Source: an uncultured Syntrophorhabdus sp.
GTDB taxonomy: Bacteria > Desulfobacterota > BSN033 > UBA1163
NCBI GenBank assembly: GCA_964599175.1
Contig: CAZREE010000003.1
Coordinates: forward strand, 1-38,157
Direction of reading: 5' to 3'
DNA: 38,157 nucleotides
Positions 1 through 38,157 of this stretch are shown piece after piece. The notes beneath the pieces were generated by a model. The model was not told the DNA's origin, made no database searches, and saw only the letters and a program-made list of their open reading frames with translations. Made by a program: the position numbers and the translations under genes. The stretch's first letter is position 1, and the number at the start of each line of letters is the position of its first letter.

Positions 1-71
1 TTAGGATTTAGCGTTTAGAGTTTTGAGTTTAACCTCGTGTCTCGAGTTGAAATGCTGAGGGATCATAATAA

Positions 72-1043
72 TTGAAGATGGAACAAATACCTGCCTTTGA
101 AGTATTGGAACCTGGCATTCTGACGACGATTCAGGATGGAGGCCGGTTTGGTTTCAGCCAATTTGGAGTTCCCCCTTCCGGAGCCATCGATCCTTTCTCC
201 TTCAAGGTGGCCAACCTGCTGGTCGACAATCGCCGAAATGAGGCCTGCCTGGAAACTGCCCTTGCAGGGCTAAAATTAAAAGCCCTCTGTGACTTCGTCA
301 TTGCCATCACAGGCGGGGATCTCGCTCCCACTCTTAATGGCGAACCCCTCGAGATGTGGAGAACCCATCTCCTCATCGGAGACGATATCATTGCCTTTAA
401 AAAAGTCCGCTCAGGATGCCGCGCCTATCTCGCTATGAGTGGAGGATTCGTCGTCCCTGAGGTGATGGGAAGCAAATCGACCTATCTCTCAGGAAGGTTT
501 GGGGGCCTGGAGGGAAGATCCCTGAAAAAAGGGGACCTCCTCTTCAGACCTGATTCGCCGCCTCCGCTTAACCGTGTTGGAATGCGTTTTCAAGGAGAGC
601 GGATTCCGGTCTTTGAAAGGGAAGCAACGCTCAGGGTGATTCCTGGTCCCCAGGATCACCACTTCACTCAAGAAGGTCTTCAGACCTTCTGCTCTTCAGC
701 CTATGAGGTGTCTCCCCAGTCTGACCGGATGGGGATCCGGCTCAATGGTCCCAGGATTGAGAGAAGGGCCGATGTGGAAGAGTCGATCATCTCGGAGGGT
801 CTCCTCTCCGGCGCCATCCAGGTCCCGGGCGATGGAAAACCGATCATCATCTTAAATGAACTGGTCACCGGCGGCTACACGAAGATCGCTACCATCCTCT
901 CCGCGGATTTAACAAAGGTGGCGCAGCTGAAGCCTGGAGACCGAGTTCGGTTCAAGTCCGTCTCCATCGAAGAGGCCCGCAGATTGCTCAAAGAGCAGGA
1001 AGATCTATTGATGGACTTCGAACATACTATCCAGCTGCGCTAA
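72..1043 (+). CDS. pxpC: 5-oxoprolinase subunit C / KipA-type biotin-dependent carboxyltransferase family protein (allophanate hydrolase subunit 2 fold)
   Basis: 323-aa ORF. Blocks LEPGILTTIQDGGRFG, GVPPSGAID, SDRMGIRL and ELVTGGYTKIA are typical of the PxpC/KipA family. Start is TTG72 (GAGGGA 10 nt upstream) or ATG78. Confidence 0.8.
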   Translation: MKMEQIPAFEVLEPGILTTIQDGGRFGFSQFGVPPSGAIDPFSFKVANLLVDNRRNEACLETALAGLKLKALCDFVIAITGGDLAPTLNGEPLEMWRTHLLIGDDIIAFKKVRSGCRAYLAMSGGFVVPEVMGSKSTYLSGRFGGLEGRSLKKGDLLFRPDSPPPLNRVGMRFQGERIPVFEREATLRVIPGPQDHHFTQEGLQTFCSSAYEVSPQSDRMGIRLNGPRIERRADVEESIISEGLLSGAIQVPGDGKPIIILNELVTGGYTKIATILSADLTKVAQLKPGDRVRFKSVSIEEARRLLKEQEDLLMDFEHTIQLR

Positions 1044-1065
1044 AGGAAGATGAAAGGAATGTCCT

Positions 1066-1845
1066 ATGTCGCCTTCAACACCGATCTACAAAATCTATGC
1101 GGTCAAATATGCGGGTCCCCTCATCAGTTCTGTTGCGATGGTTTTATGGAATACGGACTGGGAGAAGAAGATCGAGAGGAATTATTACCTCTGGGTTTTG
1201 CAGAGCGAGGAAGAGACCCTGATTGTGGACTGCGGCATCACCCCTGCGCTCGCAGAGGCCAGACAGATTCCGGGCTATGTCGATCCGACCGAGATGCTGG
1301 CCCGATTGGGCATCGAAGCATCCGAGGTGAAACGGGTGGTGATCACCCATGTCAATTTTGATCACATCAGCGGAATCGAACTCTTCCCCAAAGCCACCTT
1401 CTATCTTCAGGAGAAGGAATTCGACTTCTGGATCAAGGACCCAATCAGCCAAAAGCCCCCTTTCCTCAAGTTCTCCGATCCTGTGGGAAACCGCTATCTC
1501 GCCCGACTCGAAGGCACAGAGAGGTTGATCCTTGTCCGTGGAGACCGGGAGATTCTTCCGGGCATTGAACTTCTCCTGGCGCCGGGCCATTCTCCAGGCT
1601 TACAGGTCGTCGCCGTCAATACCGCCTGCGGCATAGCCGTGGTGGGTTCGGATTGCGCCCATCTTTTCAGAAATTATGAAGAGGAGATCCCGAGCTGTTT
1701 CATCATCGACCTGATTGCCTGGATGAAGACCTATGAAAAAATAAAATCGAAAGCCTCTTCTTTGGACCTCCTCTTTCCAGGACATGACCGGAAAATGTTG
1801 ACCGATTATCCGAAGGTGGCCGAGGACATCACGCGTCTTGTTTAA
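1066..1845 (+). CDS. MBL-fold metallo-hydrolase (lactonase-like)
   Basis: 259-aa ORF with MBL-like blocks LIVDCG, VITHVNFDHISG (variant of HxHxDH), APGHSPG, GSDCAH and FPGHD. Confidence 0.6.
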   Translation: MSPSTPIYKIYAVKYAGPLISSVAMVLWNTDWEKKIERNYYLWVLQSEEETLIVDCGITPALAEARQIPGYVDPTEMLARLGIEASEVKRVVITHVNFDHISGIELFPKATFYLQEKEFDFWIKDPISQKPPFLKFSDPVGNRYLARLEGTERLILVRGDREILPGIELLLAPGHSPGLQVVAVNTACGIAVVGSDCAHLFRNYEEEIPSCFIIDLIAWMKTYEKIKSKASSLDLLFPGHDRKMLTDYPKVAEDITRLV

Positions 1846-3800
1846 GGATTGGAGGGAATCTCAAACTCATAGAGAAAGGCGTGGGAGCCGAAATAGATCG
1901 TTCTGCCCGAAATGGCCATGCCCGAGGTGATTGACACAGGAGGTTTTGCCATTGGAAAAACCTCGCCTTTTTTAGGCTCAATGAAAAAGATCATCTCCTG
2001 TGTAAGCCCATACAGCAATCCATCCGGTCCCATCTGAAGGGAGACTTCAACCGGCATTTTCAGCCCGAGATCAAAAACCTTTTTCACTTCTCGCTTCTCC
2101 GGATCGAATATAAAGGCCTTTTCATTATCCGTAATCCCATAGAGAATGCCATCCGGAGCTGCGGCAAGGGAGAGAATGGTTCTCGCCCCGGGAACAGGCA
2201 CGATCTCGAAGAGTTTCTTTTCCTCCCTGGGATCCCAGAGGATGAGTCTGGCCTCCTTTTCGACGGCCCGTGTTCCGCCTCCGCCCCGGACCGAACCTCC
2301 TCCGGCGATGAGATCGAGTTTTTCAAGATAGGCCAGGGAGGCGATGCTCTGATTCTGAATGATATGCCGGTAGACCCTCTTCTCCTTCTTCTTCAGATCA
2401 TAGACGCTGATCGCGCCGCCATGAAGGCCATAATCAGGATAAGTTCCGATGAAGAGCTTTCCGTGAGGTCCTGCAATCATTGCCCTTGGCCGGTCCTGCC
2501 CTTCCCCCAGGGGACCTAAGTCTCGTGGATTGGCCTCTTCTCCGTCCCCGAATCTTAAGGGCCTTTTAGGGTCGAAGACCGAAAGCCGTGACCCCGGATA
2601 AGAGCAGAGGTAGAGCCTCCCCTCATAAGATCCCATCGAGTAGATCTGGCCGCCGGCATAGGCGGCTCTCCCGAGGTTGGTGAGAGATTCGTTTGCGGGA
2701 TCATAAACAAAAAGCCTCAGGGGAAGCATACTGCTTCCGTAGATCCTTTGATCCGGGCCCGAACTGACCATAAAGAGAAAAGCGCCGGAAGCCTCGTGCC
2801 GGAGGGAAATCTCCCTCTCCTCCTTCGTGGCCGGGTTCTGGATTTTAAGCAGATGGGAGTCCACAACATGAAACTGCCGACCGTCCGGAAGGCCCCTTTT
2901 AGGAAATGGGATTTGGGATTCTGAAACCTCCAGGAGATTCTTTCCGTCTTCGATGCGAAACCATTTTGCCGATGGAAGCCTGGCATAGACCTTTCCATCT
3001 GTTCCTCCGGTCAGGCTGAGCCAGCCCGATCTTCGCTCCTCAGGGGGGATGAGGGACGTCTTGGTCTCTTTCACAGGGTCAAAGACAACGATATCCGTCT
3101 TTTCAAACCGGATTGCGCAATAGATCAGGCCATCGCTTCCTGCTGTCGGGTAACAGTAGAACTGCCTGGCATCCATCCGGCCGTAGTCCTTCGTCTCGCC
3201 CGTCTTCGGATCGAAGGAGAAGAGTTTGGCAGAGGGAAAGGTCCCGCCCCAGATCTTTCCATCCGGCGCTGTGGTCAACGAGCAGATGAAGGACTCGCTC
3301 TCTCCTGCGGGCCGTCCCAGATCTTCCCATCTCTCGGTCTTTGGATCGAAGCGCAGGAGATGGGCACGATAGTAGCTTCCGAGATAGATCCGGTTCTCCT
3401 GATCGATGGTAAATCCCCAGGAGCCCATCTCATCGGGAAGGGGGCCATTGAATTGACGGATCTCGCCGGTGTCGGGATGAACAGCCAGCAGGGAGACCGA
3501 TTCTCTGTAACGGCCAAGGACAATATAGAGGGTATCCATTCTGCAGGTTCTTCCAGGTCCGACATAACTGCCCCAGGAGATCCCTTCTTTGACCGGCGCG
3601 CCAAGATTACGAAACGCAAAAGAGAGTTCGGAGGAGAAGTTTAAAAAGGTAAAAATGAGAAGCAATCGAAAAAATATGAATGAACCTGTGGATCTTTTCC
3701 CCTTTCTATCGGAGGCGGTGTCGCAGGCGCACGATAGGTTGCGATGCCATCTCTCGAGGGAAGGAATGAGGGGAAGCTGTAAGGAAGAGCGCCTGCACAC
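1842..3800 (-). CDS. secreted or anchored beta-propeller repeat protein (Vgb/NHL-like blades)
   Basis: 652-aa ORF with a GTG start 3 nt after the upstream gene's stop. A hydrophobic segment FIFFRLLLIFTFLNF..SFA is followed by at least 8 blade motifs (APDGKIWGGT, GSDGLIYCA, GTDGKVYAR, GPDQRIYGSS, GPHGKLFIGT, APDGILYGIT, GPDGLLYGLT, SGRTIYFGS). Exact start uncertain. Confidence 0.6.
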   Translation of the reverse strand: MCRRSSLQLPLIPSLERWHRNLSCACDTASDRKGKRSTGSFIFFRLLLIFTFLNFSSELSFAFRNLGAPVKEGISWGSYVGPGRTCRMDTLYIVLGRYRESVSLLAVHPDTGEIRQFNGPLPDEMGSWGFTIDQENRIYLGSYYRAHLLRFDPKTERWEDLGRPAGESESFICSLTTAPDGKIWGGTFPSAKLFSFDPKTGETKDYGRMDARQFYCYPTAGSDGLIYCAIRFEKTDIVVFDPVKETKTSLIPPEERRSGWLSLTGGTDGKVYARLPSAKWFRIEDGKNLLEVSESQIPFPKRGLPDGRQFHVVDSHLLKIQNPATKEEREISLRHEASGAFLFMVSSGPDQRIYGSSMLPLRLFVYDPANESLTNLGRAAYAGGQIYSMGSYEGRLYLCSYPGSRLSVFDPKRPLRFGDGEEANPRDLGPLGEGQDRPRAMIAGPHGKLFIGTYPDYGLHGGAISVYDLKKKEKRVYRHIIQNQSIASLAYLEKLDLIAGGGSVRGGGGTRAVEKEARLILWDPREEKKLFEIVPVPGARTILSLAAAPDGILYGITDNEKAFIFDPEKREVKKVFDLGLKMPVEVSLQMGPDGLLYGLTQEMIFFIEPKKGEVFPMAKPPVSITSGMAISGRTIYFGSHAFLYEFEIPSNP

Positions 3801-3803
3801 CGG

Positions 3804-4790
3804 TTAAATCCCTGATTCTCCCTCTGAAGAATTCGATTCTGATGAAACAGGCAGATCGGATGAGGTCGTGGGTTCTGAGGGAGCCCCGGCCGCGGCGGCA
3901 GGTTGAGGCTTTTCCCTTCGTTGTCTTGGACGCCAACGGGGTTTTTGGGGGGGGCGTTTCTTTTGAGATTTTCTCTCTAACAAAACCTCCCTCTCTTTCA
4001 ACTCTTTTAATTCTTCTATCTTCCCCTTTCCCTCCTCTTTCCCGAAACCGACGACCACATAGGTGCCGCTTCTGGCATCGGTCCGGAGATGAACGACCCC
4101 CTCTTTTTCGGCATCCTCCAGAAGGTCACTGAAGGTCCGGTAGCCGTGGTAGGACTCATTGAAGGAAGGTTTCTTTCGTTTGATGGTCTCTTTCACCATA
4201 GAGGACCAGAGAACTTCCTTGTTTTCGCGGACGAGGGCCACGACGGAATCGACCAGGAGTTGAAATGCCTCTCTTTTCTTCTCGGGCATATCCTTCTCAA
4301 TTTTTGGAGGCGTGCCGATCGATCTTTCCAGATCTTCGTAGTAGATAAATTCGTCGCAGTTATCGACCAAAAGGTTGGAGCTGGATTCTTTCATCCCCAA
4401 ACCGATGGCCCGCTTCCCGTTCTCCTTCAGTTTGGAGACGAGGGGGGAGAAGTCACTGTCGCCGGAGACGATGACAAAGGTGTCGATATGCTCCTTCGAA
4501 TAGCAGAGGTCAATGGCATCGACACAGAGCCGGATGTCCGCGGAATTCTTTCCGGTCATCGCCCGCTTCGGGATCTCGATCAATTCGATGGCCGCCTCGT
4601 GAAGGGGCTTCTTATACTCCGCATAATCGGCCCAATCGGCATAGGCCTTCTTGACGATGATCTTTCCCTTCTCGACCAGTCGTTCGAGGACCTTCTGAAT
4701 GTCGAAGCGCTTGTCCTTCTTCCCCCTGAATCCAAGGGCGAGGTTCTCAAAATCGATGAAGACCGCCAGGGTATGTTCAGCTTCAGCCAT
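3804..4790 (-). CDS. NYN (LabA/DUF88) nuclease-fold protein with C-terminal OST-HTH/LOTUS-like domain and basic Pro-rich tail
   Basis: ATG at 4788-4790 is preceded by AGGAGA. The NYN core is LAVFIDFENL...TGKNSADIRL...VIVSGDSDFSPLV. The OST-HTH-like part is FNESYHGYRTFSDLLEDAEKEGVV. The 427-aa ORF-track version adds 99 unsupported N-terminal codons. Confidence 0.75.
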   Translation of the reverse strand: MAEAEHTLAVFIDFENLALGFRGKKDKRFDIQKVLERLVEKGKIIVKKAYADWADYAEYKKPLHEAAIELIEIPKRAMTGKNSADIRLCVDAIDLCYSKEHIDTFVIVSGDSDFSPLVSKLKENGKRAIGLGMKESSSNLLVDNCDEFIYYEDLERSIGTPPKIEKDMPEKKREAFQLLVDSVVALVRENKEVLWSSMVKETIKRKKPSFNESYHGYRTFSDLLEDAEKEGVVHLRTDARSGTYVVVGFGKEEGKGKIEELKELKEREVLLERKSQKKRPPQKPRWRPRQRREKPQPAAAAGAPSEPTTSSDLPVSSESNSSEGESGI

Positions 4791-5090
4791 TGTCTCTCCT
4801 TTCTTATAAAACATCCTACAATCAAACGACGGATTTGTAAACCCCCTTATTTTACCAGCCGTGTATCGCTTCACTCTTCCGTAGTAAATTACTCGCAATC
4901 GCGTAGAACTGCCTGCTGGCAGCCATTGAGAGACCACGTGTGCACGGCATGAATAATTGCTTGCGTATGAAAGTCCCTTACAGGTCTTTATGACAGAAAG
5001 GGTTATCTGATTTAATCTCCTGCACTTTAGTCCAAATAGAGAGCTAAAAATTGAAAAGAAGCGAAAAAGTGTTGACAAAATTAACAATAT

Positions 5091-5337
5091 GGTGTTGATA
5101 TTTTCAACGCTTAAATTTGTTTATAATTTAAGCATTTAAGACGATTTTCACCTACAATAGTGTAGAAAAATTAAGCAAAATAAGATTAAATCCTTTAAAA
5201 ATAAAATATTAAAATATTCTTTTTTAGCTTCTAACATATTGTAATTACTTATAATTAAATTATTTATAAAAAAATATTTAAATTTTGGCTCGTTTCTTGA
5301 GAATAGAAATAAGTGAGAACATAAAAATTAAAGCCAA
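5091..5337. promoter_or_regulatory. very AT-rich divergent intergenic region (candidate promoter/operator region for the GcvH-like array and/or the NYN gene)
   Basis: Long A/T runs, visibly far more AT-rich than flanking genes. TTGACA at 5072-5077 is followed by TGnTGATAT-like at 5093-5101. Small inverted repeats: gcttaaatt/aatttaagc (5109-5133) and ctaca/tgtag (5152-5166). Confidence 0.35.
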
Positions 5338-5367
5338 ATGGAGCAAGAAGAAAGAGAGGTGAGCAAA

Positions 5368-5529
5368 ATGGTTATTATCTTAGTTGCCTTAACATTCATC
5401 GTAGCGATCCTTGCAAAGGTCATCATTCAGTTTCCGGCTCAAAAGAGAGTGAGCGCCAGAGTTGAGCCTGAGAGGGAGTGGATGGTCATTTCTCCGGTAG
5501 CAATGATGCCTAAGGGCATGAGAGCCTGA
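5368..5529 (+). CDS. small single-pass membrane protein, a truncated duplicate of the N-terminal anchor of the next gene
   Basis: ATG5368 is preceded by GAGAGG. The start MVIILVALTFIVAIL... aligns with MVVLLVGFTFIGAIL... of the 5558 gene at both protein and DNA level. May be a relic rather than functional. Confidence 0.4.
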   Translation: MVIILVALTFIVAILAKVIIQFPAQKRVSARVEPEREWMVISPVAMMPKGMRA

Positions 5530-5557
5530 GGCGATCCATCAAGAAAGGAGGGGAAAA

Positions 5558-6250
5558 ATGGTTGTTCTCTTAGTTGGCTTCACATTCATCGGTGCAATTT
5601 TGGTGGCAGCGATCCTACGCCATCGGGCTGAGAAAAGAGAGGTGTTGAGGGTAGGGGCAGAAAGGAGCTGGGAGGCTGGTCCGGTAGCAGTGGTGTCTCA
5701 TTTTGAAAGGATGCCCCTGTTTCCCAAAGAGGTCTACTATCATGATGGACACACCTGGGCAAGGCTTGAAGAGGGCGATAAGGTAAGAGTGGGTCTTGAT
5801 GATTTCACTCAGCAGGTAATGGGGGATATTCAGGACATTGAGATTCCCAGGGTTGGTACTTATTTAAATCAGGGGGAGGCGGCCTGGAAACTTCGCCATG
5901 ATAAGAGGAAATTGAGCCAATTGGCTCCTCTGGGTGGAACAGTCGTGGAGGTAAATGAAAAACTGATGAAAGATCCTTCTCTTGCTAACCGTTCTCCTTA
6001 TGAAGAGGGATGGGTTCTGAAGATTGAACCGAAAGCTCTCGGCGATGAGATGCCGAAATTGATGGACTCCTTTCAATTTAAGATGCATTTTGAGCAGGTT
6101 AAGGCCAAGTTGATCTCCTCCTTGAATGACGAGGCAGTGGGCAGAGTCTATGCGGATGGAGGAGAGTTGATAAAAGGCGCTTCAGCCAAATTAGACGATC
6201 GTTTATGGAAGATATTGGTGACCCAGTTATTCCATTCCAATCCAGATTGA
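5558..6250 (+). CDS. membrane-anchored GcvH-fold (glycine cleavage H-like / single hybrid motif) protein, paralog 1
   Basis: GGAGGGG RBS and an N-terminal TM helix. GcvH-like blocks are YYHDGHTWARLEEGDKVRVGLDDFTQ and APLGGTVVEVNEKLMKDPSLANRSPYEEGWVLKIEP. The canonical ESVKA lipoyl motif is replaced by RHDKRK. Confidence 0.7.
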   Translation: MVVLLVGFTFIGAILVAAILRHRAEKREVLRVGAERSWEAGPVAVVSHFERMPLFPKEVYYHDGHTWARLEEGDKVRVGLDDFTQQVMGDIQDIEIPRVGTYLNQGEAAWKLRHDKRKLSQLAPLGGTVVEVNEKLMKDPSLANRSPYEEGWVLKIEPKALGDEMPKLMDSFQFKMHFEQVKAKLISSLNDEAVGRVYADGGELIKGASAKLDDRLWKILVTQLFHSNPD

Positions 6251-6275
6251 TGAAAAGAAGAAGGGGGGTTTTCCG

Positions 6276-6971
6276 ATGGACGGTTTCAGTTACGTAGACA
6301 TCTTTGCAACGAAACAATTTGAATATCTGCTTGTGATCAGTTTTTTGCTTCTCTTTATTCCTTTCATGAGGTATTTGAACAGACCAGCGAGAGCAGTCTT
6401 TGAGGCCGCTGAAAAAGTGGTTCCTGCGATCAGCGCATGGTTTCGGCTTCCAGAGGAGTACTATTATCACCTTGGGCACAGTTGGGCCGTTCCAGAGAGT
6501 AAGCATGTGGTGAAGGTAGGCATGGACGATTTCGCTCAAAAACTGGTGGGAAAAATCGATGTGATTCAGCCCCCCCCCATTGGGTCAACCTTGAGTCAAG
6601 GGGAAAAGGGGTGGGCTTTAAACGTAGATTCAAAAACTCTTGATATGCTTTCACCGGTAGACGGAAAAGTTGTGGCCGTCAATGAAGAGCTGGTTAAATC
6701 GCCTGAAAACATCAATAAAGACCCTTACAACAATTGGCTGGTGAAAGTTGAAGCCCCTCGATTTTCAGTCAATAAGAGGCAGTTGTTTCATGGAACCATG
6801 GCGAAAAAATGGATTGAAGAGGTAAGGGAAAATCTTCTTTCGAGGATGAATTACAATCTTGGTACGGTCTATCAGGATGGAGGGATACTGGTTGACGGCA
6901 TGGCAAAAAATCTCGATCGAGAAAAGTGGAATGAGATCGTCAAAGACTATTTTTTGGTTTCGGAAGCTTAA
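6276..6971 (+). CDS. membrane-anchored GcvH-fold protein, paralog 2
   Basis: N-terminal TM helix (YLLVISFLLLFIPF). GcvH-like blocks are YYYHLGHSWAV...VKVGMDDFAQ and SPVDGKVVAVNEELVKSPENINKDPYNNWLVKVE. It shares the C-terminal VYQDGG tail with paralogs 1 and 3. Confidence 0.7.
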   Translation: MDGFSYVDIFATKQFEYLLVISFLLLFIPFMRYLNRPARAVFEAAEKVVPAISAWFRLPEEYYYHLGHSWAVPESKHVVKVGMDDFAQKLVGKIDVIQPPPIGSTLSQGEKGWALNVDSKTLDMLSPVDGKVVAVNEELVKSPENINKDPYNNWLVKVEAPRFSVNKRQLFHGTMAKKWIEEVRENLLSRMNYNLGTVYQDGGILVDGMAKNLDREKWNEIVKDYFLVSEA

Positions 6972-7051
6972 AACAGTTGCTTTGGCCCTAATAAAAAGCC
7001 GTGAAGATCATCAATAAAACATATTAGGGTGAAGAAGAGGTGGATCAGAAA

Positions 7052-7933
7052 ATGAATGCATCCCAGAAAATGGAAAGTGACCAACTCATACCCAAGAAAG
7101 AACTAAAGTGTGTCTGGATGACTGCGGGTTTCATCTCTTATAAACTCTGCAAATATGACCTGCAGTGTGAGAAATGTCCTCTGGATTGGGAACTCAGGAA
7201 CCTCTCTACGTCTCCCTCTTTTGGTTCAACAGTCTCTACGGAAGCGAAAAATCGGAGACCGAGAGAGACGGGGCCGACTCCTCTATTGGAAAAGGAAGGA
7301 GAAGAGGAAGGGGAGACAGGGGGAAGGGAGACCCCTTCCCATTTAAACATAAAAGGATCCCTTTTTTACCATCCTGGGCATACCTGGATAAAGGTGGAAA
7401 AGGCTGATGAAGTCCGGGTGGGTATTGACAATTTCTTGGGAGGATTGATAGGGAAAGTCAACGCCGTTGTGCTTCCTCTATCTGGAAGGCGGTGTATGCG
7501 GGGAGAGCCCCTCTGTTCAATTATCCAAGAAGAGGGGATTGTGGATATTATTTCCCCGGTCAGCGGATCCATTCTTTCGGTCAACAAGAAATTGAAAGAC
7601 CATCCCGAGTTGATCAGTCAGGACCCCCTGGGAGCAGGGTTTTTGCTGACCCTGAAACCCAAAGATTTTCAGCGAGACCAAAAAAACTTATTCTTTGGAG
7701 AAGAGGCCTTTTCCTGGTGCCGCAAAGAATGGGAACGTTTTAAAGAGGCTGCCATTTCAGAGCTTCACCATGGGCAAGAGCGGCTTGGTATGACCATGCA
7801 GGACGGAGGGATAAAACTGAGAGATATAAAAAAATTAATTGAACCGGAGCGATATATTCGGCTGATTAACGCCTTTCTGCGAAAAGAAGTAGAAAAATCA
7901 TACCCTTTTAAGCCCAAAAGTGATTTTAACTAA
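7052..7933 (+). CDS. GcvH-fold protein, paralog 3, with a Cys-rich N-terminal module instead of a TM anchor
   Basis: ATG7052 with GAGGTGG about 9 nt upstream (GTG7040 also possible). N-terminus has CVWMTAGFISYKLCKYDLQCEKCP, then an acidic linker. GcvH-like blocks are FYHPGHTWIKVE...VRVGIDNF and SPVSGSILSVNKKLKDHPELISQDPLGAGFLLTLKP. No Lys at the lipoyl position. Confidence 0.65.
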   Translation: MNASQKMESDQLIPKKELKCVWMTAGFISYKLCKYDLQCEKCPLDWELRNLSTSPSFGSTVSTEAKNRRPRETGPTPLLEKEGEEEGETGGRETPSHLNIKGSLFYHPGHTWIKVEKADEVRVGIDNFLGGLIGKVNAVVLPLSGRRCMRGEPLCSIIQEEGIVDIISPVSGSILSVNKKLKDHPELISQDPLGAGFLLTLKPKDFQRDQKNLFFGEEAFSWCRKEWERFKEAAISELHHGQERLGMTMQDGGIKLRDIKKLIEPERYIRLINAFLRKEVEKSYPFKPKSDFN

Positions 7934-8336
7934 GCATCCGACCTTGACATCACTCTCTCATGAGAGCCATAAAGCCCCCCTCTATCAGAACATATAACAT
8001 TGTTCTCAAACACCCTGACAGGTAGGGCGAAAGGCCTGCTATTCCTCACCATCTCTAATTCCCCCTTTCATTTCCCTATACAGAGCTCTGGATTGCGGAG
8101 TTGTTCAGCACTTACTGTCCTCGAAGTTCAATCGGGAGTGAAGAAGAGGGAGGAGGAAAAGACCCACCATTTTCAAACATCTTTAAAAATTTTCATTTAT
8201 CACTTAGGTTTCAACGACCTTACGGTCAGAAAACTCAACAAAGGCTCTGTTTTCGCAAATTGACAGGTTAGGGGAATTATAGTATTTTTAATCACATAAA
8301 GAGGTTAGAGAATTAGGAGTTCCCCTATTATGTTTA

Positions 8337-8564
8337 CCTAAATTGAGCGATTCACCCTATCTCACAAGGGAGCCAGAGATGCCACAAACCCTTTTAGAAT
8401 GCGATACATTGAAGGATAGGGCAATAAACCTTAAGGGTTCACCAAACAGGTGATCATTGAACAGGCCTCATGGTTCATTCAACCTATTAAAGGTAATCGC
8501 TCTAAAAGGCTTTTCGGCCTCTCCGCCTCCCTTGTGAGGGGTGAAAAAATCGCTCAATTTAGGG
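8337..8564. repeat. 228-bp long imperfect palindrome (MITE-like element or structured RNA)
   Basis: Left arm cctaaattgagcgattcaccctatctcacaaggga (8337-8371) pairs with the reverse complement of 8528-8564. Blocks of 16 and 11 nt match exactly. Weaker complementarity continues inward (gccagagatgcc..ccttttaga vs tctaaaagg..ggcctctccgcc). Confidence 0.7.
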
Positions 8565-8585
8565 TTTAAAAATTGATGAGGATGG

Positions 8586-11063
8586 TTGTTGGTGAAAGAG
8601 CTTCTACCCCTTGTCTCAAAACCAGTCAGGTATCTGGGCAGGGAGATCAATTCAATCAGAAAAGATCCCTCCGAAGTTAGGCTGAGATTGTGCCTCGCTT
8701 TCCCGGATGTCTATGAAGTGGGCATGTCCCACGTCGGAATTCAGATCCTCTATCATATCCTCAACGAAAGAAAAGAGATTGCGTGCGAAAGGGTCTTTGC
8801 TCCCTGGGTCGATATGGAGAAGGTCTTAAGGGAGAAGAGAATTTCCCTGTCCTCTCTTGAGTCGTCCACTCCTCTGGGTCAATTTGATATCCTCGGCTTT
8901 TCCCTCCAGTATGAACTCTGCTTCACCAATGTCCTCAACATGCTCGATCTCTCCGGAATCCCTCTCTTTTCAAAGGATCGCGACGAGCGATTTCCTCTCA
9001 TCATTGCCGGAGGCCCGACCGCCTTTAATCCGGAGCCCGTTGCCGATTTCTTCGATGCCATTGTGATCGGAGATGGTGAAGAGGCGGCGCCTGAGATCTG
9101 CGATGTCGTCCTCCAATGGAAAGAGTCTCATGGGAAAAAAGGCGATCTCTTAACCTCGCTCTCTAAGCTGAAAGGCGTCTATGTCCCAGGCTTTTCTTAT
9201 GGCCATAAGGTTGAAAAGAGGGTTGTTTCTGACCTCAACCTCGCCCCTTTTCCCACCTGCCCCATCATCCCGTTTATGAAGGTGGTTCACGACCGGCTTA
9301 ATGTGGAGGTCGCCCGGGGTTGCAAACGGGGTTGCCGTTTCTGCGAGGCAGGGTTTATCTACCGACCTTATCGGGAGAGAGAGCCGAACGGGATTCAGGA
9401 GATTCTCATTGCCGGATTGAAACAGACAGGCTACGAAGAGATCTCCCTGCTCTCTCTCAGCGCGGGAGACTATTCCTCCATCGGGCCCCTTCTTTCGAAT
9501 CTGATGGACCGGTTTGAGCCGAAGCGGGTGGCGGTCTCTTTTCCGTCATTGAGGATTGAGAGCATCGTCGGCCGTCTCGCAGGGGAAGTGAAACGGGTCC
9601 GCAAGACAGGGTTCACCATTGCTCCCGAGGCCGCAACGGAACGGCTCCGAAAAGTGATCAATAAAGAGTTGGACGAAACCGTTCTCTTTCAGGGAGTGAG
9701 AGAACTATTCTCCATGGGCTGGAAGAATCTGAAGCTTTACTATATGATCGGTCTTCCTACAGAAAGGGAAGAGGACGTCAGGGGCATCCTCGACCTCTCC
9801 AGGAGGATCTCATCTCAAGGAGAACGTCAGAGGATTCACCCCCAGATCAGCGTTAGCGTCTCCACCTTTGTGCCCAAACCCCATACCCCCTTTCAGTGGG
9901 AACCGCAACTTTCTCTCAACGAGATGAAAGAGAGACTCCAATTTTTAAAGGAGAATTTGAAGAAGAAAAACCTTCGTCTGAAGTGGCAGGATCCTCATCT
10001 CAGTCTCCTCGAGGGGGTCTTTTCAATGGGAGACCGAAATCTATCGAGAGTCCTGGTCGAGGCCCATCGGCTTGGATGCCGGTTCGATGGCTGGAGCGAC
10101 CAGTTCCGTTATGACCTCTGGGAAAAGGCATTTGAGAAGGCCGGGCTGGAGATGACCGCCTACACCCGGAAGAAGGGATTTGAAGAAACGCTTCCCTGGT
10201 CCTTTATTGAAACAGGAATCAGAACGGACTTTCTATGGAAGGAGTATCAGAAAGGATTGGAGGAAGAAGTCAGCCCTCCCTGCACGGCAAAGGAGTGCCG
10301 TCGCTGCGGCCTCTGTGACGGAAAGGATATCGCCGTAAGGGAAGGGCGTCCCATGGAACTCCCTCCCTTAACAAAAGGGGAGAGGAGTGAGATTCGAAGG
10401 AAGGGGCTCAGGACAAAATTCCGCTTAGCGTTTGTGAAAAGAGGGGAGATCCGGTTTGTCAGCCATCTCGAATTAGCGCACCTCTTCTACCGGTCCGCCA
10501 AGAGAGCCGGGCTTTCGCTTCACCACTCCGAGGGATTTCATCCAATGCCGAGGATCGTCTTCGAAAAGGCCCTTCCGGTGGGGGTGGAGAGTCTGAGGGA
10601 GATCGTTGACATCGAATTGGAGGGAAGACTCTCATCAACGGAACTGATGGAGAAGCTCAATCAGAGCCTTCCGGAGGGGATTGAAATCATTGAAGTCAGA
10701 GAAGTCCTGTTCCCGACGGCTTCTTCATCTCTTCCGCATCGGTCGGCCTACCGGATTTCACTGGATCATCTCCTCTCAAAAGGAGAGGCGCAATCGAGGC
10801 TGAAAAAGGCGATGGAGAAAGGAGAACTCTTCATCCTTCAGGAGAGGAAGGAGAAGGAGAGGAGGATCGATCTTCTGCCCCTGATCGAGAGGGTTGAAGT
10901 GAAGGAGGCAACGGGAGATCCGGATCAAGAGACCGGCCCTGTTTTAGAACTCGTTCTAAGAAGCTTCGAGGGAAAGACAGCCAAACCCCATGAGGCAGTC
11001 GGAGCCCTGTTGGGTCTACAGGGAGAAGCGCTTGCACAGTGCAGAATCATCAAGGTAGAATAA
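8586..11063 (+). CDS. B12-binding-domain radical SAM protein (TIGR03960-like) fused to a DUF2344/TIGR03936-like C-terminal domain
   Basis: 825-aa ORF with radical SAM motif VARGCKRGCRFCEAG (CxxxCxxC). The N-terminus LPLVSKPVRYLGREIN is typical of this family. The C-terminal third (FVKRGEIRFVSHLEL...) resembles the radical-SAM-associated domain. It lies directly upstream of rng, as in many genomes. Start is TTG8586 or GTG8592. Confidence 0.75.
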   Translation: MLVKELLPLVSKPVRYLGREINSIRKDPSEVRLRLCLAFPDVYEVGMSHVGIQILYHILNERKEIACERVFAPWVDMEKVLREKRISLSSLESSTPLGQFDILGFSLQYELCFTNVLNMLDLSGIPLFSKDRDERFPLIIAGGPTAFNPEPVADFFDAIVIGDGEEAAPEICDVVLQWKESHGKKGDLLTSLSKLKGVYVPGFSYGHKVEKRVVSDLNLAPFPTCPIIPFMKVVHDRLNVEVARGCKRGCRFCEAGFIYRPYREREPNGIQEILIAGLKQTGYEEISLLSLSAGDYSSIGPLLSNLMDRFEPKRVAVSFPSLRIESIVGRLAGEVKRVRKTGFTIAPEAATERLRKVINKELDETVLFQGVRELFSMGWKNLKLYYMIGLPTEREEDVRGILDLSRRISSQGERQRIHPQISVSVSTFVPKPHTPFQWEPQLSLNEMKERLQFLKENLKKKNLRLKWQDPHLSLLEGVFSMGDRNLSRVLVEAHRLGCRFDGWSDQFRYDLWEKAFEKAGLEMTAYTRKKGFEETLPWSFIETGIRTDFLWKEYQKGLEEEVSPPCTAKECRRCGLCDGKDIAVREGRPMELPPLTKGERSEIRRKGLRTKFRLAFVKRGEIRFVSHLELAHLFYRSAKRAGLSLHHSEGFHPMPRIVFEKALPVGVESLREIVDIELEGRLSSTELMEKLNQSLPEGIEIIEVREVLFPTASSSLPHRSAYRISLDHLLSKGEAQSRLKKAMEKGELFILQERKEKERRIDLLPLIERVEVKEATGDPDQETGPVLELVLRSFEGKTAKPHEAVGALLGLQGEALAQCRIIKVE

Positions 11064-11064
11064 A

Positions 11065-11217
11065 CCTAATAACCAAATTCCCTGCCTACCGGCCCCGGTC
11101 CCGCACTATTAATAGACCGAGGGCGGGGCAGGCAGGAATAATCAACATCCAAAATGAAAATATTGGAATTTGGTGATTGGTTATTATTTGGAGTTTGGGA
11201 TTTGGTTATTGGAATTT
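11065..11217. repeat. family-1 composite palindromic repeat, copy 1 (GC hairpin core plus ATTGG-rich arm)
   Basis: Core cctgcctaccggccccggtcccgcactattaatagaccgagggcggggcaggcagg (11081-11136) is nearly identical to 16961-17016. Flanks are aataaccaaat / atttggttattgg motifs. Confidence 0.8.
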
Positions 11218-11234
11218 AGTTGAATGGAGCCTTT

Positions 11235-12725
11235 ATGGCCAACGAACTCGTTATCAATGTGACGCCTCAGGAGACAAGAGTCGCTCTTCTCGAAGATCGA
11301 GTCCTCGCAGAGCTCCACATCGAACGGACCCGGGACAGGGGGATCATCGGAAATATCTATAAGGGGAAGGTCGTCAAGGTCTTGCCGGGAATGCAGGCCG
11401 CCTTTGTGGATATCGGGCTGGAAAAGGCCGCCTTCCTCTATGTCGCCGATGTCTATGGAAGGATGGAGGAGTATGAGGAGATGGGTTTTTTCGGTATGGA
11501 GACGGCCAACTATTTCAATCCTCCGTCACAGATCCAGGACCTCCTCTTTGAGGGCCAGGAGGTGCTGGTTCAGGTCTCCAAAGAACCCATCGGAACGAAA
11601 GGCACCCGGATCACCTCCCACATCACTTTTCCAGGCCGTTATCTCGTCTTCATGCCCACCGTGGATCACATAGGGGTCTCGAGGAGAATCCGGGATGAGA
11701 AGGAACGCAAGCGATTGAGGGAAATCGCTCAGTCGATCAAGCCTCCCTCGGGCGGCATCATCGTCCGGACGGCCAGCGAAGGTGCGGAACCCGATGAGAT
11801 CCAAAGTGATATGGAGTTTCTTCGTCAACTCTGGAGCAATATCCAGAGGAAGAAGGAGAATAGTTCTGTTCCCTCCCTGATCCACAGCGATCTGACCTTG
11901 ATTCTCCGAATGATTCGAGACCTCCTCTCCCCTCAGATCAACCGGATCATCATCGATTCGAAAGAAGAATATGAGAACATCGTTTCCTTCATCAACACCT
12001 ACATGGCCAAGCAGAAATATGAGATTCTCCTTTATGAGGAGAAGGGACCCATCTTTGACGCCTATGGCATCGAAATGGAGATCGACAAGATTCTTGGAAG
12101 GAAGGTCTGGCTCAAATCAGGAGGCTATATCGTCATCGATGTCAGCGAGGCCATGGTGTCCATCGATGTGAATACCGGCCGATATGTCGGTAAAAGGAAT
12201 CTGGCTGATACGATCCTGAAGACGAACCTTGAGGCGGCTAAGGAGATCGCCTACCAGTTGAGGGTGCGCAATATCGGAGGGATCATCATCATCGATTTCA
12301 TCGACATGGAGCGGGAGGGCGATAAGGAGAAGGTCTATCAAGCCCTGGAGGAGGCTATCAAGAAGGACCGACAGAAGACCAATATCTTCAAGATCTCAGA
12401 ATTAGGGCTGGTAGAGATGACCCGTAAGCGGACGCGCGAGAACATTTCAAGGGTCCTCGGAGAACCGTGCCCGTACTGTGAAGGGTCGGGTCATGTCAAG
12501 TCGAAGGTTACGGTCTGTTACGATATCTTCCGTGAAATCGAAAGAACAACCTCTGAGCTTGGAGGCCACAACATCATGGTCGAGGCGCACCCGGATGTGG
12601 CAGACCTCCTCTATGAAGAGGAAAGGGCCAGGGTGGAGGAGTTGGAGAGGAAGCTGAAGAAGAAGGTCGTAATCAAGGCCAAGTCCGGCTTTCACCAGGA
12701 ACAATTCAACATCATCGAAGTTTGA
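11235..12725 (+). CDS. rng: Rne/Rng family ribonuclease (RNase G)
   Basis: S1 domain GNIYKGKVVKVLPGMQAAFVDIG, catalytic core blocks SIDVNTG and GGIIIIDFIDM, and Zn-link CPYCEGSG. ATG11235 is preferred over the TTG11220 start, which lies inside the repeat. Confidence 0.85.
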   Translation: MANELVINVTPQETRVALLEDRVLAELHIERTRDRGIIGNIYKGKVVKVLPGMQAAFVDIGLEKAAFLYVADVYGRMEEYEEMGFFGMETANYFNPPSQIQDLLFEGQEVLVQVSKEPIGTKGTRITSHITFPGRYLVFMPTVDHIGVSRRIRDEKERKRLREIAQSIKPPSGGIIVRTASEGAEPDEIQSDMEFLRQLWSNIQRKKENSSVPSLIHSDLTLILRMIRDLLSPQINRIIIDSKEEYENIVSFINTYMAKQKYEILLYEEKGPIFDAYGIEMEIDKILGRKVWLKSGGYIVIDVSEAMVSIDVNTGRYVGKRNLADTILKTNLEAAKEIAYQLRVRNIGGIIIIDFIDMEREGDKEKVYQALEEAIKKDRQKTNIFKISELGLVEMTRKRTRENISRVLGEPCPYCEGSGHVKSKVTVCYDIFREIERTTSELGGHNIMVEAHPDVADLLYEEERARVEELERKLKKKVVIKAKSGFHQEQFNIIEV

Positions 12726-12754
12726 GGCCTATTCAAAAAGAGTAAATAAATTAT

Positions 12755-12798
12755 TTTGTTGACAAATTGAACTTAATTTATTATTTTATATCAACAAA
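12755..12798 (+). promoter_or_regulatory. candidate promoter/operator of the HTH-ImmA gene
   Basis: TTGACA at 12759-12764 with a TATTTT-like -10 17 nt downstream. An 8-bp inverted repeat tttgttga (12755-12762) / tcaacaaa (12791-12798) brackets it. Confidence 0.3.
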
Positions 12799-12836
12799 TG
12801 TTTAAAATCATAACATATTTTCCCAGCCCTAAATAA

Positions 12837-14027
12837 ATGGACACCTTAATAGGCAAAAAACTTAAAGAATTACGGGAAGTTAACGGATATACTCAGGAAG
12901 AAATCTTCCGTATCACTGGAATTAACCGAAGTAAACTTAGCCAGGTTGAAAATGGGAAGATGAGGATATCCAATGAAGAGCTTTACAGGATATCCAGGCT
13001 TCTTGGCCAACCCCTCGAATACTTTTTTGAAGAGGAAGAAAAACCTGCCGGCAACGTTCTCCTGTTTAGGGCAAAGGGTTCTCTTGATCAAGAAGACTTG
13101 GAGCTCGTGAAGCATTGCCGGGAGATAGGAATAAACTACACTGAACTTGAGGAATTAATATCCGAAGAAAACATCCACCCGGACTTTCGCACCTATTCAT
13201 ATCCATCCAATGTCCCTTTTTCTAATATAGCCAAAACAGTTGCCCGAAAGGAACGTCAATCTCTAAAATTGGGTCCAAGTGATCCCGTGCCGCTTAGATC
13301 GATTCTTCAGGAGCAAGGGATATTGGTACTTGAAATCAGTTTCAAATCAGACACACTGGATGGGTTTTTCTTTATCCATGATAAACGACCTGTGATCATT
13401 GCAAATGCCCATAACAAAAACCCATTTTCAAGGAATTTTGTCATTGCTCATGAATTTGCACATGTGCTTCTGGATAGCAGTACTCTTTCACGCTTTTGCA
13501 ATTCGATTGAGAAATCCGAAGAGGTTGTTGAGAAACGTGCGAATTTCTTTTCGAACGAATTTTTATTGCCCGAAGAAGCCCTCGAAATATATTTCAGTGA
13601 ATGTGGATATACAAAAGGGAAATCGAAAATCCAGAAGTATGATCTTTACTACCTGATCGATCATTTTCAATTAAGTAGAGAAATCGTTCTCAATCGCCTG
13701 TTCTTTACCGGATGGATCTCCGAGGACGAAAGGGGTAAGTTCCTGGAAATCGATGGGATTGCCAAGGATATGGAACGAATGGGGTTTTCGAATGAATATA
13801 CCCGATATTACATAGACCGGAAAGAAGACGAAACGGTCTCTGAATATCCCATCTTTAACATGCTAACCGAGCGATATCGGTTCCTGGCCAAGACCGCATA
13901 CACGACATCTAAGATCACTTTTGGAAAGCTCAGCGAATATTTATTTCTCCCCAAAGACCAGATTGAAATCCTCTTCGGAATTGGGAAGAAAGAGCCAACC
14001 GTGGAGGAAGTTCTTGGGTTGTCTTAA
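12837..14027 (+). CDS. XRE-family HTH fused to ImmA/IrrE (M78, COG2856-type) zinc metallopeptidase
   Basis: N-terminal HTH LKELREVNGYTQEEIFRITGINRSKLSQVENGK. HExxH motif VIAHEFAHVLLD followed by ANFFSNEFLLPEEAL, typical of ImmA/IrrE. Confidence 0.8.
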   Translation: MDTLIGKKLKELREVNGYTQEEIFRITGINRSKLSQVENGKMRISNEELYRISRLLGQPLEYFFEEEEKPAGNVLLFRAKGSLDQEDLELVKHCREIGINYTELEELISEENIHPDFRTYSYPSNVPFSNIAKTVARKERQSLKLGPSDPVPLRSILQEQGILVLEISFKSDTLDGFFFIHDKRPVIIANAHNKNPFSRNFVIAHEFAHVLLDSSTLSRFCNSIEKSEEVVEKRANFFSNEFLLPEEALEIYFSECGYTKGKSKIQKYDLYYLIDHFQLSREIVLNRLFFTGWISEDERGKFLEIDGIAKDMERMGFSNEYTRYYIDRKEDETVSEYPIFNMLTERYRFLAKTAYTTSKITFGKLSEYLFLPKDQIEILFGIGKKEPTVEEVLGLS

Positions 14028-14589
14028 TGTAATCATTGATTCAGATATTATCTTCCTCCTTGTCTCCATTCAAAAACATCACTATTTCAATCTTATTAAA
14101 ACTGCTCTCAAATGGCAGATTATTATCTCCCAGGAAATCGATGGAGAGATCGAGGATCCGGTTTCTTCTTCGGTGAAAGAGAAATTGGTAAAAGAAGGTG
14201 TCTGGGAATATTTCTCTCCAGCCGATCTCCAGCAAGAGAAAGCAATCATGCGAAAATATAATGACCTCCGAAAAATCATACACAAAGGAGAAGCCAGTTG
14301 TTACGCCATTGCCTATTGTGCGGGTTTTTCGGTGTTATCTCACGATCATGAAGCAAACCGTCTGCTCCCCTTGGAGATAAGGGAAAAAGTCAAATGGTAT
14401 TCTTTTTATGAGATGCTTTATCTTTTGAACAGAGAGAAGGCAATCTCGGAACAAGAAGCAGAGGAGTGTATAAAATCATTAGGCCAGATTCCAACTTTCA
14501 CACTTCCGGTAGCAATTCGGCAGGGAGGATTCTCCGAAATTAAAGGGATTTTTAACAAGAAATATTCCCCCCGAAATATTACCGAGTAA
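14014..14589 (+). CDS. PIN-like nuclease-fold protein (possibly DUF4411-type), putative toxin partner of the HTH-ImmA gene
   Basis: The frame overlaps the end of the previous gene. TTG14014 lies 6 nt after GGAGG. N-terminus is VIIDSDIIF (PIN strand-1 Asp). Later acidic positions are QEIDGEIED and GEASCYAIAY...VLSHDHEA (PIN-like helix plus Asp). Start uncertain. Confidence 0.55.
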   Translation: MGCLNVIIDSDIIFLLVSIQKHHYFNLIKTALKWQIIISQEIDGEIEDPVSSSVKEKLVKEGVWEYFSPADLQQEKAIMRKYNDLRKIIHKGEASCYAIAYCAGFSVLSHDHEANRLLPLEIREKVKWYSFYEMLYLLNREKAISEQEAEECIKSLGQIPTFTLPVAIRQGGFSEIKGIFNKKYSPRNITE

Positions 14590-14733
14590 AGCGGCGCGTG
14601 TTTCAGCGGTTCAACTCCTATCAACCACGTCCTCTCTTCTTTAAAAGACGAACCTTTCCATTGCTCCCCTCTGCAAATTGCAGACTATTTACTGATCACT
14701 GGCCTTTTATCACTAACCACCTTTCTTAAAAAA

Positions 14734-14762
14734 TTGCCATAAACCCAAATTTTTGGTATAAA
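14734..14762 (+). promoter_or_regulatory. sigma70-like promoter
   Basis: TTGCCA (14734-14739), 17-nt spacer, TATAAA (14757-14762). Confidence 0.45.
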
Positions 14763-14863
14763 GGAGTCGCTCGCCGGGTTAGAACGGATCCGAGAAACTC
14801 AAGGTTGGGATTGAAAACAAAGCTTGTAAGGACACGGGATATGATTCTGGAATAGTAGCCATT

Positions 14864-15271
14864 GTGAAAAAGGCCGGGATTTCGTACCCATGTGCGGTGC
14901 TCTCAAAAGTGCGCACTGTGAGTGGCACTGAAGATCACCTGCCGATGCTCGATTTTCGCTGTTCGATATCAGGTGTAAATCTTATCTCTCTCCAGCGGGT
15001 TGCCATGCGACCCCTTGATTGCCCTTGGGTGATCATTGAGTCAGAACAGTCATACCATTTGCTTGGGGCGTCATTGATAAGTGATAGAGAATTGACGAAA
15101 TTTTTCGGAAGAGCAATCCTGCTTGGTCCGCTTGTGGATAGGAACTACGTCGCCCATCAGCTCATAAACGGAAATGCGGCACTCCGCGTCGTAAATGCAC
15201 CCAGCGGGACTGGATTGAAGACCCGAATGACGACCTTCCCACTTGACACGTGGGAGAATTCGATTCAGTAA
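14864..15271 (+). CDS. hypothetical protein (orphan, no recognisable domain)
   Basis: 135-aa GTG-start ORF about 100 nt downstream of the 14734 promoter. Its composition is more protein-like than the overlapping minus-strand ORF 15071-15358. Confidence 0.3.
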   Translation: MKKAGISYPCAVLSKVRTVSGTEDHLPMLDFRCSISGVNLISLQRVAMRPLDCPWVIIESEQSYHLLGASLISDRELTKFFGRAILLGPLVDRNYVAHQLINGNAALRVVNAPSGTGLKTRMTTFPLDTWENSIQ

Positions 15272-15350
15272 ATAGTTTTCAGAAGAGTGAGCTTTCCAAG
15301 ATATCCTTTGGGCTGGTTGAGTCACAACAGAAATTTTATAGGAGCATAAG

Positions 15351-15596
15351 ATGGTCAAACGTACACCGCTGGTATGTCAACAGTTGGAAAACATTTCACG
15401 AGAAGCCTTAGGAAAATATCAGGATATCATCCGGCAGTATGTTCGACGGAGGCATGGAGTCTACGCCCTTTATCGGCGAGGGAAAATCCACTATGTCGGC
15501 TTGGCCAGCAACCTTCGATCTCGGCTCGCACGTTATCTTAGAGACCGGCATCAGAACTCATGGGACCGGTTCAGTGTTTACCTGGCTGCAGGTTGA
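15351..15596 (+). CDS. GIY-YIG nuclease-like protein, apparently C-terminally truncated
   Basis: TAGGAG RBS. GVYALYRRGKIHYVGLASNLRSRLARYL matches the GIY...YIG...R motifs. The ORF stops about 45 aa after GIY, before the expected catalytic Glu region. Confidence 0.45.
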   Translation: MVKRTPLVCQQLENISREALGKYQDIIRQYVRRRHGVYALYRRGKIHYVGLASNLRSRLARYLRDRHQNSWDRFSVYLAAG

Positions 15597-15687
15597 CAGA
15601 ATAACTTCATTTCTTCCGTTATACTGTGTTAAAATGAAAAAATATGGACGTGTATGAATAAGTCATAAGATTTTGAAGGGTGAAATC

Positions 15688-16014
15688 ATGACAAAAAAAC
15701 AGATTAACGAAGCTGTCCAAGAATTGAAGTTGAAACTCCGAACGCTGTTCGGAGAAGACATCGAGTTGAAGTTATTCGGTTCTGCGGTGCGAGGCGACTA
15801 CAGGAAGCATTCGGATATTGATGTTCTGGTTTTGCTGCCGCGAAGGGTCAATAATGCTATAGAGGAGAAGGTTTTCGATGCAGCTTACGACATCGAACTA
15901 AGACACGGTGTCATCTTCGGGATCATTGTTTATGCAAGAGAATTCTGGCGCTCGGAGGTGGCAGGGAGTATGCCCCTTTATCAGAATATCGAGAGAGAAG
16001 GCGTCGCCGTATGA
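15688..16014 (+). CDS. minimal nucleotidyltransferase (MNT/MntA-type antitoxin)
   Basis: LFGSAVRGDYRKHSDIDVLVLL matches GSxxRG...DxD of the pol-beta superfamily. It overlaps the next gene by ATGA. Confidence 0.8.
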   Translation: MTKKQINEAVQELKLKLRTLFGEDIELKLFGSAVRGDYRKHSDIDVLVLLPRRVNNAIEEKVFDAAYDIELRHGVIFGIIVYAREFWRSEVAGSMPLYQNIEREGVAV

Positions 16015-16409
16015 AAGAGGAGTTGATTCGTTACAGGCAGAGAAAGGCGCGGGAAACCTTAGAGGATGCTGACTTGCTCTTTCATTCAGGCAGATTGTTT
16101 TCAACATTGAACCGCATCTATTATGCCCTGTTCTATGAGGTTGTGGCACTTTTTTTGACCGCAGACCTTTCCTCGGCCAAACATACGGGTGTCCGTGCCC
16201 TGTTCAATGAGCATTTCGTTAAGTCAGGAAAGGTTCCTGTGGAGTTAGGCCGATTTTACTCCAGAATATATGACTTTCGACAGAAGGGCGATTATGGGGA
16301 TTTTGTAGAATTTGAGAGAGAAAAGGTGAAAGAGTGGCTTGACCAAGCCTCTATGTTCCTGGACGAAATGGATAAGATAATCAAAAAGGAAACGAAAGCA
16401 TATCAATAA
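16011..16409 (+). CDS. HEPN domain protein (HepT-type toxin partner of MNT)
   Basis: 132 aa, helical, translationally coupled to the MNT gene. HEPN-like blocks are AKHTGVRALFNEHFV and DFRQKGDY. Confidence 0.7.
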   Translation: MKEELIRYRQRKARETLEDADLLFHSGRLFSTLNRIYYALFYEVVALFLTADLSSAKHTGVRALFNEHFVKSGKVPVELGRFYSRIYDFRQKGDYGDFVEFEREKVKEWLDQASMFLDEMDKIIKKETKAYQ

Positions 16410-16568
16410 CAATATCCTTCCGATGGCAGGGAACGTTCTTAAGTTATTTAAGAAACTTTAATGCCCATCTCTTTCTATGGCCCTTATATGCTTTCTGGGA
16501 ATCGTAATCGAAGCCATTCCGAAAGGGTTTTTGCCAAGTGTGGTCATAAAACTGAAATTCCAGGAAAT

Positions 16569-16597
16569 TTGACAAATATCATAAAATCATTTAATAT
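16569..16597 (+). promoter_or_regulatory. sigma70-like promoter of the rplU operon
   Basis: TTGACA (16569-16574), 17-nt spacer, TAATAT (16592-16597), about 28 nt upstream of the rplU ATG (GGAGGA RBS). Confidence 0.55.
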
Positions 16598-16625
16598 TTT
16601 TCGATAATAATTTCGGAGGATTTCA

Positions 16626-16940
16626 ATGTTTGCCGTATTGAAAACAGGAGGAAAAGAGTATCGAGTCTCCACAGGAGATGTGATCCGAGTGGAGAAACTG
16701 GAAGGGAACGTGGGAGACCAGGTTACCCTGAAGGATGTTTTAATGGTCTCAAAAGAAGGGCAGGTCCAGGTAGGCACTCCCACCTTAAGCAATGCCGTCA
16801 TCACGGGTGAGATCGTGCGAGAGACGAAGGGTAAGAAGGTTCTTACCTATAAGATGAAAAAACGTAAGAATTACCGGCGGATGAAAGGGCATCGTCAGAC
16901 CTACACCTATCTGAAGGTGAATGAAATTTCAATAAGTTAA
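16626..16940 (+). CDS. rplU: 50S ribosomal protein L21
   Basis: MFAVLKTGGKEYRVSTGDVIRVEKL is a canonical L21 N-terminus. 104 aa. Confidence 0.95.
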   Translation: MFAVLKTGGKEYRVSTGDVIRVEKLEGNVGDQVTLKDVLMVSKEGQVQVGTPTLSNAVITGEIVRETKGKKVLTYKMKKRKNYRRMKGHRQTYTYLKVNEISIS

Positions 16941-16944
16941 TTAA

Positions 16945-17125
16945 GGGAATAACCAAATCCCCTGCCTACCGGTCCCGGTCCCGCAATATTAATAGACCGA
17001 AGGCGGGGCAGGCAGGCAAGCACCAATAACCCAATAATAACTAATGACTCAATGATCCACATTTATCTACTGAAATTTGGTTATTGGTGATTATTTGGAT
17101 CTTGGAATTTGGTTATTGGGATTTT
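16945..17125. repeat. family-1 composite palindromic repeat, copy 2 (GC core plus full CCAAT/ATTGG palindrome)
   Basis: Core 16961-17016 matches 11081-11136. It is followed by aagcaccaataacccaataataac ... aaatttggttattggtgattatttgg ... ggaatttggttattggg. Confidence 0.8.
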
Positions 17126-17145
17126 TGATTTTTAAGGAGGTTGTT

Positions 17146-19583
<2,438 letters not shown>

Positions 19584-19587
<4 letters not shown>

Positions 19588-20852
19588 GACAGGAAATAGA
19601 TTTCAGAACAGAAGTTAAAGAGATGGGAAAGCGGGCGAAGGAAGTTTCCCGCCTTCTGGCCGAACTTTCCACTGACACGAAGAATAAGGCTCTCTTTGAA
19701 ATGGCGGGTGATCTTGAAAAGCATCAGGCTCTTCTGATCGAAGAGAACAGAAAGGACTTGATCGAGGCGGAGAAGGCAGGCCTCTCGCCGGCAATGATGG
19801 ATCGGTTAAGAATAACGCCTCCGGTGATTCAGGCAATGGCAAAAGGTCTCCACGAGGTAGCCCATCTTCCCGATCCCGTGGGAGAGATGATCAGGATGTG
19901 GAGAAGGCCCAATGGGTTGACCGTGGGAAAGATGAGGATACCCATAGGTGTTATCGGAATCATCTATGAATCGAGACCGAACGTGACAGCCGATGCGGCA
20001 GGCCTCTGCCTCAAATCGGGCAACGCCATTATTCTCAGGGGAGGCTCCGAGGCCTTTCACTCCAATCAGGCCATTGTCCATATTCTTCAAAAAGCCATAG
20101 GCAGAGCCGGGGTTCCAGAGGAGGCGGTCCAGATCTTCTCCCGGACCGAAAGGGAGGCCATCTTAGAAATGCTCCAGCTCGAAGAGGAGATCGACCTTAT
20201 TATCCCCAGAGGAGGGGAAGCGTTGATTCGCTTTGTAGCGACCCATTCGAAGATCCCGGTGATCAAACATTATAAGGGGGTCTGCCATATCTTCGTCGAC
20301 GAAACCGCAGATCAGGAGATGGCCTTGAGGGTCTGCCTCAATGCTAAAGTCCAACGACCCGGGGTATGCAATGCCATGGAGACGCTTCTGGTCCATAAGA
20401 GGATAGCATTGGCGTTTCTTCCGAAGATCGCAAACGCCCTTCGAAAAGAGGGCGTGGAACTTCGAGGGTGCCCCGAGACCCAAAAGATCCTCTTCGGCAT
20501 CAAAGAGGCGAACGAAGAAGACTGGTCTGAGGAGTATTTGGATCTCATCCTCTCCATCCGGGTGGTCAAGGGGATAGAGGAGGCAATGAGGCACATTGCC
20601 ACCTATGGATCTCTCCATACGGAGTCGATCCTCACTTCCGATTATCAGAACGCCCAGCGCTTCCTCAGGGAGGTGAACTCTTCCTGTGTGTTGGTCAATG
20701 CCTCGACAAGATTCAATGATGGATTTGAACTTGGCCTGGGAGCCGAGATGGGAATCAGCACCTCAAAACTTCATGCCTTCGGCCCCATGGGACTGGAGGA
20801 GCTGACAACAACCAAATTTATCGTTTACGGAGAAGGACAAACAAGAGCTTGA
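19584..20852 (+). CDS. proA: glutamate-5-semialdehyde dehydrogenase (gamma-glutamyl phosphate reductase)
   Basis: ATGA overlap with proB. Blocks [35 protein letters not shown] and HTESILT are typical of ProA. Confidence 0.9.
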
Positions 20853-20857
20853 AAACG

Positions 20858-20980
20858 CCAATTTCCAAGCACCAATAACCAAATAATAACCAAATTACCA
20901 ATTACAAAAAAATGAGGATTGGTTATTGGATATTGAATCATTGGAATTTATTTGGGATTTGGTGATTCGGATTTGGAATC
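20858..20980. repeat. family-1 palindromic repeat, copy 3 (arms only, no GC core)
   Basis: aagcaccaataaccaaataataaccaaattaccaatt ... aggattggttattggatattgaatcattggaatttatttgggatttggtgattcggatttgg. The 5' block matches copies 2 and 4. Confidence 0.75.
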
Positions 20981-21004
20981 TCACTGGCAGGGATAAACCT
21001 AACC

Positions 21005-21685
21005 ATGTCAGAAGAAACGAAGACCAAAGGAAAGAAAAAGAGGATCGGGCTCTTCGGAGGGACCTTTAATCCTATCCATCTGGGGCATCTCAGGGGAGCG
21101 GAGGAGATTCGGGATGCCTTTTGTCTGAATGAGGTCATCTTCATTCCATCGGCCATTCCCCCTCATAAGGCTATGGAGGAGATCATCGATGCAAAGCACC
21201 GGCTGGAGATGGTAAAACTGGCCATTGCCTCTAATCCATGTTTCTCCATCTCTGAGATTGAACTCTCAAGGCATGGGAAATCCTATTCGATCGACACCCT
21301 ACGCCATTTTTGCCGGGGGAACAGAGACGTTTTTTACTTTATCCTGGGAGGAGATGCCTTTGTGGAGATAGAGACCTGGAAGGATTTTCAAAGCCTGTTC
21401 GCTCTCTGCAACTTCATCGTCATGGCCCGTCCGGGATTCGAAAAAACTCCTGTTGTTTCCCGGCTCCCGAGCTCTCTGACCCCTGCTTTTCAATATGATC
21501 TCGAGACAAAAGCCTGGGTTCATCTGTCGGGAAACCGGCTCTATTTTAAAGAGATTTCTTTCCTCGACATCTCTTCGACCAAGATTCGGGAGCTGATCGA
21601 AAAGGGAGAATCGGTGAGGTATCTCGTCCCCCCCGAAACAGAGGCCTATATTCATCAACATGGGCTTTACCGGAAGAAGGGGTGA
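21005..21685 (+). CDS. nadD: nicotinate-nucleotide adenylyltransferase
   Basis: GLFGGTFNPIHLGHL (HxGH) and ISSTKIRE (ISST) motifs. Confidence 0.9.
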   Translation: MSEETKTKGKKKRIGLFGGTFNPIHLGHLRGAEEIRDAFCLNEVIFIPSAIPPHKAMEEIIDAKHRLEMVKLAIASNPCFSISEIELSRHGKSYSIDTLRHFCRGNRDVFYFILGGDAFVEIETWKDFQSLFALCNFIVMARPGFEKTPVVSRLPSSLTPAFQYDLETKAWVHLSGNRLYFKEISFLDISSTKIRELIEKGESVRYLVPPETEAYIHQHGLYRKKG

Positions 21686-21780
21686 GAGGCCAAAAATTTT
21701 TCATTTTTTTTCATTTTTCTATTGTCTTCAAATTTTTTTCTGGTATAATGCTACACTTAAAATCAACTTTAACGGAGGAT

Positions 21781-22146
21781 ATGGCAACCGATTCAAAGAC
21801 AAAATCGCTTCTCTGCCTTAAGGCGGCGATTGAAAAGAAGGCTCTGGATCCGGTTCTTCTCGAGATGAGGGGAATCTCCCCTGTGACGGATTACTTCCTG
21901 ATCTGTACGGGAAAATCGGATCGCCAGGTCCAGGCCATTGCCCGATCCATTGAGGAGACCCTTGAAAAAAGGGGAATCCGACCCCTTGGACAGGAAGGCG
22001 CCCTCCAGGGCAGATGGATATTGATGGATTATAACGACGTGGTTGTTCACATCTTTCTGGAGCCGGCCAGAAAGTTCTACGATTTAGAAGGAATATGGAG
22101 CGATGCGACTCGCATCGAGTCTGAATTAGGAGCGCAGATTGTCTAA
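21781..22146 (+). CDS. rsfS: ribosome silencing factor RsfS (iojap-like)
   Basis: ATG21781 follows ACGGAGGAT. TDYFLICTGKSDRQVQAIA and WILMDYNDVVVHIF are typical RsfS blocks. The longer ORF-track N-terminus is a low-complexity Phe-rich artefact. Confidence 0.85.
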   Translation: MATDSKTKSLLCLKAAIEKKALDPVLLEMRGISPVTDYFLICTGKSDRQVQAIARSIEETLEKRGIRPLGQEGALQGRWILMDYNDVVVHIFLEPARKFYDLEGIWSDATRIESELGAQIV

Positions 22147-22627
22147 AAAAAAGGTGGTTTCGAAAAAAGTGTTGAAAAAGGTCAAACCCATCAAAAAAGG
22201 GCCGGCGAAAGGGAACGTTAAGAAGAAAGGGTTGAATCCTTTGCCAAAAGAGATGGAAAAAGGGACGGATAAAATCGACAAAAAGACCCTGTCTCACTTT
22301 AGACAGGTTCTTCTCAAAGAGAGAGAACAGATCGCAGGGGAGGTCAAGCAGACTTACGAGTCCTCTCAAGAGATGGGACAGGATGGGATCCAGGATATAG
22401 GAGACGAGGCAGCCAATATTTATAACAAACAGATTCTGCTCAGCCTCAACGAAAGCGAACGGATGAGACTCCATGAGGTGGATGAGGCTCTCGATCGCAT
22501 GGGTAGCGGAACCTATGGAATCTGTGAGGAGTGCGGCGAGCCGATCAGCCTGAAGAGGCTTGAAGTCAGGCCGGTGGCCAAATACTGTGTGGCCTGTCTG
22601 TCAAAGATGGAAAAGGGGATGATTTAA
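22139..22627 (+). CDS. DksA/TraR-family C4 zinc-finger protein with Lys-rich N-terminal extension
   Basis: CEECGEPISLKRLEVRPVAKYCVAC (CxxC-x17-CxxC) preceded by a coiled-coil-like region. TTG22139 lies 6 nt after AGGAG and overlaps the rsfS stop. An alternative start is ATG22253. Confidence 0.75.
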   Translation: MSKKKVVSKKVLKKVKPIKKGPAKGNVKKKGLNPLPKEMEKGTDKIDKKTLSHFRQVLLKEREQIAGEVKQTYESSQEMGQDGIQDIGDEAANIYNKQILLSLNESERMRLHEVDEALDRMGSGTYGICEECGEPISLKRLEVRPVAKYCVACLSKMEKGMI

Positions 22628-22631
22628 TAAG

Positions 22632-24008
22632 ATGCTGGTGAAGCTGCTTATCCTTATCATTCTGGGGCTGGTTTCTGTTTTTTGTTGGGTCTCTCTGACC
22701 AATCCCCTGGATGTTCAGTTCCGATTTTTTGGAAAGGTCGTTCCCACCGATCTCTCCACCTTGATGATCACCTCTTTTGTGTTGGGTGTCTTGCTCGTCT
22801 TCATCAGCACCCTGGCAAGGGATGCCAAGCGGGCCCTTGTAAACTATCGCCAGTCGCGGAAGAGAAAGAAAGAGCAGTCCATGAAGGAGGAGCTCAATAA
22901 AGGGATGGAGGATTTGCTCCGAGGGAATCTCACTAAAGCCAAGGCGCATTTTACTGAGGTCTTAAAGGAGGACCCTTTTCAGAAAGATCTCTATTTGAGG
23001 CTCTCGGAGATTGCGGTCAAAGAAGGCAATGATGAAGAAGCTCTCCACTGGCTCGAGAGGGGACGATGGATTGATAATAAGAATGTGGAGATTCCTCTCC
23101 GACAGGCTGAAATCTATCAGCGAACCAGGCGTCTTGATGAAGCCATCCGAGCCTTAAGGCGAGCCATCAGCCTTGATGACAGTAACCTCAGGGCATTGAA
23201 ACGTTTGAGAGAGATTTATCGGGACAGCAAGAAATGGGAAGAGGCGATCCGGGTCCAGAAGTCGATTGTAAAACTGGCCAAGGCAAAAGAGGCCGAAGAG
23301 GAAGAAAACCGTTTCTATCTGGGTTTGAAATATGAATACGCCGTAGACCTTTTAAACCAGGGTGAAGAGGGTCTGGAAGATGCCTTAAAGGTTGCCAAAG
23401 AGATCGTCCGGGAGGAAAAGGCCTTTGAGCCCGGGTTTGTCCTGTTAGGCGATATCTATCTCCAGATGGGAAAGTGGGCGTCGGCAGGTAAGGTCTGGGG
23501 CAAGAGCTTCAGGCGGTTCAACTCGATCATCTTCATCCTTCGATTGGAAGAACTCTATCTCAATCGGGAGGATCCTGGAACTCTTCTCCGCATCTATCAA
23601 AAAACCCTGAGGGACCATCCGGACAACTGGATGCTTGCCTTCTTCTATGCCAAACTCTGTTTAAGGCTGGAGATGCTGGATGAAGCCCTTGAGGAGATCA
23701 ATACGATCAGTTTAAGGCAGAAGGACTTCCCCGCGATTCACAGGCTTTTGGCGGAAATCTACCTCCACAAGAAAGATTTCAGTCGGGCCGCTCAGGAGTT
23801 TGAGAAGACCTTTGAACTGAGCGGGACCTCCTATCTTCCTTTCATCTGTAATGTCTGCGAAAAGGAATCGAAGGAATGGGTCGCTTTCTGTCCCCAATGT
23901 CAACGATGGTCCACCTATACGATCAAAGAGGTTGGAAAAATTGTTTCCCCACTTCCCCCCCCTCGGCCTTTCTCGAAAGAAGCCTTCTTCTCCCTCGAAG
24001 ATAGATAG
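22632..24008 (+). CDS. lapB: LapA-like (DUF1049) membrane domain fused to a LapB/YciM-like TPR protein with C-terminal rubredoxin-type zinc site
   Basis: Two N-terminal TM helices with a LapA-like pattern, TPR repeats through the middle, and C-terminal CNVCEKES...FCPQCQRW. Confidence 0.7.
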   Translation: MLVKLLILIILGLVSVFCWVSLTNPLDVQFRFFGKVVPTDLSTLMITSFVLGVLLVFISTLARDAKRALVNYRQSRKRKKEQSMKEELNKGMEDLLRGNLTKAKAHFTEVLKEDPFQKDLYLRLSEIAVKEGNDEEALHWLERGRWIDNKNVEIPLRQAEIYQRTRRLDEAIRALRRAISLDDSNLRALKRLREIYRDSKKWEEAIRVQKSIVKLAKAKEAEEEENRFYLGLKYEYAVDLLNQGEEGLEDALKVAKEIVREEKAFEPGFVLLGDIYLQMGKWASAGKVWGKSFRRFNSIIFILRLEELYLNREDPGTLLRIYQKTLRDHPDNWMLAFFYAKLCLRLEMLDEALEEINTISLRQKDFPAIHRLLAEIYLHKKDFSRAAQEFEKTFELSGTSYLPFICNVCEKESKEWVAFCPQCQRWSTYTIKEVGKIVSPLPPPRPFSKEAFFSLEDR

Positions 24009-24032
24009 AGAGGGATGCCAAGATGGGAATGA

Positions 24033-24761
24033 ATGCGTGGTCTGACTAAAGGACTTCTCCAATTTTTGCTGCCTTCCCAATGCCACTGCTGTGAAAAATT
24101 TTTGGAAGAAGGCCAGACGGGGATTTGTTCGGACTGTCTCTCGAAGATCCGATGGATTGAGCCGCCATTGTGCACGCTCTGCGGAATCCCCTTTCCTTCC
24201 AGGGAGATCCAAAGCCATCTCTGCGGCGCTTGTTTGACCCGGAGAAAATATTTTACAATCGCAAGAGCGGTTGGATGTTATGAGGGCCCCCTTAGAGAGG
24301 CGATTCATCGGTGGAAATATGAAGAGAAGGGTTATCTCACCTCCTTCTTTGGAGAGAAATTGGCAGAAGGCTTTCACCGACATTGGGATTCCCCGCCTTT
24401 CGATCTCCTCATTCCTGTTCCGCTCCACTCAAAGCGGTTGAGTGAGCGGGGGTTTAACCAGGCTCTTCTTCTTGTAAAGGAGCTCAGCCAAAGAATCCGG
24501 ATTCCCTATTCGAAGAGGTTGCTCCGAAAAGGGGTCCCAACTCCTCCTCAGATACATCTGAGCGGCAGAGAAAGGGAAACGGGAGTCAGAGGTTCGTTCC
24601 ATATTCAGAGAGAGAATGAGATTGTAGGGAAAACGGTCCTTCTGGTCGATGATGTTTATACGACCGGCGCAACGGTCAATGAATGTTCGAAGGTCTTGTT
24701 GAAGGCAGGCGCAGAGCGGGTCGATGTGCTCACCCTGGCGCATGCCATTAAAAGTTCGTAG
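24033..24761 (+). CDS. comF: ComF-family phosphoribosyltransferase-like protein
   Basis: N-terminal Cys pairs (CHCC, CSDC, CTLC, CGAC), RGFNQA, and PRTase loop VLLVDDVYTTGAT. Confidence 0.8.
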   Translation: MRGLTKGLLQFLLPSQCHCCEKFLEEGQTGICSDCLSKIRWIEPPLCTLCGIPFPSREIQSHLCGACLTRRKYFTIARAVGCYEGPLREAIHRWKYEEKGYLTSFFGEKLAEGFHRHWDSPPFDLLIPVPLHSKRLSERGFNQALLLVKELSQRIRIPYSKRLLRKGVPTPPQIHLSGRERETGVRGSFHIQRENEIVGKTVLLVDDVYTTGATVNECSKVLLKAGAERVDVLTLAHAIKSS

Positions 24762-24782
24762 TTAGATAGAAAATAAAATCTC

Positions 24783-24832
24783 TAACCCCCCTTCATCCCC
24801 CCTTAAATTAAGGGGGGAATAGAGGGGGGTTA
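24783..24832. repeat. family-2 G/C-tract palindrome, copy A (possible terminator of comF)
   Basis: taacccccc ttcat cccccctt aaatt aagggggg aatag aggggggtta. Nested, near-perfect inverted repeat. Confidence 0.75.
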
Positions 24833-25058
24833 CGAATTTTCATGGTTCGAGGGCGCCCTCCGGGCATGGGGCATTAATTTAAATGACGTTTTCGGTTAGG
24901 GCTACGAAGCCAGTTTCGTCCCGTGGTCGGGTCTTATCGACATTCGGTAACGGGTTACGTTTAAAAGAATTAAACACGACAGAGGTAGCCTTTTATAGAC
25001 GATACGGGCATCGTTACCGTTGCCGTTAGACGAAGCACTTATCTTCTAAACAATCCAA

Positions 25059-28000
25059 TTGGCCAACAAGATGAGTCATCCTAGTAAAAAATTCCTTCTG
25101 TGGATTCTGATTCCCGTCCTCGTTGTGGCAATCCTCCTCTTCTTCACCCTCCACTATCTTTTCGATCCCAATCTTTATCGTGACACCCTTCAAAAAACGC
25201 TTACCTCTCAACTCGGAAGAGAGGTTACTTTTGGAAAGGCGAAAATCGGTTTCTGGGGCGGGATAGGCATTGCTTTTGAAGACTTCCGGATCAAGGACCG
25301 TTCTGAATCCTATGATCTTTTTCGTTCCCAACGGTTGATCTTAACAGCCAAAACCCTCCCGCTGCTTAAAAAGGAGGTGAAGTGGAAACGGGTCACGCTT
25401 GAGAAGCCTGTCGGCCGACTCTCCAGGGACAGGAGCGGAAGATTTAATTTTTTTGACACTCCTGTCACCGGAGAGGAATTGAGGTCCTCCCAGCAGAAGA
25501 TCATCGAAGCCCTCTCGACCCTCTTCGGAGGGACGTTGTCCGTTCGGTCCGGAGAGTTCTCCTTTTCAGATGAGTTCTTCGGCGGCGCCCCTCTCTTGAC
25601 AAAGATTCAAACCCTCGATCTTCGCCTTTCAAAAATCTCTCACGGGAAGCCCTTTCCTTTTCACATAAGCGGGAAACTTCTCCATTCAAAACAAGAAGGC
25701 AAATTCTCGGTCTCCGGAACGATTCAGGACATCCCCGAAGCCATGGACCTTTCAAAAGGAAAGGTGAAAGCCGAGGTGGAACTTAAAGGCATTGAGGTCT
25801 TTCACTTCTGGCCTTATCTAAAACCCCTGGTTCCTATGAATAAAATCGCAGGTCTTCTTGATCTGAAAGGGAAGTATCAGGGAGACCTGTCAGGACCTTT
25901 TGATACCTCTGTTAAGATTAAATTTAAAGAGGTAACCTACGATCACCCAAAGGTTTTTGCCTACCTTTTCACCCCCAAATGGGTCCACATCGATCTTCAG
26001 GCTAAATACGACAGGCAGGCGGTTGAAGTTCCCTCTTTTTCGATCGAACTGCCTGAGATAAAGGTCAGGGGAAAAGGCAGGATCTATGGAATTGGAACAA
26101 AAGAGATGGGTATGAATGCGGAGGCATCGAGCAGCGTCTTCGACCTTGCGGATGGAAGGAGATTTATTCCCTTCCGGATCATCACTCCGAGTGTTTCCGA
26201 CCCCCTTTTCCGTGCGGAGGGAAGCGGTCCGGTCCAGATCCTTTCGGTCAAACTATCGGGAAAGATACCAGAAATTGATCACTGTGATGAGCTCTATAAT
26301 GCCCATGTCCTGACCGTAGAGATGAAGGTTCATAACGCTCGCTTGAAGCTCCCCTGGAACCTCCCCGCCCTGGAGGAACTGAAAGGGCATCTCCTTTTCA
26401 AGCAGGGCCACCTCCACATGAGCGATGTAACCGGCAGGGTCTTCCATTCAAGCATTGATCAAGCCCGTGGAATTTTCTATGAACTCTTACAGGTTCCCAC
26501 CCTTGAAGTTCAGGGGCAGGGGCAATTTCAGATGGCCGATCTCTCCTCTCTGCTCAAAACCGATGTGTTTGGAGATGATATAGAATTGCTCAAAGGGCTT
26601 GAGCCAATCGTTTTCCAATCGGGCAAGGCGCACTATCAGATCTCGGTCAAAGGAAAGATAAAATCCCCCCTGAGGTTTCAGCATCAGGGCGGCTATCTTC
26701 TGTCAAAAGTTCACCTGACCCATTCTCAGATTCCTTTTCCGGTTTCAATCGGAGAGGGGAAACTCGACCTCTCCAACGAAGACTTTCAGTGGTCAGGAGC
26801 CAAGGTGGAATTCGGGAATTCCTCTCTGTTCATGAGCGGTTCGTTGAAAAGAGGAGGGGCTTCTGAGTTTACGGCCAAAGGAAAGATCGATCTGAAAAAC
26901 CTTCTTGCCCTCTCGCAATCTCCTCTCTTTCCGAAAGAAGCACGTTTGAGAGCAGAGGATATAAAAAGTTTATCGGGAACCGGTCAACTCTCTTTCAGCG
27001 GAAGAAGAACAACCCCTGTTCAGCCCCTCTCTTATGAGATAGACTTCATCCCAAAGGAAGCCTCCCTCCTTTTCAAAGAAGCTTCTCACCCGCTCCTGTT
27101 TCGGGATGGCTCTCTCTTCATTTCCAACCTCGGAGCCACATTTTCAAAGTTAAAAATTCTATCCATGAACTCATCCCTCATCTTAGACGGAACCCTGAGG
27201 CAGGGTGAGTTGAATCTTTCTGCATGGGGATTAATCGATCTAAAAAATATTCATGCCTGGCTCCGATTGCCCCTCTTTCCGGATTCGGTTCGAACGGGGT
27301 TGGAGGAGATTCAGGATCCTGCCGGAGCGGCGGAGCTTCGTCTAAACTTTTTTGGAAAAGTGGAACAGGGAATCGACGTCATCAAAGACGGGGAGGTCCT
27401 GTTGAAGGGGGTCTCTCTCCGCCACGGGAAGATCCCGGTTCCTCTTTCCCAGATCGAAGGCAGGATTCTCTTCTCTCCACAACAGATGCAGTGGGAGAGA
27501 GTAAAGGGAAGGCTGGGCGACTCTTCGCTCATCCTTTCCGTTGCTTCCTCGCGTGCGCCAAAAGAACCCAGGGACGCTGGTTCGGGGACGACCAGGCGAC
27601 TTACCCTCCATCTCGTCTCTCCCCAGCTTGACCTCAACCCCCTGCTATTAGAGAGAGAAAACAGAACGCTTGCCTCTTTTGAAAAAATCGGGCAATGGCT
27701 TTCTCTCTGGGCCATCGAAGGCAAGGTCGAGGTCGAAAAAGGGAGATATCGAAATCTCAGTTTCAAGGACCTAAAATTCGAGATGAAGATGGTGGAAGGT
27801 AAGTTACTCTTCCACCCTTTTGAACTCAAAGCCAACGGAGGGGATCTTTGGGGCGAAGCCTGGCTACAGCCTTCGGAAAAGGGCATTCGGTTTGAGATGA
27901 AGCCTCGCCTCTCCCATATGGAAGCCGAACCTTTTCTTCGGACTTTTCTTAAGAAAGAGGAAGAGGAGAAAATGTTAGTGACCGGAAGGATTTATGTCGA

Positions 28001-28571
28001 TCGGGTGCAACTCAGAGGAGAAGGAGAGAACTTCCAGAGAATGAAGGAGTCTCTCGAGGGAGGGTTAAGGTTCGAATTAGAGAACGGAGTGATCGAAAAA
28101 GCGAACATCCTGGCCAAGATATTTTCGATCCTCAATGTCTCACAATTGTTCAAAGGAAGGCTTCCCGATCTCAAGGCCAAAGGGCTTCCCTATCAGCGGA
28201 TCTCTGCAACGTTCCAGGTCAAAGATGGCATTGCATCCTCAGAGGACTTTCTGGTTGATAGCGATGCGATGAGGATTACGGCCGTTGGAAAAGTCGATCT
28301 GGGAAAGAATCGGATCGATTCAAAGGTGGGGGTTCATCCGCTGGGCACGGTCGATACGATCTTAAGCAACATTCCGATTGCAGGTTATATTCTGACAGGT
28401 AAAGACAAGGCATTTCTCTCCTATGTCTATGAAGTGAAAGGAGATCTTGATGATCCCAAGATCGAAGGCATACCGTTTAAAACAGTCGGCGAAGGTCTGA
28501 TCGGCATTTTCAAACGCCTTCTTGAAACCCCCATGAGACCTTTCCAGAAAAACAACGCTGATAAGAAATAA
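25059..28571 (+). CDS. YhdP/AsmA-like large envelope biogenesis protein
   Basis: 1170 aa. N-terminal TM anchor (LLWILIPVLVVAILLFFTL), long beta-rich body, and a C-terminal AsmA_2-like block (IPIAGYILTGKDKAFLSYVYEVKGDLDDPKI). Start is TTG25059 or ATG25071. Confidence 0.65.
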   Translation: MANKMSHPSKKFLLWILIPVLVVAILLFFTLHYLFDPNLYRDTLQKTLTSQLGREVTFGKAKIGFWGGIGIAFEDFRIKDRSESYDLFRSQRLILTAKTLPLLKKEVKWKRVTLEKPVGRLSRDRSGRFNFFDTPVTGEELRSSQQKIIEALSTLFGGTLSVRSGEFSFSDEFFGGAPLLTKIQTLDLRLSKISHGKPFPFHISGKLLHSKQEGKFSVSGTIQDIPEAMDLSKGKVKAEVELKGIEVFHFWPYLKPLVPMNKIAGLLDLKGKYQGDLSGPFDTSVKIKFKEVTYDHPKVFAYLFTPKWVHIDLQAKYDRQAVEVPSFSIELPEIKVRGKGRIYGIGTKEMGMNAEASSSVFDLADGRRFIPFRIITPSVSDPLFRAEGSGPVQILSVKLSGKIPEIDHCDELYNAHVLTVEMKVHNARLKLPWNLPALEELKGHLLFKQGHLHMSDVTGRVFHSSIDQARGIFYELLQVPTLEVQGQGQFQMADLSSLLKTDVFGDDIELLKGLEPIVFQSGKAHYQISVKGKIKSPLRFQHQGGYLLSKVHLTHSQIPFPVSIGEGKLDLSNEDFQWSGAKVEFGNSSLFMSGSLKRGGASEFTAKGKIDLKNLLALSQSPLFPKEARLRAEDIKSLSGTGQLSFSGRRTTPVQPLSYEIDFIPKEASLLFKEASHPLLFRDGSLFISNLGATFSKLKILSMNSSLILDGTLRQGELNLSAWGLIDLKNIHAWLRLPLFPDSVRTGLEEIQDPAGAAELRLNFFGKVEQGIDVIKDGEVLLKGVSLRHGKIPVPLSQIEGRILFSPQQMQWERVKGRLGDSSLILSVASSRAPKEPRDAGSGTTRRLTLHLVSPQLDLNPLLLERENRTLASFEKIGQWLSLWAIEGKVEVEKGRYRNLSFKDLKFEMKMVEGKLLFHPFELKANGGDLWGEAWLQPSEKGIRFEMKPRLSHMEAEPFLRTFLKKEEEEKMLVTGRIYVDRVQLRGEGENFQRMKESLEGGLRFELENGVIEKANILAKIFSILNVSQLFKGRLPDLKAKGLPYQRISATFQVKDGIASSEDFLVDSDAMRITAVGKVDLGKNRIDSKVGVHPLGTVDTILSNIPIAGYILTGKDKAFLSYVYEVKGDLDDPKIEGIPFKTVGEGLIGIFKRLLETPMRPFQKNNADKK

Positions 28572-28673
28572 GTTCGGAGTTAAGAGTTCGTAGTTCGGAG
28601 ATAAGACAAAGAGCATTCATATTTTTTGTAAAACAAATGTTTTTTTTCACAAGCCATATTTACTCTTGACAAA

Positions 28674-28689
28674 TAACAAGATGTTGTTG
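28674..28689. promoter_or_regulatory. candidate NrdR box 1 (overlaps a TTGACA promoter element at 28666-28671)
   Basis: taacaagatgttgttg has the palindromic core CAA.AT.TTG, resembling the acaCwAtATaTwGtgt consensus. Confidence 0.3.
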
Positions 28690-28704
28690 TAGTGAATAAG
28701 GGTC

Positions 28705-28720
28705 ACACAAAATATAGCCT
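28705..28720. promoter_or_regulatory. candidate NrdR box 2
   Basis: acacaaaatatagcct matches the left half and centre of the NrdR consensus. Its centre lies 31 bp from box 1, the usual tandem spacing. Confidence 0.35.
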
Positions 28721-28768
28721 ATCAACCACCCTAACTTCGTCAAATTCCACAAACAAGGTGATACGAAA

Positions 28769-30934
28769 ATGGCAAGCGTTATTGAGATGAAAGAGGAACG
28801 TAGAGATTTGAAAGTCGAAGACTCGACTCTACGAGAAGAGTTTGAAACGACAGATATGGCTCTTTTCGTTCGCACCTCTGAAGAGTCGATGAATGATTGG
28901 AACCGCCAGAGGATCGTCGACGCCCTTCTCAGAGAAACCTATATTGATGTCGATACGGCAAAAGAGATCGCCCGGGAAGTGGAGGATTTAATCGTCACTT
29001 CCAAGATCAAAATGATCACCGCACCTCTGGTCCGAGAACTGGTCGACACCAAATTGGTTGAAAGGGGACTGGAGCAGGCCCGCAAGATGCACACCCGGTT
29101 GGGTATGCCCCTTTATGATGTGGACCAGCTCATCCTTCATCCCAACAAAGAGAATGCCAATGTCCCTCACGGACCGGAGGCCACCAATCTTACCCTTGCG
29201 GAGAGGATTAAAAAAGAGTACGCCCTCCTCTCCGTCTTCTCGCAGGAGACGGCGGATGCTCATATGCGAGGGGATATCCATCTCCATGACCTCGGCTTTG
29301 TGGATCGGCCTTACTGCAGCGGGCAATCCCTCGAATACATCAAGCGATTCGGCCTGAGCCTTCCCAACTCCATTGCCATGGCCAAACCTGCCAAACATCC
29401 GGAGGTGCTCCTGGCGCATATGGTGAAGTTTGCCGCAGGCCTTCAGAGCAATTTTGCCGGAGCCATCGGATGGGACTCGGTCAATCTCTTCTTCGCTCCT
29501 TATCTGGTGGGAATGTCGGATCGGGAGATGGAACAATTAGCGCAGATGTTGATCTTCGAATTCTCTCAGCAGGCCGTTGCCCGCGGGGGTCAGGCGATCT
29601 TCACGGACATTAATCTCTACTGGGAGATTCCCAAGCATTTTGAAAATGTTCCTGCCATCGGTCCCGGGGGGGAGAAGACAGGAAAGAGGTACAGCGACTA
29701 CACAACGGAATCACAGCGTTTTGCATGGGCTCTCTTTAATGTCTTCATGGATGGAGACGGGTCCGGAAGGCCTTTCTTTTTTCCCAAACCGCTTGTCCAT
29801 ATCACGGAAAAATTCTTTCAGACCCCGGGTCATATGGATTTTCTTCACCACATCTGTGAGGTCGCTTCTGAAAAGGGCAACACTTATTTTGTTTTCGACC
29901 GCGGGGAGACGGCCAAAATCTCCGAATGCTGTCGCCTCAGCTTCAAGCTCGATCAGACCGACCTGGAGGATGCGAAGGAGCCCTGGAAGATGCGGTACTG
30001 CGCTCTGCAGAATGTCACGCTCAACCTTCCAAGGATCGCCTATCTGGCCAAAGAGGACGATACCCGACTCTTCTCCAAGCTGACGGAGTTTGTAGAGATT
30101 GCGGTCAGGGCGCATCTGGAGAAGAAAGTCTTCATTGAAAAGCTCCTCTCCCTTGGCGAACGGGGTCCCCTTGCCCTGTTAGCCATGAACCGGGACGGGT
30201 CTCCTTATCTGAGAATGCATCGGGCCAGTTTCCTCATCGGAATGGTCGGACTCAATGAACTCGTTCAGATCCATACCGGCCAGGAGATGCATCAGTCGAG
30301 GCATGCTTTTAAATTCGGATTGAAGGTGATCGCCCATATGAAACTGCTGGTCGATAAGTTGAGCGAACGCTATGGAATGCATTTCGTTCTCGAACAGACG
30401 CCCGCTGAATCGACCGCTTACCGTTTTGCCAAACTGGATCTCCGGTATCATTCCCCCCGATCAGGACATATCGTTAAGGGGGATATTTCTAAAGGAGAAA
30501 TCTATTATACGAATTCCACCTATCTGAATAACTCCGCGGTGCTCAATCCGATTGAAAGGGTCAGGCAGGAGGGGCTCTTTCATCCCCTGATTGAGGCCGG
30601 CGCATTGACCCATATCTGGCTGGGCGAGGCAAAGCCATCAAAAGAGTCTCTTGCCAATTTTGTGATCAAGACCTTCAGGCAGACCCAAAATGATCAGGTG
30701 GCCTTCTCGCCGGAGTTCACCACCTGCAATGCCTGCAATCGGACGAGTCGGGGGCTCCAGGCTTCCTGCTCCTACTGCGGATCGACAGAGGTGGATGGCA
30801 TCACCCGGATCACCGGCTACTTTACCAAACTCTCCAGCTGGAACAAGGGAAAGATCGGCGAGCTCCGAAACCGTTACCGGAATCAGGCCTACATCGAAGC
30901 CCAAGAAAAAGAAACCGCCCTGATGACCGGGTGA
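28769..30934 (+). CDS. nrdD: anaerobic ribonucleoside-triphosphate reductase (class III)
   Basis: AAGGTGA RBS. ATP-cone-like N-terminus (WNRQRIVDALLRE...), C-terminal Zn ribbon CNACN...CSYCGS, and glycyl-radical motif GITRITGYF. Confidence 0.9.
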   Translation: MASVIEMKEERRDLKVEDSTLREEFETTDMALFVRTSEESMNDWNRQRIVDALLRETYIDVDTAKEIAREVEDLIVTSKIKMITAPLVRELVDTKLVERGLEQARKMHTRLGMPLYDVDQLILHPNKENANVPHGPEATNLTLAERIKKEYALLSVFSQETADAHMRGDIHLHDLGFVDRPYCSGQSLEYIKRFGLSLPNSIAMAKPAKHPEVLLAHMVKFAAGLQSNFAGAIGWDSVNLFFAPYLVGMSDREMEQLAQMLIFEFSQQAVARGGQAIFTDINLYWEIPKHFENVPAIGPGGEKTGKRYSDYTTESQRFAWALFNVFMDGDGSGRPFFFPKPLVHITEKFFQTPGHMDFLHHICEVASEKGNTYFVFDRGETAKISECCRLSFKLDQTDLEDAKEPWKMRYCALQNVTLNLPRIAYLAKEDDTRLFSKLTEFVEIAVRAHLEKKVFIEKLLSLGERGPLALLAMNRDGSPYLRMHRASFLIGMVGLNELVQIHTGQEMHQSRHAFKFGLKVIAHMKLLVDKLSERYGMHFVLEQTPAESTAYRFAKLDLRYHSPRSGHIVKGDISKGEIYYTNSTYLNNSAVLNPIERVRQEGLFHPLIEAGALTHIWLGEAKPSKESLANFVIKTFRQTQNDQVAFSPEFTTCNACNRTSRGLQASCSYCGSTEVDGITRITGYFTKLSSWNKGKIGELRNRYRNQAYIEAQEKETALMTG

Positions 30935-30969
30935 GGTAAGGGTTACGAAAAAAGGTTCACGGTGATGAT

Positions 30970-31043
30970 GCTCGTATCGAAATTTGAGGCTCGAAGTTAG
31001 AAACTCGAATATCCAGTTTCGAAATACTAGCCTCGATACGAGC
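30970..31043. repeat. irregular long hairpin built from TCGAA-type motifs
   Basis: gctcgtatc/gatacgagc (9 bp), gaggct/agcctc (6 bp) and gaaact/agtttc (6 bp) are nested around the loop cgaatatcc. Confidence 0.6.
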
Positions 31044-31085
31044 TTCGACAACGACAAACGTTTATTTTATTTAAAAGGAGAAAAC

Positions 31086-31352
31086 ATGGAACAGATCAAA
31101 ATTTTTGTTAAAGCGAAATGTCCGAAATGCCCTGCCGCCAAAGAGATTGGGATTGAATTGAAAAGGGAAGGCGTGCCGGTTGTCAACTATGACCTGGACA
31201 CGATCGACGGTCTTGCAGAAGCCTCTTTCTACAGCATCCTCTCCACCCCTTCCTTCATCATTGAGGATGAAGAGGAGAGGGAGGTGGCCAGCTGGAGAGG
31301 CGTGGTTCCCACCCTTCAGGAGGTGAAACAGCACCTCTCCGCAAACAGTTGA
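31086..31352 (+). CDS. small glutaredoxin/thioredoxin-fold protein (NrdH-like candidate reductant)
   Basis: 88 aa, AAAGGAG RBS. IKIFVKAKCPKCPAAKE has a CxxC at the end of strand 1, then the TPSFII cis-Pro region. Confidence 0.7.
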   Translation: MEQIKIFVKAKCPKCPAAKEIGIELKREGVPVVNYDLDTIDGLAEASFYSILSTPSFIIEDEEEREVASWRGVVPTLQEVKQHLSANS

Positions 31353-31375
31353 AAAAATCCGGGGCAATGTTTGTC

Positions 31376-31658
31376 GGTTATCAGAATATCAGGTGATCAG
31401 GAAGTGGGCATCAGGAAATCAGATTTAAAAATTATAACTTGATGGACTCGTAAAAAGGTCACTCCGGTGGAAACCGGAGTCCAGAGAATTTCTAACCCTT
31501 TGAAAAAACTGGATTCCGGCTTTCGCCGGAATGACAACCATTAGTGTTTTTTAACTTTTTACGAAATCATCATAACTTCCATAATCCCTGATATCCTGAT
31601 GCTTCCGGTATCCTGCTTCTCGGTACGAGTCGATTCCGACCTGATGATCTGGTTACCC
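31376..31658. repeat. nested palindromic element (MITE-like) with ATCAGG/CCTGAT-rich arms and two inverted hairpin units
   Basis: Arms at 31376-31444 and 31568-31658 are imperfect reverse complements. The inner stem is gactcgtaaaaag / ctttttacgaaatc. Hairpins are actccggtGGAAaccggagt (31461-31480) and attccggcTTTCgccggaat (31513-31532). Confidence 0.7.
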
Positions 31659-31735
31659 GATTCCCTTTCAGGATTCCATTCTATTTCGCCCCGTCAAGGC
31701 GGGACGGAGGTTTCGAATTTAACTCCAATTTTATC

Positions 31736-32416
31736 ATGGTCGAAATCAAGGGATTCTTAGAAACTTCCTTTCTGGACTGGCCGGGGAAGATCTGTTCTGT
31801 CTTTTTTCTTCCCGGTTGCAACTTCTGCTGTCCGTACTGTCATAACCATTCACTGGTTTTCCATCCCGGGCAGTTTGCTTCGATATCGCTCAACGACATC
31901 TTCCGTCGCCTGGGACCCTTTAAAGGTTGGATCGATGGCGTCTGCCTCACGGGGGGCGAGCCCACTCTGCACGCCGATCTGCCTCTCTTGGTCCGTCAAA
32001 TTAAAGAAAGAGGGTTCCCGGTCAAACTCGATACCAATGGCTCCAACCCACAGATGCTTGAAACGCTCATCGATCAGGGAGAGGTTGATTTCATTGCGAT
32101 GGATGTGAAAGCGCCGCTGAATCCCTTCAGCTACCGGCGATCAACCGGTCTCACCATCGACCTCGGTCTCATCTCGAAGTCGATCGAAATTTTGAAGCGG
32201 GAAAAAGTGGAATATCAATTTCGGATGACCGTTGTTCCTCAACTCCATAGCGAAGAAGAGGTCCGGACCCTTGGCCGGCAGCTGAAGGCCGGCCGAAGAT
32301 TGACTCTCCAGAATTTCAACCCGGAAAATCCATTAGACCCCTCATTGAAGAACACTCCTCCTTACGACCCCAAAGTGTTGAAGGAAATGGAAAGAAGGGT
32401 GCAGGAAATGGTATGA
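31736..32416 (+). CDS. nrdG: anaerobic ribonucleoside-triphosphate reductase activating protein (radical SAM)
   Basis: IKGFLETSFLDWPGK...GCNFCCPYCHN (CxxxCxxC) and GVCLTGGEP. Length and motif pattern fit the NrdG activase family. No obvious SD. Confidence 0.8.
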   Translation: MVEIKGFLETSFLDWPGKICSVFFLPGCNFCCPYCHNHSLVFHPGQFASISLNDIFRRLGPFKGWIDGVCLTGGEPTLHADLPLLVRQIKERGFPVKLDTNGSNPQMLETLIDQGEVDFIAMDVKAPLNPFSYRRSTGLTIDLGLISKSIEILKREKVEYQFRMTVVPQLHSEEEVRTLGRQLKAGRRLTLQNFNPENPLDPSLKNTPPYDPKVLKEMERRVQEMV

Positions 32417-32472
32417 ACTTTAATTGCAAATTGGAAATTGGGCAGCACCTTAGCACTTTGAAAAAAAACATC

Positions 32473-32547
32473 TAATCCCCCTTCATCCCCCTTTTTCAAA
32501 AGGGGGAAGTATTTCTCCTCCCCTTGGCAAAGGGCGGGGAGGGATTT
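32473..32547. repeat. family-2 G/C-tract palindrome, copy B
   Basis: taatccccc ttcat ccccctttt..aaaaggggg ... ctcccc ttggcaaa gggcggggag ggatt. The first 20 nt match copy A (tctaaYccccc ttcatccccc). Confidence 0.65.
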
Positions 32548-32605
32548 TATGAAGTATTTTACAAACAGCTAAATTGATACAAAATTGCAAATTGGGAATC
32601 CGTTT

Positions 32606-33637
32606 ATGACTTCTCCTTCCCTTAAAGAGATCCGGACGAAGATCGATACGCTGGAGAAAGAGATCCAACTCCTGAGGCCCATCTTCGAGACGATCCGCGA
32701 TCCTTTCTTTCTTCTGAATTGCAAGAAAGAATTTTTAAAGGCCAACCCGAAAGGGGTGGATCTGTTGGGTTACGCTCCCGAGGAGATCGAACAGATGGTC
32801 TTCACCGATGTGTTGGCCCTCAACGACATCAGCGCCATGAGAGAAGGCTTCGACGAAATGGGAAAGGGGCGCGAAGTCTCTTTGACCCTCCATGTCGTTA
32901 ACCGGCTCAGAGAAGAAATTCCTGTGGTATGTTTTGGAACGCTACGAGAAGAAACCTACTTCATCACCCTGAGGGATTTAAGGGAGCGGATCCGTCTCGA
33001 GGAGGAATGGGAGAAGGCAAAGAGGCAGTTTATGGAAAAGCTCCGGGAGAGGGACCAATATGCCAGGGAACTGCAGGTGATGAGAGACCTCTTTAAGGAG
33101 AGAACCCGAGAGGTCGAGAAGATGAAAGAAGAGGCTGTCATGCTTTCTTACACGGACGACCTCACCGGAATCTATAATTATCGTTTTTTTATTCAACAAT
33201 TGACCCTGGAGGTGGAACGTCAAAAACGTTATTCTTCCTCTCTCTCCCTGCTCATGATCGACATCGACTATTTTAAACATTACAACGATCACAACGGACA
33301 TCTGGCAGGAGACGAGGCGTTGAAAGCCATAGCCGTTCTCATCCAGCACGGGGTCCGTCAGAGCGATATTGTCGCCCGCTATGGAGGCGAGGAGTTTGCC
33401 GCCATCCTGGTCAATGCAGGAAGGCAGAAGGCGATGGAGATTGCGGAGAGGGTGAGGCGGATCATTCAGGAGACCCCCTTTCCGAACGAAAAAGCACAAC
33501 CCAATGGAAACCTGACGGTGAGCCTTGGGGTGGCCACCTTTTCTTCTCCCATCGCCACGATCACGGATCTGATCCGCAAGGCGGACAACGCACTCTACCG
33601 GGCCAAGAGGGCAGGCCGCAATCGCGTTGAGGAATGA
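32606..33637 (+). CDS. PAS-like sensor, coiled coil, GGDEF diguanylate cyclase
   Basis: RYGGEEFAAIL active site with an upstream RQSD I-site (RxxD), DDLTGIYNYRFF, and DIDYFKHYND. Start is ATG32606 (the ORF track uses TTG32585). Confidence 0.85.
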   Translation: MTSPSLKEIRTKIDTLEKEIQLLRPIFETIRDPFFLLNCKKEFLKANPKGVDLLGYAPEEIEQMVFTDVLALNDISAMREGFDEMGKGREVSLTLHVVNRLREEIPVVCFGTLREETYFITLRDLRERIRLEEEWEKAKRQFMEKLRERDQYARELQVMRDLFKERTREVEKMKEEAVMLSYTDDLTGIYNYRFFIQQLTLEVERQKRYSSSLSLLMIDIDYFKHYNDHNGHLAGDEALKAIAVLIQHGVRQSDIVARYGGEEFAAILVNAGRQKAMEIAERVRRIIQETPFPNEKAQPNGNLTVSLGVATFSSPIATITDLIRKADNALYRAKRAGRNRVEE

Positions 33638-34040
33638 GTTGAAGACGATCCTCGTCACCGCAGGAGTGATCATTGAAAAAAAGAAGGCGCTGGTCGCTCA
33701 GAGAAAAAAACGGGCTCTCCGCGGCCTGCTCTGGGAGTTTCCAGGCGGAAAGGTCAAGGAGGGCGAGGATCCCAGAAGGGCCTTGCAAAGGGAACTGAAG
33801 GAGGAGCTTGATGTCGATGTGGAGGTGGAAAAAATCCTGGAAGCGGTCTTCCATACCTATCCCGAATATCCGATCCTTCTTCTCGCCTATCGCTGCCGCA
33901 TAAAAAGGGGGACTCCCAGACCCATGGGTTGTCATGACCTCCGATGGGTCTGCCTGGCGGAATTGAATAAATTGCCGATGCCCCCTGCGGATGAACCCAT
34001 CCGGATACGGTTGAATCGTCCCGGAGAAGGGCTACGCTAA
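33627..34040 (+). CDS. NUDIX hydrolase (MutT-like)
   Basis: Nudix box WEFPGGKVKEGEDPRRALQRELKEELDV. Start is TTG33627 or TTG33639, overlapping the cyclase stop. Confidence 0.8.
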   Translation: MRNELKTILVTAGVIIEKKKALVAQRKKRALRGLLWEFPGGKVKEGEDPRRALQRELKEELDVDVEVEKILEAVFHTYPEYPILLLAYRCRIKRGTPRPMGCHDLRWVCLAELNKLPMPPADEPIRIRLNRPGEGLR

Positions 34041-34174
34041 GGAGTTGGAGGGAACAGCTTCCTGTGGTCGGGTCTTATCGACAAACCGCTCCCTATAGAG
34101 CTTAGCCTCAAAACAATTCATTCCCTCTTGGAGAAATTTCAAGTTTGTTATAGAATCACTTTAGGAGTTGACCT

Positions 34175-35020
34175 ATGCCAAAAGAACCGATGCAGAGATA
34201 TGCTGAAAGTCTGGAAAAGACCATCCAGTACAACTTCAGTCAACTGAAGGAGATGGTGGAGGATTTTAAAGGGCTCTGTATGGTGGTCACGCCCGAGAAA
34301 CATACTCCTCAGGATATCATCACCGATATCCGAAAGCTTTACAAAGAGATTCGGGACCGCCTGACCGAAATCAAAGCCATTCAGCAAACCCTCCAGGGAA
34401 AATACAGGCAATATTATCGAAGGGATCCTCTGCGAGACAAGTCAATTGTTGAATTCGGGTTTCTGACCAAGAATCTCCTTTCAAAGTTTGAATATATCCT
34501 GCTTCAAAAGCAGGCTCTGGCACACAAGAGGGAAGAGGACATCGCCAAAGAGGAGCAGAAGGGCTTTCCCTATCAATGGTTTCACTCTAAAAACAATCAG
34601 GTCACCTTCATCAGAAATTTACGGATTTTGGGCGAGCTGGATTATGAAGTCCCTTTGGAGCAGGGTATGGATGAAAGACGAAAGGTCTCGCATGAGAAAG
34701 TCCGGCATCTGACCCTTTTCTGCCTCAGGGGAAGGCCCAGCCTCATCGATGAGGTTCTCTCCCGGCTCAGGTTGCGGGAACATGACATCATCGAGCGGTA
34801 TGCTCAGGATGAACTTCACGGATTGCTTGCCCATTTGAGGGAGGTGAATCCGGTGGAGTTAGAAAAAATTTTTCAACGGATTTTGGAGCATGAAGATGTT
34901 TCAAAACTCAAATGTCTTCTCATCCAGGTTCGTTCCCCAAAAGACCTCGAAGGCGATCAATTCAACACGATAAAAAAGACCCTCGGAGAAGTGGAAGATG
35001 GAAAGGTCAAAACGATTTAA
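34175..35020 (+). CDS. hypothetical protein (predicted helical, no recognisable domain)
   Basis: 281-aa ORF with AGGAG 8 nt upstream of the ATG. Charged, helix-rich composition. Confidence 0.5.
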   Translation: MPKEPMQRYAESLEKTIQYNFSQLKEMVEDFKGLCMVVTPEKHTPQDIITDIRKLYKEIRDRLTEIKAIQQTLQGKYRQYYRRDPLRDKSIVEFGFLTKNLLSKFEYILLQKQALAHKREEDIAKEEQKGFPYQWFHSKNNQVTFIRNLRILGELDYEVPLEQGMDERRKVSHEKVRHLTLFCLRGRPSLIDEVLSRLRLREHDIIERYAQDELHGLLAHLREVNPVELEKIFQRILEHEDVSKLKCLLIQVRSPKDLEGDQFNTIKKTLGEVEDGKVKTI

Positions 35021-35023
35021 TAT

Positions 35024-35052
35024 TTGACACCTGCGGGGCAAATCGTTATAAA
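35024..35052 (+). promoter_or_regulatory. near-consensus sigma70 promoter
   Basis: TTGACA (35024-35029), 17-nt spacer, TATAAA (35047-35052). It starts immediately after the stop of the previous gene. Confidence 0.55.
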
Positions 35053-35058
35053 AGGTTT

Positions 35059-35311
35059 GAAAAAGCCTTCATCGCCAGACATCAAGCGCTTGCCTTCGCC
35101 ACGCAGGGAATTCGGCAATTGAAGCTTCATTGTCTCACTCGGGGAGAAAAACCCTCACCTTCAGGCGAAGACTTGAGTATGCACACTGTGTGCATGTTTT
35201 CAGATTTTCCCTCGTGAGGATTTCTGTGCTTGTTGTTTCGTCTTCAGCTGACTTCAGTCAGTAGAGAATCCACCAGCTTGTAGCTGGCGGTAGTTCAATT
35301 CCAATAAGCCT
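35059..35311 (+). promoter_or_regulatory. long structured 5' leader (about 250 nt) of the Mg module; candidate riboregulator of unknown class
   Basis: Pairing cttcgcc (35094-35100) / ggcgaag (35164-35170). Hairpin atgcaca-ctg-tgtgcat (35179-35195) followed by GTTTTCAGATTTT. Competing pairing cctcac (35152-35157) / gtgagg (35213-35218). Hairpin ccaccagct-tgt-agctggcgg near the start codon. Confidence 0.35.
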
Positions 35312-36562
35312 ATGGACCAGAACCTCAGACAATTTTACTTCTTCAGCGATTTTTTGGACCGGAAAGTCTATTCGCCGTCCGGAAAGAAGATAGGCAAAAT
35401 CGCAGATCTGGTGGCGGAGAGGATAGAGCCCTATCCGATGATTCTCGGGATGGCGATTCAGACCAAGGGGAGAAAAAAGTTATTTCTTCCCTGGGAGAAG
35501 ATGCTTCAAGTCGAACCCCAAATCATCCTCTCCGAAGAAGACCTTCTTGATCTAACGGCCTTCCTCACCGCAGAGGACGCGGTCCTGCTTCGAGACGAGG
35601 TGATGGACAAACAGATCGTCGACACCTACGGAGCGAAGGTGGTAAGGGTCAACGACCTTCACTTCTTAAGGGTGGAGTCCCGGTTACGTCTGGTTCATGT
35701 GGATGTGGGGTTTCGGGGATTAATGAGAAGGGTGGGATGGGAGAGACCGGCTGACCGAGTCCTTGACTGGCTCTTCTCCTACAGGCTGCCCAATCAATTC
35801 ATCTCCTGGAAGTATGTTCAACTCCTCTCCGGTTCGGATCTGCTCCACCTCAGCGTCTCTCAGAAGAAGCTGTCTCATCTTCACCCTGCGGATTTAGCCG
35901 ATATCATCGAGGATTTAAGCGGTCGAGAACGCTCGGCCATCTTCCACGCCCTGGATCCTGAGACGGCCGCAGAGACCCTTGAGGAGATCGATCCGAAGAT
36001 TCAGAAGGCACTGATTGAAACCATCCCTCTGGAGAAAGCTTCGGATATTGTAGAAGAGATGTCGCCCAGCGATGCAGCCGATCTTCTGGGTGATCTTCCA
36101 GAAGAGAGGGCTGAAGAAATTCTGGAGAGGATGGAACAGGAGAAGGCCGAAGACGTGAGAGAGCTGCTCGTCCATCCCGACGAATCCGCCGGAGGGCTGA
36201 TGACCACGGCTTATCTCAGCCTGACGCCGGAGGTCACCGTGGAGGCCGCCATTTCGCGGTTAAAGGCGGAAGCTCCGAATCTGGACATCATTGATTACAT
36301 TTATGTGGTAGATGAGGAAGGGGCGCTTCAGGGCGTGATCAGCATTCGGGACCTCCTCACAGCCCAATCGCATCAACCGCTTTCCGAAATCCAGACTCCA
36401 AGGGTGGTAAGCGTTAAACTGGACGAAGATCAGAATGAGGTGGTCGATGCCTTCGCCAAGTATGGATTCAGAGCCCTGCCTGTCCTGGATGAAGAAAACC
36501 GTTTGAGAGGCGTGATCAGCTTTCGAAGCGTCCTCGATGTGCTGGCGCCGGATGCCGGATAA
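35312..36562 (+). CDS. soluble PRC-barrel x2, MgtE N-domain, CBS-pair protein (MgtE cytoplasmic sensor without the transmembrane pore)
   Basis: LHPADLADIIEDL...AAETLEEIDP...ASDIVEEMSPSDAADLLGDLP is the MgtE_N block. It is followed by two CBS motifs (GGLMTTAY..., ALPVLDEENRLRGVIS). The ORF ends right after CBS2, with no TM segment. N-terminal PRC-barrel-like repeats are KVYSPSGKKIGKIADLV and QIVDTYGAKVVRVNDL. Confidence 0.75.
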   Translation: MDQNLRQFYFFSDFLDRKVYSPSGKKIGKIADLVAERIEPYPMILGMAIQTKGRKKLFLPWEKMLQVEPQIILSEEDLLDLTAFLTAEDAVLLRDEVMDKQIVDTYGAKVVRVNDLHFLRVESRLRLVHVDVGFRGLMRRVGWERPADRVLDWLFSYRLPNQFISWKYVQLLSGSDLLHLSVSQKKLSHLHPADLADIIEDLSGRERSAIFHALDPETAAETLEEIDPKIQKALIETIPLEKASDIVEEMSPSDAADLLGDLPEERAEEILERMEQEKAEDVRELLVHPDESAGGLMTTAYLSLTPEVTVEAAISRLKAEAPNLDIIDYIYVVDEEGALQGVISIRDLLTAQSHQPLSEIQTPRVVSVKLDEDQNEVVDAFAKYGFRALPVLDEENRLRGVISFRSVLDVLAPDAG

Positions 36563-36569
36563 TCTTAAA

Positions 36570-36686
36570 CACCAATCACCAGGTACCAATAACCCAATAA
36601 TAACCCCTGCCTACCGGCAGGCAGGAATATCCAAATTCAAAATTCCAAACAACGTTTGATTATTGGGTATTGGATTATTGGAATTT
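36570..36686. repeat. family-1 composite palindromic repeat, copy 4 (collapsed GC core inside the arms)
   Basis: accaatcaccaggtaccaataacccaataataac + cctgcctaccggcaggcagg (36606-36625) + aatatccaaattcaaaattcc...ttgattattgggtattggattattggaattt. Confidence 0.8.
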
Positions 36687-36708
36687 GAAGCATTTTTTAG
36701 ACACAACC

Positions 36709-37965
36709 ATGCCTGAGTCTACTCAATGGTTTTCAAGCTCAAAGCGGTCCTTGTGGAGAACCGTCAGCCTCTTCTTCATTCTGATGGGGCCGGGCATCAT
36801 TACCTCCAACGTGGACAATGATGCCGGCGGGATCACCACTTACTCCTTAGCCGGTTCGCAATTTGGGCTGAAACTCATCTGGTCTTTGATTCCCATTATG
36901 ATTGTGCTGATCGTCGTCCAGGAGATGTGCGCCCGGATGGGAGTGGTGACGGGAAAGGGTCTTTCAGATCTGATCCGGGAAAAATTCGGCGCCAAGATTA
37001 CCTTCTATTTGATGATTGCCATGTTCCTGACCAACATGGGCAATGCCATCTCCAACTTCGCCGGGGTGGCGGCGGGGATGGAGATCTTTGGCGTCGATAA
37101 ATTCATCTCTGTTCCCATCAGCGCCTTTTTAGTCTGGTGGATGGTCGTCAAGGGGACCTATAAATCGGTTGAAAAGGCCTTTCTCATTGCATGCATCTTT
37201 TACATCTCTTACATCATCACAGGCATCATAGTAAAGCCGGACTGGGACCATGTGGTCGAACAATTTTTACACCCTCAATTGAGCCTTCAACCCTCTGAGA
37301 TGGCTATGGTGATCGGTCTTGTGGGAACCACGATCGCCCCCTGGATGCAGTTCTACCTTCAGGCCTCGATCGTTGAGAAGGGGATCAAGATAGAGGAATA
37401 TAAGTTTGCACGGTTCGATGTGGTCATGGGATCGGTCGTTGTCCACATCGTCGCTTTCTTTATCATCCTGGTCTGTGCGGAGACCCTCTTCAAGCATGGG
37501 ATTCAAATCGAAACAGCGAAGGACGCGGCTCTTTCCCTTAAGCCTCTGGCCGGAAAATATTGCACTTATCTCTTTGCCTTCGGGTTGGTCAATGCCTCCC
37601 TCTTTGCGGCCTCAATCCTTCCCCTCTCCACGACCTATCTCATCTGTGAAGGCCTGGGTTGGGAAGTGGGGATTGATAAAAAGTTTATAGAAGCCCCTCA
37701 ATTCTACGGGATCTACTCCCTCATCATCTTTCTGGGGGCGGGCATCATCCTCTACCCGGACCTCCCGCTCATTCCCATCATGTACTTCTCACAAGTCGTC
37801 AACGGGATCGTGCTCCCCTTCATCCTCATCTTCATTCTTCTACTCATCAATGATAAAAAATTAATGATGCAGCATACCAATGGCCCTATCTTTAATGTCA
37901 TCGCCTGGGCAACCACGGTCATCCTGATCGTCCTTACCCTCGTGCTCTTCATCCAGATGATTTAA
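36709..37965 (+). CDS. Nramp-family transporter with NRMT-type (Nramp-related magnesium transporter) binding-site substitutions
   Basis: TM1 motif VDNDAGGITT replaces DPGN. TM6 motif GTTIAPWMQFYLQ replaces GA.IMPHNL. Multiple TM helices. ATG36709 is preferred because TTG36670 lies inside the repeat. Confidence 0.75.
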   Translation: MPESTQWFSSSKRSLWRTVSLFFILMGPGIITSNVDNDAGGITTYSLAGSQFGLKLIWSLIPIMIVLIVVQEMCARMGVVTGKGLSDLIREKFGAKITFYLMIAMFLTNMGNAISNFAGVAAGMEIFGVDKFISVPISAFLVWWMVVKGTYKSVEKAFLIACIFYISYIITGIIVKPDWDHVVEQFLHPQLSLQPSEMAMVIGLVGTTIAPWMQFYLQASIVEKGIKIEEYKFARFDVVMGSVVVHIVAFFIILVCAETLFKHGIQIETAKDAALSLKPLAGKYCTYLFAFGLVNASLFAASILPLSTTYLICEGLGWEVGIDKKFIEAPQFYGIYSLIIFLGAGIILYPDLPLIPIMYFSQVVNGIVLPFILIFILLLINDKKLMMQHTNGPIFNVIAWATTVILIVLTLVLFIQMI

Positions 37966-38057
37966 TTGCAATAGGAAATACCAAAGTAAAAACTTAGCCT
38001 TTTCAAATACTTAGATATAGGACACTTCCTGGGAAAGGTCTCCTGTTAGACTATTTC

Positions 38058-38157
38058 TAATCCCCTTCCCACCTCTATTCCCACATTAAGTTAAGGGGGG
38101 ATGTCCGCTTAAAGCGGATCCGCCTCAGGCGGAAAGGGGGGTTATGAGCCTTTTTTT
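38058..38157 (+). terminator. family-2 G/C-tract palindrome, copy C (inverted orientation, with an insertion), followed by a T-run; probable terminator
   Basis: taatcccc...ctctattccc..ttaaggggggatg...gaaaggggggtta resembles the reverse complement of copy A. It contains inner hairpins tccgctt/aagcgga and tccgcc/ggcgga. It ends with gagccttttttt at the window edge. Confidence 0.45.

Follow-up and report, generated by a model that had tools for sequence, protein, structure and literature searches.

We argue that a tandem array of GcvH-fold genes from an uncultured Syntrophorhabdus sp. is a functional, reduced version of an operon that is conserved in the Desulfobacterota. Its products would carry no lipoyl group, face the cytoplasm and serve a sigma-54-governed membrane redox system as adaptor or regulatory subunits, a reading to which we give a probability of roughly 0.5. 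The operon is widespread in this phylum, it is undescribed, and annotation pipelines mislabel its proteins as "GcvH". Relatives are present in at least 417 species-level genomes, nearly all of them Desulfobacterota, and in hundreds of Desulfobacterota genomes the family genes are labelled "glycine cleavage system protein H". Metabolic reconstructions that count the family as GcvH are wrong because the lipoyl-lysine and the glycine-cleavage context are both missing. The first-pass annotation of this DNA recognised no described function for the array, and full-text literature searches turned up no paper on such a family either.

Genes, fold and the lipoyl-lysine column

The window, meaning the whole 38,157-nt stretch of DNA that was analysed, carries at 5368-7933 (+) a small gene for a membrane peptide of 53 aa, then G1, G2 and G3, three paralogous genes whose products have the GcvH fold (Table 1). 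An ORF check agrees with the gene positions of the first-pass annotation. It does not make the small ORF the truncated fourth copy that had been claimed. It is instead a small gene in its own right, conserved and paralogous to the anchor of G1 (43% identity to G1 residues 1-53, E = 6e-10 in BLASTP), and its orthologues precede G1 in loci L003, L006, L018, L086, L087, L090 and L093. Its RBS and ATG are conserved in an alignment of seven loci. The left edge of the array had been set too far upstream: in the multi-locus alignment ATG 5338 lies ahead of the conserved RBS and start at 5368. The orthologue alignment prefers GTG 7040 over 7052 as the start of G3. The cassette is compositionally distinct, with a GC3 of 0.47-0.50 in the array versus 0.54-0.69 in the flanks.

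Table 1. Features of the array and its upstream region (window coordinates unless residues are named)
Feature	Position	Strand	Description
AT-rich control region	5100..5367	+	conserved blocks, then A/T tract, promoter element, RBS; GC 0.40
Control-region block	about 5128-5141	+	TTAAGCATTTAAGA
Control-region block	about 5159-5177	+	AGTGTAGAAAAATTAAGCA
Control-region block	about 5231-5248	+	CTAACATATTGTAATTAC
Sigma-54-type -24/-12-like element	5286..5301	+	TGGCTCGTTTCTTGAG; GG at 5287-5288
Small ORF	5368..5529	+	53 aa; single-pass membrane peptide, TM about residues 2-20; paralogue of G1 anchor and linker
G1	5558..6250	+	230 aa; signal-anchor residues 2-20 (predicted N-out/C-in); GcvH-fold residues 59-175 (nt 5732-6082)
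G1 tail	nt 6149-6163	+	helical tail with YADGG loop
G1-G2 spacer	6251..6275		25 nt
G2	6276..6971	+	231 aa; TM anchor about residues 17-31, motif FATKxxEYLLVI
G2 GcvH-fold domain	residues 63-182, nt 6462-6821	+	includes DSK hairpin
G2 tail	nt 6867-6884	+	VYQDGG
G3	7040..7933	+	soluble; 297 aa from GTG 7040, or 293 aa from ATG 7052
G3 Cys motif	residues 24-46, nt 7109-7177	+	N-terminal C-x12-C-x5-C-x2-C, then acidic linker
G3 GcvH-fold domain	residues 109-224, nt 7364-7711	+	tail with TMQDGG at nt 7793-7810

The first-pass annotation had read a GcvH-like barrel in each protein and had proposed HMM and structure searches as checks. Both confirm the fold. Pfam GCV_H matches G1 (E = 3.9e-25), G2 (E = 7.9e-22) and G3 (E = 2.2e-19). 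In Foldseek the AlphaFold model of G2 (pLDDT 78.5, core above 90) matches GcvH with E = 6e-12, and that of G3 matches 1onl_A with E = 9.5e-13, TM 0.92 and rmsd 1.6 A. Against the solved H-proteins 1onl, 3hgb and 3a8i both models reach TM ~0.9. The N-terminal Cys domain of G3 is a low-confidence part of its model, and the DGG loop is flexible and modelled at low confidence in both. The conserved C-terminal tail with this motif is real and specific to the family. Its D and G are invariant in an alignment of 67 G1, G2 and G3 sequences, and DGG is present in 111 of 129 family members. None of them ends at GG, and a median of 26 conserved residues follows the motif.

The N-terminal anchor that had been ascribed to each paralogue is there in G1 and G2; hydropathy finds no hydrophobic segment in G3. 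The small ORF has a maximum hydropathy of 3.09. Positive-inside charges trail the G1 and G2 anchors, G1 is predicted to be N-out/C-in, and the GcvH-fold domains of G1 and G2 would face the cytoplasm. The Cys4 motif of G3 is invariant in its orthologues and duplicated in distant relatives. A metal or an Fe-S cluster is its probable ligand.

The canonical lysine column was set by a gap-free alignment of the hairpin to the GcvH proteins of T. thermophilus and M. tuberculosis. In G1 orthologues this column is K in 7/17, and E, N or Q in the others. In G2 orthologues it is S in 17/17, with K one residue later, and this shifted lysine of the DSK hairpin is invariant in the 17 close orthologues. G3 has E, and none of 59 Cys-rich relatives has K. 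Among seven distant G2-like proteins four have a Lys at the DSK place (L030, L049 and L075 exactly there, L060 shifted), and the place itself reads T or R in L076, L081 and L060. A degenerate site had been suspected from the window alone. Classical lipoylation had been called unlikely, and we agree because the lysine column is unconserved; all three proteins also fall far below the NCBIfam GcvH cut-offs. TIGR00527 gives 88.4 bits for G1, 64.7 for G2 and 67.8 for G3 (cut-off 115.85), and NF002270 gives 96.4, 81.8 and 73.0 (cut-off 117). They score 28-32 bits against NF045810 (GcvH_rel_desulf, cut-off 150) and 49-57 bits against TIGR03077 (not_gcvH, cut-off 144), so neither of these families takes them in. 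Even with its shifted Lys invariant, G2 seems unlikely to be lipoylated.

Conserved partners, promoter and the reduced lineage

The search for a fixed partner across genomes, another proposed check, is strongly positive. The partners that emerge are an HmcB/HmcC-like module, a histidine kinase with a sigma-54 response regulator, and an archaemetzincin (M54 peptidase). Over 85 examined related loci the most constant neighbours are the response regulator (a sigma-54 activator; 72 loci) and the M54 peptidase (71 loci). The kinase is present at 67 of them, NrfC/NrfD-type genes at 25-26. Close relatives (L001-L018, L087, L090) have the order small ORF-G1-HmcB-like-HmcC-like-G2-G3-kinase-regulator-M54. 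Distant relatives have kinase-regulator-archaemetzincin, a sigma-54 promoter, and then a single double-Cys4 GcvH-like gene. The commonest architecture has no HmcBC-like genes: kinase, regulator and M54 precede a sigma-54 promoter with a single GcvH-like gene behind it. L072 retains only M54 and the GcvH-like gene. Hdr-type flavoproteins, DsrMK-like proteins and MTHFR genes adjoin some related loci. The MTHFR gene lies inside the operon in L091. This variant locus also contains genes for cytochrome c3 and DsrMK-like proteins, and a second variant, L092, encodes a cytochrome fusion. As the first-pass annotation had noted for the neighbouring genes, no gcvT, gcvP, lipoate-ligase or Hdr gene is among the annotated ORFs of the window. 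Across the 85 loci gcvT and gcvP are absent from the recurrent neighbour clusters, and lipoate ligase or synthase genes are found neither in the window nor among those recurrent neighbours.

In the relatives the Fe-S protein scores best against HmcB, at 341 bits (equivalog cut-off 420), and the NrfD protein against HmcC, at 411 bits (equivalog cut-off 550). RRSFLK in the HmcB-like protein is a Tat signal. The G2 gene of full operons overlaps the 3' end of the HmcC-like gene. Precomputed Pfam matches of G2 orthologue N-termini to PF28260 DVU_0533 (HmcD) are weak or faint, and the window protein has no match in local Pfam.

The first-pass annotation had proposed a dedicated AT-rich control region, and this holds up. 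The region aligns across seven loci although the G1 proteins share only 58-88% identity, and it contains a sigma-54-type -24/-12-like element. In the window this reads TGGCTCG-N4-TTGAG: the -24 GG is present, and the -12 is TTGA (GA) versus the canonical TTGC (GC). The same variant sits at the same place in L086, L006, L090, L087, L003 and L018. No sigma-70 consensus promoter was found in 5100..5367. The canonical TGGCA[CT]-N5-TTGC[ATC] lies no more than 300 nt ahead of the GcvH-like gene in 46/65 distant loci, versus an expectation of ~0.003 per locus. No gene for a sigma-54 enhancer-binding protein lies within the 38-kb window. We infer that the array is sigma-54 dependent in this genome.

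The fixed partners of the relatives are missing from the window itself, so the array derives by reduction from a larger system that is conserved. No gene or remnant of HmcB-like, HmcC-like, kinase, regulator or M54 was found in the 38 kb. The lineage is represented by four independent assemblies (the window, L086, L089 and L093), which have intact ORFs, share the reduced layout and lack adjacent HmcBC-like and regulator genes. In close relatives about 2.3 kb lies at the G1-G2 junction, made up of a second small ORF, an HmcB-like gene and an HmcC-like gene. The window has a spacer here that is nearly identical in L086, still has a ribosome-binding site for G2, and resembles a fusion of the post-G1 and pre-G2 Shine-Dalgarno regions of the full operons L090, L003, L006 and L087. 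The array genes are under purifying selection: dN/dS is 0.18-0.25 for G1, 0.155-0.16 for G2 and 0.24-0.28 for G3, values that do not exceed those obtained against L090, a relative with the full operon.

A proposed role and its rivals

The scenario that we favour starts with one transcript, most likely from the sigma-54-type promoter at about 5286-5301. It would encode the 53-aa membrane peptide, the single-pass membrane proteins G1 and G2, and soluble G3, and none of the three G proteins would be a lipoyl carrier. The H-protein barrel, with its remodelled YYHxGHxW cleft and its DGG-loop tail, would be a protein-docking or regulatory module at the inner membrane face, and the G proteins would form a complex there as adaptors or regulators. 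Two kinds of fusion described below, P0243 and the AcsA fusions to a G3-like domain, favour such an output or regulatory character, and the cytochrome fusion P0317 favours the proposed topology. In the ancestral state the G proteins would have worked on the cytoplasmic side with two partners, an HmcB-like four-cluster ferredoxin exported by Tat and an HmcC-like, quinone-interacting subunit of the NrfD type, and G2 would have held the HmcD position. The adjacent histidine kinase and sigma-54 response regulator, co-encoded with archaemetzincin, would have turned the unit on. The window lineage would then have lost the HmcBC-like genes and kept the cassette, apart from its regulator, under selection.

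A different possibility is that the G proteins are no redox-complex subunits at all. They would be the dedicated regulon and output of the kinase/sigma-54 regulator pair, and the HmcBC-like genes might be an add-on of one clade. They could be effectors of a stress response, or could serve archaemetzincin as substrates or adaptors, and this protease might cut them at the exposed DGG loop. The loop is flexible in both models, M54 and the regulator are the constant neighbours, and the receiver-domain fusion P0243 (receiver, GcvH-like domain and tail) exists. The commonest architecture and L072 do without HmcBC-like genes, as does the window lineage with its selection undiminished. However, a cut at the loop fits poorly with a family in which no member ends at GG and conserved residues continue beyond it, and M54 is missing from the window. 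Two of the three window paralogues are membrane-anchored, and one anchor type is fused elsewhere to a periplasmic cytochrome (P0317, a four-CXXCH cytochrome c, a G2-type TM helix and a GcvH-like domain). The anchors and this fusion speak more for a membrane complex than for a signalling protein that is soluble, and we think the signalling scenario rather unlikely. It is more doubtful still that G2 is a prosthetic-group carrier, with the DSK lysine lipoylated or acylated and the array a membrane-tethered dithiol/disulfide or acyl relay like LbpA. The invariant DSK of close orthologues, the Lys in four distant proteins, the Hdr-type, DsrMK-like and MTHFR genes near some loci, and fusions of AcsA (adenylate-forming) to a G3-like domain would all make sense under it. 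However, the Lys is one residue off the canonical column, and in E2 lipoyl domains LplA recognition demands exact placement of the lysine at the hairpin tip. The lysine is also replaced by T or R in three of the distant proteins and missing in G1, G3 and every Cys-rich relative, no lipoate ligase or synthase gene lies in the window or among the recurrent neighbours of the 85 related loci, and the scores are far under the GcvH cut-offs.

Decay deserves very little weight. A non-functional leftover after loss of the HmcBC-like and regulator genes would explain why every partner is gone from the window and why GC3 differs from the flanks, but not intact ORFs in an identical layout in four independent assemblies, a dN/dS of 0.16-0.28 that equals the values against a full-operon relative, a retained G2 ribosome-binding site, or a conserved promoter region. 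As for ordinary glycine-cleavage H proteins, we reject them with near certainty. The Pfam matches and the source annotation, which names these proteins 'glycine cleavage system protein H', point that way, but the tests of lysine, score, architecture and synteny all go against it: the lysine is unconserved, both GcvH cut-offs are missed, there are extra anchors, a Cys4 motif and a tail, gcvT and gcvP are not nearby in the window, and the conserved synteny is with unrelated genes.

The reduced-operon reading has a bolder extension, which we offer tentatively. GcvH-fold proteins with the DGG tail could be the cytoplasmic working parts of an unrecognised, lipoate-independent energy-metabolism or redox-signalling system of Desulfobacterota, governed by the kinase, the sigma-54 regulator and archaemetzincin. 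They may dock cytoplasmic oxidoreductases onto the Hmc-type quinone module (MTHFR and Hdr-type flavoproteins are recurrent neighbours), or they may be activated through proteolysis or phosphorylation. Under either version the window would show that the trio is able to work as a stand-alone cassette. The window is a natural experiment, in which GcvH-fold proteins are selected for without adjacent HmcBC-like genes. Linkage of the family with its own sigma-54 two-component system and archaemetzincin is tight, and one clade shows linkage with the Hmc-type quinone module as well. We know of no role in bacteria for the archaemetzincin protease family. MTHFR and Hdr genes recur beside the family loci, which suggests a still uncharted part of anaerobic energy metabolism or of its control.

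Comparison with known systems

Hmc (HmcABCDEF of Desulfovibrio) is similar in that the relatives' partner genes match HmcB and HmcC best, then HybA and HybB, and in that G2 begins at the hmcD position, a tentative resemblance that comes from the weak or faint Pfam matches and gene position. However, neither the window nor the full operons of close relatives have an HmcA multihaem cytochrome, HmcE or HmcF, counterparts of which occur only in the variant loci L091 and L092, the GcvH-fold proteins are on the cytoplasmic side, and the window has no HmcB/C-like genes. GcvH itself (PF01597, TIGR00527) shares the barrel-sandwich fold (TM 0.9, rmsd 1.3-1.7 A, 26-34% identity over about 125 residues) and the GxDDF, SP..G and SPY..GW motifs. 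The array family differs from it in having no conserved lipoyl-lysine, a YYHxGHxW cleft where GcvH has (S/T)xxHEW, an added helical tail of about 65 aa with the DGG loop, and N-terminal TM anchors or a Cys4 motif. It has no gcvT/gcvP context, and its expression would be controlled by sigma-54 and a two-component system.

LbpA of sHdr sulfur oxidation is a GcvH-like protein that keeps its lipoyl-lysine, is lipoylated by dedicated ligases, is soluble and is linked to hdrC1B1A-hyp-hdrC2B2 (PMC6067878). Like proteins of the array family it works outside glycine cleavage and is encoded beside redox-complex genes. We reject it as the identity of the array on the unconserved lysine and the lack of hdr or ligase genes in the 38-kb window. 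The HdrA/NfnB-like flavoproteins near some distant loci accompany MTHFR and differ in type from sHdr. GcvH-L of Staphylococcus and Streptococcus (5a35) is another divergent H-protein paralogue with a non-glycine role, and a weaker structural match (E = 1e-5 to 1e-6). Unlike the array proteins it is lipoylated and ADP-ribosylated in a macrodomain/sirtuin/LplA2 operon, and it lacks the anchor, Cys motif and DGG tail.

If our reading is true, the array shows clearly how the H-protein fold can be put to new use once its swinging arm is gone. The N-terminal domain of RnfC and NqrA offer a parallel: in both, a cofactor-less barrel-sandwich domain of the biotinyl/lipoyl type, with no swinging arm, sits on the cytoplasmic side of a membrane redox complex. 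Foldseek matches RnfC chains 8ahx_C and 9eri_C weakly (E about 0.3). No relationship is detectable between the sequences, and partners and architecture are different. We draw the parallel as an analogy and do not imply homology.

Fold, lipoyl site and tail of the array proteins

The array in the window consists of four called ORFs in the same orientation: a small membrane peptide gene (the small ORF) and the genes of three paralogous proteins, G1, G2 and G3. The first-pass annotation had read these proteins as GcvH-fold with a degenerate lipoyl site, and had proposed profile searches and structural models as checks. In an HMM search all three match Pfam GCV_H (E = 3.9e-25 for G1, 7.9e-22 for G2 and 2.2e-19 for G3). 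The AlphaFold models of G3 (mean pLDDT 72.7, core > 90) and G2 (78.5) superpose in Foldseek on solved H-proteins including 1onl_A, 3hgb and 3a8i_E, with a TM of ~0.9 and an rmsd of 1.3-1.7 A. This superposition confirms the GcvH fold. For both G1 and G3 there are hundreds of full-length metagenome homologues, all of them unnamed or labelled "glycine cleavage system protein H". G1-G3 score well under the curated NCBIfam cut-offs for GcvH, not_gcvH and GcvH_rel_desulf.

The hairpin can be aligned without gaps to the GcvH of T. thermophilus and M. tuberculosis. The canonical lysine column is then K in 7/17 G1 orthologues (E, N or Q in the rest), S in 17/17 G2 orthologues with a K one position on (DSK), E in G3, and G in 59/59 Cys-rich distant relatives (RRNG[ED], none with K). 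Since this column varies across the groups, the family as a whole is not built around a lipoyl-lysine, and the degenerate site was read correctly. G2 of this clade is a formal exception, which we treat below as a rival carrier reading. The family has other invariant elements: YYHxGHxW, GxDDF and the DGG of the tail.

In each of G1-G3 the barrel is followed by a helix, a flexible loop with the motif (V/T)(Y/M)xDGG and two more helices. This tail had been described as conserved, and so it is: the D and the G next to it show no variation among 67 G1/G2/G3 sequences, and DGG is found in 111 of 129 family members. A tail-only profile searched against 1.84 billion representatives gave 116 clusters. 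The tail is C-terminal to a GcvH-like domain in every cluster and never occurs without one, and hence does not represent a known domain in its own right. When scanned by itself against Pfam and NCBIfam, the G1 tail returned no family, and PDB sequence and Foldseek searches returned no match outside the GcvH core. A ubiquitin-like role for a C-terminal GG freed by cleavage was considered and rejected: in no member is GG the C-terminus, and conserved residues follow DGG. That idea survives solely as a low-probability part of one of the rivals.

An N-terminal anchor had been assigned to each protein. This stands for G1 and G2 but not for G3. The small ORF and G1 are strongly hydrophobic over residues 2-20, with no charge ahead and an Arg/Lys cluster behind, and G2 has a TM segment at ~residues 17-31 with Arg residues right after it. 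By the positive-inside rule, these flanking charges would place the GcvH-like domains of G1 and G2 in the cytoplasm. The fusion protein P0317 is an independent check on this prediction, as it runs from a periplasmic-type domain with four CXXCH motifs through a G2-type anchor (FATKGVEYLLV) to a G2-like domain. Hydropathy finds no hydrophobic segment in G3, which has instead the invariant motif LKC[VI]WMTAGxxSYKLCKYxLQCxxC (C-x12-C-x5-C-x2-C). This motif matches no Pfam family and no PDB structure, and the isolated N-terminal Cys-rich regions of G3 and of the type B proteins described below gave no family in Pfam or NCBIfam scans. The small ORF had been taken for a truncated fourth copy. It resembles residues 1-53 of G1 (43% identity, E = 6e-10) and precedes G1 even where the G1 of a relative has just 58% identity, so it is a conserved gene and no truncated copy.

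Positions in the window of the array, its control region and nearby features
Feature	Position	Strand	Size or remark
Difference from L093	1004-1841		
Metallo-beta-lactamase-fold gene	1066-1845		
NYN + OST-HTH/LOTUS protein gene	3804-5087	-	divergent upstream neighbour
Cassette + control region	4884-8014		
Invariant upstream blocks	about 5128-5141, 5159-5177, 5231-5248		seven-locus alignment
Sigma-54-type variant element	5286-5301		66 nt ahead of small ORF start
Small ORF	5368-5529	+	53 aa
G1	5558-6250	+	230 aa
G2	6276-6971	+	231 aa
G3	7040 or 7052 to 7933	+	297 or 293 aa
Long imperfect inverted repeat	8337-8563		228-nt element
Radical-SAM gene start	8586		
Segment between RNase G gene and L21/L27/Obg block	12726-16553		~3.8 kb
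HTH_XRE + Peptidase_M78 gene	12837-14027		inside preceding segment

Gene neighbourhood and promoters of the relatives

The synteny of the relatives is the decisive result for the family. Scanning a single genome for each GTDB species gave 417 loci, nearly all in Desulfobacterota/Thermodesulfobacteriota MAGs (including Syntrophorhabdus, Syntrophaceae, Desulfobacteraceae, Desulfarculaceae and Desulfatiglans), with a few in Nitrospinota, Deferribacteres, Planctomycetes and others. A search for a fixed partner had been suggested, and it found several. When the ORFs of 85 loci were compared with reference proteins, a sigma-54 response regulator was present at 72, a Peptidase_M54 archaemetzincin at 71 (162.6 bits with NCBIfam archmetzin, cut-off 145) and a histidine kinase at 67. 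An NrfD-family gene is present at 26 and a four-cluster ferredoxin gene at 25.

Two architectures prevail. Type A (L001-L018, L087 and L090) is closest to the window and reads small ORF-G1-(second small ORF)-Fe-S protein-NrfD protein-G2-G3-kinase-regulator-M54. The Fe-S protein carries a Tat signal (RRSFLK) and, at its C-terminus, a TM helix. It scores highest against HmcB (341 bits) and the NrfD protein against HmcC (411 bits), followed by HybA and HybB. The second small ORF of these full operons encodes a membrane peptide of 31-49 aa that starts MVPIFVILT..., between G1 and the HmcB-like gene (L090 5890-5985, L002 3671-3820, and just past the G1 stop in L003, L006 and L087). Type B, found in Desulfobacteraceae and others, has a kinase (PAS-PAS-GAF), regulator and M54, then an intergenic region and a single gene whose ~309-aa product combines two Cys4 motifs, a GcvH-like domain and the tail. 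The type A kinase of L003 (12772-14508) has a predicted periplasmic sensor domain with CIVCH (CXXCH) and a Cys/His-rich CFTADCHDH, which suggests a haem-c-based redox or ligand sensor, unlike the cytoplasmic PAS-PAS-GAF kinases of type B.

In 46 of the 65 non-type-A loci the first GcvH-like gene is preceded, at a distance of <=300 nt, by a canonical TGGCA[CT]-N5-TTGC[ATC]; both strands of the same loci (1.7 Mb) have only 18 further matches. This marks these genes as sigma-54 targets of the adjoining regulator. The type A loci have a conserved variant, TGGCTCGTTTCTTGA(G/T/A), with TTGA at -12, and the window has a copy of it. The whole 270-nt upstream region aligns throughout in seven loci, with several invariant blocks, down to a conserved RBS and the ATG at 5368. 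The "dedicated AT-rich control region" noted earlier is explained by this conserved region and its sigma-54-type element. No sigma-70 consensus promoter was found in the upstream region of the window. Since the window has no activator gene, sigma-54 dependence in this genome is something we infer. The divergent upstream neighbour, an NYN-domain (PIN-like RNase) and OST-HTH/LOTUS protein, is kept at the same position in L093. Its C-terminus is of low complexity, basic and Ser-rich, and its true start probably lies downstream of the listed TTG.

The GcvH-like domain also occurs in fusions. P0243 joins a receiver domain, a G2-like domain and the tail in one protein, and its locus (L091, 1-10299) reads NrfD-G2-REC-G-G3-like-MTHFR-DsrM-like-Fe-S protein-cytochrome c3-DUF5981, with M54, regulator and kinase on the opposite strand. 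Three GcvH-like genes, one of them receiver-fused, thus stand directly ahead of MTHFR, DsrM-like, small Fe-S, cytochrome c3 and DUF5981 genes; DUF5981 (PF12225) we take to be the former MTHFR_C/MetV domain. Among the 85 loci, MTHFR is near 13 of type B and giant HdrA/NfnB-like flavoproteins are near 32. AcsA-G3-like fusions occur in L001, L012, P0295 and P0255. They are full-length acetate-CoA ligases with a C-terminal G3-like GcvH-fold domain and DGG tail, w/o the Cys4 motif, and in L001 (12682-15294) and L012 (13573-16050) the gene directly follows G3 in the operon. Taken together, the fusions and variant operons imply that GcvH-like domain plus tail may behave as a portable output or docking module, joined to membrane anchors, receiver domains or enzymes in energy-metabolism neighbourhoods.

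The reduced cassette of the window lineage

The HmcB-like, HmcC-like, kinase, regulator and M54 genes left no sequence or remnant in the 38 kb (tblastn, all E > 0.1), and the second small ORF is gone along with the HmcBC-like genes. A spacer of 25 nt lies between G1 and G2. The same reduced layout with a near-identical spacer recurs in three other assemblies: L086 (G1 88% identical), L089 (G3 about 85%) and L093, a second NCBI MAG (GCA_053499875.1; >=90%) with the same housekeeping flanks. Because of this recurrence the absence of the partner genes at this locus is real and lineage-wide. The full operon is present in the relatives that come next in closeness, L090 and L087. In full operons one Shine-Dalgarno region follows G1 and another precedes G2, and the spacer looks like the two joined; this would fit a clean excision in which the translation signals of G2 were kept.

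Within the reduced lineage dN/dS is 0.18-0.25 for G1, 0.155-0.16 for G2 and 0.24-0.28 for G3. The values against full-operon L090 are similar (0.21, 0.11 and 0.23), so selection on G1-G3 is not relaxed. The test covers these three genes; the small ORF has too few within-lineage substitutions. The cassette has a GC3 of 0.47-0.50 against 0.54-0.69 in the flanks, and with its control region it is 93.7% identical to L093 at the nucleotide level, while flanking housekeeping genes are 81-89% identical. This distinct composition and greater likeness suggest a recent transfer or recombination of the cassette, so that a full operon, or the regulator if nothing more, may lie elsewhere in the genome.

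The inverted repeat just upstream of the radical-SAM gene has perfect outer arms of 16 nt and inner arms of 38 nt that are 84% complementary; an Rfam scan of 4900-8700 gave sub-threshold matches to plant miRNA hairpins alone, reflecting this long hairpin. L093 has the same element (87% identity) at another position relative to the neighbouring sequence, and because of this placement we suggest a small mobile palindromic (MITE-like) element. L093 lacks the segment between the RNase G gene and the L21/L27/Obg block and has a gap of ~340 nt instead. The segment has a lower GC (0.42-0.46), contains an ImmA/IrrE-type gene and probably represents an insertion of mobile or prophage origin. Between its CT_A_B and Kelch genes L093 also lacks the metallo-beta-lactamase-fold gene; the difference there is a lineage-specific insertion or deletion.

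Role of the array and comparison with known systems

We argue, with a probability of about 0.5, that the array proteins are non-lipoylated, cytoplasm-facing GcvH-fold adaptor or regulator subunits of a sigma-54-governed membrane redox system, of which a reduced cassette survives here. An effector role in signalling or linked to the protease, with no dependence on HmcBC, seems unlikely but deserves the most weight among the rivals. Type B, with kinase, regulator and M54 beside one GcvH-like gene, could be read this way; the HmcBC-like genes between G1 and G2 in the full operons speak for the redox system. We are more doubtful still that G2 is a carrier via its shifted lysine. That lysine is constant in the 17 orthologues, and its position is T or R in the more distant G2-like proteins of L076, L081 and L060.

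One can imagine that an array stripped of its partners is a dead remnant. This is very improbable, and a pseudogene remnant is rejected given the dN/dS values and the conservation in four assemblies. That the proteins are true GcvH is scarcely credible, in spite of the database labels and the fold, given the lysine column and the cut-offs.

The adaptor or regulator reading can be set against known systems. The earlier remark that no described function was recognised agrees with a full-text literature search, which found no paper on a GcvH-like DGG-tail family. The fold is known; the architecture, context and regulation of the family are undescribed. In H-proteins (S/T)xxHEW lines the lipoyl-arm cleft, as in the pea H-protein structures, whereas this family has YYHxGHxW in its place. 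G2 orthologues give weak or faint hits to Pfam DVU_0533. In type A loci G2 and the 3' end of the HmcC-like gene overlap; in Desulfovibrio this is the place of hmcD.

Follow-up and report, generated by a model that had tools for sequence, protein, structure and literature searches.

A small AT-rich islet of toxin-antitoxin-type gene pairs and gene remnants between rng and rplU of an uncultured Syntrophorhabdus sp., very likely an integrase-less recombination hotspot

Defence hotspots without an identifiable mode of mobilisation are known from E. coli and P. aeruginosa (PMC10121019). ImmA-HTH antitoxins were reported to pair with diverse toxins, PIN-like domains being among these (PMC10440598), and for class II HEPN/MNT modules neither RNase activity nor toxicity has been demonstrated according to PMC7641770. 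The present analysis deals with an islet (12726-16568) which separates rng from rplU within a window of 38,157 nucleotides, i.e., the whole stretch of DNA analysed (GCA_964599175.1, CAZREE010000003.1:1-38157), from an uncultured Syntrophorhabdus sp., the host genome being a MAG of 75% completeness in 207 contigs and the islet junctions being taken from its assembly. The islet comprises two toxin-antitoxin-type gene pairs that are intact, plus remnants of three broken genes (Table 1), whereby all ORFs point the same way and the features listed in a preliminary description of the sequence were found where they had been placed. We know of no earlier description of a hotspot between rng and rplU. 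The rng-rplU spacer is very likely an integrase-less recombination hotspot at which small cassettes with toxin-antitoxin or defence genes come in, replace each other and decay, with the islet being built from three layers.

Table 1. Features of the islet and of its core flanks, in window coordinates.
Feature	Coordinates	Strand	Basis
rng (RNase G), left core flank	11220..12725	+	Pfam RNase_E_G 1.5e-109
HTH-ImmA/PIN-like two-gene module	12738..14589	+	Pfam, PADLOC, AlphaFold2/Foldseek, recurrence in other contexts
HTH_XRE + Peptidase_M78 gene	12837-14027	+	Pfam 1e-19 and 1.8e-12
PIN-fold gene, 191 aa (predicted fold)	14014-14589	+	TTG start 14014 behind GGAGGA 14003-14008
3' trailer of HTH-ImmA/PIN module	14590..14690	+	homology
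Conserved promoter-leader cassette	14691..14845	+	copies across family
5'-truncated remnant (C-terminal ~55%) of PF24387 'AEP-like' gene	14846..15271	+	homology
5' fragment of GIY-YIG + RAMA gene, 78/229 codons	15340..15584	+	homology to fuller copies
Class II MNT/HEPN cassette	15651..16409	+	Pfam, recurrence at other loci
MNT gene	15688-16014 (ATG; in-frame TTG at 15673)	+	PF01909 5e-12
HEPN gene	16011-16409	+	PF05168 1e-18
30-nt hairpin element, TTCTTAA-5-TTAAGAA	16429..16458	+	copies in G003, G012
Frameshifted 3' remnant of small membrane-protein gene	16461..16556	+	identity to G003 gene
Native rplU promoter + 5' UTR, right boundary of islet	16567..16625	+	promoter prediction, conservation
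rplU (L21), right core flank	16626..16940	+	Pfam Ribosomal_L21p 1.2e-36

The islet composition is foreign relative to the host genome, as its GC content across 12726-16568 amounts to 0.425 (42.5%), compared to 0.493 (sd 0.020, 3.8-kb windows) for the genome on average, and with 0.09% of the genome's 3.8-kb windows being equally AT-rich it resides at the 0.09th percentile. The GC3 of the first gene pair (0.41-0.44) is likewise distinct from that of rSAM and rng (0.61-0.69), so that the AT-rich insert of about 3.8 kb noticed by the preliminary description was recovered in both GC profile and codon composition. Past the stop codon of rng (+~20 nt) homology to relatives is lost, and it picks up again at 16567, whereby the rng protein shares 90-93% identity with most congeners (89% and 86% with two). 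Site occupancy was counted from 24 family cases having rng and rplU on the same contig, counts which are incomplete because several congeners carry the two genes on different contigs or rearranged. The gap amounts to 51-340 bp in 16 of these cases (one congener, G009, and 15 other family genomes) and to 106-576 bp in 12/12 genomes of two sister families, hence the claimed common adjacency of rng and rplU is confirmed. In G009 the site is empty, with rng and rplU being 333-336 bp apart, and it is empty in many other genera too; thus, the same genes do not occupy the site in all relatives. An enlarged gap of 0.9-16.6 kb was identified in 8/24 cases, the five bigger ones holding differing toxin-antitoxin or defence cargo and three family genomes holding only one conserved 252-281-aa gene, not obviously defence-related. 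Cargo identified between rng and rplU includes Phd/ParE (G004), hsdM (L095), BrxL, PINs and zeta toxin (G024), a SNF2/DUF1156/DUF499 cluster with MNT-HEPN (G044) and YhcG with DUF5615/DUF433 (G067), and Fic was also among the cargo of the site. A helicase/PLD/DUF6361 cluster with M78/HTH locates immediately 5' of rplU in G010 (rng on a separate contig), type I R-M immediately 3' of rng in G057 (rplU on a separate contig), and VapBC followed by a 136-aa membrane-protein gene 5' of rplU in G003. The empty-site genome is nested among pair-carrying genomes in the rng tree, which implies turnover. All marks of a hotspot were found, namely flanks that are adjacent in relatives, varied cargo rich in defence and toxin-antitoxin genes, and deviating composition, and the earlier idea of a small accretion hotspot for stress or defence modules inside a housekeeping cluster is upheld by empty sites, variable cargo and foreign composition. 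It is highly improbable that the AT-rich DNA was never acquired, being either native to the genome or produced by faulty assembly of a fragmented MAG: the contig number and the completeness of the MAG would fit this idea, as would the junction between pair and rng, which is common to three other genomes at flank-like divergence, but the left half is reproduced in independent assemblies (G004, G010, L095), every remnant matches independently assembled genes elsewhere, and the extreme GC percentile as well as the empty sites of G009 and the 15 other family genomes oppose it.

Breakpoints were mapped by homology to 14627, 14845/6, 15584, ~15651, 16458/61 and 16567. The last of these precedes the predicted rplU promoter (TTGACA-17-TAATAT at 16569-16597), a region kept in G009, G004 and G003, and since it is kept in the empty-site genome the promoter is ancestral; the preliminary description had correctly seen a consensus promoter at the right boundary, yet its being fresh does not hold true. 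No integrase was identified among the six ORFs within 12726-16568, in line with the earlier claim, and as the longest gap between these ORFs is 274 nt there is no room for one. The tRNA search of the islet gave no hit, and the proposed search for direct repeats at the islet boundaries did not turn up a convincing match.

The left-hand module, whose predicted promoter (TTGACA-17-TATTTT) locates to 12759-12787, was described before as an HTH-ImmA/PIN-like pair, an assignment that agrees with the Pfam matches of the first protein and with the predicted fold of its overlapping partner. The HTH-M78 protein matches Pfam HTH_19 and Peptidase_M78 and possesses HEFAH at residue 205; PADLOC, which had been named as a check, revealed a match to RmrA (4.7e-29) covering about two thirds of the profile, whereby of the 396 residues only the ~250 N-terminal ones align to the RmrA models. 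For the 191-aa partner no match was obtained with PADLOC at E<=0.01, RmrT included, nor with Pfam, no Pfam PIN model being found at E<=1. Its AlphaFold2 model (pLDDT 91.9) retrieved nearly exclusively PIN-domain structures within the Foldseek PDB top 50 (VapC, Nob1, FitB, the Utp23 PIN domain and others; probability 0.98-1.00, TMt 0.5-0.64), and D9, D11, E43, E45, E93 and D111, placed by sequence position, are at least 90% conserved in the family alignment. Both genes overlap by 14 nt, as they do identically in L081, L083, L090, L092 and L095. The module recurs with identical limits (12738/12750 to 14589) in other contexts at 83-85% nucleotide identity. Its divergence is comparable to that of the housekeeping flanks (85% nt), and therefore the pair may be vertically inherited within the subclade and not currently mobile. 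By analogy, the pair is most likely RosmerTA-like and most likely works like RosmerTA: the antitoxin-like protein combines an N-terminal HTH with an M78/ImmA peptidase having an intact HExxH, and as in RosmerTA and ImmA zones a two-gene operon with a variable toxin-type partner is formed, whereas, unlike in RosmerTA, the partner lacks an RmrT or Pfam PIN match and belongs to a narrow unannotated family of 56 proteins. The predicted fold of this partner resembles VapC structures (TM-score ~0.6 on target) and its conserved acids (E43/E45 being taken as one position) reside in PIN-like sequence positions; however, in contrast to VapC the protein is encoded with an HTH-peptidase rather than with VapB and has ~50 additional C-terminal helical residues, and its identity to solved PINs is below 18%.

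The module trailer, which includes a terminator-like hairpin (TCTGCAAATTGCAGA, 14670-14684), keeps its homology to the G004 sequence as far as 14627 and to that of L095 as far as 14701. It is followed by a promoter-leader element consisting of GATCACTG-type repeats (14691-14721), a promoter with near-palindromic spacer (TTGCCA-17-TATAAA, 14734-14762) and a degenerate leader extending to 14845, of which an 88% copy is found on G000:C80. Across the family, the element reads aaaaaTTGCYATAAAAnnAAATTTTTGGTATAAA plus leader GGTCAACTTCCGGGGGTGATTGAAAC..., and about 48 copies of the motif in 22/55 family genomes precede defence or toxin-antitoxin genes, heading dozens of unrelated operons of these kinds (DrmD, AbiEi, HicA/B, RadC, HsdR/HsdM, PLD-helicases). 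At its end, the leader looks similar to the 3' handle of the type I-C CRISPR repeat found in the family (GTGGATTGAAAC), a likeness that could indicate a link to Cas proteins. The position of the motif bears on another reading of the upstream pair, according to which the HTH-ImmA protein would mainly be a stress-sensing transcription regulator of CapH/CapP or ImmR/ImmA type that acts on a neighbouring variable defence gene via the downstream palindromic promoter, the PIN-like protein then being an accessory and not a neutralised toxin. This reading is rather unlikely. PADLOC does report capP (2.4e-12) and capH (3e-11) for the protein, the motif resides 145-222 nt past the PIN stop in the window, in L095 and in L092/L093, three contexts independent of each other, heading a different defence gene in each of them (PF24387 fragment, hsdM, SLFN/AlbA_2 ATPase), and the near-palindromic spacer fits an operator; the RmrA models, however, score far higher, the pair is present in G004 without any copy of the motif, G009, G006, G012 and G003 hold several copies without a close homologue of the pair (one-per-species genome collection), and the tight overlap of the HTH-ImmA and PIN genes, which is kept in all contexts, agrees with a toxin-antitoxin operon.

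At 14845 homology to L095, where the same leader precedes hsdM, comes to its end, and at 14846 homology of L052 DNA to the PF24387 remnant begins. The ORF 14864-15271 matches PF24387 'AEP-like' (Pfam 1e-23) with a fortuitous GTG start; most family members have a length of 220-260 aa, with the matching part comprising their residues ~110-240, and of P0051 (257 aa) residues 108-244 alone align, at 14849-15259. A full-length PF24387 protein (about 230-260 aa) was rejected, since the remnant codes for no more than 135-137 residues from the C-terminal part of an ~245-aa gene product. Judged by homology, the supposed orphan ORF together with its promoter represents a chimeric junction: the promoter stood, and the ORF turned out to be the C-terminal piece of a PF24387 gene fused to an hsdM-type promoter-leader. 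The subsequent ORF (15351-15596) gave a weak GIY-YIG match (Pfam 0.0027) and ends in unrelated sequence. Of seven full or partial copies, six lose homology to this ORF at 15583/15584, the most complete copies in relatives comprise 229-248 aa, and the one tested copy possesses both GIY-YIG and RAMA domains; the earlier notion of a truncated GIY-YIG gene is thus substantiated by its homology, lost at 15584, to 229-aa genes. In the islet fragment the half of the domain with Glu and Asn is missing. The fragment shares 71-89% identity with the first 78-81 residues of GIY-YIG + RAMA proteins which relatives encode behind hsdS in type I R-M operons; of such a gene one third is kept, the RAMA domain and the catalytic half being absent.

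The second intact pair, announced before as MNT/HEPN, is present with PF01909 and PF05168 matches, is class II rather than type VII and has a putative toxin-antitoxin role. Assignment to class II follows its PF01909+PF05168 pairing, exactly the one given for this class (PMC7641770), and its sequence features: the MNT protein carries GSX10DXD (GSAVRGDYRKHSDID, residues 36-50), and RX4HXY is absent from the HEPN protein, which has RQKGDY with the conserved Tyr instead; as in HEPN/MNT modules in general, MNT is translationally coupled to the downstream HEPN, here via an ATGA overlap. A type VII HepT/MntA (class I) identity was rejected on the missing RX4HXY and on PF05168 being the sole HEPN match, in place of PF01934 or PF08780, and an MntA equivalog on an NCBIfam MntA_antitoxin score of 26.2 against a cutoff of 60. 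The stretch 15651-16396 recurs at other loci in G048, G010, G051 and G004 with 75-88% nucleotide identity. The 30-nt hairpin starts 20 nt past the HEPN stop and is 97% identical to a G003 copy which locates 12 nt past a VapC stop upstream of rplU; two further copies reside on G012:C75. A membrane-protein remnant, missed by the preliminary description, shares 76% identity, with two 2-nt gaps, with the final 100 nt of the 136-aa gene situated between VapBC and rplU in G003. The promoter-leader element and the cassette-end hairpin might, as a tentative idea, mark operons that a single repressor controls as a shared defence regulon, or serve as homology 'handles' for integrase-less swaps. Considering the same two elements as 5' and 3' handles of a dedicated site-specific system would turn the islet into a decayed integron- or CALIN-like cassette array, with no need for general homologous recombination, which is improbable. 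Co-oriented ORFs, cassette lengths of 0.4-1.9 kb, tandem cassettes bracketed by the motif in relatives (two copies 786-1835 bp apart) and one hairpin type after both VapC (G003) and HEPN (islet) agree with such an array, but the islet has neither an integrase nor an ORF big enough for one, RYYYAAC/GTTRRRY core sites were not seen around 16410-16470 (by eye only), the breakpoints 14846 and 15584 lie inside genes and not at shared elements, and the motif heads operons up to the size of a DISARM-like cluster, unlike in integron cassettes.

For the preferred integrase-less hotspot, the following history is suggested. The HTH-ImmA/PIN-fold module beside rng, common to at least three congeners, would constitute an older first layer, in which the HTH-M78 protein would repress its own promoter and restrain the predicted PIN-like RNase until a trigger activates or removes the HTH-M78 protein. 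A second layer would be debris of earlier cargo, i.e., a promoter-leader (the driver of type I R-M in a sister genome) fused to half a PF24387 gene and followed by the initial third of a GIY-YIG+RAMA gene such as those found after hsdS in relatives. With the third layer, the class II MNT/HEPN cassette would have arrived and cut off the GIY-YIG gene; it is followed by the cassette-end hairpin and then by the membrane-protein stub, which abuts the ancestral rplU promoter. Transfer may have occurred by homologous recombination via the conserved flanks or short shared elements, and toxin, antitoxin and anti-phage roles of the pairs are regarded as putative.

Compared to known systems, the islet is an ordinary, well-documented case of the known integrase-less kind of defence hotspot. 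Like E. coli hotspot #37 and the P. aeruginosa hotspots compared (PMC10121019), it resides between core genes, is empty in some relatives and holds highly variable defence and toxin-antitoxin cargo, often without a detectable mobile element. It differs from these in lineage (uncultured Syntrophorhabdus-like MAGs) and flanks (rng, rplU), and furthermore in being very small, half decayed and directly abutting the promoter of a ribosomal-protein operon.

The genes rng (RNase G) and rplU (L21), which flank the AT-rich islet, were located in 68 genomes of the class, the source genome (G000; the window is its contig C3) being a 1.84-Mb MAG of 75% completeness and the compared genomes being MAGs throughout. 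Both genes had been described as commonly adjacent, which holds true: in the two sister families the gap between them amounts to 106-576 bp in all 12 genomes carrying both on one contig, and in the own family to 51-340 bp in 16 of the 24 same-contig pairs, the remaining eight possessing gaps of 0.9-16.6 kb. The congener G009 (G-handles other than G000 denote relatives' genomes) represents an empty site with a spacer of 333-336 bp, and the cargo of the occupied sites differs among relatives (see table). The AT-rich DNA, the empty sites and the variable cargo confirm what the preliminary description had observed and support its interpretation, i.e., that a small accretion hotspot for defence modules resides within a housekeeping cluster. 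In the rng tree, G009 was found in a clade (support 99/98) with G004 and G010, which both bear the HTH-ImmA/PIN gene pair, G000 and the congener locus L095 falling outside of it; the distribution of the pair therefore requires loss or repeated gain. The congeners G001, G002, G005 and G011 are rearranged, as other housekeeping genes adjoin rng and rplU there. The gaps of G049, G064 and G068 hold a single conserved gene of unknown function (252-281 aa) and nothing else. Its product possesses a CxxC motif (MNRDRLKKLA.DERFIAGIYNYCDRWCERCPQT...), has no Pfam match and is encoded at L086:425-1183, L087:110-955, L088:89-889 and L084:15060-15818 (L-handles denote retrieved loci); besides the three gaps, the 16.6-kb island of G044 carries the gene.

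Features of the islet, contexts of the HTH-ImmA/PIN pair and content of the rng-rplU site in relatives
Feature or genome	Location	Content	rng-rplU gap (kb)
rng	11220-12725	left flank	
HTH-ImmA/PIN module	about 12738-14589	first layer of islet	
Promoter motif, window copy	14726-14845		
Promoter motif, other copies	G000:C80:7069-7141; loci L097-L140		
MNT/HEPN cassette	15651-16396		
30-nt hairpin element	16429-16458		
rplU	16626-16940	right flank	
Pair context 1	L095 (GCA_020724025.1)	adjoining rng; pair, then hsdM	
Pair context 2	L092/L093	within SIR2/AbiE/Schlafen-like island	
Pair context 3	L090	beside methylase/NmeDI/GmrSD cluster	
Pair context 4	L081	near PilZ and small ORFs	
G000			3.9
G004		same HTH-ImmA/PIN pair, then Phd/YefM-ParE	3.1
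G010	downstream of rng	pair, running to contig end	
G010, second contig	directly upstream of rplU	SMC-like ATPase, DUF6361, PLD-like protein, helicase, M78 + HTH	
G024		BrxL, two PINs, zeta-like kinase	8.5
G044		zeta/YhcG fusion, SNF2, AAA_15, DUF1156, unrelated MNT-HEPN pair, DUF499; RelE-like and AbrB-like ORFs by eye only (no Pfam match)	16.6
G067		YhcG, DUF5615/DUF433, STAND-like ATPase	7.6
G068			1.45
G064			0.94
G049			0.89
G057	directly downstream of rng (rplU on a different contig)	ORF6N, DUF433/DUF5615, Fic, type I R-M with GIY-YIG+RAMA gene	
G003	upstream of rplU	VapBC-like pair (by eye, not profile search), then small membrane protein gene	

Between rng and rplU six ORFs were identified, all of them co-oriented, and we infer gene functions throughout from homology. 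The GC content of positions 12726-16568 was found to be 42.5% as compared to a genome mean of 49.3% (sd 2.0; 3.8-kb windows), in agreement with the AT-richness noted earlier, and only 0.09% of the 3.8-kb windows in the genome are equally AT-rich; composition deviates most in the first gene pair, the GC3 of which is 0.41-0.44 as compared to 0.61-0.69 in the upstream rSAM gene and rng. The reported lack of an integrase or transposase was borne out as well, since non-coding gaps within the islet measure at most 274 nt and such a gene can hence not be hidden there. No tRNA or tmRNA target was found in the window, no Rfam family in positions 12500-17200 at E<=1, no paralogue of the six islet proteins within the window's own genome and no boundary direct repeat that stands out from the two-copy families arising by chance; the best candidate, a 19-nt pair of 84% identity (12803-12821 / 16582-16600), was judged to reflect chance as it locates to promoter DNA rich in AT, where many two-copy families of this kind occur. 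At the right edge, homology with all relatives restarts at 16567, the -35 box of the rplU promoter. The boundary had been placed there before, but the promoter, then considered to be fresh, is kept in the empty-site genome G009 and is hence ancestral.

The first layer of the islet encodes a 396-aa protein with an XRE-type HTH and an M78/IrrE peptidase domain carrying HEFAH, for which the defence-model search returned RmrA of RosmerTA as best match (4.7e-29), capP and capH being weaker. Its partner gene starts with TTG at 14014, five bases past GGAGGA, and overlaps the HTH-ImmA gene by 14 nt. The encoded protein gave no Pfam, NCBIfam or PADLOC match and belongs to a narrow family (56 proteins after profile search, none annotated); its AlphaFold2 model (pLDDT 91.9) matches almost exclusively VapC/PIN-domain structures, and acidic residues are conserved across the family alignment, in agreement with the HTH-ImmA/PIN-like pair noticed earlier. 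The same 14-nt overlap and the same DNA limits recur in four other contexts, homology beginning at 12738-12750 and ending at 14589. ImmA-HTH antitoxins were reported to pair with diverse toxins, PIN-like ones included, and some of these pairs were validated as anti-phage RosmerTA systems (PMC10440598). Considering the RmrA match, the PIN fold, the conserved pairing and the published ImmA-HTH/PIN-like pairs, the pair is read as RosmerTA-like in its predicted mode of action, not as a demonstrated RosmerTA member.

Past this module, homology with G004 ends at 14627, and that with L095 extends to 14845, taking in a hairpin, repeats of the GATCACTG type, a promoter (TTGCCA-17-TATAAA, 14734-14762) and the leader behind it, hsdM starting in L095 within about 20 nt after the leader. 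The window DNA that begins at 14846 is related to PF24387 proteins in their C-terminal half alone; P0051, a relative of 257 aa, aligns through its residues 108-244 at 14849-15259, and no match to the N-terminal half was found upstream of the aligned part in the window. As an hsdM-type leader meets a PF24387 C-terminal half at 14846, the supposed orphan ORF and its promoter form a chimeric junction, whereby the promoter stands and the ORF turns into a PF24387 fragment. A microhomology deletion inside the AEP-like gene, suspected from TTCTGGAA-like strings, was dropped because the sequence upstream of 14846 is homologous to the L095 hsdM leader. The next ORF matches 229-aa GIY-YIG+RAMA genes over 15340-15584 only and is truncated, as had been noted; such genes directly follow hsdS in several relatives, among them G057, in the island that adjoins rng on its downstream side. 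These remnants are consistent with an earlier, larger restriction-type island at the same site. The PF24387 'AEP-like' family (724 representatives, E<=0.001; see P0051-P0199 and loci L051, L052 and L053) comprises mostly proteins of 220-260 aa with the domain at the C-terminus, one member being fused to a nucleotidyltransferase. As TIR, CAP12-PCTIR and TPR-S/MAP3K_TRAF_bd proteins are among its gene neighbours, the uncharacterised family looks defence-associated.

The described MNT/HEPN pair was recovered as well, its MNT carrying GSX10DXD and scoring below the NCBIfam MntA cutoff, and its HEPN matching PF05168 only and lacking RX4HXY. Judged from these motifs, it is a class II HEPN/MNT module as defined for this class, for which RNase activity and toxicity are not established (PMC7641770). 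The cassette was found again at other loci with 75-88% nucleotide identity, i.e., with truA as its neighbour in G010 and G004 and in a different setting in G048 and G051, and hence moves as a unit. Within the G004 copy (L163:471-812, G004:C153) the HEPN gene is lost and MNT alone abuts truA, another sign of the fast decay of such cassettes. The HEPN stop codon is followed, after twenty bases, by an element of 30 nt in which TTCTTAA-GTTAT-TTAAGAA forms a perfect inverted repeat of 7 bp; this element is 97% identical to a copy after VapC upstream of rplU in G003 (L164:982-1011), further copies following the promoter motif in G012 (L097:1590-1616 and 2156-2182). Residing just past the stop codons of unrelated toxin-antitoxin cassettes (HEPN in the window, VapC in G003), it may serve as a terminator or mark the end of a cassette. 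A membrane-protein gene is represented 3' of it by a frameshifted stub of 96 nt, and the same gene follows the hairpin in G003.

The promoter heading the PF24387 remnant belongs to a recurrent motif (consensus aaaaaTTGCYATAAAAnnAAATTTTTGGTATAAA, with a near-palindromic spacer) of which 48 copies were identified in 22 of 55 family genomes, in places in tandem 0.8-1.8 kb apart. It is nearly always followed, at a distance of 20-330 nt, by defence or toxin-antitoxin genes, the ORFs behind it including DrmD-like helicases (2.9e-99), PLD-helicases, AbiEi, HicA, RadC, DUF5615, HsdR and PLD-like N-termini. Many copies share the leader GGTCAACTTCCGGGGGTGATTGAAAC, for which RNAalifold (16 copies) returned no consensus pairs, speaking against a structured RNA. 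The leader end resembles the type I-C CRISPR repeat of the family, in which such arrays are present; a CRISPR link was rejected, since ATTGAAAC-type arrays occur in 5 of the 22 motif-bearing genomes versus 5 of the 33 lacking it, i.e., motif and arrays do not co-occur. CRISPR arrays of relatives were noted at G009:C147, G018:C147, G021:C65, G054:C225 and G003:C27 (C denoting contigs), comprising type I-C-like arrays with the repeat GTCGCNCCCCGCGCGGGNGCGTGGATTGAAAC and, in G003, a long array with 80 overlapping triplet matches and the 37-nt repeat GTTAGAGGACGGGTTCCATTAAAACAAGGATTGAAAC; the window's own assembly contains no CRISPR array. As a lead, the motif may act in shared regulation or as a handle for recombination, and may coordinate defence genes or shuffle them. 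Elsewhere in the same genome, another small defence locus in decay (G000:C80; L032:1153-1476 and 1700-2215, minus strand) carries behind the motif a fragment of 107 aa whose N-terminus is PLD-like, adjoining an ORF that is AbiEii-like by eye.

The islet provides a clean, base-resolved example of small toxin-antitoxin/defence cassettes accumulating and decaying at an integrase-free hotspot, immediately in front of a ribosomal-protein operon in an uncultured anaerobic lineage. In its first pair, an HTH-ImmA protein is joined by a compact PIN-fold partner that lacks annotation and can be tested, and its MNT/HEPN cassette adds a bacterial pair to class II. Current ideas are not overturned by these findings: the islet is a new case of the known defence/toxin-antitoxin hotspots flanked by core genes.

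Follow-up and report, generated by a model that had tools for sequence, protein, structure and literature searches.

A PRC-barrel MgtE-type accessory protein encoded next to an NRMT-clade transporter in an uncultured Syntrophorhabdus: a candidate brake on magnesium uptake

What could the cytoplasmic part of a magnesium channel be doing without its pore, encoded directly upstream of a transporter of a different fold? This question is raised by two neighboring genes on contig CAZREE010000003.1 of an uncultured Syntrophorhabdus sp. (assembly GCA_964599175.1), of which we analyzed positions 1 to 38,157 on the forward strand (38,157 nucleotides, referred to as the window). Among bacterial Mg2+ importers, NRMTs make up the fourth class; to our knowledge, all structural and functional NRMT work to date used the transporter alone. 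We propose, with a probability of roughly 45%, that the two genes make up a magnesium-uptake operon of the nrmT type known from earlier work, in which the accessory ("sensor") protein would act as a brake on the NRMT that is set by Mg2+ and nucleotide. A preliminary description of this DNA had regarded the pairing as lacking any known experimental description, which proved incorrect: Shin et al. (2014, PLoS Genet 10:e1004429, PMC4072509) reported that most NrmT genes have a neighbor encoding a homologue of the MgtE cytoplasmic domain. The nrmT operons of Clostridium acetobutylicum (Ca_c0685) and Acidobacterium capsulatum (Acp2976/Acp2977) agree with the window in both genes and in their order: an MgtE-like cytoplasmic protein is encoded immediately upstream of the NrmT gene, in the same orientation. 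The bacterium behind the window is uncultivated and Thermodesulfobacteriota/Syntrophaceae-like. As the gene pairing itself was published in 2014, the locus is ordinary as a discovery. The features of the locus are listed in Table 1.

Table 1 Features of the accessory gene–NRMT locus. Positions refer to the window.
Feature	Position	Strand	Basis
Sigma-70-type promoter (TTGACA, 17 nt spacer, TATAAA), just past the stop of the upstream gene	35024..35052	+	Sequence reading
5' leader, long, non-conserved	35053..35311	+	Rfam, folding, orthologue comparison
Accessory gene, 416-aa soluble protein	35312..36562	+	Pfam, NCBIfam and PDB matches; AlphaFold model
PRC barrel 1, residues 1-88	35312..35575	+	PF05239 (E 4.6e-7, above gathering score); beta-rich, confident model
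PRC barrel 2 with two-helix insert, residues 89-178	35576..35845	+	hhalign, Foldseek
MgtE N domain, residues about 185-291	35864..36184	+	PF03448 (E 7e-29)
CBS pair, residues 292-416	36185..36559	+	PF00571 x2, alignment to TtMgtE
Intergenic spacer, 146 nt	36563..36708	+	Holds a copy of a dispersed palindromic repeat
NRMT-clade Nramp gene, 418 aa from the likely ATG start at 36709	36709..37965	+	PF01566, 7qia match, start from relatives
TM1 metal-site motif N-D-A-G-G (D38, G41 = EleNRMT D55, G58)	36817..36831	+	Alignment to 7qia
TM6 metal-site motif G-T-T-I-A-P-W (T207, A210 = EleNRMT T224, A227)	37324..37344	+	Alignment to 7qia

In the accessory protein, a tandem PRC barrel precedes an MgtE N domain, which is followed by a CBS pair. 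Its first barrel matches PF05239 at residues 8-68 (30.2 bits, cutoff 21.2), and the PRC repeat, invisible to BLASTP of the protein (no match), emerged from profile-profile comparison of the second barrel with the first (hhalign probability 86.5%, E 4.6e-6). An AlphaFold model of residues 1-182 (pLDDT 91.3), for which the fragment was modelled from its alignment to full-length family members, gave the archaeal tandem PRC-barrel proteins CdpB1/CdpB2 (8qzo) as best Foldseek match (E 3.5e-6, 134-142 columns), with both barrels aligned; sequence identity is 17-20% and the archaeal proteins have no MgtE/CBS module, the likeness being one of fold only. Two N-terminal PRC-barrel folds are thus present, the first found by Pfam, the second by hhalign and both by alignment to 8qzo.

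In the remaining part, PF03448 matches residues 190-291, corresponding to TtMgtE from residue 23 onward, and two PF00571 matches reach residue 412, so that the cytoplasmic N domain and CBS pair of the Thermus thermophilus MgtE channel (2yvx/2zy9; 2yvy) both have their homologues. The C-terminal half of the whole-protein model (pLDDT 92.3) superposes on the Mg2+-bound cytosolic domain of TtMgtE (2yvy) with an rmsd of 1.6 Å and a TM score of 0.87. However, the alignment to TtMgtE (2yvy/2yvx, E 1e-40) stops where the plug helix begins (TtMgtE residue about 256), the TIGR00400 mgtE profile is covered at positions 23-253 of 450 only (177 bits, cutoff 233 bits), and a Pfam search of the protein returned no PF01769 pore. 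In comparison with the channel, the accessory protein therefore lacks the plug helix and the 5-TM pore, and carries the tandem PRC barrel as an N-terminal addition.

The longest open reading frame of the downstream gene spans 36670-37965 from a TTG start. Since homology in relatives opens at residues 11-14 of this frame, we place the likely start at the ATG given in Table 1. The predicted protein matches Pfam Nramp PF01566 at profile positions 1-356 of 357 (E 1.1e-102), representing the full-length fold, and over its whole length the transporter EleNRMT of Eggerthella lenta (7qia/7qic/7qji/7qjj; Ramanadane et al. 2022, eLife 11:e74589). The match to 7qia (E 8e-110, 371 bits) is far stronger than that to the best canonical MntH (2e-25, 93 bits), and the MntH NCBIfam score of 136 bits remains below the cutoff of 430. 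At the metal site, D/G in TM1 and T/A in TM6 replace D/N and A/M, and both motifs are identical to those of EleNRMT (residue numbering according to PMC8806188). The TM1 motif is invariant among seven diverse NRMTs, while the TM6 motif is also conserved in transporters adjoining distant sensors. By homology and metal-site residues, the second gene is shown to encode an NRMT-clade SLC11 transporter.

The Pfam, hhalign and Foldseek results and the 2yvy alignment bear out the two PRC-like repeats, MgtE N domain and CBS pair that had been described from the sequence alone. The same is true for the end of the protein after CBS2 without a five-TM pore (no PF01769, alignment ending at the plug-helix start) and for the Nramp fold with NRMT-type substitutions of the downstream gene product (PF01566, 7qia match, NDAGG and GTTIAPW).

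A gene that ends exactly at the boundary between cytosolic domain and pore could have arisen recently by truncation of a full-length mgtE and have no function of its own, and a crude tree, on which the family gained or lost the pore about three times, would be in line with such an origin. The further data refute this explanation. The dN/dS of the sensor gene is 0.03-0.07, equal to that of the transporter gene, 49 orthologous genomes (53-93% identity) carry its reading frame unbroken, thousands of homologues exist, and about 130 pore-less clusters (50% identity) share its length and architecture. A pore remnant was not detectable beyond noise at E<=10, neither in the window nor in the orthologous loci (L001-L049). 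Because the protein ends before the plug helix and because PF01769, a TIGR00400 score above the cutoff and a pore remnant are all missing, we do not file it as an MgtE channel. A single omega value of 1.24, obtained for the NRMT gene against locus L003, was set aside as an artefact of tblastn coordinates taken from a gapped alignment.

The pairing of the two genes is conserved across phyla. An NRMT gene lies directly downstream of the sensor gene in 45/45 orthologous genome loci whose sequence reaches far enough downstream, and in 5/5 distant pore-less relatives (33-43% identity), where all transporters are of the NDAGG type. Taking the NRMT gene as the starting point, 67 of 74 informative metagenome loci have the sensor gene as the next gene upstream, in the same orientation; five further loci carry it within 3 kb (72/74 in total), and the last two (L130, L138) have no sensor despite 3 kb of flank. 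The gap is at most 10 nt, or the genes overlap, in 18 of the 70 loci with a same-strand upstream sensor, which suggests translational coupling at these loci. The same arrangement is found for a 92%-identical relative of EleNRMT, where a PRC-MgtE_N-CBS gene ends 3 nt before the transporter start. In the Eggerthellaceae pair of locus L148, the two genes span 2645-3997 and 4001-5416. In all, about 130 sensor-NRMT pairs were collected. Two ways in which the preliminary description could have failed, a pairing not conserved elsewhere and a fresh pseudogene fragment with TM remnants, are answered by these counts and by the purifying selection on a sensor gene free of pore remnants. The sensor and NRMT genes form a real, strongly conserved two-gene unit.

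Within the window, co-transcription of the two genes is likely, since they share the same strand, a conserved promoter is present only upstream of the sensor gene, and a sequence scan of the 146-nt spacer detected neither a promoter-like site nor a terminator-like site on the plus strand. The promoter hexamers and much of their spacer are invariant in the window and seven orthologous loci, whereas the remaining leader is not conserved. The automated promoter scan, which accepts only -10 hexamers with T as their sixth base, did not list this promoter. A 4-nt overlap of the two genes is common in relatives. Equal expression of both window genes is not assured, given the 146 nt and the stable hairpin between them.

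Which signal the accessory protein might read can be approached from its residues at the ligand sites of TtMgtE. The Mg7 residue (E59, here E221) and the Mg6 residue (D95, here D257) are kept, as are most ATP-site residues (Y329, R346, D347 and F386). In contrast, the Mg4 residue D91 is replaced by S253, D247 by S406 and D226 (Mg5) by G385, and the Mg2 and Mg3 residues (E258, D259) belong to the plug helix that is missing from the protein. The Mg4 pair reads S253 with S or N at position 406 in 47/47 orthologues of the window's clade, in which, by alignment, the carboxylates of these two interdomain sites are partly or wholly lost (Mg4 and half of Mg5). In view of these losses and of the absent Mg2/Mg3 residues, Mg2+ sensing via the MgtE sites is only partly supported for the window protein. 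Across the whole family, D95 is found in 127/130 representatives, E59 occurs as E or D in 104/130, and the D91/D247 pair is retained in 116/150. Among the ATP-site residues, most of the family retains Tyr and Arg; Leu usually stands in place of Phe227 (73/130), and N203 shows no conservation.

Sensing of adenosine ligands is a general role of CBS pairs, and the accessory protein could accordingly regulate the NRMT in response to adenine nucleotide or energy state (ATP, ADP, AMP or Mg-ATP at the CBS pair) instead of free Mg2+. The kept Tyr, Arg, Asp and Phe of the window protein, the Tyr and Arg of most family members, the loss of Mg4 and part of Mg5 in the window's clade and the adenosine-ligand CBS proteins among the Foldseek neighbors all point in this direction. 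However, most of the family retains the Mg4, Mg6 and Mg7 carboxylates, M-box Mg2+ riboswitches occur in related operons, and the nucleotide site itself varies at F227 and N203. Altogether, we regard a purely nucleotide-borne signal as unlikely.

A different role was considered by Shin et al. (2014), who speculated about either feedback regulation or a metal-chaperone function of the accessory protein (PMC4072509). In the latter case, the protein would not be a gate: it would be a metal chaperone or buffer, or would tune the selectivity or stability of the NRMT. The acid-rich N domain would agree with this, and so would the finding that the A. capsulatum transporter is mainly a Mn2+ importer despite its accessory gene (PMC4072509). 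Against it stand the superposition on a regulatory, closed, Mg2+-bound domain and the fact that the MgtE cytosolic domain has millimolar sensing sites and not the high-affinity sites of a chaperone (PMC5882242). Metal-chaperone motifs were not found in Pfam and NCBIfam searches, and we consider this role quite improbable. In the same study, C. acetobutylicum NrmT alone rescued a Mg2+-transport mutant, and magnesium rescue was no better when Acp2976 and Acp2977 were expressed together (PMC4072509). As a brake is not expected to improve rescue, these results are neutral for a regulatory role and not contrary to it. For MgtE itself, the loss of gating in deltaN and ATP-site mutants came to light in assays of Mg2+ overload and Co2+/Ni2+ hypersensitivity (PMC5529423).

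The family also includes members that have kept a pore. These PRC-MgtE proteins (about 600 aa, e.g. P0166 in CP070648.1) contain the same PRC-PRC-N-CBS module at 35-42% identity together with PF01769; by Pfam they represent 18/150 family representatives, and in 3/4 checked cases an NRMT gene follows. This form is missing from the 2025 classification of MgtE architectures (bioRxiv 10.1101/2025.05.26.656215). Its existence might suggest that the pore-less protein is the detached half of a split MgtE that partners a TM-only MgtE encoded elsewhere, the NRMT neighborhood then reflecting co-regulation of two uptake routes, and TM-only MgtE proteins are indeed common in genomes (bioRxiv 10.1101/2025.05.26.656215). 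However, the plug helix, which couples the MgtE cytosolic domain to its pore, is absent from the accessory protein, and the window and the orthologous loci L001-L049 contain no MgtE pore sequence. Furthermore, none of the sensor reading frames in 80 NRMT-centred loci reaches the pore columns of the family profile, and the tight, often overlapping linkage is to the NRMT. This explanation therefore appears highly improbable.

Compared with the 2014 report, three observations are new: the tandem PRC barrel occurs in all complete sensor genes examined, with its second barrel being the best-conserved part; pore-bearing versions stand beside NRMT genes (3/4 checked); and the Mg4/Mg5 carboxylates are partly or wholly lost in the window's clade. 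PRC barrels and CBS domains, both present in the window protein, are not mentioned by Shin et al. (2014; PMC4072509). A tandem PRC barrel was found in every complete sensor gene examined, including both barrels in 52/52 full-length sensors of the NRMT-centred sample. PF05239 was detected in 40/49 family members. In the alignment of 130 pore-less representatives, PRC barrel 2 shows the highest conservation of any region, with D99, Q101, D104, G107, R112, V113, N114, D115, D131, G136, R139, R140 and W166 conserved at >=90%.

PRC barrels serve as modules for protein interaction; in the H subunit of the reaction centre, the barrel rests on the core of a membrane protein. Under the proposed brake mechanism, the accessory protein would gate the NRMT in trans. 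It would probably form a CBS-mediated dimer, as in MgtE, whose N and CBS domains would open and close in response to cytoplasmic Mg2+ and probably, via the ATP-site residues that are kept, also to adenine nucleotide. Through direct contact, this state could then reach the transporter and stop uptake in Mg2+-replete cells. As the plug helix is absent, a tandem PRC barrel is present in every complete sensor examined and PRC2 is the best-conserved region, we propose the tandem barrel as the module that would dock the protein onto the NRMT. With the membrane potential as its only driving force, a transporter may need a brake, just like the MgtE and CorA channels; this need is suggested by EleNRMT, an experimentally characterised Mg2+/Mn2+ transporter whose transport is not H+-coupled (PMC8806188). 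EleNRMT transports alone in proteoliposomes, which is again neutral for a brake, and the structural paper dealt with the transporter only: the terms "operon" and "genomic context" are absent, and its five mentions of MgtE refer to the channel and not to a partner gene (PMC8806188). As far as the literature was searched, no interaction between sensor and NRMT has been reported.

A more speculative extension, which we consider doubtful, is that the tandem PRC barrel serves as a dedicated adaptor allowing an MgtE-type Mg2+/nucleotide sensor to dock on and gate a LeuT-fold SLC11 transporter in trans. In PRC-MgtE, the sensor would then control two unrelated Mg2+ routes of the same operon, and the pore-less form would be what remained after loss of the channel. 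If so, a regulatory domain would have outlived its own channel by re-use on a different transporter. The partner gene adjoins nearly every sampled NRMT, including the close relative of the crystallised EleNRMT. Should the brake in trans be real, present accounts of NRMT function would miss its regulatory half, and the MgtE sensing module would be movable onto an unrelated transporter fold.

M-box riboswitches were reported for many nrmT operons, while the A. capsulatum pair has none (PMC4072509). The window resembles the latter: searched against Rfam, its leader matched nothing at the gathering score or up to E<=5. An M-box is frequent in the family but not obligatory. An M-box or other riboswitch in the approximately 290-nt leader was rejected, as there is no Rfam match, the fold is not significant (z-score -1.62), and both length and sequence vary, with 27 to 445 nt upstream of the sensor gene among orthologues. 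Matches to snoRNA and miRNA families were far below their gathering scores and are attributed to chance. Among 20 related loci, an M-box (RF00380) precedes the sensor gene in two (L095, L145). As an observation on the family, its sensor-NRMT operons are linked to Mg2+ both by such M-boxes and by the MgtE Mg2+-site carboxylates retained family-wide.

Two further elements around the genes were considered. The 281-aa gene upstream of the promoter, for which no family match was found, was rejected as a part of the system, being syntenic only in the window's own clade (L001-L044) and absent from L045-L049 and from the distant loci. The hairpin of the intergenic spacer (CCTGCC-TACC-GGCAGG, within the repeat copy at 36566-36690; fold z-score -2.75) was rejected as an operon-specific attenuator, because it belongs to a dispersed repeat with three other intergenic copies in the window (11059-11217, 16939-17124 and 20853-20981) and related sequence in the leaders of orthologous loci. 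It could, however, have an effect on mRNA stability.

The region comprises two ORFs on the same strand. ORF A, the sensor gene, matches the Pfam families PRC (residues 8–68), MgtE_N (190–291) and two CBS domains ending at residue 412; no MgtE pore domain was found against Pfam. The NCBIfam mgtE equivalog covers ORF A over profile positions 23–253 of 450 only, with a score below the cutoff. The best solved-structure match is the cytosolic domain of T. thermophilus MgtE (TtMgtE; 2yvy, E 1e-40), with an aligned span from residue 23 to approximately 256, and the ORF ends where the plug helix starts. These data confirm an MgtE N domain and CBS pair without a pore, as proposed in the preliminary description. 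An alignment of 150 family sequences yielded a confident AlphaFold model (pLDDT 92.3, pTM 0.76). Over its C-terminal half, the model can be superposed on the cytosolic domain of Mg2+-bound MgtE (rmsd 1.6 Å).

BLASTP revealed no internal repeat in ORF A. The two PRC-barrel-like repeats described earlier were nevertheless supported by profile–profile comparison of residues 1–88 with 89–178 (probability 86.5%, E 4.6e-6) and by a separate model of residues 1–182 (pLDDT 91.3). The best structural match of this model was the tandem PRC-barrel proteins CdpB1/CdpB2, covering both barrels, followed by single PRC barrels of reaction-centre H subunits and others. All complete sensor genes examined encode the tandem barrel. 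The best-conserved region of the protein is the second barrel (PRC2), which carries a two-helix insert; 13 of its residues (D99 through W166) are conserved across ≥90% of 130 family representatives. In two short representatives, P0233 (336 aa) and P0250 (331 aa), the match starts at query residue ~93–96, so that PRC1 is absent and PRC2 kept; either natural variation or truncation of the gene calls may account for this.

ORF B shows the Nramp fold over its full length (Pfam) and matches the Eggerthella lenta Mg2+ transporter EleNRMT (7qia) at E 8e-110, compared with 2e-25 for the best canonical MntH. Its TM1 (NDAGG) and TM6 (GTTIAPW) motifs equal those of EleNRMT, and the D/G and T/A residues at these positions are the defining feature of NRMTs (PMC8806188); the NRMT-type substitutions noted previously are therefore real. 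The ORF is listed with a TTG start, but the homology of relatives begins at its residues 11–14, and the ATG at 36709 is therefore the likely start. We regard the identities of the sensor and the NRMT protein as established.

The pairing proved to be conserved elsewhere. Among 49 orthologous sensor loci (53–93% identity; Thermodesulfobacteriota/Syntrophaceae MAGs), the NRMT gene comes next in all 45 with enough downstream sequence. Distant pore-less relatives (33–43% identity, unrelated neighbourhoods) carry an NDAGG-type Nramp gene directly downstream in 5/5 cases, often with overlapping stop and start codons. In the reverse test, a metagenome scan with the transporter yielded 80 NRMT loci (52–93% identity). 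The sensor lies directly upstream on the same strand in 67 of them (52 complete, 15 cut by a contig end), and all 52 complete sensors have both PRC barrels. In the others, it is upstream at a distance exceeding 500 nt (3/80), convergent downstream (2/80; L118, L125) or absent within 3 kb (2/80; L130, L138), while 6/80 were uninformative. In L126 and L142, a gene-sized gap (1.2–1.5 kb) separates the two genes. Upstream of a relative of EleNRMT (92% identical), a PRC-MgtE_N-CBS gene encoding 450 aa likewise ends 3 nt short of the transporter start. The linkage between sensor and NRMT is thus tight and ancient. That the accessory protein instead partners a TM-only MgtE encoded elsewhere is, in our view, very unlikely.

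The pairing, of which no experimental account was known to the preliminary description, was already reported by Shin et al. in 2014 (PMC4072509), who speculated on cytoplasmic feedback regulation or chaperone activity of the adjacent MgtE-like gene product. The hypothesis of the preliminary description is therefore the published one: the locus belongs to a known operon type, and its regulatory reading is plausible. In a B. subtilis mutant for Mg2+ transport, co-expressing both A. capsulatum genes did not improve rescue (PMC4072509). We found no later literature on the NRMT partner gene. The structural paper on EleNRMT (PMC8806188) contains neither "operon" nor "genomic context", and MgtE appears in it as the channel. 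PRC and CBS domains go unmentioned by Shin et al., and the PRC-barrel data are an addition to their work.

We further considered whether ORF A is a degraded mgtE. [quoted passage not shown] Searches with pore regions from the C-termini of 17 relatives that have the pore gave only noise in the window and no remnants in the 49 orthologous loci. Among 1.84 billion cluster representatives, the family search returned 12,489 matches; the best 150 are mostly 405–460 aa long and aligned end to end at 33–60% identity. Selection, missing pore remnants and this large family of the same architecture rule out a pseudogene fragment of full-length mgtE, and a non-functional remnant is next to inconceivable. 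In 18 of the 150 representatives (~600 aa or longer), the same module is fused to an MgtE pore. Such a pore-bearing PRC-MgtE stands directly upstream of an NRMT gene in 3/4 examined cases (L062/L063, L144 and L145, with L146/L147 lacking the Nramp gene). A crude tree suggests approximately three pore gains or losses. The PRC-MgtE architecture is not in the 2025 MgtE classification preprint (bioRxiv 10.1101/2025.05.26.656215). Together, the PRC barrels and pore-bearing intermediates make the 12-year-old question of the accessory protein easier to test.

Mg2+ sites were numbered according to Maruyama et al. 2018 (PMC5882242). Mg6 residue D95 is kept in 127/130 family representatives, 104/130 have E or D at Mg7, and 116/150 have D/D as the Mg4 pair. 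In the window's clade, the Mg4 pair consists of S253 and either S or N at position 406 (47/47 orthologues), and G385 occupies the position of Mg5 residue D226. Mg2 and Mg3 belong to the plug helix, which is absent from the sensor. The ATP-contact residues Y170, R187, D188 and F227 (TtMgtE numbering) are retained in the sensor of the window. The leading explanation, to which we assign a probability of roughly 45%, is that the accessory protein, like the cytosolic domain of MgtE, would sense Mg2+ and/or adenine nucleotide in the cytoplasm and would restrain the otherwise uncoupled, membrane-potential-driven NRMT by direct contact. With the coupling element of MgtE missing, the best candidate for this contact would be the conserved surface of PRC2. 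A nucleotide replacing Mg2+ as the signal seems unlikely, if conceivable. A chaperone or selectivity role appears distinctly unlikely to us.

Sensor and NRMT genes are likely co-transcribed. The promoter upstream of the sensor gene is invariant in eight loci (window and relatives), followed by a ~260-nt leader without conservation among relatives. M-box control was noted for many nrmT operons with the MgtE-like gene (PMC4072509). No M-box was found in the window (Rfam) or close relatives; in 2/20 related loci, one (RF00380) directly precedes the sensor or PRC-MgtE gene (L095 1399–1571 and L145 831–1041; 134 and 115 bits). In L095, the NRMT gene is moreover followed closely by a 6S RNA (4411–4590). 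The palindromic repeat that makes up the 146-nt intergenic spacer is dispersed, with copies at three other intergenic sites of the window, and the spacer was therefore rejected as an operon-specific element.

Features in and around the sensor–NRMT locus (window positions)
Feature	Position	Strand	Remarks
Palindromic repeat family (REP/MITE-like)	11059-11217, 16939-17124, 20853-20981, 36566-36690		intergenic, dispersed, imperfect
C6/G6 hairpin repeat family	24771-24839, 32461-32511, 38053-38103		CCCCCCTTAAATTAAGGGGGG-like; just past gene ends
24-nt box	24919-24942, 34060-34083		TCC(C/T)GTGGTCGGGTCTTATCGACA; sites 96% identical
NrdD, anaerobic ribonucleotide reductase	28769-30934		upstream neighbour
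Radical-SAM activase-like gene	31736-32416		upstream neighbour
GGDEF diguanylate cyclase	32585-33637		upstream neighbour
NUDIX hydrolase	33627-34040		upstream neighbour
281-aa protein gene	34175-35020		immediately upstream of sensor
Promoter	35024-35052	+	TTGACA, 17 nt, TATAAA; upstream of sensor gene
ORF A, sensor	35312-36562	+	416 aa; Pfam PRC, MgtE_N, two CBS

In the REP/MITE-like repeat, CCAATAACC-type arms flank a CCTGCCTACCGG...GGCAGGCAGG hairpin, and the 5' leaders of L001, L003, L004 and L010 contain related sequence. The C6/G6 hairpins, one of which follows the NRMT gene, were not flagged by the terminator scan; they could represent terminators or a further REP-like element. The 24-nt box lies ~90–115 nt upstream of unrelated genes, YhdP/AsmA-like (25059) and the 281-aa gene, with dissimilar flanks, and could be an operator or promoter element common to both genes. 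The 281-aa protein, which has no Pfam or NCBIfam family, is absent from L045–L049 and the distant loci. In L001–L044, its gene directly precedes that of the sensor in 42 of 44 loci (43–81% identity), and the remaining two have no upstream sequence. The upstream gene set is in keeping with an anaerobe, and the order GGDEF-NUDIX-unknown-sensor-NRMT is syntenic in most orthologous loci.
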